A stretch of DNA of 63,806 nucleotides, the filler included, from Reclinomonas americana ATCC 50394 (taxonomy: Eukaryota): the NCBI GenBank assembly GCA_048213135.1. It is 7 parts of 5 records of this genome, joined end to end, with 100 filler letters (N's around TTAATTAATTAA, not from the genome) between each part and the next. Parts side by side here need not be neighbours in the genome. Positions count along the whole stretch, not along the records: positions 40,181 to 53,683 come from PS015694.1; 6 more parts are not named here. One strand, 5' to 3'. Below the pieces are notes generated by a model. It ran no database searches. It saw only the letters and a list, made by a program, of their open reading frames with translations, and was not told the DNA's origin. Within the stretch, counting starts at the first letter, position 1, and each line of letters starts with the position of its first letter. The translations under genes and the position numbers were made by a program. Below, piece by piece: positions 1 through 63,806 of this stretch.

Positions 1-384
1 ACTGTCCTTCCCTGTCTCCCTTCCTTCGTTACTCATTGTTCCTCGTCATTCCCTGCATTCTGCATTCCTCACGCTCTTCTCGTCACTTCTTTTTCTCTCC
101 CTCACGGTCCCTCCCTGTTTCCTTTCCTTCGTCTTTGATTGTTTGTGCTCTTTGCGTCACTTCTCTCTCTCCCTCACGGTGCTTCTCCCTTTCTTGCTTG
201 CCGACCTCCCCTCCTTCGCCTCCTCCTCCTCTCACTTCTGATTTCTAGTCTCTCTCGTTCATTCCCCCTTTTTTACCCTGGTTCTCTTGATACTTTTTCC
301 GTTCTGTGCACCGCGCTCTATGCATCCTCAGCTTCCCTTTCCTTCTTCCCCCTTCCACCCTTCCCCTTCCCCCCCCCCTCTCAG

Positions 385-499
385 GACCATGACCGTGGCC
401 GACGTCGTCCGCTGCGTCTCCCTGCTGGACCCCAACAAGGTGGCCGTGGTGCTGCCCGACGAATTCGCCCTTCTCATCGCACAGAATGTGAAGCATTGA
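385..499 (+). CDS. Terminal exon of an unidentified gene entering from the left edge
   Basis: Long CT tract ending ctctcAG at 384, then GC3-rich frame TMTVADVVRCVSLLDPNKVAVVLPDEFALLIAQNVKH-TGA, followed by an AT-richer 3' region. Confidence 0.55.
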
Positions 500-761
500 A
501 CGCGACACGAATGTTTCTTCTTTTGTATCAAAATGGCTCTCGCCACCGACTGGCTTTATGCATCATCATCATCATCAAAAATTTTGGCAACGTGGGGGAG
601 AAAAAGGATCAATACTACACAGAGTGAGGAGCAAAGAGGTCGGTGCGGCGAGAGCGCATGGCAGAACCTAATGGAAGGGAAGGAGCAGGGAAGAACACAT
701 CTACATCGACAGAGTCGATCGACAATAACAGAATGCAAAATGAGATTAGGGAGCGGCGTCG

Positions 762-767
762 TTATTG

Positions 768-799
<32 letters not shown>

Positions 800-3700
800 T
801 TTGCCGTCTCCGCTCCTGCAACGCTGCAATCTCCTGCTGCAGCGTGCCGAGTGTCTTGCGCAACTCCTTGACGCTCTCCACCAGCGGCGCCACCAGCTGC
901 GTGTACGCCACACCCTCTGCCGTGCGATCGGGACGAGTCGTCACCGCCTCCGGCAGCACCTCGTGCACCTCCTCGGCAATGAAGCCGTGCTGCGTGCGCG
1001 AGTCGCCAATCATGTTGTACGTCACGCCACGGAGGTTGAGCACGCGCTGCAGCGACTCGGCGCCACCGAGCGTCACAATGTCGGTCTTGTAGCGCGCCGA
1101 ACTGGTGCTGAACAGGGTGCCGCGAATGAAAATGTCGCCGCTGTGGCCGTGGAAGATCACGTTGGAGCTCCACTTGGTGTCCTGCTCGGGGTGCGCCAGG
1201 TTTGGCGTCGAGAGGTGCGCCGAGAACACCGCCAAGTTGGCGCCGTCCACACCCAGCGACCAGCTCTTGGTGTTGTCGGCCGGTTGCGAGAAGACGAGCG
1301 ATGATGGCACTCCGTCGACCGCGCGAATGGTGAGCGGCTTGGCGAAGCGATGGAACTGTGAAGTGGGGAGAATGGGGAACGGGGTAAGGGAAAGGCGGAA
1401 GTGGAAGGGAAAGGGAAGGGAAAGGGAAAGGGGAAAGGAGAAGGAGAAGGGAAAGGGGAAGGGAAAGGGAAAGGGGAACGAGAAGGGAAAGGGGAAGTGC
1501 AAGGGAAAGGGGAAGGGAAAGGGAAAGGGAAAGGGGAAGGAGAAGGGGAATGAGAACAAGCTACGGAGCGCAATGCCATCTCTTCTGTTCTCTCTCTCTC
1601 TCTCTCCTTTACCGACTGATAGCGCACTCGAGACATACAACAATGCAAAAGAGTTCTCTCTTTCCATCACCGCCGGCATGCTTTGCCTATCCATCGCTCG
1701 CTCTATCTTCTTCTCACACTCTCTCGACAATCACCTCTCTTCTCAAGCTGTCATGGTGCAAGAACACTCTGAAACTGAATTGGGTTTTCATGCGTCCTCT
1801 CCTCATCAACATGAATGGCCATCTGTCTCCCACACACTCTCTCGTTTCTGCACCCCGTACTCGATACCCTCGCTCTCTTCCTACGACATGCATGCGCCAT
1901 CTCGTCCCTCTTATCATTGTATCTCATCCCGGTGCTTCCGTTCTTTCGTCCACGGATCACAACACATGCACTCTTGTCCGCATCCCTCCCTCTCTGCCTC
2001 ACACCAACTACTCGCACCCTTATTCTCTCTCTTAGCCATTCCCTCGCTCTCTTCTTCCAACACATTTAAAACGCATGCGCCATCTCGTCCTTTTTGTCTT
2101 GTATCTCTCAGCGGCTCAATTCTCGCAATAGCTCTCCTCATTTCCTCCCTTTCTCATTTCTCTCTTCCTCCCTCTTCTTTCTTTCCCTCTTCCCCCTTCT
2201 CCCCTTCTCCCTTCCCCCCTTCTCCCTCTTCTCCCTCTTCTCCCTCCAACTCACCCCTTGCGTGCATCCATCCACCCCGAGGCTGCTCACGTGCAGCGAG
2301 CTGGAGGAGCGGAAACCATCGACACGCCACTGCAGCGGCGACACATCCGTGTCGGCGCCAATGGCCACCGACGATGCGTTGATGCGCACCGGCGCCGAAG
2401 CGTTGCCCGACTGCAGCGCCAGCTCACGCGACACCGACGACGACAGCGCTTGCGCCGTGATGCGCGACGTGGTGGCCGACGTGATCACCGAGACGGCGCC
2501 GTTGAGGACGGTGCGCGTGGCCGGTGAGAGGACCACGTTGCCGTGCGGCGACGAGAGGCTCAGGCCGTCGAGCGTGGAGCGCAGCTCGCCATAGTTGCCG
2601 AGCGTCGTCAGCGACGACACGGTCACGTCGCGTCCGGCGGCGGCCTTCAGCGTCAGAGCACCCGCACTGCCAGACTGCAGCGTGAGGTCGCGAGTGCTGC
2701 GAATGACCTGGGCGCACGTCTGCAGAGTGCCGGAGGCCGGGCACAGGTTGAGGTTGCCGTTGACGGTGGAAATGAGGTTGTTGGCCGACGAAGGCGAAAT
2801 GACCACCACCGAGCAGTCGGCGCCGGTGAAGCCGGCGTCGCAAGTGCACGTGCCCGTGCTCATGTCGCACGAGCCGGCAGCGGAGCACTGGTTCGGGCAG
2901 GCGGCTGCAGGGCAGAAGAAAATGGCGTGAGTGAGTGAGTGAGCAAGAAAAGAGTGGAGGACGCAAGCACACGAAACTCGGCGTGGCCGGTCCGCTGCCA
3001 ATGGCCTGTGAGCCGCCGAGTGTCCATGTCAATGAGTTGTTGCCACCAGCGCGGGTGCCGAAGCGGTGACGCGAGCCGAGCACCGACTGCGCCTGCTGGC
3101 TGGAGAGCGCCAGTCGCAGCACATTGTGCTGCGTGCCCTGCACAAACTCCGTCGGCTGGCCCTGGTTGATCTCGCCCGGCGCAATGTTGTTGCGAGCGCC
3201 GTATCCCTGCTGCGCGGTAAAGTAGCCAGTGTTGCGGTAGCCAAAGGTAATCAAGTAGCCCGACTGCACGGCCGTCACATTGTCGACCAACGCCTGCAGG
3301 CTGCCCGGCGCCACAGAGCAGTCCGCGCCGCCGTAGCCACTGGTGCAAGTGCACACACCAATTGTGGTGTCGCACAGACCGCGCTCAGAGCAGCCCTTCG
3401 GGCACGTCTCTGTGTTTGGGAAAGGAGGGGAGAGAGTCGGTTAGTTTCGGGGGTAATGTCAGAGAAGCAATCAGCTACATCAACGCACTTTGCTCGCACG
3501 ACTGAATCGTCGCATCCGCAGTCACCGTCACGCCATTCAGCGTCCACGCCACCGATGCGGCTGTCAGCGGCACCGAGAACACGCCCGAGTGGCGTCCAGG
3601 AGCAAAGGCCGTCGGCTGACCACGATCTGTGGAACAGGGAATACAAAATGTCAGTGACGATGCGCTCCACTTGCCGCCTCGTGCTCCACAAGTCACTCAC

Positions 3701-6700
3701 CGGCCGTGTCGGCGAAAAAGTTGAGACTGCCAATCGGCAGCGGCACAGTGAAGCCGTTGCGATTGTCAAAACCAAACACAATGACTCGGCTCTCGCCAGT
3801 CAGGCGCGTGCACTCGGCAATCGGCTGCACCGCCGTCGGCGCCACCGCGCACGACAGACCGCGGAAACCGGGGAAGCAAGTGCATTGACCGATCAGCGTG
3901 TTGCACAGGCCATGACCACTGCAGTCGCTCGGGCACGGCACTGGTGCAGGGGAATGAGAACGATGAGCAGATAAGAAAAAAGCACGTGAGGAGGCGAACT
4001 ACGCAGTCACTCACCGACACAGCGCTTGTCGGCACGGGTGGCCGCCGCCTCGTTGCCGTCCAGGGCCCAGGTGACAGAGTCGACAAACGGAGCACGCAGC
4101 ACCGAGCGCTGGCGACCAACGTCGAACTTGCTGAGCAGCGTCACCGGGGACGACGCGCCAATGAGGAAGTTGGTCTCGTCGTTCGGCGCACTCGTCTTGA
4201 CCACCGTCGTGGGGTTCGAGTAGCCAAACACTGCCGTGAGCGCACCAGCGGCGTTCTCCTGCACGCACTCCAGCACCGGCACCAGTGATGCAGGCGCCGA
4301 CTCGCACGCGTCGCCAAAGTAGCCATCGGCACAGTTGCACTGGCCGCGCAGGGTGTTGCACGAGCCGTGGCCGTTGCACTCGAGCTCTTCGTCGGACACG
4401 ACGACGGTGGGGCACGACTGGGTGGTCTCCGGGAAGCCGCAGACGGTGCACGATTCTGAGGGGGGAATGGGAGGGGAAGGGATGAGAAAAGGGAAAGGAA
4501 AAGGGAAGAGAAAAGGGGAAGGAGAACGGGAAGGTGAACGGGAAGGAGAACGGGAAGGAGAACGGGAAGGGGAAGGGGAAGGAGGTGAGAGTAAGTGAGA
4601 GTGAGAGAGAGAGGTAAAGGGGAAGGCAGTGGGAGAGAGACACACAAAGAGAGAGGGAGAAAGAGAGAAAAGGATGAGATTGGAAACAGGAAAAGGGTCT
4701 CTGTCTCACTTTCTGTTGTCCTCTGTATCACTCTTCTCCCGTTTCTCGTCCTCCGCCCATCTCTGCTCCTCTTCTTCCAATATTCTTCATCCTGTTGCTC
4801 CGTTCTGTTCGATTCTCTCTTCTCATGATCCTCACTCTTCTTTTCTCGCTATCCGCTCTCCTCTATTTTCTCTTCGCTCTCGACATGCAATGTGCTCTTC
4901 CTCTCAATTCTCTGATCATCGTCTGCAGTATCTCCGTTGTTTCCTTCTCTCTTTCATCGCTCACATTCTCCTTCTTTCAAATCTCTCTCCTCTTCATCCC
5001 CTTCCTCGCCATCCACTCTTCTTTTCGTGCTCTTTTTCTCGCCATCCATCTTCTGACGCCATTGCTATCACTTTGTCTTTCCTTCTTACCCTCTCTTCCC
5101 CTCTCACCCTCCCTTCCCTCTCACCCTCCCTTTCCCTTCTGCCCCTCTCGACTCACCATCACACGAGGGGCTATCCGTCGCCGCGCGCACCACCTGACTG
5201 CCAATCATCCACGACACGCTCTGCGTAAAGGCCACCTGCACGGCACCAAAGACACGCGCACCGGCAACCGAGCGGCTGCTAAACACCGACGGCTGCGTCT
5301 GCGCCTCCAGCGGAGTGACTCCGTCCGAGCTCAGCAGCACATTGGCCGCGGTGCCGGCCGGCAGCACCACATTCACCGCGTTGGAGTTGATGTAGCCGAA
5401 AATGGCAAAGTAGCTGTCGACTTCGGCGTCGAAACGCACGCAATCCAGCTGTGGCACGACAGGCGCATCCGCCACACTGCAGTCCTCGCCACCAAAGCCC
5501 TGATCGCACTCGCACACACCGGCGACACACTCGCCGCGACCACTGCAGCTGTTGGGGCACGGCGTCTGGCACACCGGCGACTCGTCGCTGGCCACCGCCG
5601 ACAAGGTGAACAGACGCCACGCCGTCATGCCGTCCGACGTGCTCGGAGCCACTCGGGCCTCAAAGGCGTAGCTAAAGGTGCCCGGATAGAAGGTGATGGG
5701 CTGTGCACGCGACTGCGGTGACGGCAGGAACTGGTTGTTGTCGCCGACTGGGATGGTGCGCGCCACCGGGTTGGGGTTGCGGTAGCCGAAGCGAGCCACG
5801 CGGCCGAGCTCGGCGTCGTCGCGCACGCACTGCAGCGTCGGCACCACGTCGGCCAGCACCTTGCTGCAGTCATCGCCAAAGAAGGGATCCTTGCACTCGC
5901 ACTCGCCATACAGCGAGTTGCACGAGCCGTGCGCCGCATCGGTGCACCCGTTGGGGCACGTGCGCACACAGCGCGCAGCATTCAGCGTTGCCGTGGCCGT
6001 CAGTGAGCCCACTGTCCACGTGAGATCGCTGACCGGGTTGTACGGCACACGGAACACCTGGTGATGCTCGCCCGCCAGGAACAGGTCGGGCTGGCCGCGA
6101 TTCACCGTGCCCGGCGAGAAGAAATTGTCGCCTGCCGTCTGGTGAATACCACGAGTCTCCGTCGACGGGTTCGAGTAGCCAAACACGGCGGTGAGGGCGC
6201 CAGAGCGCGACTCCTCGAGGCACTCAAACACGGGCACAATCGGACCGACGGCCACACTGCACGTGTCGCCGGAGAAACCCGTCGAGCACGAGCACCGTCC
6301 AACCGTCTGATCGCACACGCCATGGTCGCCGCAGTCCTTTGCACACGGGTACAGGCAGCGCGGCGAGTCGGCCGAGGCGGTCAGTGCCGGCGAGTCGTCC
6401 AGCGTCCAGCTCACACGCGAGTCGGCACTGAATGGCACCTGGAACACGAAGCGGCGGCGGCCAGTGAAGAAGTTGACCGGCTGACCGGCGTTGACCGAGT
6501 CCGCGCCGTCCACCTGGTTGCGGGTACCGACGGCAATGGAACGCGGATATTGGTTGCTGTTGACGTAGCCAAAGTGCGCCACCAGCTGGCCGGCATTCGC
6601 CTGGTCGACCGACACGCACTCGAGAATCGGCTGCACCGTCTGCAGATCGATGCGCGAGCAATCGGCACCCGTCCAGCCCTTGTCGCACGCGCACTTCAGC

Positions 6701-9700
6701 GTCGAGTAGCTGCACGAGCCGTGGTCGCTGCAGAGCGAGCGCGGGCACTGAGCGGGGCACGTGACGGTGAAATCGGACGACGAGGTGGCCTGGAAGTTGT
6801 CGATGCGCCACGACAGCGACGAGTCGGCATCGTGCTCCGTGAGGAACACGGTCGGGTGGCTGCCGGGCTTGAACGACGTCGGTTGACCGAGGTCTGTGTG
6901 GAAGGGGGAATGAGAAAAGAGGTGCGTGGGGAAACGAGAGAAGAAATGGAATGCACACAAACCAGCATCGCCCGGAGAAAACTGGTTGTCGTTCTCGCCA
7001 ATCTGCACCGTGCGCGTCACCACATTCTCGCTGTCGTAGCCCCACACCGAGATCAGCGTGTTTGTGGTGGTGTTGACGAGGTTGCAGTTGAGACGCGGGC
7101 GCACTGGTGCCGTCGGCTGGCTGCAATCCAAGCCGCCAAAGCCCACGTTGCACTGGCACGAGCCGGCCACGCACGAGCCGCGCAGCGAGCAGTCATTGGT
7201 GCACGTCGATGCCAGCAGCGACACGTCGTGGCTGCCGCCGGTGAAAGCCAGGCCAAACGAATCCGATGCCACCGCGCTGCCGGCCGACGCGCCGCCAAAG
7301 AGCGACACGAAAATGCCATTGGCGGCGGAGCGGTCGGGCAGCGAGCGGCTGCTCGGCACCAGCTGCGAGCAGTCGGCGCCCGTGTAGTTCTTGAAGCACT
7401 GGCACACGCCGGAGACGCAGAATCCCTGTCCCGAGCAGCTGTTCGGGCAGGTGGTGCTCTTGCAAAAGTTGGTCGACGGGGGTGGGGAGAGGGTGTCAAT
7501 GAAGCGCAGGCCGTCGGAGAAGATGGCGAGGGAGGAGTCGGTGGAGTTGAGCTGCGCGACAAAAGGGGAAGGGGTTAAGGGGAAGGGGATGAAAGGGGAA
7601 GGGGATGAAGGGGGAAGGGATGAAAGGAGAAGGGATGGAAGGAGAAGGGATGAAATAAGGAAGGGATGAAATGGGGAAGGAAAGAAAGGGGAAGGGATGA
7701 AATGGGGAAGGGATGAAATGGGGAAGGGATGAGGAAGGGACAAGGAAGGGTTAAGATGAGGGATGATGGGGAAGGGGGGAAGGATGGAGAGAGAAGAGGA
7801 ACGAGAGCTGGAAGCAATGCAAGGGCTACAGAATTACGAGTTGATGAGAGACAACAAACGAGTGAGATAGAATCAGAGCGACATGACAGGGCGACGAAAG
7901 ACAGATTAAGCAAACGAAAACAGGAAAATAGAATACAGAGACACAATTGGGAAACAGGCACATTGCGGATGAGTAAAAAGAAGAGGCAGAAGGGGGAAGA
8001 AGCAGTGCGAGCAAGGTGAGGAACACCGAGCACGCTGACGGACCAGAGAAAGAGCGAGAAACGAATGGGAGACTAAAAACTGGGGAACGACAAAGAGAGA
8101 GTGAGCACATTCCCCTTTCCCAAACACAAACCTGCTTGAGTGCCCACTTGTCGACCGTCAACTCGTCAAACGTGGTGTCGCACGGAGTGTTGATCAGCGT
8201 ACGCGTGCGGTTCAGCAGCGTCTCCGTGTCGACCAGGCGCCGGGTGATGCGAGTGGTCTCGGTGGTGTACTGCGACGACAGTGTCGTCCAGGTCGAGTTG
8301 AGCATGTTGACCAGAGTCGTGGTGGTGCTGATCGAGGTCTCCAGTGTCGTGACATGCGTGGTGAGGTCGATGAAAGTCGAGTTCAGCGAGGTGACGTTGG
8401 TGCGCAGAGCGGCGATCTTGGGCGCACAGCACGACGACGCATCGTCGGCCAGCGTGGCAAAGCCGCCACGCACCGCCGAGGTGGAGGTGGTGCGCGGCTT
8501 GGCGTTGTTGGCGTACACGGCCAGCGAGCGGAACTCGGCGGCCGAGATGGTGGTGAAGCCGGAGCCGCTCGAGCGCGGATCGCTGTCGTTGTTGATGTCG
8601 CCCAGGGCCAGCGAGCCCTCACCGACCATCACACCCGACGTCGGACGGAAACGCCAGTCGAGGTTGGCGGGTTCGTCGGCCGAGGTCGAGTTGGAGCGGG
8701 AGAGGCGGCCGAGAATGATCTCGCCGTCGTGGTTCTCCACGTATAGTCCGCGGTCGGTGCCGTTGAAGCGCGCGCCAATGGCGGTGAAGATGAGAGTGGG
8801 TTGGTTGAGTTGCAGCTGCAACAGGGAAAGGGAAGTGGGTGAAGGAAGTGAGTGAAGAGAGAAGGAAAGGGGAAGGAAAAGGGGAAGGAAAAGGGGAAGG
8901 AAAGGGGAAGGAAGGGGAGGGAGACGAGAAGGAAGGGGATGGATGTTGGGATATAGTGTGTGGGGAGAGTGTGTGGGGAGAGTGTGTGGGGAGAGTGTGT
9001 GGGGAAGAGTGGGGGACGAGTGTGGGAGGGGAAGAGTGTGGGGGGAGAGTGTGGGGGGAGAGTGTGTGGAAGGGGTGGATGTGACAGAAGTTCAATTGGA
9101 GAGCGCAGCACAGTGACGATGATCAGTGAAGAAAACAAAGATTGGTGACACACAGCACAAGAGAATTGCAACGCAAAGGCCTTCTCGTGCAACTCCCCGC
9201 TCTCTCTTCTGCCCATCTCCGCAACGCAACTCCAGTGAATGGCGACAGAGCGAAAATCGACGACGAGTTGCCGTTGAGCTCCGTCGACAAGGCAGTGAGC
9301 TGCAGCTGTTCGCTCACTGGGCGCAAGAAGAATTCGTCAGTGAAAAAGTGAAAGAGACAAGAAACAGAGTGCTGGCAACGCACAATTCTTCTCAAACGTG
9401 TAGTTGATGTTGGGATCGGAGAAACCGCCACCAGCAGCTCTGGTATCGCGCGTCGTGTACGAAGAATGCGTGTCACCATCATCCACGGATAGATACTTGC
9501 CGCGTTTCGGAGGACCTACAGAGACAAGTGGTTGATAAATGGTCGAAGCTCTCGCGTTGAACCGAAATCGTACCTTGATTGATGGGCACTTCGGGCTGCC
9601 AACTCATTCGCGATGTACTGATCATGTTCGCCGATTGTATCATCGGAGCGTCGACACCATTGGAGCCCATAATCTGCAAGGCATAAGTGAGTGTGGCAGA

Positions 9701-12700
9701 AAAGAGGGAAGGGGAATACACACACCAACGCACCATCAAATCGTCGTTGGTGGTCCAGTTGCCACGGAGCGGCCAGTACGCCCACAGGAACTGCAGGCCG
9801 ATAAAGATGACCACAATGGCCACCACAATCCACATGGCAATCCAGATGCCACGGCGGCAGCACTGTGCGGGGGGATGAGATGAGCACGAAGTAGGAGAGG
9901 AGGGAGAGGGGGTTGGGAGAGAAGGGGAAAGAGAGAGAGAGAGAGAGGTCTGAATTGAAAGACTTGCCTTCTGACGGAACGGCTCAGCATCGGCGTAAGT
10001 CTTGTGGTGGTCCATGAAGTGGATCTCACGACGCGTGTCGTGCTGCGAGAACGAGCGCTGGCCGAAGAGGACGCGAAGACGGTGCTTCTCGGCATCGCGA
10101 ATGCCTGTGATGTGGAGGTGTGAGGATAGTGGGGAGGAGAGGAGAGAGGGAAGGACTGCTCACCAGGAATGTCGCTCTGCGCCGAGTGGTAGCTGCCTTC
10201 GTCCTCGCGACGAGGAGTCGAGTCGAAGCGAACCTCTCCGCGGGTAGCGAAGCTGATGAGACGGAGGAGGGTAAGCGAAACAGCAACAAACATGACAGAA
10301 GCAGAGGGAAGACTCACCGTGCGCTGTCGGGGAACTCGAGCGTGGTCTGCGGCGGCTCAGTGCGTGCACTCTCCGGGAACTCAATGGTGGTCGTAGGCAA
10401 CTGCTGCAGCTGGCGACGGTCGGTCTTGGGGGTGGCGGGGAACTCAATGTCGGTGGCCGACTTTTCGAAGTCCTCGCCGGCCTTGCGTGCCTCGGCGAGG
10501 TAGTCGAGGGGGCCGCGGGGGGTTCTGAGAAGTGGGCAGAAGGGGAAGGGTGAGGGGGAAGGGGGCGGGAAGAAGGGGAGGGTGAAAGGGAGAGTGAGTG
10601 AGAGAAGGGAGAGAGTAAGAGAAGGGAGAGAGTGAAAGGGGGAGTGAGAAGGGGAGTGAGAAGGGGAGTGGAAGGGGGAGTGGAAGGGGAGTGAAAGGGG
10701 GAGTGAAAGGGGGAGTGAAAGGGGGAGTGAAAGGGGGAGTGAAAGCAAGAGTGAGAAGCGGGAGTGAGAAGCGGGAGTGAGAGGCGGGAGTGAGAGGCGT
10801 GAGTGAGAAGCGGGAGTGAGAAGCGGGAGTGAGAAGCGGGAGTGAAAGGGGGAGAGTGAGAGAAGGGAGAGAGTGAGAGAAGGGAGAGTGAAAGGGGAGT
10901 GAAATGGAAAACATAGAGATAGAAAATGTGTATCAGACAGCGAAGAAAGGCGAAGGAGCAAGGGAATGCGAGGGAATGCAACGAGAGTAAAACAGGAGCG
11001 CAACATGATGGAGAAAAAGAAATGCGAGAGGCGAGGAGAGTGAGAGGGGAGAGTGAAATCAGCATCCTGTCCCTCACTCCCTCTCATCTCGTTCCTTCCC
11101 GTCGTCCCTCACGCTCCCTCCCTTGTCCACCATTCTCTCCCACCACGCAACTCATGCTCAATGACACTGCCCGTGTCGGAACCATCGTGGTCGGGCTCCG
11201 GATCGTTGTCGACACGCTGGATCCACACACGGCCGAGCTCCTTGTTCTTCATCCACCAATCGCTAAACTCGCACTGGTAGTCCTCGCGGATCTTGGACAT
11301 AAAGTCCTGACGCTGCGTCTCCATCTCGGCCGCAAAGGCCTTGGTGCGGAAGTCTTCCGGACGGAAGCGCATGGTTTCGCGCTCCACAGTGCCAGACGCT
11401 GCAACGGGGGAATAGTCAGAGAGACGATTGTGGACAGGGGGGGAGAGACAGCATNNNNNNNNNNNNNNNNNNNNNNNNNNNNNNNNNNNNNNNNNNNNNN
11501 NNNNNNNNNNNNNNNNNNNNNNNNNNNNNNNNNNNNNNNNNNNNNNNNNNNNNNNNNNNNNNNNNNNNNNNNNNNNNNNNNNNNNNNNNNNNNNNNNNNN
11601 NNNNNNNNNNNNNNNNNNNNNNNNNNNNNNNNNNNNNNNNNNNNNNNNNNNNNNNNNNNNNNNNNNNNNNNNNNNNNNNNNNNNNNNNNNNNNNNNNNNN
11701 NNNNNNNNNNNNNNNNNNNNNNNNNNNNNNNNNNNNNNNNNNNNNNNNNNNNNNNNNNNNNNNNNNNNNNNNNNGAGAGGGAGAGGGAAGGCAAAAAGAG
11801 GCGGGGAGGGGAGGGTAAGGGGAGAGGGAAGGAAAAGGGAAGGAAGAGGGAAGGAAGAGGGAAGGGAGAGGGAAGGGAGAGGGAAGGGAGAGGGAAGGGA
11901 GAGGGAAGATAGGGTGAAGCACGGGACGGATGGTGTGAACGGTGACACGACAGAGATGCGCAGAACGACACGGAAGTGAACAACGAAGCTCAATTATGAG
12001 TGAAACCAAGAGAGCAGCAGGTACAAGTGAACAAAAGCGAACTGAGAGTGCACGGATGCGGAAAAACGATGAAAGGCACAGAAGTGAGAACACAATACAA
12101 GTGTCAACAAAACATGCGAGAAGGGCGCAGCAGTGATGTGAGACACGATCAGCTGAAGTGAAGAAAGAGAGAGGAACGTGCAGAATGACACGCGAGCAAA
12201 GGCCGCAAGTGTGAGAAGAGCCAAGAGAAATGAACGAGTGTGCAGAGAATGCAGAATGAAACAGAAGTAAAGAAGTGGGTTGAGAACAGAGTGACTGAAG
12301 AATGCAGAGAAGCAGAATGACACAGAAATCAATGAAGAGCACAGAAATGAAAGTTCAGAGAATGCAGAATGACAAAGACATGAGGGAATGGGCTGAGTGC
12401 GTGACTTCAGCGGGAAGAATACAGAATATGTGGAGTGAGAGAAGAGCAAAAAATACAGCGGAAAAGGTGTGCAAAAAAACTGAATAGAAATCAGTACTGT
12501 GTTCGAAATCCTTCGCTGCACAGACAAGCAATGCAGAGTAATGCTCACAGCTTCCCAGTCAGCTGTCCCTCTGTCCTCTCTCTCCCCACTCCTCCCCAAG
12601 AAACGTCGCGCTCACCTCACTGAGGAACCGCGCCGAAGCCGACGTCGAGTCACCCGTGGCCGTCAGCAGCGACGAGGAGGACGCGCCTGCCGCGTCCGCT

Positions 12701-12795
12701 GCCGCCAAAGCCTGTCCTGCAGCCGCCGAGGATGCGCTCGAGGGAGAAGTCGGCGGAGAGCTTCCGACTGTGAATGGTGGAGCGCGCAGAGACAT
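762..12795 (-). CDS. Giant type II membrane protein: cytosolic N-terminus, TM helix, coiled coil, 10 tenascin-like EGF + 8 unnamed repeats, beta-fibre region, C-terminal peptidase S74 (intramolecular chaperone) domain
   Basis: Manual exon chain with compatible phases where checked: ~12621-12795 (tentative, separated by an N gap), 11152-11398, 10318-10524, 10164-10252, 9968-10104, 9733-9862, 9574-9673, ~9384-9515, 9231-9316, 8132-8815, 6962-7552, 5156-6893, 4015-4455, 3701-3940, 3488-3626, ~2971-3409, 2254-2905, 762-1355. TM segment IWIAMWIVVAIVVIFIGLQFLWAYW follows RQKCCRR. EGF pattern CPxxCSxHGxC..C.C..G(F/Y).G.DCS. The end reads TSSARYKTDI...LRGVTY...GFIAEEVHEVLPEAV...VAYTQLVAPLVESVKEL plus coiled coil and polyQ. 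Confidence 0.8.
800..1103 (-). other. Peptidase S74 / endosialidase-type intramolecular chaperone domain with trailing coiled coil
   Basis: S-S-A-R-Y-K at 1086-1103 (variant of the S-D-x-R-x-K Ser/Lys dyad), G-F-I-A-E-E-V, L-P-E-A-V and V-A-Y-x-x-L-V-A-P-L-V-E-S-V-K-E-L motifs in the canonical order. Confidence 0.88.
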
Positions 12796-12982
12796 GTGCG
12801 ATTCAGTTGATCGGCGTCAACACGGCGTTGTTGCTTGTGTGTATGTGTGTCGCACAATAACAAAGTCTAACCACACACTCACTCACTGAATCACTCAAAG
12901 AGAAACCAATCACAAAACCAAATGCACTCTCTCTCTCTTTCTCTGTCTGTCTGTGTGTCTGTCTGTGTCTGTCTCTCAGAGT

Positions 12983-15900
12983 CTATGCAGCACGGTGGTT
13001 TCCTTCCAACCCCTCACACGCACTGCTCTCTGAAACAGATGGTGCGTCTGAATGTGATTACGGACAAAAAACCAACGGAAATACTCCAAATATGGAAATC
13101 AGGAGGACGCGGGACGGCGTGAAGTAAAAAGCGGAAGGGAGGGAGGAGAGGGAAGGGGAAGGGGAAGGGGAAGGGGAAGAGATACTGACTAGATTTATAA
13201 AGAGAAAATTAAGGCAACGATGATGCAAGGAGAGAATGAGAAAAATAGAGAAACTGACACATAGAGAAGTTGATTGGAGGGAGGAGGTGAGCGGAGGGTA
13301 GAAAAGTAACGGGATGAGAGCGCAGAGAGCGCGAGAAACTGAAAAGAGAAATGCAAAGAGGTGACGGGAAGCAACGTAAACAAGGTGAAACTGCAGGAGG
13401 CAGCAAAGAGGCTCAGGAGAGCGCAAAAGAAGAATGGAAACAGAAGAACAGAGAGTCAGAGCGCGAAAGAAACAACAAGAGAAGGCAGAAGGAGAACAAA
13501 AATCGAAAGTGGAAGCAGAAGAAACATGAAGAGGAGCAGAAAGCATGAGATGAGAGGAGAACAACGTGAGAACAAAGGCAATGAAAAGAAAATAAGAAGA
13601 AGAGGTGGAGGGGAAAGCGAGGCAACAGCACGATCTGAAGAGCGCGAGAGCGGCAAGAATAGCCCAGTAGATGGAGACACAGACTCTCGTGAAACTGCCT
13701 CACGTTCCTCTCCTCTCACTGCTCCTGGTTCTCCTTCTCCGCTCCCTCGTCTCGTTTCTCTGCTCGCTCTTCTCCTTTCTCTGCTCCCTCTTCTCCTCTC
13801 TTTGTCCCTCTTCTCCTTTCCAGGCTTCCTCTTCTCCTTTCTCTGCTCACTCTTCTCCTCTATCCGCTCCCTCCTCTCCTTTCTCCGCTCCCTCGTCCCC
13901 TTTCTCCACTCCCTCTTCTCCTCTCTCCGCTCCCTCCTCTCCTTTCTCTGCTCTCGCGTCTCCTTTCTCTGCTTCCTCTTCTCCTTCCTCCCGCTTCCTT
14001 TTCTCCTTTTTCTGCTCCCTCTCCACCCTTCCCCATCTCCCCGCCACTCACCCACTGGCCTCGGTTGCACCAGCTGCAGCGGCGGCGCATTACCAAGCAG
14101 CGCTGGACGCGGTCGCGGGGGCTTTTGCGGCTGCGTCGAGTGCGTAATAACGTGCGCCGTGGGCACGGCGCTGTCCGACGACTCGACCAGTGTCGGCGGC
14201 GATGAGGAGGACGGGTTGGGCGGCGTGAACTGCGGTTGCGCTGCGGCACCCGTGGCGGAGCCTTCGTCGGAGGGCGGGGTGGTGCGAATGGGGAAGCCGA
14301 TCGAGCCCACCTCGCTCGTGTCCTCCGGGGGCTCTGTGTTGAAAAGCAGGAGGTGTTTAGAAGAAAAGCGGGAGGAGGATGGTTCGTGAGTGAAGAGAGT
14401 GGGCGCAACGAAGTGCGGCGGCACCGTGATGCACGGCGGGTGCCAGCGAGAGATCACTGCGCTCCGCAAAGGAGCCGAGTGAACCGCCACGGCTGCTGCT
14501 CGAGCGACTGCCAGGCAGCGAGTGCGGGGCAAACGGGCGCAGGGTGGAGCCGACGCCGGCGGTGGGAGCCACCAGCACGTCGGGCGATGGCGCGTTCACC
14601 ACGGGCGTGCCGAGACTGCGTGACGAGTTGCGTGCGCTGCTGCTCTGCAGCGAACCGACGACTGCGACGATGGGGGGAGTGAGGGTGAAGTTGAGGAGAA
14701 GGGGGGAGGGGGAAGAGGCAAAAGAGACGCACTGCTTTGCTCGCGGAACGTGCCGCCCTCGGATCCGGGAGGGGAGGGGTCCTGGTCGCGGGCCATCCAT
14801 GGTGCCTCGCGCTCCGAGGACATCTGCAAGGGGGGAGGGTGGGTAAGGAAAGGAAGAGGGAGGTGCAACACGACAATGAATCAGGTCACTCAGAAGGCAC
14901 AGGAGGCTGCGAATCCACAGTGGATTTGAAGAACAAATGCACGGAGTGCAAAGAGAAAGCACATAGTGGAAAGATAAACCCAGCACGCCGAGGAATCACA
15001 GTGGCGTTGAAACAGAAAAGACCCAGCACGCCGAGGATTCACGGTGGCGGGCAGAGACAATAACAGATTGACAGGGTGGAGAGACAAATTGACACAAGAG
15101 TGGAAAGAGAACTCCGTGGCAAGGCACAGAGACTCACGGCGGTGGTGAGCACAGTCAACGACACACAGTGCAAGAGAAAACATAGTGACACGAGAAATCC
15201 ACCACACGAAGTCAGTGACGCATGCAAGCGCAGAGCTGAATGACACGTCGAAAACAGAACGCAGAGACAGCGTGGAACGAGAAACCCAGCACGCCGAGCC
15301 ATGCAAACGCATGGAGTGCAATGTCACGACACGCGAGATCGCGAGTGGACATTCCTTCTCACTCCCCATCCCTTTTCCCACACACACACACACGCACACA
15401 AACCTGAATGCTGCTGCTGACTTGACGCATCCACTGCTGCACCAGCTCCGCGTCACCGCTGTGGTCGGCAAAGACGGTCTCCTCCGGCGGTCGCGCCGTA
15501 ATGACCGCAAAACCGGTGCTCTTGGGTCCGGCAAACACCGGGCGCACCGAGGCGTTGCGAAGCAGCAGGCGCTTCTTCAACGTGCCTTGCAGGTCGGAGT
15601 AGATCAGCAGGTGGTGGCCCTGCAGCATCACAAACACGCGCTCGCCGTCGCCACCTGTTGTTCGTCGACAGGGTGGTGAGTTGTGTGGGAAAGGGGGAAG
15701 AATGAAGGGTCAGATGCACGCAACGGCCCATGTTGAGGTAGCCAGCAAAGGCCGGAGGTGGAAGATCGCCGAGCGGGTGGGTTGACTGCGTAGAATGAGT
15801 GCATGAGCGGGGAGGGCGGACGGAAAGCACAGCAAAAACGGTGGAGAGAAAGCGCACGGTGCAAGCAAGTACGACACTCCAAGGCAGAGAGCAGAAAATG

Positions 15901-16250
15901 AAGCGAATATCAAGGGGAAATGTTGCTGCTGAGCGCTAGAGAGAGAGAGAGAGAGCAAGGGAGAGAGAGTGACAGGGAGACAAGCGAGAGGGAGAGAGAG
16001 CATCAGACACGGTCACTGAGTGAAGCAACAATAAACAGAAGAATGTGCGACGTGACAACGAATACGAAACAAAGCCGAACAGATTGCAGGAGAAGAGAAG
16101 CTGCTGAGCACAAGAGGGAGAGAGATTTTGTGATGAAGACGGCGGCAGAGAGAGACGGAGACAGCGGCAGAGACAACCACTGAAGGATACGCCGACTTGA
16201 CGGTGAACACGACAATGCGGAACAGATTGCAGGAGAAGAGAAGCTGCTGA

Positions 16251-16305
<55 letters not shown>

Positions 16306-17192
16306 GACGAGACGACGAACGTAGACGTACGACGACGAGTACGTAGAACGGAACGTACGTACGAACCGAACGTAACGTACGAACGACGACGACGTAACGA
16401 CGGACNNNNNNNNNNNNNNNNNNNNNNNNNNNNNNNNNNNNNNNNNNNNNNNNNNNNNNNNNNNNNNNNNNNNNNNNNNNNNNNNNNNNNNNNNNNNNNN
16501 NNNNNNNNNNNNNNNNNNNNNNNNNNNNNNNNNNNNNNNNNNNNNNNNNNNNNNNNNNNNNNNNNNNNNNNNNNNNNNNNNNNNNNNNNNNNNNNNNNNN
16601 NNNNNNNNNNNNNNNNNNNNNNNNNNNNNNNNNNNNNNNNNNNNNNNNNNNNNNNNNNNNNNNNNNNNNNNNNNNNNNNNNNNNNNNNNNNNNNNNNNNN
16701 NNNNNNNNNNNNNNNNNNNNNNNNNNNNNNNNNNNNNNNNNNNNNNNNNNNNNNNNNNNNNNNNNNNNNNNNNNNNNNNNNNNNNNNNNNNNNNNNNNNN
16801 NNNNNNNNNNNNNNNNNNNNNNNNNNNNNNNNNNNNNNNNNNNNNNNNNNNNNNNNNNNNNNNNNNNNNNNNNNNNNNNNNNNNNNNNNNNNNNNNNNNN
16901 NNNNNNNNNNNNNNNNNNNNNNNNNNNNNNNNNNNNNNNNNNNNNNNNNNNNNNNNNNNNNNNNNNNNNNNNNNNNNNNNNNNNNNNNNNNNNNNNNNNN
17001 NNNNNNNNNNNNNNNNNNNNNNNNNNNNNNNNNNNNNNNNNNNNNNNNNNNNNNNNNNNNNNNNNNNNNNNNNNNNNNNNNNNNNNNNNNNNNNNNNNNN
17101 NNNACGTACGTACGTAGAGACGAGAGAGACGTATACGTAGACGACGAGAGACGAGGAACGAGAGTAGAGAGAGAGAGACGAGTAGAGAGAGA

Positions 17193-17226
<34 letters not shown>

Positions 17227-18503
17227 GCAGAGACGACAACTGAGTAACGCGACGATCTTGAAGGAACGATCGCCAACGTAACAGTGAACACGACAATGCG
17301 GAACAGAACGCAAGAAGAAAAGCCGCTGAGTGCAAGAGAGAGAGAGAGAGATTCTGTGGTGCAGAAGGCGAGAGAGAGAGAGAGAGACAGGCCGCAGAAA
17401 TGACTGCTTAATGCAAGATTCACGACTGTCAAAAACCGGAGAAATGCTGCCGAGTGCGTGAGTGAGAGCTACTCTGTGACACAATCAAGCACCTCTCGAC
17501 AGACACATCCACCCAACAACAAGAGCACAGTGACAACGCCCTTTCCCCCTTCCTCACCTCGCGCTGCAAGGCCTTCTCACGCGCCACGCTCTCCGGCGAC
17601 GACTCGCGCTGCCTCTGCCGCGTCTCAATCGTCTCCTTCCAATCATTCGACGTCGCCAACGCACTCTCATGACTCGCCGGCCGATCCGGACACACGACCG
17701 CCCACACGGCTTGCATTGCCGGCGCCTCGCCACCGTCCTGCACGCTCGAGGCCGACGACGCGCCCGGCGAATCCGTTGTCCCGGCCGCGACGGGGATGCG
17801 AAGTTGCAGGGCGTTGGGACGCTCGGCGGAGCGCGTCACGGGAATGCCGAGCACCGACACGGAGCCCAGAGGCACGCGTGTCTAAAAACGCACATCATGC
17901 CCAAAACAAGAGTGATCAGTGGGGAAGAAGATGGGACGCGCACATGACACACACACAGGCGATCAACACAGACACACACACAGACGTGCATGTGTGTCAA
18001 GAACAAAAGATGCGCGCGCGAAGAGTGAGAGAGTGTGAGATCACGCGCGTGGGCATGTCCTGCTCATGCACACTCTCTCCTCTCTTGCTCTCCTCCCCCC
18101 CTCCTCTCTCTCTCTGCACAGTGTGTGCTCGCGTACCGATTCGTCCTCATAGCAGAAGATGGTGCTTCCACGGAACTCGAACCAACTATTTTTTGTGAGT
18201 GAGAGTGTGAGAGAGAGTGAGTATCGGAAGATTAGCACACACACTCAAGAGTGAGCAAACGCAACTTTGACTGCCATTGACCGCGGTCTGTGTGTGTGTG
18301 ACACAGAGAGAGTGAGTGTGTGAGAGAGTGTGTGTCAATGAGTGCGTAGACGTAACGTCGTCGACTTAGCCAGCCGCGTTTGATAGGCGGCTCATCGCGA
18401 TCCTGTGTGCGCGAGAGTGTGCGTGTGAGCAACTCTGTGTGTGTCACTCACTCACTCTCACTGACACACACGAAACTCGATCGGCGGAGGGAGAGGTGCC
18501 CAT
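12983..18503 (-). CDS. Multi-exon protein with two PH domains and a Pro/Ser-rich tail; possible N-myristoylation (MGTSPS)
   Basis: PH1 spliced from short exons at 17560-18402: PPIKRGWLSRR-HRGQWQS-NWFEFRGSTIFCYEDES-VPLGSVSV...NDWKETIE. PH2 at 15405-15790: FAGYLNM...NNRWRRR..VFVMLQGHHLLIYSD...LVQQWMRQVSSSIQ. Pro-rich exons at 14052-14820. The 3' end (~12983) is uncertain and there is an N gap inside the gene. Confidence 0.65.
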
Positions 18504-19655
18504 TGCAATGAATGAGCGTCACACACTCTCTCTCTCCTTCTCTGTGTGTACGCGCGTGATCGTTTTCCTGAGTGACTGCAATGCTTCACGCGAGTGTGGC
18601 GATCGATTCAGCGACACCTTTCCTTTGCTGCTGCTGCTGCGCGTGAAACAGAGATTGTGGTTTGTCGGTCGGTTGGTCGACTCGGAAAAATTGTGCGCAT
18701 TTTCTTTTGAAATGCAGTGGTATTCATTCGCCAACTGCGCACGTTAGACAGCGGTATATGACGGTGTGTTGGAGGTGATGTTTAAGCGGTGTGCGTGGGT
18801 GGGAAATAGAGGCTGACGATCGATATCGCGATTGCAAAAAAACGGTTTCTTGCGCGCGGAATTCGAAATCGATCGCTGCCGTGGGAAAGCTGGTGTTAGA
18901 ATGCAACGAGAGTCAAGATTCACGGACTTCTGTGTCGGCTAATTGCACTCGTACGCATGAATTCGATTTCAGCCCGCGGCCGTGCAGAAGATTTAGAAGT
19001 TGTTGTCTCTGCAAATCCTTCGGCTTGCACAAGCGTTCCGGCGCGTGTACAGCGACCGGAAACGAACAGTTTACCCTCCGCGTCATGTAGAGGCACACCT
19101 GGACTTGGAAGAAGCCAAAACATGCAGCCGCATTTGCTCTGAAGACCAGTTGCCTTCCGACTCGACAAAATCTGTACGTGGGCGTGCGCATGGCAAGGAA
19201 TATGTTGGAGGACTTTTACAGAGATCGATCAGGACGAATACACGGCTGCATGTAGAATGCCGAAATTCGCGAAAGCGCTGCGCTGTGCATGCGAATTCGA
19301 AATCTGCAACTTCGAACTCGACTTCAACGAGTGTGGTGAATGCGGACTCTGTGTCGCACAAAAAAAAAAAAGTGAAAGCGTTGCCGGTTCTCTTCAGAAA
19401 GAAGTAACATTTTTGTGCATGCACGGTTTACAGAATGTGAATACACGTGTGCCTGCTGTTCGGTTTCTCGCAATGCAATTTGTGTTGTTACATTCACGTG
19501 CAGTTACAGTTTGTGCCTCATATCATCACCAGAGTGTGTCTTCCATGTGGCGCAGAAGAGTGCAGCTGTGTGGCATTGTGCAGACGGACAGATAAGAAGG
19601 TTTCAGATTGTCCTGCAGACAACTATCCACATTTTCTCCATTTTCGCGCGCACGC

Positions 19656-19832
19656 ATGGCCACTCGCACTGCCGTTGCCTCTCCTGGCAACAACAACAGC
19701 GGAGGCGCAGGAATCGGCAGTGGTGCTCGTCGAGGAGCCACTTCTACCTCTGCTTCTGCAACTTCGCACTCGACTTCGACGAGTGTGGTGAATGCGGACN
19801 NNNNNNNNNNNNNNNNNNNTCGTCGTCGTCTC

Positions 19833-19906
<74 letters not shown>

Positions 19907-22900
19907 AGACAACACACTCACGTGCCTCAGTCAATATCTCTCTCTCTCTCTCTCACCTCAGACAACTTCTCTCTCTTCTCTTCTCACTCTTCTCACTCTT
20001 CTCCTTCACTTCTCTCCCTTCCCCTTGCCCTCTCTCCCGCTAACTTCGCCGCTCCAGGTGAGCTGCTGCAAGCTACACTTTAAGGAAAAGGCCATTCACC
20101 TCCGCCTCACGCACCCGGAAGAGAAGAATGCATTTCTGTGGAAGGCTGTGCGGGTACGCTGCCAGTTCTCGTTCGGTTTTTTCTCGTCGCCCACACGCAC
20201 ACACACACACCTACTTGCAGTTGTGCGACGAGTATTTTAACCGCACGCCGGCCATCACCAACATTTCTGAGATGGAACTTCGCTTGGCCGGTGCGTACTG
20301 TGCTTCTTCTTCGTCCTCCCCCTCCCGCTTTTCGTTCACTCCTCTTGCAGGTATGACCGCCAATCTGAACCCGTCGCTCGACAACCTGGCAGAAGCCGGT
20401 CGTGCCGCCGGTGCGCTTTTCCCCATCCCATCCGTTCCCCTCTTTCGCCCCCTCTCACCTTTGCGCAGCGCACGTTCCGTATCGCGATCTGCTGAGCGAG
20501 AAGGAAGAGCAGGATCTCTCGCACCTGGCCAGCACGTATGCCTTTGACGTGCGTGACACGGTGGCCTTTACCGAGCGCCTGGAAGAGGAGCTGTTGCAGC
20601 TGGAGAAGACCAACGTGTTTCTGCTGCTGCAAATGGAGGACAAGGTCCGCTTCATCATCGACGAGGTGTCGGGCGCCACGGTGGCTGTCGCGGAACTCGA
20701 ATCGACCATGAAGGAGAAATCAACGATTCTCGGAGTTGCGCGCACGCCACCGCCTTGTGCCTCGCAAAGCTTGCTTATCTGCGTGCCACAGGAGGTGAAA
20801 TCGGAAATGGACGTGCTGGACCACGACAACACTCGGCGCGAACGCCGACTGAAGAACGAGCAGCTGTTGGCCAACAAACTGGAGGAGATCTTGGTCAGTG
20901 GTGGTTGCGCCCGTTGACAAGAGTGCGACTGTGGCGAGCTGACACGTTGCTGCGCAGACGCCTTTGTTGCTGACCGCGGAGCAGGAGCAGACCATCAGCA
21001 ATGCGCGGCTTCACACTGCCAGGGGGTGCGTTTGACATCGAAGAGTGCTCGCTCCTCTCTCCCATGTCGCTGCTTGCTCCTCTCCTCCGTGTCGCTGGTC
21101 GCTCCTCTCCTCCGTGTCGCTGGTCGCTCCTCTCCTCGCGTCGCTACTCGCTCCTCTCTCTTCGTGTCGCTGGTCGCTCCTCTCCTCCGTGTCGCTGGTC
21201 TCTCCTCTCCTCCGTGTCGCTGGTCGCTCCTCTCCTCCGTGTCGCTGCGCGCTCCTCTCCTCCGTGTTGCTGCTCGCTCCTCTCCTCCGTGTCGCTGTTC
21301 GCTCCTCTCCTCCGCGTCGCTGCTCGCTCCTCTCCCTCGTGTCGCTGCTCGCTTCTCTCCCTCGTGTCGCTGCTCGCTCCTCTCCCTCGTGTCGCTGCTC
21401 GCTCCTCTCCCTCGTGTCGCTGCTCACTCCTCTCCTCCGTGTCGCTGCTCGCTCCTCTCCTCCGCGTCGCTGCTCACTCCTCTCTCTTCGTGTCGCTGCT
21501 CACTCCTCTCCTCCGTGTCGCTGCTCACTCCTCTCCTCCGTGTCGCTGCTCACTCCTCTCTCGTGTCGCTGCTCGCTCCTCTTCTCCGTGTCGCTGCTCG
21601 CTTCTCTCCTCCGCGTCGCTGTTCGCTCCTCTCCTCCGCGTCGCTATTCGCTCCTCTCCCTCGTGTCGCTGCTCACTCCTCTCCTCCGTGTCGCTGCTCG
21701 CTCCTCTCCTCCGTGTCGCCGCTCCCTCCTCTCCTCCGTGTCGCTGCTTGNNNNNNNNNNNNNNNNNNNNNNNNNNNNNNNNNNNNNNNNNNNNNNNNNN
21801 NNNNNNNNNNNNNNNNNNNNNNNNNNNNNNNNNNNNNNNNNNNNNNNNNNNNNNNNNNNNNNNNNNNNNNNNNNNNNNNNNNNNNNNNNNNNNNNNNNNN
21901 NNNNNNNNNNNNNNNNNNNNNNNNNNNNNNNNNNNNNNNNNNNNNNNNNNNNNNNNNNNNNNNNNNNNNNNNNNNNNNNNNNNNNNNNNNNNNNNNNNNN
22001 NNNNNNNNNNNNNNNNNNNNNNNNNNNNNNNNNNNNNNNNNNNNNNNNNNNNNNNNNNNNNNNNNNNNNNNNNNNNNNNNNNNNNNNNNNNNNNNNNNNN
22101 NNNNNNNNNNNNNNNNNNNNNNNNNNNNNNNNNNNNNNNNNNNNNNNNNNNNNNNNNNNNNNNNNNNNNNNNNNNNNNNNNNNNNNNNNNNNNNNNNNNN
22201 NNNNNNNNNNNNNNNNNNNNNNNNNNNNNNNNNNNNNNNNNNNNNNNNNNNNNNNNNNNNNNNNNNNNNNNNNNNNNNNNNNNNNNNNNNNNNNNNNNNN
22301 NNNNNNNNNNNNNNNNNNNNNNNNNNNNNNNNNNNNNNNNNNNNNNNNNNNNNNNNNNNNNNNNNNNNNNNNNNNNNNNNNNNNNNNNNNNNNNNNNNNN
22401 NNNNNNNNNNNNNNNNNNNNNNNNNNNNNNNNNNNNNNNNNNNNNATCTCTCGTACGCATCCAGCCTCACCATTGTGATTCCTCGTGCAGCGAGAGGCAA
22501 CAACGTTTCCGTGAGCTGCGCGACGAGCTGTGCGAGCAAGTGGTGGCTCACCTCGAGGCGTTCTTTGTCGAGCTCAGCCGCGAAGCACTGGCGGATTCGG
22601 GGTACTTTACGCGCCAAGGTATGCGCGCTGCTTCTTGTCTCTGTGCGTGCGTGTGCCCATTGTGCGCTCTCCTCTTTTCCGTGCAAGGCGTCGCCGCTAT
22701 TATCGTCCACAATCACGTTTGGGAGCAGCTGGAGATCTTTGCACCGCTGGTGCAGTGTGTTCGTTCGGCAGGAGGACCACGTGCGCAGGCAATGCAGCTG
22801 GCCTATGCCCGTGCCTTCCAGCCACTGTACAGTCGACAGCTGCAGGCGTTCTTCCAAGAGATACGGTACGCCGAGTACGCTGCCCACTTCCTCATCACTT

Positions 22901-24748
22901 GCAGTGTGGTCTCACACTCGTTCTCCTCGTCGTTGTGCAGCATGCAAGTGGAGCGCGGTAAGCCTGTGAATCACATCTTTACGGCGGCGTCGCCGCTGCC
23001 CGGACTACTGGAGGCGCAAGACACCGGAACGGGCGCCGGGCAGAATTTCGATTTCCTGTTCGAGTCTGTGCTTGATTCGCTCATGGGCTGCCTGTGCGAC
23101 GAGGAGCGTTTCTGCCGATCGTTTTTCCATCATGGAGTGGATGTGTCAGTGGTGTGTTGGGAGGAGAAGAAGGAGTCGTTTCTGCATTCATGGTTCTCGC
23201 AATTTTCTGCTTGTCTTGCTGTAGCTGTTTTTCTTCTTGTCCTTCATCTCAGGTTGTGTTTGCTGGACTTCTTTTTCTTCTTGTCGGCTGTCCTTTTCCC
23301 TCCTGCCCACTCCGTCCCCCNNNNNNNNNNNNNNNNNNNNNNNNNNNNNNNNNNNNNNNNNNNNTTAATTAATTAANNNNNNNNNNNNNNNNNNNNNNNN
23401 NNNNNNNNNNNNNNNNNNNNGGAGAAAGAGAGAAGCTGAGAGAGGGGAAAGATAGAAACTGAGAGAGGGAAAGATAGAAACTGAGAGAGGGAAAGAGAGA
23501 AACTGAGAGAGGGGAACGAGAGAAACTGAGAGAGGGAAACGAGAGAAACTGAGAGAGGAGGAAGAGAGAAACTGAGAGAGGGGAATGAGAGACACTGAGA
23601 GAGGAGAAAGAGAGACACTGAGAGAGAAGCTGAAGCTGGGAGAGGAGAAAGAGAGAAACTGAGAGAGGGAAAGCAGGCGACGTGTACTCCTCCTCTCTCT
23701 TCGCCTCCGTTCTGAAATTTCCCTTTGCATTCCAGGTACGGTTCCCTGTTCGTATTCTTCTTCCACATGCTGGAGTACTTGGCCAGCAGCACGCAGCAAG
23801 AGTACTTGCCATTTCAGGAGGGCCTCTCGCGACAGGACCTGGTTGACGCCGTGGTGAAGTTCAACCAGACGGCGGCCAAGTCTACGGCACGGCTGTATGA
23901 GCGCGTGGAGAAACATATGAGCGGGTACACCGGCATGCTGTCGGGGGTGTGGAAATTGGTGCGCACACGCATCGTGCAGTGGTTTGTGGATCTGCGCGAG
24001 ATCACCCAGCAGTGCTACGAGAATGTGGAGATCCGGCCGTCGGTGCAGACAGTTGAGTGGTCGTGGGGCGAGGAGGAGGAGGAGAGGAGCAGCAGAAGGG
24101 AGGAGTTGAGAAGGAAGACTGGATTTCGGGAGAATAAGAGATCCATGGGACAACGGAGGGGGAATGAGAGAGGAAGATGGGGTGGAGAGTTGTTGCTAGG
24201 CAGAAGGGATTTCTTGCGAACGAGGGAAGCGAAGGACAGCGGTAGGCTGATGGGCTAGGGTTGAGGAGCACTAAGGGAGTAGGATAAGAAATTCAAGGGA
24301 TGCGTAGGAGTTGGGGAAGAGTGTTATTGGAAGGCATAAGTGATTTTTTGAGAATGAGAGATTCAAGTGGCATGGTGAGGAGGAGAGTTGTTGGAAGGAA
24401 AAGGCATAAGAGTGAGGGACTCAAGGGGGCAAGAGGATAAGAGGAGTTGAGGAGGAGTATTGATGGCAGAAGGAATTTTGTGAGGATGAGAGATTCACGA
24501 GACAGTAGGAGGACAGTTATCGGAGGCAGAATGGATTCTTGAGACCGCAAGATTCAAGGGACAACAGAGGGAGAGTGAGAGAGGGAGTTGGGATAGAGCC
24601 ATCTGAAGGAAAGCAGGAGCATCAGTGATGTTGGGGCGTTTCGCAATTACAAAATCAGTTCATCGATGCTAACTCACATCTGTGCGTTGTCCAGCTGAAT
24701 CAAATCTTCGACACTGTTGAGGAGAGCAAGACTGGCCGCAGGCGATGA
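19656..24748 (+). CDS. SEC3: Exocyst complex component Sec3/EXOC1 (multi-exon, interrupted by gaps)
   Basis: N-terminal PIP2-binding-like segment EEKNAFLWKAVR-LCDEYFNRTPAITNIS. Coiled-coil region YRDLLSEKEEQDL...AFTERLEEELLQLEKTNV...EVKSEMDVLDHDN...KNEQLLANKLEEIL matches the EXOC1 pattern. C-terminal LYERVEKHM...MLSGVWKLV...EITQQCYENVEI. Last exon 24695-24748 follows a GCTAAC branch point. The ATG at 19656 is tentative. Confidence 0.85.
21045..21750. repeat. Intronic minisatellite, ~25-bp unit (GTGTCGCTGCTCGCTCCTCTCCTCC), running into an assembly gap
   Basis: Directly visible head-to-tail degenerate copies with no spacers, inside a SEC3 intron. Confidence 0.9.
23321..23420. other. Artificial contig spacer N44-TTAATTAATTAA-N44 (also at ~32643, 40081, 53684, 60717 and 61982)
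   Basis: The identical six-frame-stop 12-mer is centred in 100-nt N blocks six times. Confidence 0.97.
23421..23670. repeat. Intronic GA-rich tandem repeat (GAGAAACTGAGAGAGGG-like unit)
   Basis: About 10 degenerate copies visible. Confidence 0.75.
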
Positions 24749-25295
24749 GTGAACGCATCAGTTTGTTGTGTGCGAGGCTGTGTTTGTCGATTTTTCTTTC
24801 GAAAGACAGGAGAAGATTAGATTAAGATACGTCTCCTTTCGCCGTGCTAGAGTGTTGCCCGACTCATGCAAAATGCCTTGTGCACACAACATTCGCGGTT
24901 TACCAACTCTTGAGACACTGGAGAAATGCAGACATTGAAGATGAAGAGGGAGAGAGAGAGAGAGAGCGACTAGGTCGTCAATACAACTCGCTAAGCGGAC
25001 CCTGCACTTCAGTCATCCACCATCACCCGCCACAGGCACTGGTGACAGCTGGACAACGGCTGGCAACATGAGTGCTGCTGGCAATGCTGTTGTTGTCTCC
25101 TTGTAAGATGCATCACCTGTCAACGTAAGTGCATGCAGCTGGTCACTGCTGGCTTCGAGAGAAACCGACTGGGTGACAATGAGTGCAACTATTGGGCGAA
25201 GACGAACGATTCACTCTTCTCACAACAACAACTACGACGACGACAGCAGCAATGCACGGCAATATCCGCCACCACTGCTGTCGCCGCGCCTCGTC

Positions 25296-28200
25296 CTATG
25301 CCAAACGCGCATAACCCGCCATGCGAGCGCACAGCACCACCAGAGCCAAGCACGCGGTGTAGCCAATGACGGAGCCAATCACTAGGTTTCGCACGGCAAA
25401 GCTGCGGGTACACAGGAAAAGTCAGTACGTGAGCTTGTTGATGAAGAGCAAAAGATGCGACGCAACGAGTACACCTGCTCGCCAGTCACGGCCTCGTCAA
25501 CCAGCTGCACATAGAGTGGCGCATCAGTGGCGGGCGCCCGCGCCGGATTGTTAAAGGCAATCTGTCGCACGGCCGAGTCAAACATGCGAATGTCGTCGGC
25601 ATTGCTCTTGACGAAGCTGATGGTGGCCGCTGCCATGGCCGACGGGGGGTTGCGCAAGCGGTTGATGCAGGGGCTGTCGGAGGAGGTGCACGCATTGGCG
25701 CTAGCGGTGCGCTCCTGCGGGGAAGAGGGGGAAGGGAGGGGGAGGGTGGGGAAGAGGGGGAAGGAGGGGGAAGGGAGGGGGAGGGTGGGGAAGGAGGGGG
25801 AAGGAGGGGAGGAGGGAGGAGGAGGGAAGGGAGGGAGAGGAGGGAGAGAGAGGGAGAGAGGGGGAAAGGAGGGGGAAAGGAGGGGGAAGAGAAGGGGAAG
25901 AGAATGAGGGAGAGCAAGGGAGAAGAGAAAGGGGACAGGAGGGGGAAAGGAGGGGGAAGAGAGGGGGAAGGAGGGGGATGGAGACGGGCACCGGAAGGGG
26001 GACGAGCACAGGGGAATGAGCAACAAGGGAAGAGCATGGGAGGAGCGCACGGGGGGAGCAGGGGGGGAGGGCATGGAGGGTATGGGGGGAGCGCAAAGGG
26101 GGAAGAGCAACGGGGGAGGTGAAGGGGAAAGGATGAAAACGGAAGGATATGGGAGGAAAAGGAAGCACACAAGGAGATGGAAGAGAAGAGAGGGGCGGAG
26201 AATGGAGGAGAAGGGAGGAAAATAGAAACAGGAAGAGAAGAGACACGAGAATCAGATCTACCTCATCTCTCGCTCCCAGTCACGCTCTCATCTTCGACTT
26301 CTTCTCTGGTTCTCGTTTCTCGTGCTTTCTTTCCTTTGCATTCTTTGTCTCCCTTGCCCCCTCTTTCCTTCGGACAAACTCACCTCCTGACACACAGCAT
26401 ACACCTGTACGCACACCAAACACACAAGAGTTATAATCAGCTTCCATGCCTCCTGCACCCAACAACCGCCACGCAACAAGCACTTGATCATTGTTGGCCA
26501 TGGACGACGCGCTGGTGAACAGCGGAGCGGCGCACCACGAATTGTACCTGCTCGAGCACTCTCCTTGTCAGCACGTCTAATAGACACGCCAAGTTCACTG
26601 GTGATCATTTGACGCAACAGCTTTGTGCCCTTATTGGAGCCGGCATACTCTGAGAAGCCATACATGCCGGCCACGTCGACCGCCGGGGTCTGTTGCAGTG
26701 TCCACACATTGGCCTGTGCCGCGAGCCACGTCGCATAGGCCTCGGGGACCGTCACCTTCTCTGCCAGTGGCTTCCAGTCCCCGACCACCGTGTAGTACTG
26801 GAAGTCTGCGCACAGACCAGCGTATGAGAACCAAGATACCACCAGCAGTAAAGTGATGTGACAACAAAACACAAGTAACTGTGTCCCGCGACGCCGCCGA
26901 CCGACAGCGCCGTGGCAAATGCCACCACCGCAAGAAGCAGGAATGGGTAGCCAGACTTGCCCGGCAGGCAGCAGAAGTAGAGCAGGGAGAGGGCGATCCA
27001 GAACAGCGTTCCAGGAAGACCAAAAATGACCATGGCGATCGGAGGACTCATTCTGTTCGACAACTGAATGAGCGACGGAGAGAGGAAATGGAGAGGGAGA
27101 GGCACTCACCGAGTGCAGGTCACAATCAGTGCCGCCTGCACTGCCATCATCACGAGCACATACAGCACGAGCAGCATGGCGGTGCAGGGTACACGCCACG
27201 TGCACGTGTAGGTGGGCGGCGGTGGCGGCTGGTACACGAATGGAGCAGGCGGACTTTGGGGGAAAGAGTGAGTCGGCGGCGTGGAAAACAGATTACAACT
27301 GGCGTGCATTCGGGCGCAACATCACGGGGACCGCCACGGCCTTGATATAGAGTGGATCCGGGGCGCGGTAGAATGGAACTGGAGCAATGGCCGGTGCACG
27401 TGGCGCAGCGGCGCCAGCTGAGGCCACTGAGGAATAGTCCACGCTCACCGTGTAGTCGTCGGGGTTGGCACTGTGGGAGAGGGTGGGGAAGGAGTGAGAG
27501 GCAAGGAGAAGGAAGAAGAGAGGAGAGAGGAGAGATGGAAGAGAAGAGAGGAGAGGGAGAGGGCAGGGAGAAGGAAAAAGAGAGGGAAAACAGAGGGAGG
27601 GAAAGAGTGAGAAGGAAGAAGACAGGGAGTGGGAGGGAGAAGGAGGAAGAGAAGAGAGGAGAGGAGAGAGAGGGGAAGGCAAGACAGGCAGGATGCAGAG
27701 CACTGCACTTGGCTTTTTTCTGCTTCTACGTTATTCAAGCGTTGCGAGGCACGGACAGTGGCAGCGCGCGAGAGAGAGAGATAAAGAGAAAGACTGAAAC
27801 AGGCAAGGAGCAATTCTGTGGACCGTTTCTCTCTGCCTCACTCCAGTCGCTGTGACATACGAGCAGTGCACGAGAGGAAGGGAGAAAGATAGAGAGAGAG
27901 AGAGAAAGTGCATTTGAGGAAAGACTGAGAAAAACAAGGAACTAAGTTGTGTAATTCTTTTCGACGGTGAACGACAGAGAGACAGGAGGCAAGAAAGCGA
28001 GTTGAGGCACGACTGAAAGAGCAGGGAACTCCCCAGTCGCTGCGAGGCACAGACTGTGAACGACAGAGAGAGAGAGAGAAGAGGCAAGACTTTAACAAGC
28101 AAGGAACTATTCTGCGGACCGTTTCTCTCTGCCTCACTCCAGTCGCTGCGAGGCACGGGTAGTGAACGAAAAAACGGAGAGAGAAAGAGTGAGAGAGAGC

Positions 28201-28810
28201 AAGTAAACGAGTGGAGGCACGACTGAAAAAGCAGGGACTCTCAGTCGCTGCGAGGTATAGACAGAGAGAGAGAAAGAGTGCTGAGCTTTGCCCCTCTCCC
28301 TCATCCCTCCCTCCCTCTTCCGTCCCCCCTCTCTCTCTCCCTCTTGCCACGCAACTCCTCATCCTCCGCCATGACAGCGGCGGCCGCCGGCGTGCAAAAC
28401 CCCGCATGCGACGTGTCCATAATGCCGGCCTCCGCCACCAAGTTATTATGCTGCGCCTCCTGTCCCGGCACCGCTCGCACCACCAACAGTGCATCGTTGA
28501 AGAGGCGGCACAGCAGGTCTTGCAGGCGCACCGCCGGGATCTCCACGCCAAACGTGTCGCGCAAGTCCAGTGAGAGCTCTGCGCTCGTGTGAACGCCGCC
28601 GCGAGAGCACACAAGCAGGAGGCGATCAATGATCTGTGTTGGTGGGAGCAGGAGAGGGAGAGAGAGAGAGAGAGCAGGAGAGGGAGAGGAGGGAGAGGGA
28701 GAGGGAGTGTCGACACGTGAGAGATCAAACAGGCGATCATGGTGTTGTGCGAATGAGCAAGGGAGTGGCATGTCGATAACTTCAATGTCGGAGATCTGAG
28801 AGTCGGCCAT
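25296..28810 (-). CDS. Uncharacterised multi-exon multipass membrane protein
   Basis: Exons ~28717-28810, 28356-28633, 27301-27470, ~27109-27254, 26881-27052, ~26547-26805, ~25474-25714, 25296-25402. Hydrophobic helices AMLLVLYVLVMMAVQAALIV, IAMVIFGLPGTLFWIALSLLYFCC, YPFLLLAVVAFATALSVGG and a terminal LVIGSVIGYTACLALVVLCA. Confidence 0.55.
27740..28280. repeat. Intronic degenerate tandem duplication blocks
   Basis: TTCTG(T/C)GGACCGTTTCTCTCTGCCTCACTCCAGTCGCTG occurs at ~27814 and ~28110. GAGGCACGACTGAAA..AGCAGGGA..CAGTCGCTGCGAGG occurs at ~28004 and ~28214. Confidence 0.7.
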
Positions 28811-30257
28811 CGTGTGTGTGCACAGTGCCCTTGTCTCCGCTCAGCAGAGGTGCGAGAAGGAAAAGAGTGAACGGCGGGACAGCAGCGTGCGAATCGCGCG
28901 GTCGTGGAAAGACGCATTGGATTGGGGACCAGGAATAGANNNNNNNNNNNNNNNNNNNNNNNNNNNNNNNNNNNNNNNNNNNNNNNNNNNNNNNNNNNNN
29001 NNNNNNNNNNNNNNNNNNNNNNNNNNNNNNNNNNNNNNNNNNNNNNNNNNNNNNNNNNNNNNNNNNNNNNNNNNNNNNNNNNNNNNNNNNNNNNNNNNNN
29101 NNNNNNNNNNNNNNNNNNNNNNNNNNNNNNNNNNNNNNNNNNNNNNNNNNNNNNNNNNNNNNNNNNNNNNNNNNNNNNNNNNNNNNNNNNNNNNNNNNNN
29201 NNNNNNNNNNNNNNNNNNNNNNNNNNNNNNNNNNNNNNNNNNNNNNNNNNNNNNNNNNNNNNNNNNNNNNNNNNNNNNNNNNNNNNNNNNNNNNNNNNNN
29301 NNNNNNNNNNNNNNNNNNNNNNNNNNNNNNNNNNNNNNNNNNNNNNNNNNNNNNNNNNNNNNNNNNNNNNNNNNNNNNNNNNNNNNNNNNNNNNNNNNNN
29401 NNNNNNNNNNNNNNNNNNNNNNNNNNNNNNNNNNNNNNNNNNNNNNNNNNNNNNNNNNNNNNNNNNNNNNNNNNNNNNNNNNNNNNNNNNNNNNNNNNNN
29501 NNNNNNNNNNNNNNNNNNNNNNNNNNNNNNNNNNNNNNNNNNNNNNNNNNNNNNNNNNNNNNNNNNNNNNNNNNNNNNNNNNNNNNNNNNNNNNNNNNNN
29601 NNNNNNNNNNNNNNNNNNNNNNNNNNNNNNNNNNNNNNNNNNNNNNNNNNNNNNNNNNNNNNNNNNNNNNNNNNNNNNNNNNNNNNNNNNNNNNNNNNNN
29701 NNNNNNNNNNNNNNNNNNNNNNNNNNNNNNNNNNNNNNNNNNNNNNNNNNNNNNNNNNNNNNNNNNNNNNNNNNNNNNNNNNNNNNNNNNNNNNNNNNNN
29801 NNNNCCCACACATGAACGCTCACAGTCACCAGCTGGATGGAGGAGAGGCACTAACCAAACACATCGATCCGCTGGGAGTGATCTCGCACGATACGTACGT
29901 ACTTTGCTGTGGGTGCCCTCGTCTCCTCTCCTCCCTTTTTCTCGCATCTTCTCTTTCCACTTCTCCCCCCTCTCTTATCTTATCTCATCTCTCTTCTCCT
30001 CTTGATCACATGCACACTTACCGATCAATTGCAAGGGTTGAGGGTGGAGGAGAGACACTGATTGCACGCGTATACGCACACATCGATCAAGGGTTGAGGG
30101 TGGAGGGCGAGAGACGACAGAGAATACTCAGAGCAGGACGGTTACGATGCGACGAGCGAGCGGAGGGAAAGACAAACAACAACGCAGATATTCGTCATCC
30201 AGTGGCGGACGAACTAGATTCTCCGCAATCAATAAGTGCAATTCTCGCACTTGAACA

Positions 30258-31806
30258 ATGTCTGCGAAGAAAAACACTTCATTCGCTGAGACGATGACTC
30301 GGCTTGTGGAGTGGGCTGCCAAGGAAGGCCTGGGGAACCCCGCTGCCGTTGAGCCGCACGTCGCTCAGTGCGTCTGTGAGTTCACTGAGCTGTATACATA
30401 TACGGTGCGGATGACCCAGAGTCGGCTCTGCCGGCGGCAGTGGTACACGCCATGACCCTTATGAAGATGGGAGAGCACGGGCGCGCCTTGCCAATTCTTG
30501 AAGACTCGCTGGCACGCTGTCGTCGTGTGTCAGGTGATGATCGTCGAGACACACTGACCATGGCGTCTGTATTGGGCCACGTACTCTTCGAGCTCGGTCG
30601 CTTTGACGAGGCCGTCGCACTCCTTCGCGACACTGTGGAACGCATGGAGCGAGTGCTGCCGAGGGACAGCAGTGATTCGCTGAGCACCATGTACAGTCTC
30701 ACTCGTTCTCTGGCCAAGTGTGGCCATCATGAGGAGGCCGTCTGCATTGGTCGTGCTCTGGTACAGCGAGGGCGTCGAGTGCTTGGAGAGGACGATAAGG
30801 AGACGCTTGCAAGCGCGCACTTGCTTGGCGCTGAACTCAGCAATGCTGGCGGCGTGGACAACTTGGAGGAGGCAGTGCGGCTGTTGGAAGACACGCTGGA
30901 GCGCCGTCGACGAGTGCTGGGCGTCGGTCACACGGACACGCGCGGCACTGCCGATGTGCTCGAGACTGCTCGCTTGCGTCGTGCAAATCCCCCTGCTGCA
31001 GGTTTGTCTTTTGTACACGTAACTGTACTGGGGCACGCCGGCGCCTTGTTGGCACTCACCACGACCATGCTTGTATTGTATGTATCACCGCAGTGCGCCT
31101 TGATGCGGCCGCTGCGCGATTGAAAGAAGCGGATTGCCTCGTCAAGGCGACAGAATATGCTGCTGCAGAGCCACTCTTTGCTCAGTGTGTATGCGACTTC
31201 ACGGAGCTGCTCGCTGCGGATGATCCGATCGCGAAGTGGACACTCTTTGCTGCGTTTCGTCGCTCTTTTTGTCTTTTTCGTATGGACGAGTTCGAGCTCT
31301 TGCTGCCTATCGCCGAGGACACGCTTGCGCGTCGTCGTCGTGTGTCAGGTGATGATCATGGTGACACACTGGCCATGGCGTCTGTATTGGGCCACGTACT
31401 CTTCCAGCTCGGTCGCTTTGACGAGGCCATCGCGCTCCTGCGCGACACCCTGGAGCGCATGGAGCGAGTGCTGCCGAGGGACGACAGTAATACGCTGAGC
31501 ACCATGCACAGTCTCACTCGTTCTCTGGCCAAGTGTGGCCATCATAAGGAGGCCGTCTGCATTGGTCGTGCTCTGGTACAGCGAAGGCGTCAATTGCTTG
31601 GCGAGGACGATCCGCTGACGCTAAAGAGTGCGTACGTGCTTGGCGCTGAGCTTGGCAATGCTGGCGGCGTGGGCAACTTGGAGGAGGCAATTCGGCTTTT
31701 GAAGGCCACGCTAGAGAGTTGTCGACGAGTGCTGGGTGCGGATCATCTGACCACCCGACTCACAGAGTTTGCACTTAACGCTGCACATCAGCAGGTCAGT
31801 GAGTGA
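30258..31806 (+). CDS. TPR protein (kinesin-light-chain-like TPR_10/12 repeats) made of two internally duplicated units; frameshift near 30393-30400
   Basis: Repeats of the type LEDTLARRRRVSGDDHGDTLAMASVLG and RRRVLGVGHTDT. ORFs 30440-31123 and 31093-31806 are joined in phase by a GT-AG intron at 31002-31093. The first unit has 8 extra nt (TATACATA) compared with the second unit (ACGGAGCTGCTCGCTGCGGATGATCCG). Confidence 0.75.
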
Positions 31807-32276
31807 CCTCGTTCTGTAATGAACTTCACCTCTGTGTTCAGAACAAAGCTTCTTTGGCCTTTTTCCCGAATCCAACGTGCCGTGCACGATCGTAGAAAAC
31901 GCTATGCAAGTGCGTCAAATTCACTGGTTGAAGATCGCAGTTCTCGACTTGTTCGGAGCTCCGAGAGCGAACACACACACACACACACACACACAAGAAA
32001 CCTGTTGCTGCCTCAAGATTGGTGTCAGGTGAGTGAGAGAGAATGAATGCGAGGAGGATGGGTGTGTAAAGCAAGCACTTCATGGATGGTCCAAACAACG
32101 GGGTGCATACATTGCGAGCTCGATGGAGGAAGGACAGGGGAGGAGGAGGAAAAGGGCGATGTGAGTGATTCAAACAAGGTACACAGACGAACACGCACAT
32201 GCGAGATGATGAGCACTCCAAGAAGGAAGAGAGAGAGCGAAAGAAGAGAAGAGAAGAGGAAAAGCGAAACTGATGA

Positions 32277-32469
32277 TGTTAGATCTTTTGTTCCCTACCC
32301 ATCTTTCTATACCTTCCCCTAGTAGTGTGACTTTTGTAGTTGTTCTCTACCCCTTTACCCTTGACCCCTTACCCTTGCTCCGTCGAGAAACCCGTCACCC
32401 GGTCACCAGGGGCCATTCTTGTTGTGACCGTCAATGAAGAAATCTGGGTAGGGAACAAAAGTTCCAACA
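32277..32469. mobile_element. 193-bp non-autonomous TIR element (MITE) with TGTT...AACA ends, 25-bp TIRs and a 4-bp TSD (ATGA)
   Basis: Left TIR TGTTAGATCTTTTGTTCCCTACCCA (32277-32301). The reverse complement of the right TIR is TGTTGGAACTTTTGTTCCCTACCCA (32445-32469), 2 mismatches. ATGA at 32273-32276 and 32470-32473. The paralogous empty site CGAAACTG-ATGA-GGGTGTTGATC is at ~33081-33103. Confidence 0.88.
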
Positions 32470-32560
32470 ATGAGGGTGTTGATCAATCACGTCACACATG
32501 CGGTGCACTCACACGAATCAATGACACACGTACACATGAGACGATCCTCACTCAGTGGAG

Positions 32561-32604
<44 letters not shown>

Positions 32605-32742
32605 GAGAGAGAGAGAGAGAGAGAGGAGGAGGAGAGAGAGAGNNNNNNNNNNNNNNNNNNNNNNNNNNNNNNNNNNNNNNNNNNNNTTAATTAATTAANN
32701 NNNNNNNNNNNNNNNNNNNNNNNNNNNNNNNNNNNNNNNNNN

Positions 32743-35700
32743 GAGAGTAGAATCAGGACGGAGAGGCACACACGGGAAATGAAGACAGGGAACACATGTG
32801 AAAACAATGCAAGACAACAGGCAAAGAGTGAGAGAGAGGCGCACGCATGCGGAAAGAGTAGGATGAGAGGAGAATGTGAGTGAATGACAAAGGATGCGAG
32901 GAGGATAAGCAGCAAGCACGCACGAGATACGGGAGGTGAGGGGAGGAGGAAGAAGAAGAGGGCGATGTGAGTGACTCACACCACGGATGCGATTCGCTCA
33001 AGGCACACAGACAAGCACGCACACGCGAGATGATGAGCACTCCAAGAAGGAAGAGGGAGAGAGAGAGAAGACAGAGAATGCGAAACTGATGAGGGTGTTG
33101 ATCAATCACGTCACGCATGCGCGGTGCGGTCACACGAATCAATGACACGCATACATACACGCCGAGGAGGGAGAAAAGAGAGAGGAGAGAACAGAGAGCG
33201 CGAGAATGTGACGCAGATGGGCGTGAAAATCAATCGCATCCAGAATGCAGCTGCAGCGCGCACAGGCAAATCAACGAGACGCACGCGCACACACGCAGCA
33301 ATGTTCACTCAGAGGAGGAAAAAGAAGAGGGTGAGAGAGGAAAGGGGAGAAGGAATCATGTCTGCGATCAATTCAGAAGAATTCTCTCTCTCTCTTTCTC
33401 ACTCACTCTCTCGCTCTCTCTCTCTCTCTCTCTCCCGCACACACACACACACACACACACCTTTCATGCAACAACAAATCGAACATGAGTCCTTTTCGCC
33501 TCCCGCGTCCCTGTTTCGCTCACACCCAGCACTCTCTTCCTCACTCATCCATGACACGTGGCACAGCAGGCGACCATCAAAACACGGGCGTGCTGCAGAA
33601 AGAAAGATACGTCAGGTGTCCTGCATGACATTAATCTCACAAGCACAACGTACACCGCAACGAGAACAAGCCGACTGTCTGTGTGAGACGTGTGTGCAAC
33701 AAGGTACATCGTGCTGAAGAGCGAGAAGAGAAGCCAAGAACTGCGACGAGAAGATGTCGGTGAGCTGTATTGATTGAGTGGGGGGACGCTTGCTTCTCTC
33801 TGTGTCTTCTCTCTCATCGCTTGTCGCTCACTGCCTTGTGTGTGCACAGTTTTCTGTGAATGTGAGTGCGGCGCATGATTCATCGCTGTCGGTGGTGGTG
33901 GAGGGCATGTCGGGCATGTCCACTCTCGCGGACTTGCTGCGCGAGGCCACACGCTTGCTGCGTGAGAAGAGTGGAGATGGGGAGATGGAGATTGTGGGAG
34001 TGGAAAAGCCTGTGTCATATGACCTGACGCACGCCAGCGGCGTGCCGCTGTGTGCGCTGGGCATCAACTCATCCACTCATCTTGTTGTCTGTCTGACACT
34101 TGGCATGGCGCTGCAGTCGAGTGGAGGAAGTGAGAGTGGAAGGTATGTATGTCTGGGATGTGGAATCTTCTCTCTGTGCGCAAAGCATGCAGCTCACTCT
34201 CATGTCTTCGCACAGCAACTCGGATCGAGTGACGCGGTTTGTTTCGACTGTGTCCTCCTTTCTCCCTTCGTGTTCTTCACTCGGCATGAGTCTGATTGTG
34301 TTTGTATGCACGCACAGCATGATCAACTCGCAGCGCATCAACATGGCCTTTGATGTGGTGGAGGAGGCCGTGCGTCTGCAATGTCAGCGTGCACTGGCGC
34401 AGTTCAGTCGCGACCACCCCGACTTTGATGTGCGGGCGTGGGTGCCGAGATTCACGCCTGCCGGCATGGATGCGGCGGCGGTGAAGGGATGGCGTGAGTG
34501 TCATGCTCCACTCCATCCTGGTCGAGTCAAGTTGTTTGAGGAGAAGCAGCCGGCGATGTTGGCCTGGCGCGATGCATACGACGTCGACCCCTCGTCCGAC
34601 CCCACGTGTGACGGTTTTGACACGACTGCGCTCTCCTCTATCATGCTATATGGTGGCTTTGTGCACAGTGACGGTCGCAAGCTTCTGCTGATTGACGATA
34701 CTGATGAGCGGAAGGCAGTGGAGGAGCAGCATTCTGTCAGGAACAAGCTGAGACACGATGAGTTGCCGTTGACGGATGCCACTGTTCAGGAGTACCTTGA
34801 CGATGGCGGCATCTTCCGCTCTATCCTCTCTCGATTGCAACTGACGGCTGACGATCGGGCTCGACTCTTGGCTCGTGTCAGTGAGGCACGTCACGCCTGT
34901 CACATTGTTGACACATTCGAGGAGCGACTGCACCGACTGGCTGAGCGTGAGCTGTCATTCTATCAGCGCGACGAAAGTATGCGCAAGGACATGCAGATGT
35001 ATGTGCCGCTGTTGTGTTCCCGTGATCGCGACGTCTCGTCGAGAGACAACATGATGGATCTGTTGACGGAAGTGGATGTGTTCCTCTCTGACACCAACAC
35101 CACCCAGCGTGTGCTGGTGCTCTTTGGCAACAGTGGAGTCGGTCAAGACCACCACCATGTCGGTGCTGGCTGAGCGAGCATGGCGACAGTGGCAGACGCG
35201 AGAAAGTCGACGTGTGCCTGTGCGTGTGCCTCTTGGTGCTCTGCGCAATGCCGATGAGCGGCTGCTGGAAGAGGCACTGGAGCGACTGTCACCCGAGTTG
35301 GGATTGGAGTCGGATGTGCGACGGTTGAAGGAGGAACCACTACTGTTGTTGCTTGACGGGTACGATGAGCTGTATCGTGGTGTGAATCTGTTTGTCAAGA
35401 ATCAGCTGGATGTGTGTCGCGACGTAAAGGTGATTATCACCTGCCGTGGCGATTACGCACTGACGGTACTGGGTGGTGTGACACAGTATCGACGGTACTT
35501 TGCGCCGGTTGATGCACGAGGACAGTTGTGCATGCAGCAGCTGATGGAACGACACATTGCTCCTTTCAACAAGGAGCAGATTGAGGAGTACTTTGAGCGA
35601 CTGGTGCAAGTAGAAGGTGATGATGATGATGAAGAGCGATGGTCGACTGCCGAAGAGTACATTCGTGCACTGAAGAGTGTGCATGGACTGGATGCATTGG

Positions 35701-38700
35701 TGTCGAATCCATTCCTGTTGGCAGTGGTGGCTCATGTGTTGCCGCAGTTGGTAGCGAGTGGCGTGCAGCGACCGACTCGGTGCGATGTGTTTGACCGATT
35801 CATTCGATCGTGGATTGTAAGGGAGCAGGAGAGACAGACACGTCTCGGTGCGGAGCGTGTACCGAATGAAGAGACGTGTCTGGCGTTCTGTGAGGGACTG
35901 GCACGGTTGCTGCACGAGACGAATGTGGTGCGTGTGTCTGTGACGGAGAGTCAATCATGTGAGGATGATTTCGGTTGCGCGCCGCTCGACCTTCGACGAG
36001 TGGAGGAGGGACCATTTGATAAGTTCCTCGGTCCCAAGAATCAGCACGTACGAGTGTGCTGTCCGATTGTGCGTCGGTTCGGCACGAATCAGTGGGGTTT
36101 CGTGCATCTGTCTCTGCTCGAGCACTGTGTGGCACAGCATGTGTTTGCGTGGGAGACGTGGGATGAGAAGAGAAGGTTGACGATGCAAGATGTGCAGCGT
36201 CATGTGTTGGCAGTGCGTCCGCTGAACGACAGACCATCGTTGGTGGAGCAGATGGCCGAGGTGGTGCGACGGTCTCCTCGATTGCAAGCGAGACTGTGGG
36301 AGGTGATTGAGATGTCACGTGAAGTGGATGAGGAGCGAGTGGTGACGGCAGCCGCGAATGCTGCGACGGTGTTGTGTGTGGCAGAAGTGTCGTTCAGCGG
36401 ACGCGATCTGTCGTGTGTGCGAGTGAGGGGTGCGGATTTGAGGGATGCAGTGATGCACAGGACGGTGTGGAAGGGGGCGGATTTGCGTGGGGTTAACGTG
36501 TGCATGGCGTATGCAAGGGAGGCGGATTTCAGAGGGGCGGATGTGACGGATGTGAGGTGGCCGAGGAAGCCGTTGGTGGGGCACACCGGTGCGGTGCAGG
36601 CCGTTGCCGTCACTCCCGATGGGCAGCACATTGTGAGTGGCAGTGATGACAAGACTGTACGGTGTGGTCAGTGGCAAGTGGCAAGGAAGTGCGCCGACTG
36701 GAAGGGCACACGAGTGAGGTGCGTGCAGTGGCAGTCACACCCGATGGCCAGCACGTTGTGAGTGGCAGTGATGACAAAACTGTACGGGTGTGGTCAGTGG
36801 CAAGTGGCAAGGAAGTGCGCCGACTGGAAGGGCACACGAGTGAGGTGCGTGCAGTGGCAGTCACACCCGATGGTCAGCACATTGTGAGTGGCAGTGATGA
36901 CAAAACTGTACGGGTGTGGTCAGTGGCAAGTGGCAAGGAAGTGCGCCGACTGGAAGGCCACACTAAGTGGGTGTTTGCGGTGACAGTGACGCCGGATGGT
37001 CGGTACATTGTGAGTGGCAGTGTAGACGAGACTGTGCGGGTGTGGTCACTGGCTAGTGGCGAGGAGGTGCGACGGTTGGAAGGCCACACGAGTGGGGTGT
37101 GGGCAGTAGCAGTGACACCCGATGGCCAGCGCATTGTGAGTGGCAGTGATGACAATACTGTACGGGTGTGGTCGGTGGCAAGTGGCGAGGAGGTGCGCCG
37201 ACTGAAAGGCCACACGGGTTGGGTCTCATCTGTGGCAGTGACACCCGATGGCCAGCACATTGTGAGTGGCAGTCTGGACATGACTGTACGTGCGTGGTCG
37301 GTGACAAGTGGCGAGGAGGTGCGCCGACTGGAAGGCCACGCGAGTTCGGTGTTTGCAGTGGCAGTGACACCCGATGGCCAGCACATTGTGAGTGGTAGTC
37401 GGGACAATACTGTACGTGTGTGGTCGGTGGCAAGTGGCGAGGAGGTGCGCCGACTAGAAGGCCACACGAGTGTGGTGTATGCAGTGACAGTGACACCCGA
37501 TGGTCAGCACGTTGTGAGTGGCAGTGATGACCAAACTGTACGGGTGTGGTCGGTGGCAAGTGGCGAGGAGGTGCGCCGACTGGAAGGCCACACGAATGAG
37601 GTGCTGGCAGTGGCAGTGACACCCGATGGCCTGCACATTGTGAGTGGCAGTGGGACCATTGTGGGGTGTGGCAGTCGGGATAATACTGTACGGGTGTGGT
37701 CGGTGGCAAGTGGCGTGGAGATGCATCGACTGGAAGGCCACATGTGGCCGGTGAATGCAGTGGCAGTGACACCCGACGGCCAGCACATTGTGAGTGGCAG
37801 TCGGGACAATACTGTACGGGTGTGGTCGCTGGCAAGTGGCGAGGAGGTGCATCGAGTGGAAGGCCACACGAGTAACGTGGATGCGGTGGCAGTGACACCC
37901 GATGGCCAACACATTGTGAGTGGCAATTCGGACAAGACTGTACGGGTGTGGTCGATGGCAAGTGGCGAGGAGGTGCGCCGACTGAAAGGCCACACGGGAG
38001 GGGTGCATGCAGTGGCAGTGACACCCGACGGCCAGCACATTGTGAGTGGCAGTCGGGACAATACTGTACGGGTGTGGTCGATGGCAAGTGGCGAGGAGGT
38101 GCGCCGACTGGAAGGCCACACGAGTAACGTGAGTGCAGTGGCAGTGACACCCGATGGCCAACACATTGTGAGTGGCAGTTCGGACAAGACTGTACTGGTG
38201 TGGTCGCTGGCAAGTGGCGAGGAGGTGCACCGACTGGAAGGCCACACGAGTGGGGTGTGTGCAGTGGCAGTGTCACTCGATGGCCAGCACATTGTGAGTG
38301 GTAGTGGAGACGGGACTGTACGGGTGTGGTCGGTGGCAGGTGGCGAGGAGATGCGCCGACTGGAAGGACACACTAGTGAGGCGGGGGCAATGGCAGTGAC
38401 ACCCGATGGCCAGCACATTGTTCCACGGGAGAAGGAGATGTTATGCGTGCGCCGTCGTGATGGACTGCTCGAGCGCATCATCGGCTCCTTCCTTCCTGAT
38501 TTCACCGATGTAATTTGGTGACAATCACAACAGCGACCGTGTATGAACCCTCGAATGTAAACCAGCTTGTTTGTGATGAGGTCGTGCCAGATGTAAGAAC
38601 ACACATGTTATCGTCGCCCTCAACTTCTATGCCGTGTGTGCTGATTTACCATCACGAGGTACTCCACTCGTTACGCACTTTCTCTGATGGAAGAAACCTC

Positions 38701-38737
38701 AGCAACCTGACGATGCACTGCACAGCCTGTTTGCTGT
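32743..38737 (+). repeat. Segmental duplication unit 1 (upstream region + NLR-like gene + 3' flank); unit 2 is ~42085-48169 and a partial third upstream copy is ~32020-32560
   Basis: Non-coding flanks align by eye, e.g. GAGATGATGAGCACTC at ~32203, ~33027 and ~42375, and ACGATGCACTGCACAGCCTGTTTGCTGT at ~38710 and ~48142. Confidence 0.85.
33754..38521 (+). pseudogene. NLR-like STAND gene copy 1 (UBL-HEPN-NACHT-pentapeptide-WD40) with two frameshifts (real or sequencing error)
   Basis: Exons 33754-33759, 33850-34142, 34318-38521. A +1 nt lies inside Walker A (GGAGTCGGTCAAGACC, ~35143, versus GGTGCTGGCAAGACC in copy 2) and a -1 nt in the first WD40 (GTACGGTGTGG, ~36661). RNKLRH at 34739-34756, Walker B LLLLLDGYDE, 14 full WD40 plus 1 degenerate. 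Confidence 0.8.
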
Positions 38738-39542
38738 TGCCTCTGCCTGCATCTGTCGCCGATCAAGGTGACCATTGATCCAGCTCCCCCTCGACACCGC
38801 GGAGGTCATTGTTCCCAAGCGTGCTGTCTACATCACTTCGCAGTCATTCAACTGCGATGCAACATCCGCATATCATGTAAGCATTTGATGGGAATACGTT
38901 CTTCGAGTTCCAGAAGCACAGACGCGTCGTAATTTATTGGTAGGAGATGATACAAGAGTTGCCACTGGATCCTGACGAGTGCACGCGTGTGATCACTGCG
39001 CAGTGGCCGATAGGAATTGTGCGTTATGATTTCGTGACGCAGATGTCGTTTGCCTTGCTGTGCTAGCAACACGTGCGAAACCGCGCCTTTGTTGTTTGCG
39101 TGAGATGAAACTGTGAGAAGTGTATTGTGAGCCTCTGTCGTTGACGCATAATCTCGAATGCAAGGAATAGAATTCGAAGCGGCAGCGAATGTCTGCGTGG
39201 TTCAGCACCTGCGCAATACGGACCTGCTATTTGTTTACTCATCCACTTCATATGACCTCCAGAATGAGAGAGACAAAGGAGACTCAGAACGCAGGAACAC
39301 AACGAGTGACAGACACAGAATCACACTCAGATAACATTCACAGACAAGCCACTGTCACGATGACGCGTGTTCATGCGAGCTGCGACAGTTCCGAGACGTC
39401 GGTGCTCAACTGAATGGTGGGCATGTGACGGCACATGCAGGCGGCCGCTTCATGTTTTGGTCAAGTACACCAGTCGCTTGGTCGCATGCCCGAGCACGCC
39501 GCAAGCGTGGTCACGCTCATGCTGCATCCGGCGTTGCATGAC

Positions 39543-39666
<124 letters not shown>

Positions 39667-39800
39667 CAGGATGTTGGACACAGAAACAACTAATGGAAGC
39701 GACAACGAAGAGAGAGGATGTGGGAAAGAGAAAGAACGAAGGGAAGCGACAACGAACAGAAGAAGAACGAAGGGAGGGAGAGAAGAACATCAATGCTCCG

Positions 39801-40080
39801 TCAGATCCGTAACTGGTCATCCTCGCCACGCAATTGATCGTACGCCGTCGCCAGCTCATGACACACGTAGCCGCGACTGGCCTTGAGACGGAGCACCTTG
39901 AGGTAGTTCTCGCGCTTCTGAATCAACTCACGCAGCTGCGCCTCCGATTTCTTCCTGTACTCTGCGGGCGACTCGAGCACCAGCACGTCCTCGTTCACAT
40001 CGTCGAAAAACTCGGCCTTGTTCAGGTCTACCACGAAAATAATCAGCACGTCGCCACTGTACCGAACCCGGCACCGCAAA
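39801..40080 (-). CDS. Probable terminal exon of an unidentified gene, cut by a spacer
   Basis: GC3-rich frame RCRVRYSGDVLIIFVVDLNKAEFFDDVNEDVLVLESPAEYRKKSEAQLRELIQKRENYLKVLRLK...DQLRI-stop. Confidence 0.45.
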
Positions 40081-43000
40081 NNNNNNNNNNNNNNNNNNNN
40101 NNNNNNNNNNNNNNNNNNNNNNNNTTAATTAATTAANNNNNNNNNNNNNNNNNNNNNNNNNNNNNNNNNNNNNNNNNNNNCCAAGCACGCCATTCAACAG
40201 AGAACGCACACCATGAAATGTGATCAAGAAAAGTGGATAGAGAGATATTGTGGTGGTGGAAAAGAGAGTGAAGGAGAAGGAACATTGGGTGTGGATGGAT
40301 GGATGGATACAAGAGAGAAACACAGAGATGACGAAGAGAGGCGAACAGAGAGCAGCAGAAACGAGAGAAAGCGAAAGCATGAGAGCACGAGGGTGATGGT
40401 GATGAGAAGAAGAGAGACAACCACACACGGATGGAGGATGCAGAGATATGCATGACAGGCCACGAAAAAATGAGCAAGAATACGCGCATACAGACGACGC
40501 TCACACTCCCAAGAACACGGAGTTGAGAGTCGATGACGAGAACCAGGGAAAGGAGGCAATAAGGGAAAGACGGGAAGGAGAATGCAATGGATGGAAATGG
40601 AGGGGGATACAAGAGGCTGCTTCCTCACGCTAGGAGGGAAAGAAAGAGAGAAGATTCTGGAGGAGACAGAAGGGATGAGAGGGGAAGGAAAGGAGAAATG
40701 AACGACGGGATGCCAACACGATATGCACGGTGACGGAGACGATGAAGGCGATATACAGAAAAAGACGAATCAACGGCAAGCACACATGCATACACGCGAC
40801 AGCAAGCACTCGAAAATGACGGAGGAAAGAAGAATGAAGATGAGGGAGGGAGAGAGGGAGGAGAGGGGAGAGGGTGGAGAAGGAGAAGCACGTGTGCGTG
40901 TTCAGGCAGCATCACAAATGAGGTGAAAAGAGACGGAGAGACGGGGAAACCCTTCAAGAACAAGCCTGACAGAGAGCTGCTCAGCGCGACAAGCATGTGT
41001 GGCACGATGATGATGNNNNNNNNNNNNNNNNNNNNNNNNNNNNNNNNNNNNNNNNNNNNNNNNNNNNNNNNNNNNNNNNNNNNNNNNNNNNNNNNNNNNN
41101 NNNNNNNNNNNNNNNNNNNNNNNNNNNNNNNNNNNNNNNNNNNNNNNNNNNNNNNNNNNNNNNNNNNNNNNNNNNNNNNNNNNNNNNNNNNNNNNNNNNN
41201 NNNNNNNNNNNNNNNNNNNNNNNNNNNNNNNNNNNNNNNNNNNNNNNNNNNNNNNNNNNNNNNNNNNNNNNNNNNNNNNNNNNNNNNNNNNNNNNNNNNN
41301 NNNNNNNNNNNNNNNNNNNNNNNNNNNNNNNNNNNNNNNNNNNNNNNNNNNNNNNNNNNNNNNNNNNNNNNNNNNNNNNNNNNNNNNNNNNNNNNNNNNN
41401 NNNNNNNNNNNNNNNNNNNNNNNNNNNNNNNNNNNNNNNNNNNNNNNNNNNNNNNNNNNNNNNNNNNNNNNNNNNNNNNNNNNNNNNNNNNNNNNNNNNN
41501 NNNNNNNNNNNNNNNNNNNNNNNNNNNNNNNNNNNNNNNNNNNNNNNNNNNNNNNNNNNNNNNNNNNNNNNNNNNNNNNNNNNNNNNNNNNNNNNNNNNN
41601 NNNNNNNNNNNNNNNNNNNNNNNNNNNNNNNNNNNNNNNNNNNNNNNNNNNNNNNNNNNNNNNNNNNNNNNNNNNNNNNNNNNNNNNNNNNNNNNNNNNN
41701 NNNNNNNNNNNNNNNNNNNNNNNNNNNNNNNNNNNNNNNNNNNNNNNNNNNNNNNNNNNNNNNNNNNNNNNNNNNNNNNNNNNNNNNNNNNNNNNNNNNN
41801 NNNNNNNNNNNNNNNNNNNNNNNNNNNNNNNNNNNNNNNNNNNNNNNNNNNNNNNNNNNNNNNNNNNNNNNNNNNNNNNNNNNNNNNNNNNNNNNNNNNN
41901 NNNNNNNNNNNNNNNNNNNNNNNNNNNNNNNNNNNNNAGCGCGACAAGCATGTGCGGCAATGGTGATCAGAGACGGAGATGCAAGATACAAAGGGAGGGA
42001 AGGGAGAAGGGACGAGTACGAGAGAGAGAAGGAGAGAGAGAGGAGAGTGGAGAGGGACGATGAACAAATGATGTGTGTGGGTGAGGGAAGAGAGAGTCCG
42101 ATCAGGACGGAGAGGTACACACATGGGGAATGAAGACAAGGAACACACGTGAAAACAATGCAAGACAACAGGCAAAGAGTGAGAAAGAGGCACACGCATG
42201 CAGAAAGAGCAGGACGAGAGGAGAATGAGAGTGAATGAGAATGGATGCGAGGAGGATGAGCAGCAAGCACACACGAACCACGGGAAGTGGGGGGAGGAAG
42301 AAGAGTAGAGCGATTTGAGTGATTCACACCACGGATGCGATTCGCAAAAGGTACACAGACAAACAAGCACACGCGAGATGATGAGCACTCTAAGAAGGAA
42401 GAGGGAGAGAGAGAGAAGAGAAGAGAGAGTGAATGTGAAACGGAAGAGGGTGTTGATCAATCACGTCACACATGCGGTGCACTCACACGAATCAATGACA
42501 CGCATACATGCACGTTGAGGAGGGAGAAAAGAGAGAGGAGAGAGCAGAGAGCGCGAGAATGTGACGTAGATGGGCGCGAAAATCGATCACAACGAGAATG
42601 CAGCGCGCGTACACACAGGCAGCTGCAGATTAACGAGAAGCACACACAGATGCACACGCGCAACAATGTTCAATCAGAGGAAAAAGAAGAGAGGCAAGAG
42701 AGAGAGAGAGGAGCGAGAGAAGGAATCATTTCTGCGATCAATGCACACACTGCAGGGAGAATTCTCTCTCTCTCGCTCACTCGCTCTCTCTCTCTCCCTC
42801 TCTCACACGCTCTCTCTCTCTCTCCCGCACACACACACACACACCTTTCATGCAACAACGAATCGAACATGAGTCCTTATCGCCTCCCGCGTCCCTCTCT
42901 CCCTCGCTCGCGCATTCTCTCACGCCCAGCACTCTCTTCCTCACTCATTCATGACACGTGTCACAGCAGGCGACCATCAAACACGCGCGTGCTGAAGAAA

Positions 43001-43155
43001 GAAAAGAAAGATACGTCGGATGTCCTGCATGACGATGATCTCCGCACACAACAAGACCGCCACGAGAACAAGCCGACTGTCTGTGTGAGACGTGTGTGCA
43101 ACAAGGTGCATCCTGCAGACGATCGACAAAAGAAACAAAGAACTGCGACGAGAAG

Positions 43156-46100
43156 ATGTCGGTGAGTTGTATTGATTGAGTGGGGGACGCTTGTTGTCCG
43201 CGTGCTTCTCTTTGTCTTCTCTCTCTCTCATCGCTTGTCACTCACCGCCTTGTGTGTGTGTCGCAGTTCTCTGTGAATGTGAGTGCGGCGCATGACTCGT
43301 CGCTGTCGGTGGTGGTGGAGGGCATGTCGGCCATGTCCACTCTCGCGGACTTGCTGCGCGAGGCCACTCGCTTGCTGTGTGAGAAGAGTGGAGATGACGG
43401 GGTGGAAATTGTGGGAGTGGAGAAGCCTGTGCCATACGAACTGGAAGACGCTCCGGTGATGAAGCTTCGCAGTCTGGGCATCAACTCATCCACTCACCTT
43501 GTTGTCCGTCTGACACTTGGCGTGGCGCCGCAGTCGAAGGGAGGGAGTGGAAGTGAGAGTAGAAGGTGTGCGTCTGGGTGTGCATCACGTCTGTGTGCGA
43601 AACATGCATCTCACTATTGCTCTCATGTCATTGAACAGCAACTCGGGGCGAGTGACTCGGTTTGTTCTGCTTGCCTTCGTCGTCCTCGTCTCTCACTTTC
43701 CTTATTCTTCCACACAGTGTGAGTCTGTGCTGACCGTGCTTGCTTGTACGTGCAGCATGATCAACTCGCAGCGCATCAACATGGCCTTTGAGGTGGTGGA
43801 GGAGGCCGTGCGTCTGCGCTGTCAACGCATACTGGCGCAGTTCAGTCGCGATCATTCCGACTTTGATGTGCGGGCGTGGGTGTCGAGTTTCATGCCTGCT
43901 GGTATGATTGCGGTGGCGATGAAGGCATGGCGTGCGCGACATGTGCCGGTTACTAGATGGCAAGTTAGGTTGTATGAGGAGAAGCAGTCGGTGCTGTTGG
44001 CCTGGCGTGCTGCGTTCGATGCGGACCCCTCATCTGACCCACCGTGTAACGGTTTTGACACGACGGCACTAACCTCTATCTTGTTGTATGGTGGCTTTGT
44101 TGAGGATGACGGTCGCAAGCTGCTGCTGATTGACGATGCTGATGAACGGAAGGCAGTGGAGGAGCTGCACGGTATCAGAAACCAGCTGCGACACGATGAG
44201 TTGCTGTTGACACACGACAGTGTGCAGCAGGACCTTGGTGACGGTGGCATCTTCCTCTCTATTCTCTCTCGACTGCAGTTGAAGGTTGACGAGCGCGCTC
44301 GATTCTCTGCTCGCATTTGTGAGGCACGTCACGCTCGACTCATCATGGACACATTCGAGGAGCGACTGCATCGACTGGCTGTGCGTGAGCTCTTAGTCTA
44401 CCAGCATGACGAGAGTGTGCGCAAGGACATGCAGATGTATGTGCCACTGCTGTGCTCACGCGACCGTGACGTCTCGTCGAGAGACAAGATGACGGCACTG
44501 TTGACGGAGGTGGATGCTTTCCTTTCCGACGCCAACACCACGCAGCGTGTGCTGGTGCTGTTTGGCAACAGTGGTGCTGGCAAGACCACCACCATGTCAG
44601 TGCTGGCTGAGCGAGCATGGCGACAGTGGCAGACGAGAGAAAGTCAACGAGTGCCTGTGCGTGTGCCTCTCGGTGCTATGCGCAATGCCGATGAGCGATT
44701 GTTGGAGGAGGCATTGGAGCGACTCTCACCCGAGTTGGGATTCAGTGAGGCGGATGAGCGACGGTTGAAGGAGGAACCACTGTTGTTGTTGCTGGACGGG
44801 TACGACGAGTTGTACCGTGGTGTGAATCTGTTTGTTAAGAATCAGCTGGATGTGTGTCGCGATGTGAAGGTGATTATCACTTGTCGAGGCGATTACGCAC
44901 TGACGGCATTGGGTGGTGCGACACAGTATCGACGGTACTTTGCGCCGGTGGATGCACGAGGACAGTTGTGCATGCAACAGCTGATGGAGCGACACATTGC
45001 ACCGTTCAACAAGGAGCAGATTGAGGAGTACTTTGAGCGACTCGTGCAAGTGGGTGGTGATGATGATGACGGTGAAGTGCGATGGTCAACAGCCGAGGAG
45101 TACATTCGTGCAATGAAGAGTGTGCATGCGCTGGATGTACTGGTGTCGAATCCGTTGCTGCTGGCGGTGGTGGCTCGTGTGTTACCGCAGTTGGTAGCGA
45201 GTGGCGTGCAGCGACCGACTCGGCGTGATGTGTACGATCGCTTCATTCGACAGTGGATTGAGAGGGAGCAGGAGAGGCAGACTCGTCTCGGTGCGGAACG
45301 TGTGCCGGGTGAGGAGACGTGTCTCTCGTTCTGTGAGGGACTGGCACGGTTGATGAATGAGAGGAATGTGGCGCGTGTATCGGTGGCGGAGACTCGGTCA
45401 GATGATGGGGAGGAGGGCGAAGACTTTGGTGGTGCACCACTCGCCATGCGACGAGTGGACGAAGGACCGTTTGACAAGTTTCTCGGTCACAAGAACCAGC
45501 ATGTGCGAGTGTGCTGTCCGATTGTGCGACGGTTTGGGACGACGCAGTGGGGTTTCGTTCATCTGTCATTGCTTGAACACTGTTTGGCGCGCCATGTGTT
45601 TGCGTGGGAGACGTGGGATGTGGAGAGGAGGTTGACGATGCAGGACGTGCAGCAGCATGTGCTGGCAGTGCGGCTGCTGAACGACAGACCTTCGTTGGTG
45701 GAGCAAATGGCCGAGGTGGTGCGACGGTCTCCTGCACTGCAAGCGAGACTGTGGGAGGTGATTGAGTTGTCACGGGAGGTGGATGAGGAGAGAGTGGTAA
45801 CGGCAGCGGCGAATGCAGCGACGGTGTTGTGTGTGGCACAGGTGTCGTTCAGTGGACGAGATTTGTCTGGTGTGCGAGTGAGGGGTGCGGATTTGAGGGA
45901 TTCGGTGATGCACAGAACGGTGTGGAGGGGAGCGGATTTGCGAGGGGTGAATGTGTGCATGGCGTATGCGAAGGAGGCGGATTTCAGAGGGGCGGATGTG
46001 ACGGGTGTGAAGTGGCCGAGGAGGCCGATGGTGGGACACACGGACAAAGTGCGGTCTGTGGCAGTGTTTCCTGATGGTCAACACGTTGTGAGCGGGAACT

Positions 46101-47959
46101 TGGACTGCACAGTGATAGTGTGGTTGGTGACCAGTGGCGAAGAGGTGTGCCGACTGGAGGGACACACAAGGGAGGCGTGTGCTTTGGCAGTGACACCCGA
46201 TGGCCGGCACATTGTGAGTGGCAGTTTGGACAGGACTGTACGTGTGTGGTCGGTGGCAAGTGTTGAGGAAGTACGCCGACTGGAAAGCCACACGAGTGGG
46301 GTATCTGCAGTGGCAGTGACCCCCGACGGACTGTACATTGTGAGTGGCAGTGAGGACAAGACTATGCGGGTGTGGTCACTGGCAAGCGGCGAGATGGTGC
46401 GCCTACTGACTGGCCACACTGAATGGGTGAGCTCTGTTGCCGTCACTCTCGATGGACAGCACATTGTTAGTGGTGGTGGCACATTTGACAAGACTGTACG
46501 GGTGTGGTCGATGGCAAGTGGTGAGGAGGTGCGCCGACTGGAAGGCCACACGAGTACGGTGAATGCAGTGGCAGTGACACCCGACGGACTGTACATTGTG
46601 AGTGGCAGTGATGACAAGACTGTACGGGTGTGGTCGATGGCAAGTGGCGAGGAGGTGCACCGACTGGAAGGCCACATGTGGCAGGTACGTGCAGTGGCAG
46701 TGACACCCGATGGCCAGCACATTGTGAGTGGCAGTAATGACAAAACTGTACGGGTGTGGTCAGCGGCTAGTGGCGAGGAGGTGCGCCGGCTGGAAGGCCA
46801 CACCAGCTGGGTGCGTGCGGTGGTAGTGACACCCGATGGCAATAACATTATGAGTGGCAGTGAGGACAAGACTGTACGGGTGTGGTCGGTGGCAAGCGGG
46901 GAGGAGGTGCGCCGACTGGAAGGTCACGCGGATGAGGTGTATGCAGTGGCAATGACACCCGATGGCCGTCATATTCTGAGTGGCAGTCGAGATAAGACTG
47001 TACTGGTGTGGTCGGTTGCAAGTGGCGAGGAGGAGCGCCGACTGAAAGGCCACACGAGTGGGGTGAATGCAGTGACAGTGACACCCGATGGACAACACGT
47101 TGTGAGTGGCAGTTGGGACAGGACTGTACGGGTGTGGTCGGTGGCAAGTGGCGAGGAGGTTCGCAAACTGGAAGGCCACACGTATGGGGTGTCTGCAGTT
47201 GCAGTGACACCCGACTGTCAGCACATTGTGAGTGGCAGTGTTGACAAGACTGTACGGGTGTGGTCGGTGGCAAGTGGCGAGGAGGAGCGCCGAGTGGAAG
47301 GCCACACGGAAGGGGTGTATGCAGTCGCTGTGACACCAGATGGCAAGCACATTGTGAGTGGCAGTATGGACAAGACTGTACGGGTGTGGTCGGTGGCAAG
47401 TGGTGATGAGGTGCACCGACTGGAAGGCCACGCGGATAGGGTGTCCGCAGTGGCAGTGACATCTGATGGCCAGCACATTGTGAGTGGCAGTGATGACAAG
47501 ACTGTACGGGTATGGTCGGTGGCAAGTGGCGTAGAAGTGCGCCGACTGGAAGGTCACACGAGTAGGGTACTTGCAGTGGCAGTGACACCAGATGGCCAGT
47601 ACATTGTGAGTGGCAGTGAGGACAAGACTGTACGGGTGTGGTCGTTAGCAAGTGGCGAGGAGGTGCACCGACTGGAAGGCGAAACTGGCTCTGTGTACAC
47701 AGTGACAGTGACACCCGATTGCCATAACATTATGAGTGGCAGTGCGGACAAGACTGTACGGGTGTGGTCGGTGGCAAGTGGCGAGGAGGTGCGCCGAGTT
47801 GAAGGCCACCCAAGTGGGATGTCTGCAGCGACAGCGACACTCGGCGACCAGCGCATCTCCTGCCATGGGGTTGATATTCATCCTGTACATCGTCGTGACG
47901 GATTGCTCGTGCGCATCGTCGGCTCCTTCCTGCCTGATTTCACCGATGCAGTTCTGTGA
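43156..47959 (+). CDS. Intact NLR-like STAND receptor: ubiquitin-like domain, HEPN (DZIP3/Swt1-like) RNase, NACHT, pentapeptide repeats, 14 WD40
   Basis: Exons 43156-43161 (ATG TCG|GTGAGT), 43267-43565 and 43756-47959, phases compatible. FDTTALTSILL...IRNQLRHDE (RxxxxH at 44177-44194). Walker A GNSGAGKT at 44564-44587, Walker B LLLLLDGYDE, KVIITCR, NPLLL, WGFVHLSLLEH, AAANAATVL...FSGRDLSGVRVRGADL. 126-nt WD40 units LEGHTxxVxAVAVTPDGQHIVSGSxDKTVRVW at ~46030-47850. Confidence 0.9.
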
Positions 47960-48867
47960 TGAGCACAACTGTGAGCGTGTATGAATCCTCAAATGTAAAC
48001 CAGCTTGTTTGCGATGAGGTCGCAAGTGATGTAGACACGTGTGTAATCTTCGCCCTCAAGTTTTATTCCGTGTTGATTGAGCATTACGAGGTAATCCACT
48101 CGTTGCCCACTTTCTCTGTTAGAAGAAACCTCAGTGATCTGACGATGCACTGCACAGCCTGTTTGCTGTCTGGGGAGGCGAAGGGAAGAGACGCGAGGAG
48201 ACGGAAATGGGTGAAGGGAAGAGAGGAGAGGAGAAGAAGGGAGAAAGGAGAAGAGAAGGAGGAGAAGGGAGGAGAGGAGAAGAGGAAAATGTGTGGGAGA
48301 GGGGATGAGAGGAAAGATGAGAGGAGATGAAGGAATGCAAGAGAAAGGAAAGGGGAAGAACGGAGAGAAGAGAGGAGGTGAGAGGTGAGATGGTGTAAAT
48401 AGAAACTGGGACCAATGAGAATGTGCGGTTGTTTCCGTGTGCGAGAGCTTGTCCAGTGTGACTGTGTGTGTATATGTGAGTTAGTGAGCGAGGGCGAGAG
48501 AGTGAGACCAGCTCAGCCGGCGCCGGCGGGGATAAAAAGGAAGTGGAGGGAGGAGGAATGGAGAAGCAGCAATGAACAGAATGAGTGAGTTGTAAGATGC
48601 GTTATGTGGCCAGAGAGACACTTAGAGAGTGATGGCATGTATGTTGAGTGAGGTGCACGAGATTACGTTGGAATGGAGCCCCGAATTGCAGAGGATAGTG
48701 GATGGACTTTGTAGACTGGAGACATTTGCATCGATCGAATGAGCATTCCTGGTCGTCGGCAGTGGTTTCTTTGCGTAAAAAGCTCGTTTCCCTTTCTCTT
48801 ACTCTCTGCGAGAAGCGAGCTTGAGTCAGTGTGAATGTATTCCTTTCACTCACACTATGTATTACAG

Positions 48868-51800
48868 CATTCAATTTGGTGGCGTCGGATCGTTTACTGC
48901 CGTCACCGGTGGCCAACTTACCGTCTGTGAGTACGAGTGGAGAGTGCGAAGAGTGCAGAGATCAAAATGAGTTGCTCATGTGCTTGTGTTTTCGGCAGAT
49001 CCCAACTGTCGCGTCGTCATACACGGTGACAATCGGCAAACAACCACTATTGGTACGGTCACCCAGCATGTCATGCTCACATCCATCATCCTTCTTATTC
49101 TCCTGCATCTGTCTGCAGTCACTGGCGCAACAACATAGCACAATCGGTTTTCGCGTCGGTTTGTCCGGACAAGTGGTGGTGTTGACGGTGCCAGTGGCCT
49201 CATTCCCCTTTGTCACGCCGTCATTCACACTGTTCAAGAACGCCGACTGCCGCGGAAATGTGGCCACCATCATCAGCGGCTTCAACATCGCGTCTGATGG
49301 CACGACCTATACCATCACATGGACATTCGACACGACTGGGGTGCCGACACCAACGAAGCAGCAGTTGTGCCTGTCGTCCACTGACCTGGCAGGCTACTTT
49401 AGCCTGGCGTCTGTCTCCATTTGTTGCGTTCCGGCTGGAGATATTATGTTGTCACGTTTGCATCATCTCATGCTAACGAGGTGAATATGCAGATCGTGTC
49501 AAGAGCACTTCCGCGCCGTCCATATCACAAGGCATCAAGTCGCAAACTGTTGTCTTGTCGGGTGGTGACTTCCCATTGCTGGCTGCAAGCGCTGCCAGTG
49601 GCAGAAATCCAGTCACGCCTGGCGGCACGCCACTGGCATTCTTCCTCTCACTCGCCGCCGACTGTTCGTCGATGGACTTGCGGGCGGCTGCCTTTGTGGT
49701 CACTGCGGTGTGCGCCGACGCGTATTACGGCCACGGTTTCCACCATTTCTGCGGTCTCACTCGCCTCGTGCACGCTGGATCCGCTTGGTGCGTATCAAAT
49801 TTGTAGTCGGTGTGTTACGGAGGGAAAGAGGGAAGGGAGGAAAAAGAGAGAGGGAGGAGGGAGATGGGGGAAAGGGGAGGGGGAACGACGGTGAAGAAAG
49901 AGTGGCAGGGGAGAGAGAGCAGTACCGTTGGGAGAGTGATGTGGGTGAGGGGAAATGGTAATAGAGAAAGGGCGTGAGAGTGGATGGTGTGGGGCACAAA
50001 GAACAGAGCAGTGGGTGACGGGAGGAGAGATGAAGTAAAGCGGGAGAGGCAGGTGAGCCAAATAGTAGATTTTCTGTATGTGTGAGATACGCGAGGATGT
50101 GAATGAGAGGGCGGCTGTGAGTGGCAAGAGGGCTGAGGAGCAGTAGGAAAATGATTTTGGGGCTGCAGGTGAGCCACGTTTGTGCGAGAGATACGCGAGG
50201 ATGTGAATGAGAGGGGCAAGAGGGCTGAGGAACAGAAGGAGAAGTGAGTGAGAGGCTGCAGGTGAGCCACGTATGTGCGAGAGATGGGCGAGGATGTGAA
50301 TGAGAGGGCGGCTGCGAGAGGCAAGAGGGCTGAGGAGAAGTAGGAAAATGATGTTCAACGAGAAAATTGGAAGGATAAGAGAGAATGCGATTGATCTAAT
50401 GACGTTACACCACCATCGACTATTCCACTGACGAAATATCTCCGCACAGCTTCCAAGACTGCTCGTATGTGCCTCTCGTTGTGCAATTGACCATCACGAC
50501 CGTCACCGACCCCGATGTCGGCTTCATTTCTCCGACTTCGTTGCCTCTCGGTGTGCCAACTACGTTGGTGTTGCATTCGCCATCGCGCACGCTGTCGAGT
50601 TGTACTCGTTTCAAGGTGGTCGACGCTGGGTCCGACTGCAATGGTCCGGCTTCGGGTGAGTGCTGAGAATGAGAAGATTTTGCGCGGGCGGTGGGTGGAG
50701 GAGATCTGTGCTCAGGTTCACCCTCTTTGCATATCTCTCTCTCGTCAGCGGCCCTTGCGCTTACGGCCTTCCAAGACGGCGTGTTTGATGCGTCGTCATG
50801 CTTCTATGGATCTGTCGCTGGCGGCTGTGGACAGTTCAAGGTGCAGCTCACGAGCTCCAAGTCGGTACATGCCACATTCTGTGTGGCAACCACTCCAGGG
50901 GCGACGTACAAGGCGGTGTCGAACAGCGACATTCGTGTTACCTCGGGTATGCTGGTGCAGACGTCGTCGGTGGTGGCCAACCAGGCGGGGACAATCGTTG
51001 CGGGAAAAGGGTGAAGAGGGAAGGAAGGTGCAGAGGGAAGGGGGTAAAGAGGGAAGGGGGTAAAGAGGGAAGGGAGGTAGTAGAGGAAGGGGGGAGGTAG
51101 GAGAGGAGGGAGGAGAGGAGGTAGAGGANNNNNNNNNNNNNNNNNNNNNNNNNNNNNNNNNNNNNNNNNNNNNNNNNNNNNNNNNNNNNNNNNNNNNNNN
51201 NNNNNNNNNNNNNNNNNNNNNNNNNNNNNNNNNNNNNNNNNNNNNNNNNNNNNNNNNNNNNNNNNNNNNNNNNNNNNNNNNAAAGAGGGAAGGAGGGTAT
51301 AGAGGGAAGGTGGGTGAAGAGGGAAGGGGGATAAAGAGGGAAGGGGGTAGAGAGGGAAGGGGGTAAAGAGGGAAGGGAGGTAAAGAGGGAATTGGGGAAA
51401 AGAGGGAATAGGAGGAGGGAGTTAAGAGGGAAGTTGGAGGAGGGAGTTGAGACAGGGAGAAGGGAGGGAGATTATGGGTGATGTGGAAGGATGTGAGGCG
51501 AGGAGAAGAGAGGAAAAGAGGGAAGGGGGGAGGGAAGTGAGTCAAGGAGAAGGGGGGTTTTGAAGGCATTTTGCGTGGAAGAGACAGGGTAGGGTGGAAG
51601 TGTGTTGATGAGAAAGCAAGGGAGAGAGAAACAGACTGAAGAATGTCTGTTGAATTTGTGTGCCTTGCAAGGGAGGAAAAGAAAGGAGGGAGAAAGGGAA
51701 CAGGTTAGCTTTGTAAGTGTGTGGATGGGAACGCGTTGGGGAGTGTAACAAAGAGAAGTGTGTCAGTGGAGTGTTTGTGGCGCAAGAGAGGACCGTCAGG

Positions 51801-53683
51801 GGATGAATAGGTTGTGGTATTGTGTGGATGTGGATGCAAACGATTGAGAGAATGAGAGTGCCAGGAATGGAAAGGAGAAGGAGAGAAAAGGAGACGGAGT
51901 GGTTGTGGCAATGAGTGTGTTGATGGATATGTGAAGGAGAGAGAAACAGAGAGAAGTGTGTCGGTGGAGATTGGATGGCAAGAGAGGATCGTCGGATGGG
52001 GAATGGGACGGATTGGTTGTGATCGACAGTGCGTGCATGGATGCAAGGAAGAGAGAACCAAAGAAAAGTGAGTTCGAGGAGATTGCGTGTGGCATGCGAA
52101 GAAATGCAGAAGGGGGAGGGAAAGGATTTGTCGTGGTAGATAATGTGGATGGATGCAAGGGAGAATTTGTGGTATTGTGTGACGACGGTAAAAAGGAGAG
52201 AGTGAGATAGGAGGAGCCATCAGTGGAGATTGTTCTTGTCCTACGAGAGTGAGAGACCGATTGGGGGGAGGAAAAGATTAGTTGTTCCCCTGTGTGATGT
52301 GAATGGACCGCATGAGAGAACGGGTTGTGGGTGACAGAAGTGGAAGACTTGAGGAGGGGAATGGGTGAGACTTTTGGGAGTGTGTGCTTTGGAATTCAAC
52401 AGATGAGTGACATAGAGGATTGAAGGTCAATTGTGCGTGCGAGGAGAGGAGGTTGGGGACAGAAAGGAAATGTTGAGATGTTGTTGATGAGATAAACAAC
52501 AACAAGTGAGTGAGTGAGTCAGAGAGTTTATGTGTGAACCAGAGAGGAGTGACGGAGGAGCGGTTCGGATAGCATGTCATTTTCGATCGCATGGTGTCCA
52601 TGGTTTACATGCTGACGTTTGCTCCCTGGTTGTGCGACAGATGAGCACTGGCACTGGCACTCGCTCCGTGGAGATTACTCACCGCTTTGTGCAATCGTTC
52701 CCTGCGATTCCCACTGTGCTCTTTGGCATCTCCGCTCTCTCCAATACGATTGAGGGCGACACTGACATTGGCTGCGCGAGGCCGTCGGTCACCAAGTTTA
52801 TGCTGACGGTGAAGTGCTCGGCACTCGGCACCGCGCAGTTCGACTCGCTCATTACCAGTTTCGTGAGATCGACTTCGTTTTCGTGCACACTTGCATGAAA
52901 CTCACGACCTACGTCGCAGATTTCATCGCCATGTACGCGGACCCTGCCGCGACGTACACACACGACAACGAGTTGCCGCGTCAGAAAACTGCCAATGAGT
53001 GGCTGAGCCTGGCCACTGAAAAGAATTTCACCACGGTTTGTTGATGCAAGCAGACCTGTACATGGTCCCTGGACTCATTCATCGCAACCGTGTGGCTGTG
53101 TGAGCAGGAAGTGGTGAATGCCCATGCTTTTGGATTCCAGACAATCCCCTCGATTGCGCTGGCGTTGACGGGTGTGCGGTCCATTCGACTCGATTCGAGT
53201 GGCACGGCACGCAGCGACAACTTTGAGGTGGCCGTCGGTGAGGCGGCCGCTGCCACCTCGCAGGTGTTGATGACGGTGCGCGGCGATAGTCGCGTGCAGG
53301 CGTTGGAGCTGCGTTCCATGCTGGTGGGATCGCGGCTGGCGCCACGGGATAATTCCAGTGGCTACGTGATGGTTTCAGGCGGTGAGTTTGACTGCGAAGA
53401 TTTGCCGGCAGTTGTGCACGATTACTGACCTGGATCACCGACATGTTGCACAGAGAGCACGCTGGTGGGTAACACGCCGGTGGTGGTCACCCTCGTTAGC
53501 CGTCAGTCAACCCGCGGGTTGAAACAGACTGATTTCCATACCGCCGCGTTCTTGCGTGGATGGAAGACGACCGGCACTGGTGCATCGCAGGTCAATCCGT
53601 CGATTCTGCCGACGGATGTGGTTCCGTCACAAGGCAGCGCGTCGAGTGGAGCGTACGGGCAGCTGACGGTGACGGCGAGCAGT
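48868..53683 (+). CDS. Partial multi-exon extracellular-type protein: Cys-containing beta-rich repeats, H-type-lectin-like domain, fibre-like beta segment; both ends unresolved
   Basis: Exons ~48868-48926, 49000-49053, 49119-49405, ~49492-49810, ~50457-50656, ~50749-50985, 52641-52862, ~52920-53035, 53141-53370 and ~53455-53683. STGTGTRSVEITHRFVQSFPAIPTVLFGISAL...VTKFMLTVKC...QFDSLITSF fits the H-type lectin pattern. The gene runs into the spacer at 53684. Confidence 0.55.
50045..50350. repeat. Intronic tandem repeat, three ~100-120-bp units
   Basis: GCAGGTGAGCCA...GAGATACGCGAGGATGTGAATGAGAGGG...GGCAAGAGGGCTGAGGA recurs three times. Confidence 0.75.
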
Positions 53684-53783
53684 NNNNNNNNNNNNNNNNN
53701 NNNNNNNNNNNNNNNNNNNNNNNNNNNTTAATTAATTAANNNNNNNNNNNNNNNNNNNNNNNNNNNNNNNNNNNNNNNNNNNN

Positions 53784-54830
53784 CGGCCGCGCGGGTGAAC
53801 CTTGCGACCGAGCGCGCGACGATTGAGGGATCGGTCGACACGGCCTTGCTCGTCAACGCCGTCGAGGATGCCGGGTACGACGCGCGCGTCGTCGCTGCCG
53901 GATCGCCGGATGCAGCGGCCGTCGCGCGCAAGGATGCGGAGACCGCGGGCCTTAGGCGCGATCTCACCATAGCTGCGGTGCTGAGCGCGCCGATCATCGT
54001 GCTGGATGGGCTCGCATCTCGTGCCCGCGATCCATGACTTGATCATGCGAACCATCGGCATGCAGGCGAACTGGACCATCCAGTTCGCGCTGACGACGCT
54101 GGTTTTGGTCGTGCCGGGACGGCGATTCTACACGAAGGGTCTGCCAGCGCTGGCGCGGCTGGCCCCCGATATGAACTCGCTCGTGGCCGTCGGCACGCTT
54201 GCCGCGTATTTCTATTCGCTGGTCGCGACCTTTGCGCCTCAGCTTCTGCCGCCCGGCACGGTCAACGTCTATTACGAAGCGGCGGCAGTGATCGTCACCT
54301 TGATCCTGCTCGGCCGCTTCCTCGAAGCTCGCGCCAAGGGGCGGACGTCCGAGGCGATCAAGCGACTGGTCGGCTTGCAGCCGAGGATCGCCCATGTCCG
54401 CCGCGCCGATCGCGTCGTCGACATCGGCGAGGTGGTGGCTGGCGACGTGGTCGAGGTCCGACCGGGCGAGCGCGTGCCGATCGACGGCGAAGTCGTTGAG
54501 GGCGAGAGCTACGTCGATGAATCGATGATCACCGGCGAGCCGATCCCGGTTGCCAAGGCGGCGGGGAGCACCGTCGTCGGCGGCACGGTGAATCAGAAGG
54601 GTGCGATGGGCGTCCGGGCGACCGCGATTGGTGATGCGACGGTGCTCGCGCAGATCATCCGCATGGTCGAGGAGGCGCAGGGATCGAAGTTGCCGATCCA
54701 GGCCCTGGTGGACCGGGTGACGATGTGGTTCGTGCCGGCGGTCATGGCCGTGGCGGCGGCGACGTTCGAAATCTGGCTCATCTTCGGGCCCGACCCGGCG
54801 CTCACCTTCGCCGTCGTCAATGCGGTCGCC

Positions 54831-54862
<32 letters not shown>

Positions 54863-56004
54863 GGCTGGCCACGCCGACCTCGATCATGGTCGGCACTGGA
54901 CGCGGCGCGGAGATGGGCGTGCTGTTCCGCAAGGGCGAGGCGCTGCAATTGCTGAAGGATGCCAAGGTGGTGGCGATCGACAAGACCGGCACCGTGACCA
55001 AAGGCCAGCCGGTCCTCACCGATCTCGACGTGGCCGAGGGATTCGAGCGCGGCGCGGTCCTCGCGCGGGTCGCCGCCGTAGAGGCTAAGTCCGAGCACCC
55101 GATCGCGCGGGCGATCGTGGATGCGGCAGCGCAGGAGGGCCTGCGCCTGCCGGAGATCAGCCGGTTCGAGTCGATCACCGGCTTTGGCGTCACCGCGGAT
55201 GCCGACGGCGCACGCGTGGAGATTGGCGCCGATCGCTACATGCGCTCGCTTGGCCTCGATGTGTCGCCGTTTGTGGCGACCGCGAGCCGCCTCGTCGACG
55301 AGGGCAAGTCGCCGCTCTATGCGGCGATCGACGGCAAGCTGGCCGCGATCATCGCGGTCGCCGATCCCATCAAGGCCACGAGCCACGACGCGATCGCGGC
55401 ATTGCACGGTCTGGGGCTGAAGGTCGCCATGATCACCGGCGACAACGCCCGCACCGCCGGCGCCATTGCGCGTCAGCTCGGCATCGACGAGGTCGTCGCC
55501 GAGGTGCCGCCGGAAGGGAAGGTCGAAGCGGTCCGGCGCCTCAAGCAAGCCTATGGCCGGCTCGCCTTCGTCGGCGATGGCATCAACGACGCGCCCGCGC
55601 TGGCGGAAGCGGATGTCGGGCTTGCGGTCGGCACCGGCACCGATGTCGCCATCGAGGCGGCCGACGTGGTGTTGATGTCGGGGAGCGTCAAAGGCGTCGC
55701 AGACGCGTTCGCGCTGTCGAAGGCGACCATCGGCAACATTCAGCAGAATCTGTTCTGGGCTTTCGCTTACAACGTTGTGCTCATTCCGGTCGCCGCCGGC
55801 GTGCTCTATCCGGCATTCGGCATCCTGCTCTCGCCGGTGCTGGCCGCGGGAGCCATGGCGCTCTCGAGCGTGTTCGTGCTCGGCAATGCGCTGCGGCTGC
55901 GGCGCTTCCGTCCGGGGCTTGCGCTGGGCGCGCATGGCGCTTCGAATCAGCAGCTCACAGGATCGACGGGTGCATCTGCGGCCCTGGAAAGGAGCGTGGC
56001 GTGA
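53784..56004 (+). CDS. copA: Bacterial Cu(I)-translocating P1B-type ATPase, 5'-truncated, two frameshifts (~54005, ~54862)
   Basis: HMA remnant ([10 protein letters not shown]...VEDAGY), [55 protein letters not shown] and MALSS motifs across ORFs 53795-54037, 54006-55088 and 54820-56004. Confidence 0.93.
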
Positions 56005-56438
56005 ACATTGGCGAGGCGGCGCGCGCTTCTGGCGTCAGCGCCAAGATGATCCGCTACTATGAGCAAAGCGGCTTGATCCCAAAGGCGGGCCGGTCGGCAG
56101 CCGGTTACCGCGATTACTCCACGACCGATGTGCACATGTTGCGTTTCGTGCGGCGGTCGCGCGATCTCGGCTTCTCGATGGCGGAGATCGAGGAGCTGTT
56201 GCAGCTCTGGCGGGATCGCAGCCGGCAAAGCGCGGATGTGAAGCGCATCGCGCTGGCGCGCATCGCCGATCTGCGCCGGCGCATCCAGGAGATGGAAGAG
56301 ATGGCGGCGACGCTGGAGCACCTCGCGTCCTGCTGCTCAGGAGACAAGCGTCCCGACTGCCCGATCCTCGCAGATCTCGAACAGGGCGAGGCGGGAAAGC
56401 CGCGCCGCTCGCGCGGCGCCATCGATAGCGCGCCATGA
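56001..56438 (+). CDS. cueR: Cu(I)-responsive MerR-family regulator
   Basis: [24 protein letters not shown] and C-terminal [17 protein letters not shown] overlap with the copA stop. Confidence 0.93.
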
Positions 56439-56929
56439 TCGAGCAGCACCATACTTTCGCATCCAGGGAGACAATCGTGACGTTCAGCCGCAGGAAATTC
56501 ATCGGCCTTGCCGGAGGGCTCGGTGCTTCACTCATCGGCATCACCAGCGTCTCGGCCGCCGGCACGCCGATCTCGGTGACTCGCTCGCCGAGCTGCGGCT
56601 GCTGCTCGGCCTGGATCGCCCATCTGCGCCAGGCAGGCTTTTCGGTGGAGGACAAGCTCCTGGACGATCTCGCGCCTCTCAAGACACGGCTTGGCGTGCC
56701 GGTCGATCTGCAATCGTGTCACACGGCGACGCTGTCAGGCTATGTGATCGAAGGCCATGTGCCGGCGACTGAAATCCTCCGCATCCTGGCCGAAAGACCG
56801 GCGGCGACGGGCCTTGCTGTCGCTGGAATGCCCACGGGATCTCCAGGCATGGAGATCGCCGGTTAAGCCGAGCGCTATGACGTGGTGCTGTTTGGTCCGC
56901 GCGGGCGACAGGTGTTCGCGCGCTACTGA
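56435..56929 (+). CDS. copG: DUF411/CopG periplasmic copper protein with a Tat-like signal and an in-frame TAA at 56864-56866
   Basis: SRRKF twin-arginine motif, SPSCGCC, SCHTA, GYVIEGHVPA and GMPTGSPGME. The frame continues after TAA as AERYDVVLFGPRGRQVFARY-TGA, the expected family C-terminus. The true start may be the GTG at 56477. Confidence 0.85.
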
Positions 56930-56953
56930 AAGAGGTAGCGCTCGCAGCGATCT

Positions 56954-56967
56954 TTAACATCCATCAA
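56954..56967 (+). promoter_or_regulatory. Possible FNR/FixK-type box (TTAAC-N4-ATCAA)
   Basis: Perfect ATCAA half-site and an imperfect left half-site relative to TTGAT-N4-ATCAA, about 70 bp upstream of the DUF2934-phosphorylase-CBS operon. Confidence 0.3.
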
Positions 56968-57039
56968 CGATGTCGGCGTGTCGCGAGCGGAAGCTGCCGG
57001 GCGCCTAACACAGTCCGACATCGAGGAAGGAGCAGGATC

Positions 57040-57243
57040 ATGTCAGAAGCGCAGGCCACCCCGGAGCAGAATGTCCTTTGGCCGAAGATCGAGCTGCGGG
57101 CGTATGAGATCTGGGTACACGAGGGTTGCCCGGAGGGCCACGACGTAGAGCACTGGCTGCGCGCCGAAACCGAGATCGCGGGCGAGGGCGCCGAGCCAGA
57201 AGCGACGGGTGAGGCCGCAGCAGCTGCCAAGAAGAAGAAATAA
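57040..57243 (+). CDS. DUF2934 family small protein
   Basis: IELRAYEIWVHEGCPEGHDVEHWLRAETEI signature; upstream AGGAG Shine-Dalgarno-like sequence. Confidence 0.85.
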   Translation: MSEAQATPEQNVLWPKIELRAYEIWVHEGCPEGHDVEHWLRAETEIAGEGAEPEATGEAAAAAKKKK

Positions 57244-58993
57244 TCGCGCGGCCGCGAGCGGCATCGACGAGCGCTGGCCTCACGCCGGGAGAGCACTCTT
57301 GGATTTTCTCGATCGGTCTATCCGGCGGACGCGCTTTGCCTATTTCTCGATGGAGATCGCGCTTCGCGCCGAGATGCATACCTATAGCGGCGGACTGGGG
57401 GTGCTCGCCGGGGACTCGGCACGCTCGGCCGCCGATCTTGATCTGCCGATGGTATTCGTCACGCTCGTGAGCCGGCAGGGTTATGTGCGGCAAGCGATCG
57501 ATGACCGTCATGGGCAGATCAGCAAGCCCGACCCATGGGCGCCACAGGATTTCGCGACAGCCTTACCGCAGATGATCGCGGTGTCGATCGAGGGGCGTGC
57601 CGTATGGGTGCGCCCTTGGCTCTATGGGCTGGAATGCCCGCTCGGGCATATCGTTCCGGTCGTTCTGCTCGACACCGATCTCGAGCAGAACGCCGTCGAG
57701 GATCGCCGGATCACAGATACGCTCTATGGCGGCGATCAGGCCTATCGGCTGAAGCAGGAGATCGTGCTCGGCATTGGCGGCCAGAGCGTGTTGCGCGCGC
57801 TCGGCTTCCGCATCGACAAGTATCATCTCAACGAAGGTCACGCCGCGCTATTGACGTTGCCCCTGTTGCGGGAGACCCAGCGACCAGACGCCGACGGTTC
57901 GTCGGATCCGGTCCGCGGCTACGACATCGCGGCGGTTCGCGAACGGTGTGTGTTCACGACGCATACGCCCGTGGAGGCGGGATTCGACAAATTCGACTAT
58001 GATCTCGTCGACCGCGTCCTCGGCGACTACATCGAACGTGATGTCCTGACGCATCTGGCCGGCATCGATCATCTCAACATGACGCGGCTGGCGCTGAACC
58101 TCAGCGGCTATGTGAACGGCGTCGCCCGCCGGCATGCGGAGACGACGCGCAAACTCTTTCCAGGCTATCAGATCGCTTCGATCACGAACGGCGTCCATGT
58201 CCATCGATGGACGCATGGCGCCATCGCAACGCTCTTCGAGCAGCAGTTCTCGAACTGGGCGCATGAGCCCGAAGTCCTCGCCTTCGCCGACCAGGTAGAC
58301 AACGGTGCGCTCTGGGCGGCGCACGAAAACGCCAAGCGCGATCTCTTGGCGCGCGTCGCCCAGGCGACGGATAAACAGCTGCGTGCCGATCTGCCGTTGA
58401 TCGGCTATGCGCGGCGCATGACCGCCTACAAGCGCCCGGAGATGATCTTCTCCGACCTGGACCGGTTGCGCGAGATAGCGAAAGACCGTCCGTTTCAGAT
58501 CGTGCTGGCCGGCCTCGCGCATCCAGGCGATGGCGGCGGGCAAGAGGCGATCCGCGCGCTTGGCGCGCATATCGAGTCGCTGGACGGTGTGGTCCCGGCA
58601 GTGTTCGTGCCGGGCTACAATCTCGACATCGCGGCGGCGCTGGTCGCTGGTTGCGATGTCTGGCTGAATACGCCGCTGCCGCCGCTCGAGGCCTCCGGCA
58701 CCAGCGGGATGAAGGCCGCGCTCAACGGCGTCCTCAATCTCAGCGTCCTTGATGGCTGGTGGATCGAGGGCTGCGTCGACGGCGTGACAGGCTGGTCGAT
58801 CCCTAGCAATGGCGCCCACGCGAATGACGCGGTCGCTCTGTACGACAAGCTCAGGGACGTGGTGCTTCCGCTTTACGACGGTGATCGCGGCCATTGGATC
58901 TGGATGATGAAGCAGGCGATCAGCAAGATCGGCCCGTCCTTCAACTCTCATCGGATGATTCGGCGCTACGTCACCGAAGCCTACTTGCGTTGA
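57209..58993 (+). CDS. glgP: Alpha-glucan family phosphorylase (true start probably somewhat downstream)
   Basis: [49 protein letters not shown] and [14 protein letters not shown] motifs. Confidence 0.92.
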
Positions 58994-59007
58994 CGGGGAG
59001 ACGGACG

Positions 59008-59661
59008 ATGCGCGTGCGGGATGTGATGTCGACCCGGCTGGTCACGATCAGCCCCGAGCACAGCGTCTGGCACGCCGCGCAGATCATGCTCAGTGAACAT
59101 GTGAGTGGCCTTCCTGTGCTGGATGACGCCCGGGCCCTGGTCGGCCTGATCACCGAAGGCGACCTGCTGCGGCGCTCCGAGCTTGGAACGCCCCTCGCAG
59201 ACGGTGGCGTGGAAGCGCGCGCCCGCGCCTATGTCCGAAGCCGGAGCTGGAAGGTCGGCGCGCTCATGTCGTCGCCGCTCCTGACGATCGAGGAGGATGC
59301 GCCGCTGTCGCAGGTGGCGCAGCTGCTCGGCGCTCATCGGATCAAACGGCTGCCGGTGCTGCGCGGCGCACAACTGGTGGGCATCGTCAGCCGGGCAGAC
59401 CTGCTCAAGGTTATTTCGGCCGGCGGTCCTAACGCCGAGGTCAAGGGTGATGGGGCCGTATTGCGGGCGTTGCGGGCACGGCTCGAGGAGGCTGGCACCG
59501 TGCTGGACCGGCAGCCGGAGCTCCATGTCGCGGCCGGCCGGGTGCACGTAACGGGCGCCATGCGCTCCCAGGAGGAGATCGACGTCGTGCGGATGGTGGT
59601 CGACAGCGTGGTGGGATCGGGATTTAAGGATGATTTGACAGTCGAGAAGGAGCCTGGATGA
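59008..59661 (+). CDS. CBS-pair protein with a C-terminal BON-like domain
   Basis: MRVRDVMS...SGLPVLD...LVGLITEGDLLRR and IKRLPVLRGAQLVGIVSRADLL, with a BON-like tail; GGAGA before the ATG. Confidence 0.88.
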   Translation: MRVRDVMSTRLVTISPEHSVWHAAQIMLSEHVSGLPVLDDARALVGLITEGDLLRRSELGTPLADGGVEARARAYVRSRSWKVGALMSSPLLTIEEDAPLSQVAQLLGAHRIKRLPVLRGAQLVGIVSRADLLKVISAGGPNAEVKGDGAVLRALRARLEEAGTVLDRQPELHVAAGRVHVTGAMRSQEEIDVVRMVVDSVVGSGFKDDLTVEKEPG

Positions 59662-60716
59662 GGGTTGTTCTGTTCGAGGCGGAGGACTGGGAGAAGAAAG
59701 CCTGCGCTAGATTGATGCGTCAGCACGACGTCCGCTGCACGACAGTTCCGCTCAACATCACTACGGTCGGCGAGTTCAAGGACGCGGAGGTGATCAGTCC
59801 TTTCGTGGCCTCCCGCCTCGATGCGGGCATCATCCATCGACTGCCCGAGCTGAAGCTCATCGCAACCCGTTCGGCGGGCTACGACCATATCGATCTGGCC
59901 GCCTGCCGGCAGCACGGCGTCGCCATTGCCAACGTGCCGGATTACGGGGATGCGACAGTCGCCGAACATGCCTTCGCTCTGCTGTTGGCGCTGGCGCGCA
60001 ACATCGTTGAGAGCGTCGCGCTCACGCGACGCGGCGGCTTCTCAATGGCCGGCACGCGCGGCCTCGAATTGCGTGACAAGGTCATCGCGGTTGTCGGGAC
60101 AGGGCGCATCGGGCGCCGCACGATCGAGATCGCGCGCGGCTTCGGCATGCGTGTCGTCGCATTCGATCAAATCCAGGACGCTGCCGTGGCGACACGGTGG
60201 GGATTCACCTATGGCCCCCTCGACGCAGTCCTGGCGCAGGCCGATGTGGTGACGCTGCATGTGCCGTCATCGCCCACGACGGCCGGGCTGATCGGCGCAC
60301 GGCAGTTCGAGGCCATGAAGGAGGGGGCCATCCTCATCAACACGGCGCGCGGCAATGTGGTTGACACAGAGGCGCTGGTGCGGGCGCTGGCAAGCGGCAA
60401 GTTGCGCGCGGCCGGTCTCGACGTGCTGCCGCAGGAGCCGCTGATCCGCGAGGAGGCCGAGATCTTCCGCCAGGACATGACGGTCGACGCGGTTGATCTC
60501 AAGGCGCTTGTCGCCAACCACGTGCTGCTGCGCTTTCCGAACGTTCTGGTCACGCCGCACAACGCTTACAACACCGACGCGGCGCTGCGACGTATCATCG
60601 ACACCACCCTTGCCAACGTCGAAGGCTTTGCGGCCGGTCGCCCGGTCAATCTCGTCGGGTGGCCTGAGATGTGCCTGTCTGCACAGGTCAGTCTGGGCGC
60701 CGCCGCCATCCTCACG
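59658..60716 (+). CDS. D-isomer-specific 2-hydroxyacid (D-lactate-like) dehydrogenase, reaching the contig end
   Basis: ATRSAGYDHID, VVGTGRIG, VTLHVP, LINTARG, GLDVLPQEP and VTPHNAYNT motifs; ATGA overlap with the upstream gene. Confidence 0.9.
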
Positions 60717-61143
60717 NNNNNNNNNNNNNNNNNNNNNNNNNNNNNNNNNNNNNNNNNNNNTTAATTAATTAANNNNNNNNNNNNNNNNNNNNNNNNNNNN
60801 NNNNNNNNNNNNNNNNAGGGAGAGGGAGAGGGAGAGGGAGAGGGAGAGGGAGAGGGAGAGGGAGAGGGAGAGGGAGAGGGAGAGAGAAAGAGAGAGAGCA
60901 ATACACGGCAAGGGAGTGTAAAAGGTGGAGATGAAAGGTTGAAAAAGATGACAAGGGAGTTGAACCGGACCAAGGACAGTGACAATGAGAGGCAAAGGTA
61001 GAGGGAAAGGGATGCGAGAGAAAGGGTGGAAGAAGGAGAGGGACGGGGTTGTGTGTTCCTGCGTGAGAACGAGGAGGCAGGCCAAAGAGTGCACGCACGA
61101 TAAAGGCACAGAAACCTGGCTGCAAAAACAATCCCACACTCAC

Positions 61144-61553
61144 CGTACTGTGTCATGGGCCTGCACGACGACACCAAACGAGCCCTTGCCGAGCTTCTTC
61201 TTGACATGATACCGATCGGCAACCACGTGCTCTGTTCGTGGTACGTAGTTGCCCTCGGCATCGTCGACACTCTCCGCCAAACCCGCCAGCAATCGTTGCT
61301 TCTCGTAGTACTTGCTGCAAAACGGGAAGGGCGGGTGAGCGTGGTGAGAAAGAGAGAGAGTAAGAGAAACTAACGCGCACCGATTGATCTCCTTGTAGGT
61401 GGCCAGCAAGCGCACAGAGAGCTTGTGCACAGGTCGTGACTCGGCCGAGCGGTGGAAGGCCGATCGGTCAGTGGCCATTGGTTGCACGCCCGACATGGCG
61501 ACAGAGGAGGCTGCTGCGGCAGCCGCTGCGTCACCGCCGCTGACAGAGACCAT
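61144..61553 (-). CDS. DYRK1: DYRK1/minibrain-type kinase, first two exons
   Basis: PVHKLSVRLLATYKEINR-KYYEKQ, DH-box-like DDAEGNYV, and DRYHVKKKLGKGSFGVVVQAHD. Intron ~61315-61380; the rest is lost beyond the spacer. Confidence 0.8.
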
Positions 61554-62131
61554 TTCGACGAGGGCTGAATAAGGGGAGAAGGGAGGGGGAGAAGGGGTGA
61601 GGAGAAGGATACGAAATCACAGAATGAGAGATGCACCTGCCATTCTTCCACGCGAAACACAGAGGGAAAGAAATGGAGACAATGAGAGAGAGGAAGAGAA
61701 AGCGTGTTCCAGAGTGAGAAAACTGAGCAAGAACCCCATTGACTGATAGTGCTGCAAGTGAGGCATAAGATGCACTGCACGCCGTACCTCACCCACACAC
61801 GCATGCACACGCCAACAGAGAGAGATGGCAGGGTGGGAGACAAACAAACAGTGCTTCTTCAACTGAATGCGCTGTGGGAGGGAGAGAGAGAGAGGAGGGA
61901 GGAGAGAGAAAGAGAGAACGAGTGTGCTGGAGAGAGAAAACGACAGACGATGGAAGGCGGCAACCGAGACAAGTGCCCCTGNNNNNNNNNNNNNNNNNNN
62001 NNNNNNNNNNNNNNNNNNNNNNNNNTTAATTAATTAANNNNNNNNNNNNNNNNNNNNNNNNNNNNNNNNNNNNNNNNNNNNCAAGGGGTGTGGAGTGTGG
62101 TGTGAAGATACTGACTGCTTCGGCATTGTAG

Positions 62132-63179
62132 TATCGCAAGAGCAACAGCGAGAGCGAGGCGGCGGCCCTGCGACAACAACTGTCGATTTTGCAAAACGAT
62201 GTGGTTGCGTAATCGAGAGAGAATCGCTTGAACAACTCTCATCTCACTGTCGCGTGTAGGCCGAATCACACCGCACCATTGACCGACTGAACAAGTCCAA
62301 GAAGAGCTACAAGGATCAACTGCGTCGCGCCGTACAGGAGATAGATCGTCTGAGTGTGCTGCACCGAGATCGACGCACAGCGGAGCTCGACAGGGTTTGT
62401 CTTGCGTGTCCTCCCTCCATTCAACAAGTTGGTTGACTGCTTGTCTCCCACAGGAAAAAGAGGAGATTGAGGGCTTGCGCCGCCACTACTTGCAGGTGGA
62501 GCAGGCGAGTTTGCGCACAATTGGTGGCGGTGCCGCTGCCTCCGCCGGTCAAATGATGGCCGGCACCACCACCACCACCACGGGTGGTTGGGGCTTTGAG
62601 CAGCTGGCGGCACGGGCGCAGAGTGCAGGAGGCTCTGCATCGCATCTCAGCGAGCTGCACACTCTGCAGAGTCGCCTCAACTCGCTGCTGCGACGCTTCG
62701 AGACGGGAGCTGGCGATGAAGGCGTACCCTCTGATCCAACAACCGCGCAGCCGCCGCAGCAGCAACCACCACTATCAGCTCCAGCCGCCGTCGCTTCTGC
62801 TGTTCCTCCTCCTCCTCCCCCTCAGCAACAACAACCACAGCAGCAGCAGCCTGCTCAACCACAGCCACCACCACTGGTCTCGGCGACATCGACCAACACG
62901 ATGGCGACGGTGGCCAGTGGCGGCCGTTCGTTCATGGTGTCCACCGCCGACTCGTCGTCCGAGGAGGATTCGTTGCGCATGCGCGATCCCGAACTCGCCG
63001 TGGTGCGTCGCTCCGGGCACTATGGTGGCGAGAATGCTCGAGAGAACGAGGAAATCCGCCGACTGCTGCGCGAGAAGGAGGAGCTGTTGCGCGTGGGCTT
63101 GGAGCCGTCGGACAGCGTCGTGGCGGAGATTGACAGGAAGGTGGCCGACATTCGCGCTCGCGCCGGTCGTGCCAGGTAG
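62132..63179 (+). CDS. CEP120: CEP120-like centriolar protein, C-terminal exons
   Basis: Exons 62132-62203, 62260-62394 and 62454-63179. NKSKKSYKDQLRRAVQEIDRL...EKEEIEGLRRHYL and the terminal IRRLLREKEELLRVGLEPSDSVVAEIDRKV match the CEP120 C-terminal coiled-coil pattern. Confidence 0.7.
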
Positions 63180-63294
63180 CACACTCACAACAACAACAAT
63201 AATGCAAATAGTACCCCCCTAATAGCAAGCCAAGAATTGATTGCACTTGGCCGTTTCTAACAGGATATGGATGCACAAAAAAAGAGCTAACTCC

Positions 63295-63665
63295 CTATTG
63301 GTACAGCGTCATGTCGTGGAAGCGCACCAGCAAGGCATCGTCGCCCTCCGGCGTGATGACCACCATGCCCGAGATCTCCTCTTCATCGGTGTGCACGATG
63401 AAGGCAATGTCAATGTTCTCGAACAGTCTGGCGGAGAGGGGAAGGGTAAGGGGAGGGGATAAGTAAGATTCTCATCATCAAAGGGCATTCTTCACCAATG
63501 CACGCAACTCTGAATCGATCACCGAGAGCACCACCAGCGTGCCACCGTGTGCCGCCGCCTCCGCCGCCAGTGACTTTTCCAATTCGGTGCGGGGTCCGCG
63601 GAGCGGCTGATTCAGACGCAAGTACTCGCGGGCCTCCAGGCAGACCAGCGCGGGGAAGTGCAGAC
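63295..63665 (-). CDS. Last two exons of an unidentified gene
   Basis: Exons 63509-63665 (LHFPALVCLEAREYL...VIDSE) and 63295-63427 (LFENIDIAFIVHTDEEEISGMVVITPEGDDALLVRFHDMTLYQ-TAG), phases compatible. Confidence 0.55.
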
Positions 63666-63806
63666 TGTGTGAGGGAGTAGGATTAGAGAAGGAGGGAAGA
63701 GGGAAGGGGCGGAAGGAAAGGGGGGAAGAGGGGAGGGGGGAAGAGGGAAGGGGGGAGGAGGGAAGGGGGGGGGAAGGACGGAACGGGGGAAGACGGAGGA
63801 AGGGAA

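Follow-up and report, generated by a model that had tools for sequence, protein, structure and literature searches.

A minus-strand gene of the GC-rich eukaryote Reclinomonas americana carries an S74 intramolecular chaperone, with its Ser-Lys dyad, at the far C-terminus of its predicted product. On balance, we read it as a cellular, intron-rich gene encoding a type II membrane glycoprotein of about 2286 residues that would end in this domain and probably form a trimeric, self-cleaved fibre. To our knowledge, work on the S74 chaperone in cells has been confined to the MYRF transcription factors. Elsewhere, the domain belongs to phages, bacterial fibres and viruses of protists, and public databases list many unreviewed non-MYRF eukaryotic entries named “Peptidase S74 domain-containing”.

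Gene model and exon chain

The first-pass annotation had proposed that a transmembrane (TM) helix, a coiled coil, EGF arrays, a beta-rich region and an S74 domain lie in one spliced frame. These features are all present on the minus strand where it had placed them, and a frame joining them was rebuilt in silico. The exon chain was joined by hand from the sequence of the window (the whole stretch of DNA that was analysed, 63,806 nucleotides with filler) and is a predicted gene model of 18 exons, with compatible phases and a stop-free frame throughout. Sixteen of the 17 introns are of the GT-AG type and one is GC-AG, the donor of exon 5 being GC; the donors of exons 9 and 16 are weak. Intron 10 holds a hydrophobic, ATG-initiated ORF (7963-7871), a conceivable alternative signal-peptide exon, but it is T-rich and not coding-like. 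A 320-N assembly gap (11455-11774) cuts exon 1 off from all other exons, and Met68, in exon 2, is an alternative start. Judged from the sequence, the transcript and its product would be built as follows:

12795-12621, minus strand: exon 1, with a putative start codon (12795-12793) and a phase-1 donor that fits exon 2; the least certain exon
11398-11113, 10524-10318, 10252-10164 and 10104-9968, minus strand: exons 2-5, in compatible phases; predicted cytoplasmic N-terminal region
9862-9734, minus strand: exon 6, carrying the sole TM helix (~9776-9850) with KCCRR just before it
9673-9574, 9515-9384 and 9316-9231, minus strand: exons 7-9, short, juxtamembrane, in compatible phases
8815-8132, minus strand: exon 10, a domain without assigned family and then a Thr-rich heptad coiled coil (8192-8416)
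7551-6963, 6893-5157, 4455-4015, 3940-3701, 3626-3489 and 3409-2963, minus strand: exons 11-16, EGF and Ig-like modules
2904-2255, minus strand: exon 17, the end of the EGF/Ig-like array (2904-2810) and the first part of the stalk
1355-762, minus strand: exon 18, the end of the stalk, the S74 domain and the stop codon (764-762)
7551-2810, minus strand: EGF/Ig-like array, in which 10 EGF modules alternate with 8 Ig-like modules of beta-sandwich type
2809-2255, minus strand: first part of the stalk, in the 3' part of exon 17
1355-1104, minus strand: last 84 residues of the stalk, in the 5' part of exon 18, running straight into the cleavage site
1103-765, minus strand: S74 intramolecular chaperone (Pfam PF13884), 113 residues, with a helical segment and a poly-Gln tail at its end

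The GC content at third codon positions (GC3) reaches 0.85 in the S74 exon and ranges from 0.70 to 0.88 in exons 10-17 (0.88 in exon 10), with an intron GC of 0.52. GC3 is lower in exons 7-9 (0.57-0.76), and these exons are less certain because of the low GC3 of exon 7 (0.61) and exon 8 (0.57) and the weak donor of exon 9. An Ala-Asp-x-Gly-Gln-Pro motif is restored at the split-codon junctions 11/12 and 14/15; repeat units without an interruption also have this motif, as does the EukProt transcript P0183. Exon 18 contains no Met ahead of the catalytic Ser, nor do residues 619-1293 of the model, so that the part from the EGF modules to S74 has to draw its start codon and its targeting to the ER from exons further upstream.

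Membrane anchor and ectodomain

A single 19-residue Kyte-Doolittle segment above 1.6 was found in the model, at residues 299-330, flanked by a net charge of +2 on the N side and -1 on the C side. All 18 sequons for N-glycosylation and 84 of the 87 Cys residues come after this helix, while the region of exons 2-5 holds 0/18 and 1/87, respectively. The N-in topology that had been suggested from the KCCRR motif fits this distribution. A type II, single-pass protein with a cytoplasmic N-terminus is predicted. Exons 2 and 3 give no Pfam match, even at an E-value of 10.

The Thr-rich heptad coiled coil, expected around 8200-8420, was located at 8192-8416. Hydrophobic residues occupy 17 of its 25 a/d positions in the best register, while none of the six remaining registers exceeds 12 of 25. 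The a positions are I, V, F, W or Y and the d positions are L; by the GCN4 rules, beta-branched or aromatic residues at a with Leu at d are not a specifically trimeric pattern. No Pfam or PHROGs family was matched by exon 10.

The array that follows contains ten tenascin-type cysteine patterns and eight FGY-type units. When eight ORF pieces were scanned with Pfam, S74 was found in one, EGF families in five and nothing in two, with EGF_Teneurin and EGF_2 matching every piece of the array. The repeat unit is predicted to fold as an EGF module plus a beta-sandwich (pLDDT 80.6). A wide VIA-align comparison of this model returned generic Ig-like domains as the closest structures (Z of at most 6.5), and Foldseek returned nothing from the PDB at E ≤0.001. 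The array does not fit the tenascins, with FN3 and fibrinogen domains, or the teneurins, with YD-shell domains: Pfam matches are to EGF families only, and the tenascin matches span 5-51% of exon 12 and, in exon 17, about 30%.

The EGF and beta-sandwich repeat is shared with P0183, a protist transcript of 2799 residues (E 4.4e-80, 34% identity, 80% of exon 12; in pairwise BLAST, 27-30% identity along stretches of 548-811 residues). P0183 differs in having VWD, PKD and REJ Pfam domains and no S74. Its topology appears to be the opposite one: by eye, its hydrophobic N-terminus was read as a signal peptide, and a second hydrophobic stretch, close to the C-terminus, as a TM helix.

Between the array and S74 lies a beta-rich stalk of 269 residues, composed mainly of Ser, Leu, Ala, Val, Thr and Gly. 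It matches no family in Pfam or PHROGs and has no detectable relative, as the homologue search with exon 17 matched the EGF part alone. The monomer fold of exon 17, predicted without an alignment, is uninformative (pLDDT 38). Some S74 proteins share the segment just ahead of S74, since their alignments with the last exon begin at query residue 10-36.

The S74 domain and its predicted trimer

The identity of the domain, which the first-pass annotation had suggested checking by profile, was borne out. The ORF holding 1355-762 scores 48.9 bits with PF13884, whose cut-off is 22 (E 8.2e-13), over profile positions 1-58 of 58. The Ser proposed as the cleavage residue (1103-1101) falls on profile position 1, followed by Arg (1094-1092) and Lys (1088-1086). 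When the query was aligned with 37 short S74 proteins, two exon 18 residues five positions apart, Ser85 and Lys90 (numbered Ser2174 and Lys2179 in the full model), proved invariant in 38/38 sequences, and Gly124, Ala127, Pro135 and Tyr151 are likewise conserved. A Ser-Lys dyad is described for the S74 domain in PMC3742443. Self-cleavage before Ser2174, between Thr2173 and Ser2174, would be expected by analogy.

A profile search finds the solved S74 domains 6f45, 7dc3, 8jov and 8hqz, from phage fibres and MYRF (E 2.6e-18 to 6.8e-6). Searched as a single sequence, the last exon returned from the solved structures only two designed repeat proteins (E ~0.002), which were dismissed as spurious. Thirty-nine PHROGs families match; tail fibre, tail or baseplate families make up 20 of the 25 listed, and in each of these the match lies close to the C-terminal end. 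The best is phrog_1980, annotated “tail fiber protein” (E 1.4e-21), in which the match spans positions 306-445 of a 449-position profile. The likeness to tail fibres that had been claimed for the arrangement is thus seen in the position of S74, which occupies the far C-terminus here as in these families. A local HMM scan of all six frames found one S74 copy in the window, the one at the C-terminus of the protein.

The best S74 relative among 1.84 billion representatives scores 81.5 bits at 39% identity, and none reaches E ≤1e-30. In ten clusters of the nearest S74 relatives, the only names are “hypothetical protein” and “ACT domain-containing protein”, which are uninformative on origin. No metagenome contig searched with the last exon encodes a relative. 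The combination of TM helix, EGF and S74, which was to be sought in other proteomes, was not found: EGF occurs in none of 30 large S74 proteins scanned, and PF13884 is listed for none of 27 matches to the EGF/Ig-like exon. Five metagenome contigs match exon 12, and a local HMM scan detected S74 in none of them, a result that says little because all are at most 2.9 kb long. No orthologue of the same layout was retrieved in the searches of these representatives and of metagenomes or in those with the EGF/Ig-like exon and exon 17.

Three copies of the last exon are predicted to fold together, with a median score of 0.91 against 0.01 for the best control, for a type of complex of which similar examples are already solved. 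The partner pLDDT does not fall below 87, 98% or more of the contacts recur between runs, and the predicted interface includes last-exon residues 1-47 and 65-84. In calibration, the mark was reached by 21/30 proteins whose solved structure is a pair of one chain and by 0/23 solved as single chains; eukaryotic cases without an older solved relative passed in 1/7 only. The high score may reflect memory of, or likeness to, solved S74 trimers. Trimerisation of the protein itself would fit this model.

Known S74 systems, alternative readings and significance

Phage endosialidases and tail fibres likewise carry S74 at the far C-terminus after a beta-rich fibre segment, with Ser and Lys five residues apart and a residue other than Pro before Ser; a trimer is predicted here as well. 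The R. americana gene differs from them in being spliced, in its EGF and Ig-like modules, in its predicted folding in the secretory pathway and in an N-terminal helix that would tie the fibre to a membrane instead of a virion.

The first-pass annotation had contrasted the gene with the MYRF/MrfA transcription factors, as the characterised eukaryotic S74 proteins. The difference in layout stands, but eukaryotic viruses, for which S74 proteins are described in PMC12220804 and PMC13620141, have to be added to the eukaryotic S74 carriers. MYRF/MrfA (7dc3) resembles the present protein as a eukaryotic S74/ICA protein with one TM helix and a topology predicted as type II, in which the dyad is conserved (PMC3742443). 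In MYRF, however, S74 is cytosolic and internal, ahead of the TM helix, whereas here it is terminal, on the predicted extracellular side, with the TM helix N-terminal of it. A conserved Pro precedes the cleavage Ser in MYRF, according to PMC3828593; here, this residue is Thr2173. No Ndt80-type domain was found by Pfam in the ORFs holding exons 2-3, 5-8 and 10-18, where EGF families and S74 were the only matches. A MYRF-like signalling role was rejected, because MYRF cleavage frees an Ndt80-type DNA-binding trimer while cleavage here would free nothing but the chaperone.

A further comparison is with polinton-like viruses, virophages and giant viruses of protists. According to PMC12220804, polinton-like viruses of protists have modular fibres of up to 3.9k residues that end in S74, and PMC13620141 reports the domain as enriched in giant-virus genomic islands. 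Like the present protein, these fibres are very long, modular, found in a eukaryotic setting and ended by a single S74; unlike it, they contain laminin G, collagen, phage-tail-repeat or adenovirus-fibre modules and lie inside viral elements; the present gene has introns, a predicted TM anchor, EGF/Ig-like modules and no viral neighbours among the ORFs scanned. The gene might accordingly be an endogenised viral fibre gene that gives no functional cellular surface protein, a reading encouraged by the wide occurrence of such fibres in polinton-like viruses integrated in protist genomes and in giant viruses (same sources). We consider it improbable. Capsid, packaging ATPase, polymerase and integrase families were found in 0 of 74 neighbouring ORFs of at least 100 residues (24 in one set and 50 of the 93 listed in another), and the gene is taken to be cellular because of this lack of nearby viral hallmark genes, its 17 introns (one of them GC-AG) and a codon bias that is the same in the S74 exon as in the rest. 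The N-terminal cytoplasmic region with its TM helix, and the EGF/Ig-like repeats common to a protist transcript without S74, also speak against a viral fibre. Against viral contigs, the last exon matches five loci, at 29-42% identity and over part of the domain only.

Two other readings concern the gene model and the cleavage. The part from EGF to S74 could be real but unjoined to the TM and coiled-coil exons, the product then being secreted or using another first exon. The short exons 7-9, with their reduced GC3 and a weak donor, the position of exon 1 beyond the assembly gap and the hydrophobic ORF in intron 10 leave some room for this, but it is rather unlikely: the EGF array has no Met to serve as a start of its own, phases agree at every junction between exon 6 and exon 18, exon 10 has an EGF-exon-like GC3 and the ORF in intron 10 differs from the exons in being T-rich. 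It is harder to believe that S74 is retained without cleavage as a trimerisation foot only, or that the gene is an unexpressed relic. No orthologues were found that could show purifying selection, but the frame is open over 2286 codons with a strong codon bias, and the dyad and four further alignment positions are kept.

The reading of a cellular membrane glycoprotein is therefore preferred. Its ectodomain would consist, from the membrane outwards, of the heptad coiled coil, the array of 10 EGF and 8 Ig-like modules, the stalk and the C-terminal S74. By analogy with phage endosialidases and tail fibres, S74 would register three chains in the ER and nucleate the folding of the stalk; the Ser2174-Lys2179 dyad would then cut between Thr2173 and Ser2174 and release the 113-residue fragment. 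What remains would be a membrane-anchored, probably trimeric fibre with its free tip away from the cell. This fibre may have an adhesive role; the more specific roles proposed initially (prey capture, hair, scale or extrusome component) find no support here.

Literature searches returned no paper combining Peptidase_S74 with EGF, no cellular protein among the papers found to name PF13884, and no cellular case of horizontal transfer of endosialidases or tail fibres in protists. We tentatively suggest, as a possibility somewhat short of even, that a eukaryotic cell, and not a virus, took over a phage fibre tip with its S74 chaperone for the secretory-pathway assembly of a membrane-anchored, trimeric EGF/Ig-like fibre. 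Cells would then have put S74 to use twice and independently, in MYRF and here, and the protein would represent a class of eukaryotic surface fibre, not described before, that owes its C-terminus to self-cleavage. If this is so, eukaryotes are able to make trimeric, self-processed fibres of the phage type for their own cell surface, and the gene would offer a traceable case in which a fibre tip of viral or bacterial origin became fused to an adhesion scaffold of a eukaryote.

Gene model and its independent support

The minus strand between positions 1 and 14000 carries a series of pieces that look coding, with CT-rich sequence of low complexity between them, as seen from stop-to-stop ORFs and sequence inspection. 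Eighteen exons were joined by hand from coordinates read off the sequence.

Exons of the hand-built gene model
exon 1, 12795-12621, minus strand
exon 2, 11398-11113, minus strand
exon 3, 10524-10318, minus strand
exon 4, 10252-10164, minus strand
exon 5, 10104-9968, minus strand
exon 6, 9862-9734, minus strand
exon 7, 9673-9574, minus strand
exon 8, 9515-9384, minus strand
exon 9, 9316-9231, minus strand
exon 10, 8815-8132, minus strand
exon 11, 7551-6963, minus strand
exon 12, 6893-5157, minus strand
exon 13, 4455-4015, minus strand
exon 14, 3940-3701, minus strand
exon 15, 3626-3489, minus strand
exon 16, 3409-2963, minus strand
exon 17, 2904-2255, minus strand
exon 18, 1355-762, minus strand

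All phases are compatible, and the stop-free frame predicts a product of 2286 residues. Of the 17 introns, the one after exon 5 is GC-AG and the other 16 are GT-AG; the donors of exons 9 and 16 are weak. Because the exons were chosen to fit, phase compatibility alone is no independent evidence. Four supports do not depend on the construction of the model: a restored motif, GC3, the absence of Met and a repeated stalk motif. The introns at exons 11/12 and 14/15 each split a codon within a repeat unit, and splicing there rebuilds the motif Ala-Asp-x-Gly-Gln-Pro-x-x-Phe, which unbroken units of the same gene also carry, as does the EukProt transcript P0183. GC3 is 0.82 for the whole CDS versus an intron GC of 0.52, and the value of the S74 exon (0.85) is in line with exons 10-17 (0.70-0.88). 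Met is absent upstream of the catalytic Ser in exon 18 and from model residues 619 to 1293, so the EGF-stalk-S74 part requires upstream exons for initiation and ER targeting. The end of exon 17 shares the stalk motif Ser-Leu-Gly-Val-Asp-Gly with exon 18.

Several introns have features of their own. The phase-1 introns 6962-6894 and 3700-3627 lie in separate EGF/Ig-like units and interrupt one and the same motif Asp codon; their position would therefore have been duplicated along with the repeat. The intron after exon 5 (9967-9863), with its GC donor, has a length divisible by three and no in-frame stop, and its retention would add 35 residues with the frame unchanged. CT-rich, microsatellite-like intron sequence (1400-1580, 4470-4650, 7580-7800 and 10560-10900) reads as Pro/Phe/Ser repeats in the ORFs, whose lengths are therefore inflated past the exon borders. 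Within intron 10, a hydrophobic ORF beginning with ATG (7963-7871, minus strand) is a conceivable alternative signal-peptide exon, but its T-rich sequence is not exon-like.

The C-terminal S74 domain

The first-pass annotation had placed a Peptidase_S74 domain (PF13884, the self-cleaving intramolecular chaperone of phage tail fibers) in the last exon, with a putative cleavage Ser at 1103-1101. The domain and the place of the Ser were borne out. Among eight ORF pieces scanned with Pfam, the one holding 1355-762 matched the profile in full (1-58; E 8.2e-13, 48.9 bits, cut-off 22 bits), and the Ser coincides with profile position 1. A putative catalytic Lys is located at 1088-1086, five residues after the Ser. 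The domain makes up the final 113 residues, its terminal part being helical and followed by a poly-Gln tail. This Gln run (800-765) is a CAG/CAA repeat abutting the stop codon. When the last exon is aligned with 37 short S74 proteins that the representative search had found, six residues are invariant: Ser85, Lys90, Gly124, Ala127, Pro135 and Tyr151 (last-exon numbering). The Arg at Ser +3 is shared with most rows; an oxyanion-stabilizing Arg is mentioned for the domain, its position not being given in the excerpt (PMC3742443). A six-frame scan of the window with an HMM built from this alignment revealed no second S74 copy.

Compared with solved structures, the S74 profile matched a phage long tail fiber distal subunit (6f45, E 2.6e-18), MYRF (7dc3, E 2.2e-14), a tail fiber (8jov, E 9.9e-12) and the T5 L-shaped fiber (8hqz, E 6.8e-6). 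Thirty-nine PHROGs families were matched; 20 of the best 25 are tail fiber, tail or baseplate families, and all matches among these 25 lie near the profile C-terminal end. Folding three copies of the last exon, without the S74 alignment as input, gave a median score of 0.91 versus 0.01 for the best control, a score that may reflect memory since similar complexes are already solved. Partner pLDDT was 87 or higher, and the runs agreed in 98% or more of their contacts. In calibration, 21 of 30 proteins with a solved pair of one chain reached the mark, compared with none of 23 whose solved form is a single chain. Trimer contacts are predicted along the pre-S74 segment, in the cleavage region and in the helices.

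Predicted membrane anchor and extracellular array, and relatives

The model contains only one hydrophobic segment (residues 299-330), with KCCRR just before it. Its flanks have a net charge of +2 (N side) and -1 (C side), and all 18 N-x-S/T sequons are C-terminal of it, as are 84 of the 87 Cys. Judged from the sequence, this distribution is consistent with an N-in, C-out type II protein. A heptad pattern covers residues 581-655 (8192-8416); of the 25 a/d positions, 17 are hydrophobic in the best register and no more than 12 in any other, with I/V/F/W/Y at a and L at d. By coiled-coil rules, such a pattern is not by itself a sign of a trimer. Among the eight pieces, Pfam found no family in the coiled-coil or TM piece, and EGF_Teneurin and EGF_2 in five.

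The array comprises 10 tenascin-type EGF patterns and eight FGY-motif units of ~100 residues. The fold from an alignment of six units (pLDDT 80.6) shows an EGF followed by a beta-sandwich. Foldseek returned no match to this model at E up to 0.001, and VIA-align (48,161 chains) matched generic Ig-like domains only, including GH2 accessory domains, IgA Fc and HAP2 domain III, at Z of 6.5 or less, values that are common wherever an arrangement is shared. The beta-rich stalk preceding S74 (269 residues) is rich in Ser (16%), Leu, Ala, Val, Thr and Gly, and matched no Pfam or PHROGs family. Searched together with its EGF, it gave five matches, all tenascins covering ~30% of the query, none extending beyond the EGF; its monomer fold was uninformative (pLDDT 38).

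Against 1.84 billion representatives, the last exon matched 33,186 at E up to 0.001, 792 at up to 1e-10 and none at up to 1e-30, the best reaching 81.5 bits and 39% identity. A word-based search of longer proteins yielded 32 matches, all with PF13884 (the best aligning with 54% of the query at 42% identity). No EGF family (E up to 1e-5) was found in the 30 scanned of 35 listed S74 matches above 1000 residues, two of those left out exceeding 5000 residues. P0050 (5473 aa) and P0052 (7103 aa), two metagenomic proteins that rank with the closest S74 relatives, carry three S74 stretches each, some internal.

With exon 12 as the query, 27 proteins were found at E up to 0.001, PF13884 being listed for none. 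The closest, P0183 (2799 residues, E 4.4e-80), has the EGF plus beta-sandwich unit in common with the present gene, which makes the scaffold a protist extracellular module. P0183 differs in its Pfam content (EGF families, VWD, PKD and REJ; S74 not found), and by visual inspection its hydrophobic N-terminus looks like a signal peptide and its near-C-terminal hydrophobic stretch like a TM helix. The searched collections yielded neither a close relative of the S74 tip nor a second protein of the combined layout, which may be due to thin lineage sampling.

Genomic context and nature of the protein

Pfam assigned TPR, NACHT-WD40 and a weak Sec3 match to neighboring ORFs, and none of the 74 ORFs scanned (24 plus 50 of another 93 with 100 residues or more) matched a capsid, packaging ATPase, polymerase or integrase family. 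On the plus strand, 30389-31806, 35067-38521 and 43514-47959 are occupied by a TPR_10/TPR_12 gene and two large ORFs with NACHT and WD40 domains, one of these ORFs being an uninterrupted frame of 1481 residues. The segment 53784-60716 (GC 0.64-0.68), flanked on either side by paired 44-N gaps, has intronless, bacterial-looking ORFs encoding an E1-E2 ATPase with a HAD hydrolase domain, a MerR regulator, a carbohydrate phosphorylase and a 2-hydroxyacid dehydrogenase. The segment probably represents a contig assembled on its own, either a bacterial contaminant or a transfer.

The earlier claim that the characterized eukaryotic S74 proteins are MYRF/MrfA agrees with the cited excerpts for cellular proteins (PMC3742443, PMC3828593), but omits eukaryotic viruses (PMC12220804, PMC13620141). 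As excerpted, polinton-like viruses of most protist groups have modular fibers of up to 3.9k residues with a C-terminal S74 (PMC12220804), and giant-virus genomic islands are enriched in the domain (PMC13620141). An endogenized viral fiber is nevertheless improbable here: in contrast to those fibers, the gene model has introns, a predicted TM anchor and EGF/Ig-like modules, and the 74 neighboring ORFs scanned include no viral hallmark family. It also departs from MYRF, as its S74 is terminal and on the predicted extracellular side, the TM helix precedes S74 rather than following it, Pfam found no DNA-binding domain in the pieces covering exons 2-3, 5-8 and 10-18, and the residue before the Ser is Thr instead of Pro.

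A partly wrong gene model, with a secreted product or another 5' end, is a somewhat stronger contender, though still unlikely; a 320-N gap (11455-11774) stands between exon 1 and the other exons, and GC3 is lower in exons 7 and 8, while the absence of Met from residues 619 to 1293 speaks against it. It is likewise doubtful that the S74 domain is non-cleaving or a relic, its Ser and Lys both being invariant in the alignment. The most likely reading, held with moderate confidence, is a predicted cellular type II surface fiber, in which a phage-type S74 chaperone would fold the distal stalk and trim its end.

Follow-up and report, generated by a model that had tools for sequence, protein, structure and literature searches.

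The gene at positions 43156-47959 (plus strand) of the analyzed stretch of Reclinomonas americana ATCC 50394 DNA (63,806 nt in total, here called the window) raises the question of whether a protist encodes an NLR-like receptor that is armed with a HEPN ribonuclease, as an earlier note on this DNA had proposed. The encoded protein begins with an 85-residue N-terminal module, followed by a helical domain of ~195 residues (the head) and a NACHT NTPase; then come pentapeptide repeats and WD40 repeats, the latter 14 in number and nearly identical. Our preferred reading, to which we assign a rough probability of 0.55, is a STAND/NLR receptor of ~1,502 residues with a divergent HEPN-like effector, a NACHT switch, and a sensor made of the pentapeptide and WD40 repeats.

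Gene structure and the tandem paralogue

The gene contains 1,502 codons in three exons, which are separated by two short GT-AG introns; the region 43514-47959 (plus strand) forms a single open frame. All features described below are located on the plus strand. Exon 1 (43156-43161) is an ATG-TCG mini-exon that carries the start codon and is followed immediately by GTGAGT. Its 17-nt context is identical in the paralogue, in agreement with the start at 43156 that was proposed earlier. Intron 1 (43162-43266, 105 nt) extends from GTGAGT to CAG, is pyrimidine-rich in its 3' part and differs from the paralogue by indels of 10, 2 and 3 nt. Exon 2 (43267-43565) encodes the 85-residue module (43267-43521) and a Gly/Ser-rich linker, and is free of indels between the copies. 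Intron 2 (43566-43755, 190 nt) ends with CAG, shares 65% identity with its counterpart and has indels of 6, 10 and 5 nt. Its donor is GTGTGC in this gene and GTATGT in the paralogue; donor and acceptor of the two copies coincide in the alignment, and joining the exons restores the frame. Exon 3 (43756-47959) holds the remaining coding sequence in an open frame up to the stop codon, and its indels are 3, 3 and 12 nt long, in addition to two 1-nt frameshifts of the paralogue.

The paralogue (33754-38521, plus strand) has the same exon structure and 82.9% nucleotide identity over 6,152 columns. It is spread over three frames, with an insertion of 1 nt inside the Walker A motif (about 35143) and a deletion of 1 nt at about 36658. 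These two copies were the only ones found by tblastn of the window; no Rfam family and no tRNA were detected in the window as a whole. The ratio of dN to dS between the copies is 0.45 for the exon 2 module, 0.35 for the head and 0.15 for the NACHT domain, with all parts lying between 0.15 and 0.45.

It is very improbable that the locus consists of two duplicates in decay or was created by misassembly of a gap-rich draft, in which case the introns would be chance GT...AG pairs. The first copy (43156-47959) stays open for 4.2 kb, the dN/dS range holds across all parts of the gene, and both copies keep the splice signals. Exonic indels are multiples of 3, the paralogue frameshifts aside, whereas other lengths are confined to the proposed introns. 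What such an explanation has in its favor are the two frameshifts in the paralogue, the 19 runs of N in the window and the absence of an entry for this gene in protein collections, which likewise contain none of 9 window proteins compared with them. The claim of a spliced eukaryotic gene with splice sites conserved between the copies is thus supported by the comparison of their sequences.

The 85-residue module had been labeled ubiquitin-like. It matches no Pfam family at E<=1 or at E<=10, and its only matches among PDB sequences are designed helical proteins at E 0.84; the label goes back to a sequence pattern only and could not be substantiated.

The NACHT-pentapeptide-WD40 chassis

The NACHT NTPase (44564-45040) was recognized by Pfam PF05729 (E 1.3e-7; 32.0 bits, cut-off 26.7). 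Its Walker A motif G-N-S-G-A-G-K-T (44564-44587) and a Walker B-like L-L-L-L-L-D-G-Y-D-E located downstream are both intact. The pentapeptide repeats (45842-45946) between NACHT and WD40 match PF00805 at 27.2 bits (cut-off 20.2), and the same stretch matches pentapeptide-repeat proteins in a PDB sequence search with E 2.5e-8. The tandem WD40 repeats (46028-47797) were found by Pfam as 14 stretches, each of 42 residues except for one of 44, and by TRF as an array with period 126, 13.6 copies and 79% nucleotide matches. The units are very alike, and their variation, as judged by eye, is concentrated at a few positions. A HEPN_Toprim_N match in the post-NACHT region (16.1 bits, cut-off 25) was discounted, being sub-threshold and outside the head. 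With all three domains above their Pfam cut-offs and the WD40 repeats highly similar in tandem, the sequence supports the NLR-like receptor described in the earlier note, that is, a protein of the STAND/NLR type. Fungal proteins of the HET-E/HET-D type likewise combine NACHT with highly similar WD40 repeats that vary at few positions; HET-E, unlike the present gene, has a HET head and lacks a pentapeptide spacer.

At E<=0.001, a search with the NACHT-to-pentapeptide stretch revealed 531 relatives, of which the best reached E 4e-52. The 120 best of these 531 share ~30% identity with the query over roughly 500 residues. Most of these 120 cover 94-100% of the queried stretch, the top match P0003 and P0122 covering about half, and those with a named source all belong to Mortierellomycota or to Mycoavidus/Glomeribacter. 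These matches, and the pentapeptide repeats between NACHT and WD40, place the gene in the NACHT-pentapeptide-WD40 clade of the Mortierellomycota/Mycoavidus type. Receptors of Mortierellomycota and Mycoavidus with the NACHT-PPR-WD40 architecture, reported in PMC11291939, have the same domain order as the present gene. Their N-termini are either short or built as Arm-like solenoids (PF23948) some 700 residues long, and none resembles the present head.

The helical head and the HEPN families

The head (43781-44365; 195 residues counted from M-A-F-E-V-V) contains two motifs of interest. The first, F-D-T-T-A-L-T-S-I-L-L (44054-44086), is a candidate helix 2 with an acidic residue (D93), and falls on the L-D-x-A-A-L-L-R-I/V block when aligned to HEPN_Swt1. 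The second, R-N-Q-L-R-H (44177-44194), is a candidate catalytic Rx4H motif with Asn after the Arg; its counterpart in HEPN_Swt1 is R-N-R-W-A-H. In the paralogue, the two motifs read F-D-T-T-A-L-S-S-I-M-L and R-N-K-L-R-H (at 34739), so both motifs were located in both copies where the earlier note had placed them. According to PMC3710099, HEPN domains are recognized by an Rx4-6H motif with a polar residue, typically Asn, following the Arg, and both copies carry this putative signature. It had also been claimed that the motif is conserved while its neighbors diverge. The first part stands, since R, N and H are kept in both copies; the contrast with the neighbors carries little weight, because with only two sequences of 74% identity the retention of these three residues is expected about 4 times in 10. 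In control sequence, the R-N-x-x-x-H pattern alone turns up at a rate of 0.02-0.05 per 237 residues. A pattern of the two motifs together, defined post hoc, matched nothing but the two paralogues in 70,706 aa of window ORFs, and had no match in 185,865 aa of homologues.

Support for a HEPN domain comes from protein language-model features and from weak profile alignments. In the Atlas, residues 9-190 of the head reach a top score of 0.94, and 23 of the 30 matches (scores 0.90-0.94) belong to sets labeled HEPN_DZIP3 (13 and 3 matches) or HEPN_Swt1 (7 matches), though these labels cover just 11-39% of cluster members and the Atlas statistics are unmeasured for parts of proteins. The look-alikes include mollusc clusters partly labeled HEPN_DZIP3, and for the whole domain the best match is a cluster with HEPN_Swt1 in 99% of its members (score 0.80). 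The placement of these look-alikes in HEPN families is a lead, not proof. By hhalign, the head aligns with HEPN_Swt1 at P 0.012-0.017 (probability about 3%), with F-D-T-T-A-L placed over L-D-x-x-A-L and I-R-N-Q-L-R-H over I-R-N-R-W-A-H of bacterial HEPN_Swt1. This P is no better than that of some unrelated controls; Swt1 against an Arm-like segment gave P 0.021, and the head against NACHT gave P 0.041. Taken alone, the head of copy 1 has an hhalign score of 23.7, above all 134 helical decoys (maximum 21.0), and that of copy 2 scores 16.3 (P 0.097). Three modes of MAFFT produced one and the same collinear alignment of the head with HEPN_Swt1. In the A6 alignment, H138 is the sole invariant column, and R133, L97 and W50 are nearly invariant.

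Other searches returned no HEPN family. The head matches none of the Pfam HEPN models (PF18738 HEPN_DZIP3, PF18731 HEPN_Swt1 and other members of the clan) at E<=10, no HEPN model of PADLOC, and nothing in the PDB by sequence or profile searches. In an unfiltered hmmsearch with the HEPN_Swt1 HMM, it scored 2.7 bits and ranked 5 of about 640 sequences. Word-index searches gave no homologue of residues 1-330 among 7,081 candidates, and none of the two-copy head alignment at E<=10 among 3,160 candidates. The exhaustive phmmer search of 1.84 billion representatives gave a single match, P0002, a 400-residue repeat protein that was rejected as an artefact. Thus, no profile match of the head to a HEPN family was significant. 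A profile of the head run over 401 genomes, with at most 7 candidates scored per genome, gave noise-level matches in 72 genomes and none at the 14 places of HEPN_Swt1; 5 bacterial genomes yielded no HEPN_DZIP3. As an anecdotal observation, one weak match of the genome search (L047) contains A-I-R-N-A-L-A-H and a sub-threshold Pfam match to 'HEPN pEK499 p136' (E 0.0086).

Structure prediction gave unreliable models of the head. The single-sequence AlphaFold2 model (pLDDT 34.1) has the motif beginning at a helix end, which, like the Asn after the Arg, fits the description of HEPN domains in PMC3710099. In the model built from a hypothesis-driven alignment of 14 rows (pLDDT 49.9), the motif lies inside helix 120-137. 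With the latter, low-confidence model, Foldseek returned nothing at E<=0.001; a HepS chain ranked 13th with E 7.1, too weak to mean anything.

These results leave room for the same receptor with a head that is not a HEPN domain, such as a lineage-specific helical effector or adaptor (e.g. membrane-targeting or protein-recruiting), in which R-N-x-x-x-H would be coincidental. We consider this explanation rather unlikely, as the Atlas points to HEPN_DZIP3 and HEPN_Swt1 and to no other family, and as the two motif blocks, their spacing and the flanking helices are collinear with HEPN_Swt1 in every alignment method tried. It agrees with the lack of a HMMER-level, PADLOC or PDB match, with hhalign scores inside the range of unrelated controls, with low-confidence models that match no HEPN fold, with the quite different heads of the chassis relatives, and with the chance rate of R-N-x-x-x-H, 0.02-0.05 for each domain-sized stretch.

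Alternatively, the head may have the HEPN fold without being a nuclease; its role could be RNA binding or sensing, oligomerization or regulation, in line with what has been proposed for the HEPN dyad of Swt1. According to PMC3710099, the HEPN of Swt1 may lack activity and sense RNA, and some HEPN domains are non-catalytic. The same source defines active versions by the Arg, the Asn, the His and a helix-2 Asp; the first three are present in both copies here, a candidate for the fourth is D93, and the N-terminal place on a STAND NTPase is the usual position of an effector. A HEPN fold without nuclease activity is improbable.

The claim of a HEPN head is accordingly retained in part: the Atlas look-alikes and the weak in-register hhalign alignment speak for it, while Pfam, PADLOC, the PDB, exhaustive HMMER and the two structure models do not. 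The N-terminal helical domain is predicted to be, probably but not provably, a divergent HEPN ribonuclease.

Predicted mechanism and relation to known systems

In the favored HEPN-NACHT receptor, the HEPN-like head would be the effector and work as a metal-independent endoRNase through its Rx4H site; NACHT would act as the switch and the pentapeptide and 14 WD40 repeats as the ligand sensor. Binding of a ligand to the WD40 surface would release NACHT-driven oligomerization, which would pair the HEPN domains so that the paired Rx4H sites could cut RNA. The outcome may be growth arrest or cell death, for defense or non-self recognition.

The novelty of such a system had been overstated. A catalogue of HEPN-NACHT fusions dates from 2013, and bivalves have many of them. 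Fusions of DZIP3-type HEPN with NACHT, some with WD40, are reported in bivalves (PMC9646362), and Table 1 of PMC3710099 includes animal HEPN-NACHT fusions as well as an expansion of the DZIP3 type in the unicellular Capsaspora. HEPN is also among the effectors of bacterial NACHT proteins (bioRxiv 10.1101/2022.07.19.500537). Since HEPN-NACHT fusions have already been described in animals, oysters and corals among them, and in bacteria, the present gene is no new class.

Among the closest parallels are the DZIP3/hRUL138-like HEPN-NACHT proteins of bivalves and cnidarians. As described in PMC9646362 and PMC3710099, these share with the present gene a HEPN-type head at the N-terminus whose Rx4H motif has Asn following the Arg, a central NACHT followed by C-terminal repeats (LRR, TPR or WD40 in oyster), and tandem, copy-number-variable loci. 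They differ in that the present head is altogether below the Pfam HEPN_DZIP3 model and is preceded by the additional 85-residue module; the chassis, judged by the best 120 of 531 relatives, is nearer to the Mortierellomycota/Mycoavidus clade than to animal NLRs. Bacterial HEPN_Swt1 proteins (Ava_2192-type) also have an N-terminal HEPN followed by an NTPase, and their L-D-x-A-A-L-L and I-R-N-R-W-A-H align with the present motifs. Their partners are DUF499 AAA+ or SNF2 helicases, whereas that of the present head is NACHT, and the similarity of the heads is below HMMER detection. Among fungal NOD-like receptors, 'NLR_Helical' heads have been described (PMC9815663); the word HEPN is absent from the main text of a fungal NLR effector survey.

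More tentatively, and with the odds somewhat against it, a non-animal eukaryotic microbe may have joined a NACHT-pentapeptide-WD40 sensor of the bacterial/Mortierella type to a HEPN RNase head with a ubiquitin-like cap, giving an Avs-like, RNA-cleaving abortive-defense receptor in a protist. The same tentative scenario would include a HEPN head divergent enough to found a new HEPN family and a tandemly duplicating locus. If the head is an active HEPN, the gene would extend the RNase-armed NLRs beyond animals and bacteria, with a chassis that, among the best 120 of 531 relatives, is otherwise known from Mortierellomycota and their endosymbionts. It would then provide a compact, testable effector domain and a data point on how the parts of immune receptors are shuffled and moved between kingdoms.

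Gene structure and the paralogous copy

On the + strand, a single frame (copy 1) runs uninterrupted from 43514 to a stop at 47959, and the sequence 5′ of it reads ATG-TCG, then GTGAGT, a pyrimidine-rich tract and CAG. A paralogue (copy 2, 33754-38521, +) lies 9.4 kb upstream in the stretch, on another record, and is 82.9% identical over 6,152 columns; tblastn within the window found these two copies and no further ones. Alignment of the copies divides the gene into three predicted exons. Exon 1 (43156-43161) is identical in both, as are 17 nt of start context, exon 2 (43267-43565) is indel-free, and exon 3 (from 43756 to the stop) differs by indels of just 3, 3 and 12 nt, plus two 1-nt frameshifts in copy 2. 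Intron 1 (43162-43266) carries indels of 10, 2 and 3 nt, and intron 2 (43566-43755), 65% identical, indels of 6, 10 and 5 nt. The intron-2 donor is GTGTGC in copy 1 and GTATGT in copy 2 at the same aligned position, and the acceptor CAG with the following 30 nt does not differ between the copies. A candidate donor GTGGCG at 43522 was rejected, as copy 2 has ATGGCG there. The frame is kept across both junctions, giving 1,502 codons. It is this paralogue comparison that backs the earlier note's prediction of a spliced eukaryotic gene starting at 43156.

The translation of copy 2 is spread over three frames, owing to an insertion of 1 nt within the Walker A codons (~35143) and a loss of 1 nt ~1.5 kb further (~36658). 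The two shifts offset one another, and the intervening 1.5 kb is open in its own frame (window 34097-38521). The dN/dS between the copies is 0.45 for the exon-2 module, 0.35 for the N-terminal helical domain (the head) and 0.15 for the NACHT domain and beyond; these low values suggest that constraint acted on both copies until recently. Either the two frameshifts reflect very recent decay, or they are errors of the draft assembly, which has 19 N runs in the window.

The assembly is rich in gaps (N runs at 41016-41937 and 28940-29804, for example). Twin 44-N blocks 12 bases apart (23321/23377, 32643/32699, 40081/40137), some just upstream of each paralogue's region, fall at the filler between joined parts. 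Between the two genes, and upstream of them, long GA/CT and CA/GT microsatellite-like tracts (39429-39922 and 42323-43165) create spurious open frames rich in E/R and S/L. Other frames in the window match a HAD-type hydrolase of the kind present in P-type ATPase P-domains (54820-56004), part of a carbohydrate phosphorylase, probably one exon (57350-58993), and a D-isomer 2-hydroxyacid dehydrogenase (59658-60716); none of them is related to the NACHT-WD40 gene.

The exon 2 product comprises 85 conserved residues followed by a Gly/Ser-rich linker. This module had no Pfam match and no meaningful match in PDB, and the ubiquitin-like label proposed for it is a putative one, drawn from a sequence pattern.

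The NACHT-pentapeptide-WD40 chassis

The C-terminal portion of the copy 1 protein, here called the chassis, is well recognized by Pfam: a NACHT domain (E 1.3e-7; 32.0 bits against a cut-off of 26.7), pentapeptide repeats (PPR; 27.2 bits against 20.2) and 14 WD40 stretches. The Walker A (G-N-S-G-A-G-K-T) and Walker B-like (L-L-L-L-L-D-G-Y-D-E) motifs are intact. The WD40 DNA repeats with a period of 126 nt (13.6 copies, 79% matches; Tandem Repeats Finder), and its units are of 42 residues, one of 44, which by eye differ mostly at a few positions.

A search with the stretch from NACHT to the pentapeptide repeats gave 531 relatives (E≤0.001), of which the best 120 are ~30% identical to it; most of these 120 span 94-100% of the query (two, P0003 and P0122, span about half). 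Among these 120, all relatives with a named source belong to Mortierellomycota, including Mortierella, Linnemannia and Benniella, or to Mycoavidus/Glomeribacter endosymbionts; the others are mostly JGI/ENA metagenome proteins. The NACHT-PPR-WD40 architecture reported for Mortierellomycota and Mycoavidus (PMC11291939) is the same as in copy 1. However, those proteins have either Arm-like heads of ~700 residues (PF23948) or short N-termini, and the head of copy 1 resembles nothing among the 120 relatives (phmmer without filters, best E 0.26). Several diverged copies of such genes, 48-82% identical, occur within single Mycoavidus metagenome-assembled genomes (loci L001-L012), and one isolate has five loci.

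[quoted passage not shown]

The head (43781-44365) carries the motif R-N-Q-L-R-H (R133 to H138), on which the earlier note based its assignment to the HEPN ribonucleases. The database searches did not recover such a family. No HEPN family of Pfam matched the head at E≤10, PADLOC and PDB sequences gave no match, and neither did two word-index searches, one of them at E≤10; the sole match of an exhaustive phmmer search against 1.84 billion representatives was a repeat-protein artefact. As reference we took bacterial HEPN_Swt1 domains, which 13 of 401 Pseudomonadota genomes yielded at E≤0.001, 12 of them above cut-off. An HMM of these 12, run without filters, gave the copy 1 protein a non-significant 2.7 bits, rank 5 of ~640. 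Conversely, a two-copy head profile gave noise-level matches in 72 of the 401 genomes (best E 0.0056 per genome), none at the 14 HEPN_Swt1 places, with up to seven candidates scored per genome. One noise-level match is a 242-residue bacterial protein (L047:1105-1830, +) that carries A-I-R-N-A-L-A-H and matches the Pfam family 'HEPN pEK499 p136' below threshold (E 0.0086). AlphaFold2 modeled the head with a pLDDT of 34.1 from the single sequence and 49.9 from a 14-row alignment that itself presupposes the HEPN hypothesis, and Foldseek of the head model against PDB gave nothing at E≤0.001. These negative results speak for the main rival explanation, an unclassified helical domain. With just two family members available, profile and structure methods alike had little data to work from.

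Against this rival stand two kinds of resemblance. In the ESM Atlas, the best match of a 268-residue stretch was a cluster with 99% HEPN_Swt1 members (score 0.80, a lead only). Head residues 9-190 scored 0.90-0.94, sharing 173-197 of 256 features, on a scale calibrated for whole proteins only, on which 4-10% of random sequences attain 0.9. The 30 matches fell into clusters labelled HEPN_DZIP3 (13 matches; label on 11% of members), HEPN_DZIP3 with DUF4559 (three; 38% and 37%), HEPN_Swt1 (seven; 39%) and DUF4559 (four; 11%), and three were unlabelled. HEPN_DZIP3 and HEPN_Swt1 are exactly the families named beforehand, and DUF4559 we take to be the CXorf38 family, itself HEPN-classed.

The second resemblance is to the Swt1 domains themselves. 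The best hhalign alignment of the two copies with the 12 domains sets F-D-T-T-A-L opposite L-D-x-x-A-L, and E-R-K-A-V-E-E-L-H-G-I-R-N-Q-L-R-H opposite a block ending in I-R-N-R-W-A-H (P 0.012 and 0.017 in two runs; probability ~3%). Copy 1 alone scored 23.7 (P 0.0057), higher than any of 134 helical decoys taken from real proteins (maximum 21.0), and copy 2 alone just 16.3. The controls temper these scores: the head profile gave 12.0-19.5 against five unrelated families, Swt1 gave 20.8 (P 0.021) against an unrelated Arm-like segment, and the reversed query gave 16.9. In three modes of MAFFT, the head and the Swt1 domains are collinear end to end in one register; in the 14-row alignment H138 is the sole invariant column, and R133, L97 and W50 are nearly invariant. 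The published description of HEPN domains (PMC3710099) has helix 3 ending at an Rx4-6H motif, with a polar residue following the Arg, and helix 2 bearing an acidic residue; the R-N and the candidate helix-2 residue D93 of the head agree with it. The motif R-N-Q-L-R-H starts at a helix end in the single-sequence model and lies inside a helix in the 14-row model, both models being unreliable, and R-N-x-x-x-H by itself is not rare (0.02-0.05 per 237 residues).

On balance, a HEPN fold is the somewhat favored assignment of the head, suggested by the ESM Atlas families and the collinear Swt1 alignment despite the absence of matches in Pfam, PADLOC, PDB, phmmer and Foldseek, and an unclassified helical domain is less likely.

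Relation to known HEPN fusions and possible mode of action

DZIP3-type HEPN domains fused to NACHT and other modules are known from animals, with expanded sets in Nematostella, oyster and the unicellular Capsaspora; CXorf38-type HEPN-NACHT and bacterial HEPN-STAND fusions have also been catalogued, as have active solo Swt1-type domains in Naegleria and dictyostelids (PMC3710099, Table 1 for the animal NACHT fusions). More than 50 NACHT proteins of the oyster begin with a DZIP3-type HEPN, in which Rx4H is the commonest motif, with Asn after the Arg, and NACHT proteins with TPR or WD40 tails have been described (PMC9646362). Bacterial NACHT proteins, too, are listed with HEPN as one of their effectors (bioRxiv 10.1101/2022.07.19.500537). 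The word HEPN is absent from the main text of a survey of fungal NLR effectors, and the literature searched held no description of a HEPN-NACHT-WD40 receptor of a protist. In the long bacterial frames identified here (L013, L015, L017, L019, L020), HEPN_Swt1 lies N-terminal to DUF499 (AAA+) in one of five and to an SNF2-type helicase in four, in agreement with the Ava_2192-type arrangement published in 2013 (PMC3710099).

Since HEPN-NACHT fusions have already been described in animals and bacteria, the copy 1 protein would be a variant of them. What is new is a head outside every curated HEPN model, on a Mortierella/Mycoavidus-type chassis, in a eukaryote. An active sensor-triggered RNase is the best single explanation of the protein, with a probability of about 0.55. 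By analogy with other STAND receptors, a ligand on the WD40/pentapeptide part would permit oligomerization of NACHT, which may draw the HEPN heads close to one another and activate cleavage of RNA, and the outcome would be arrest of growth or death of the cell.
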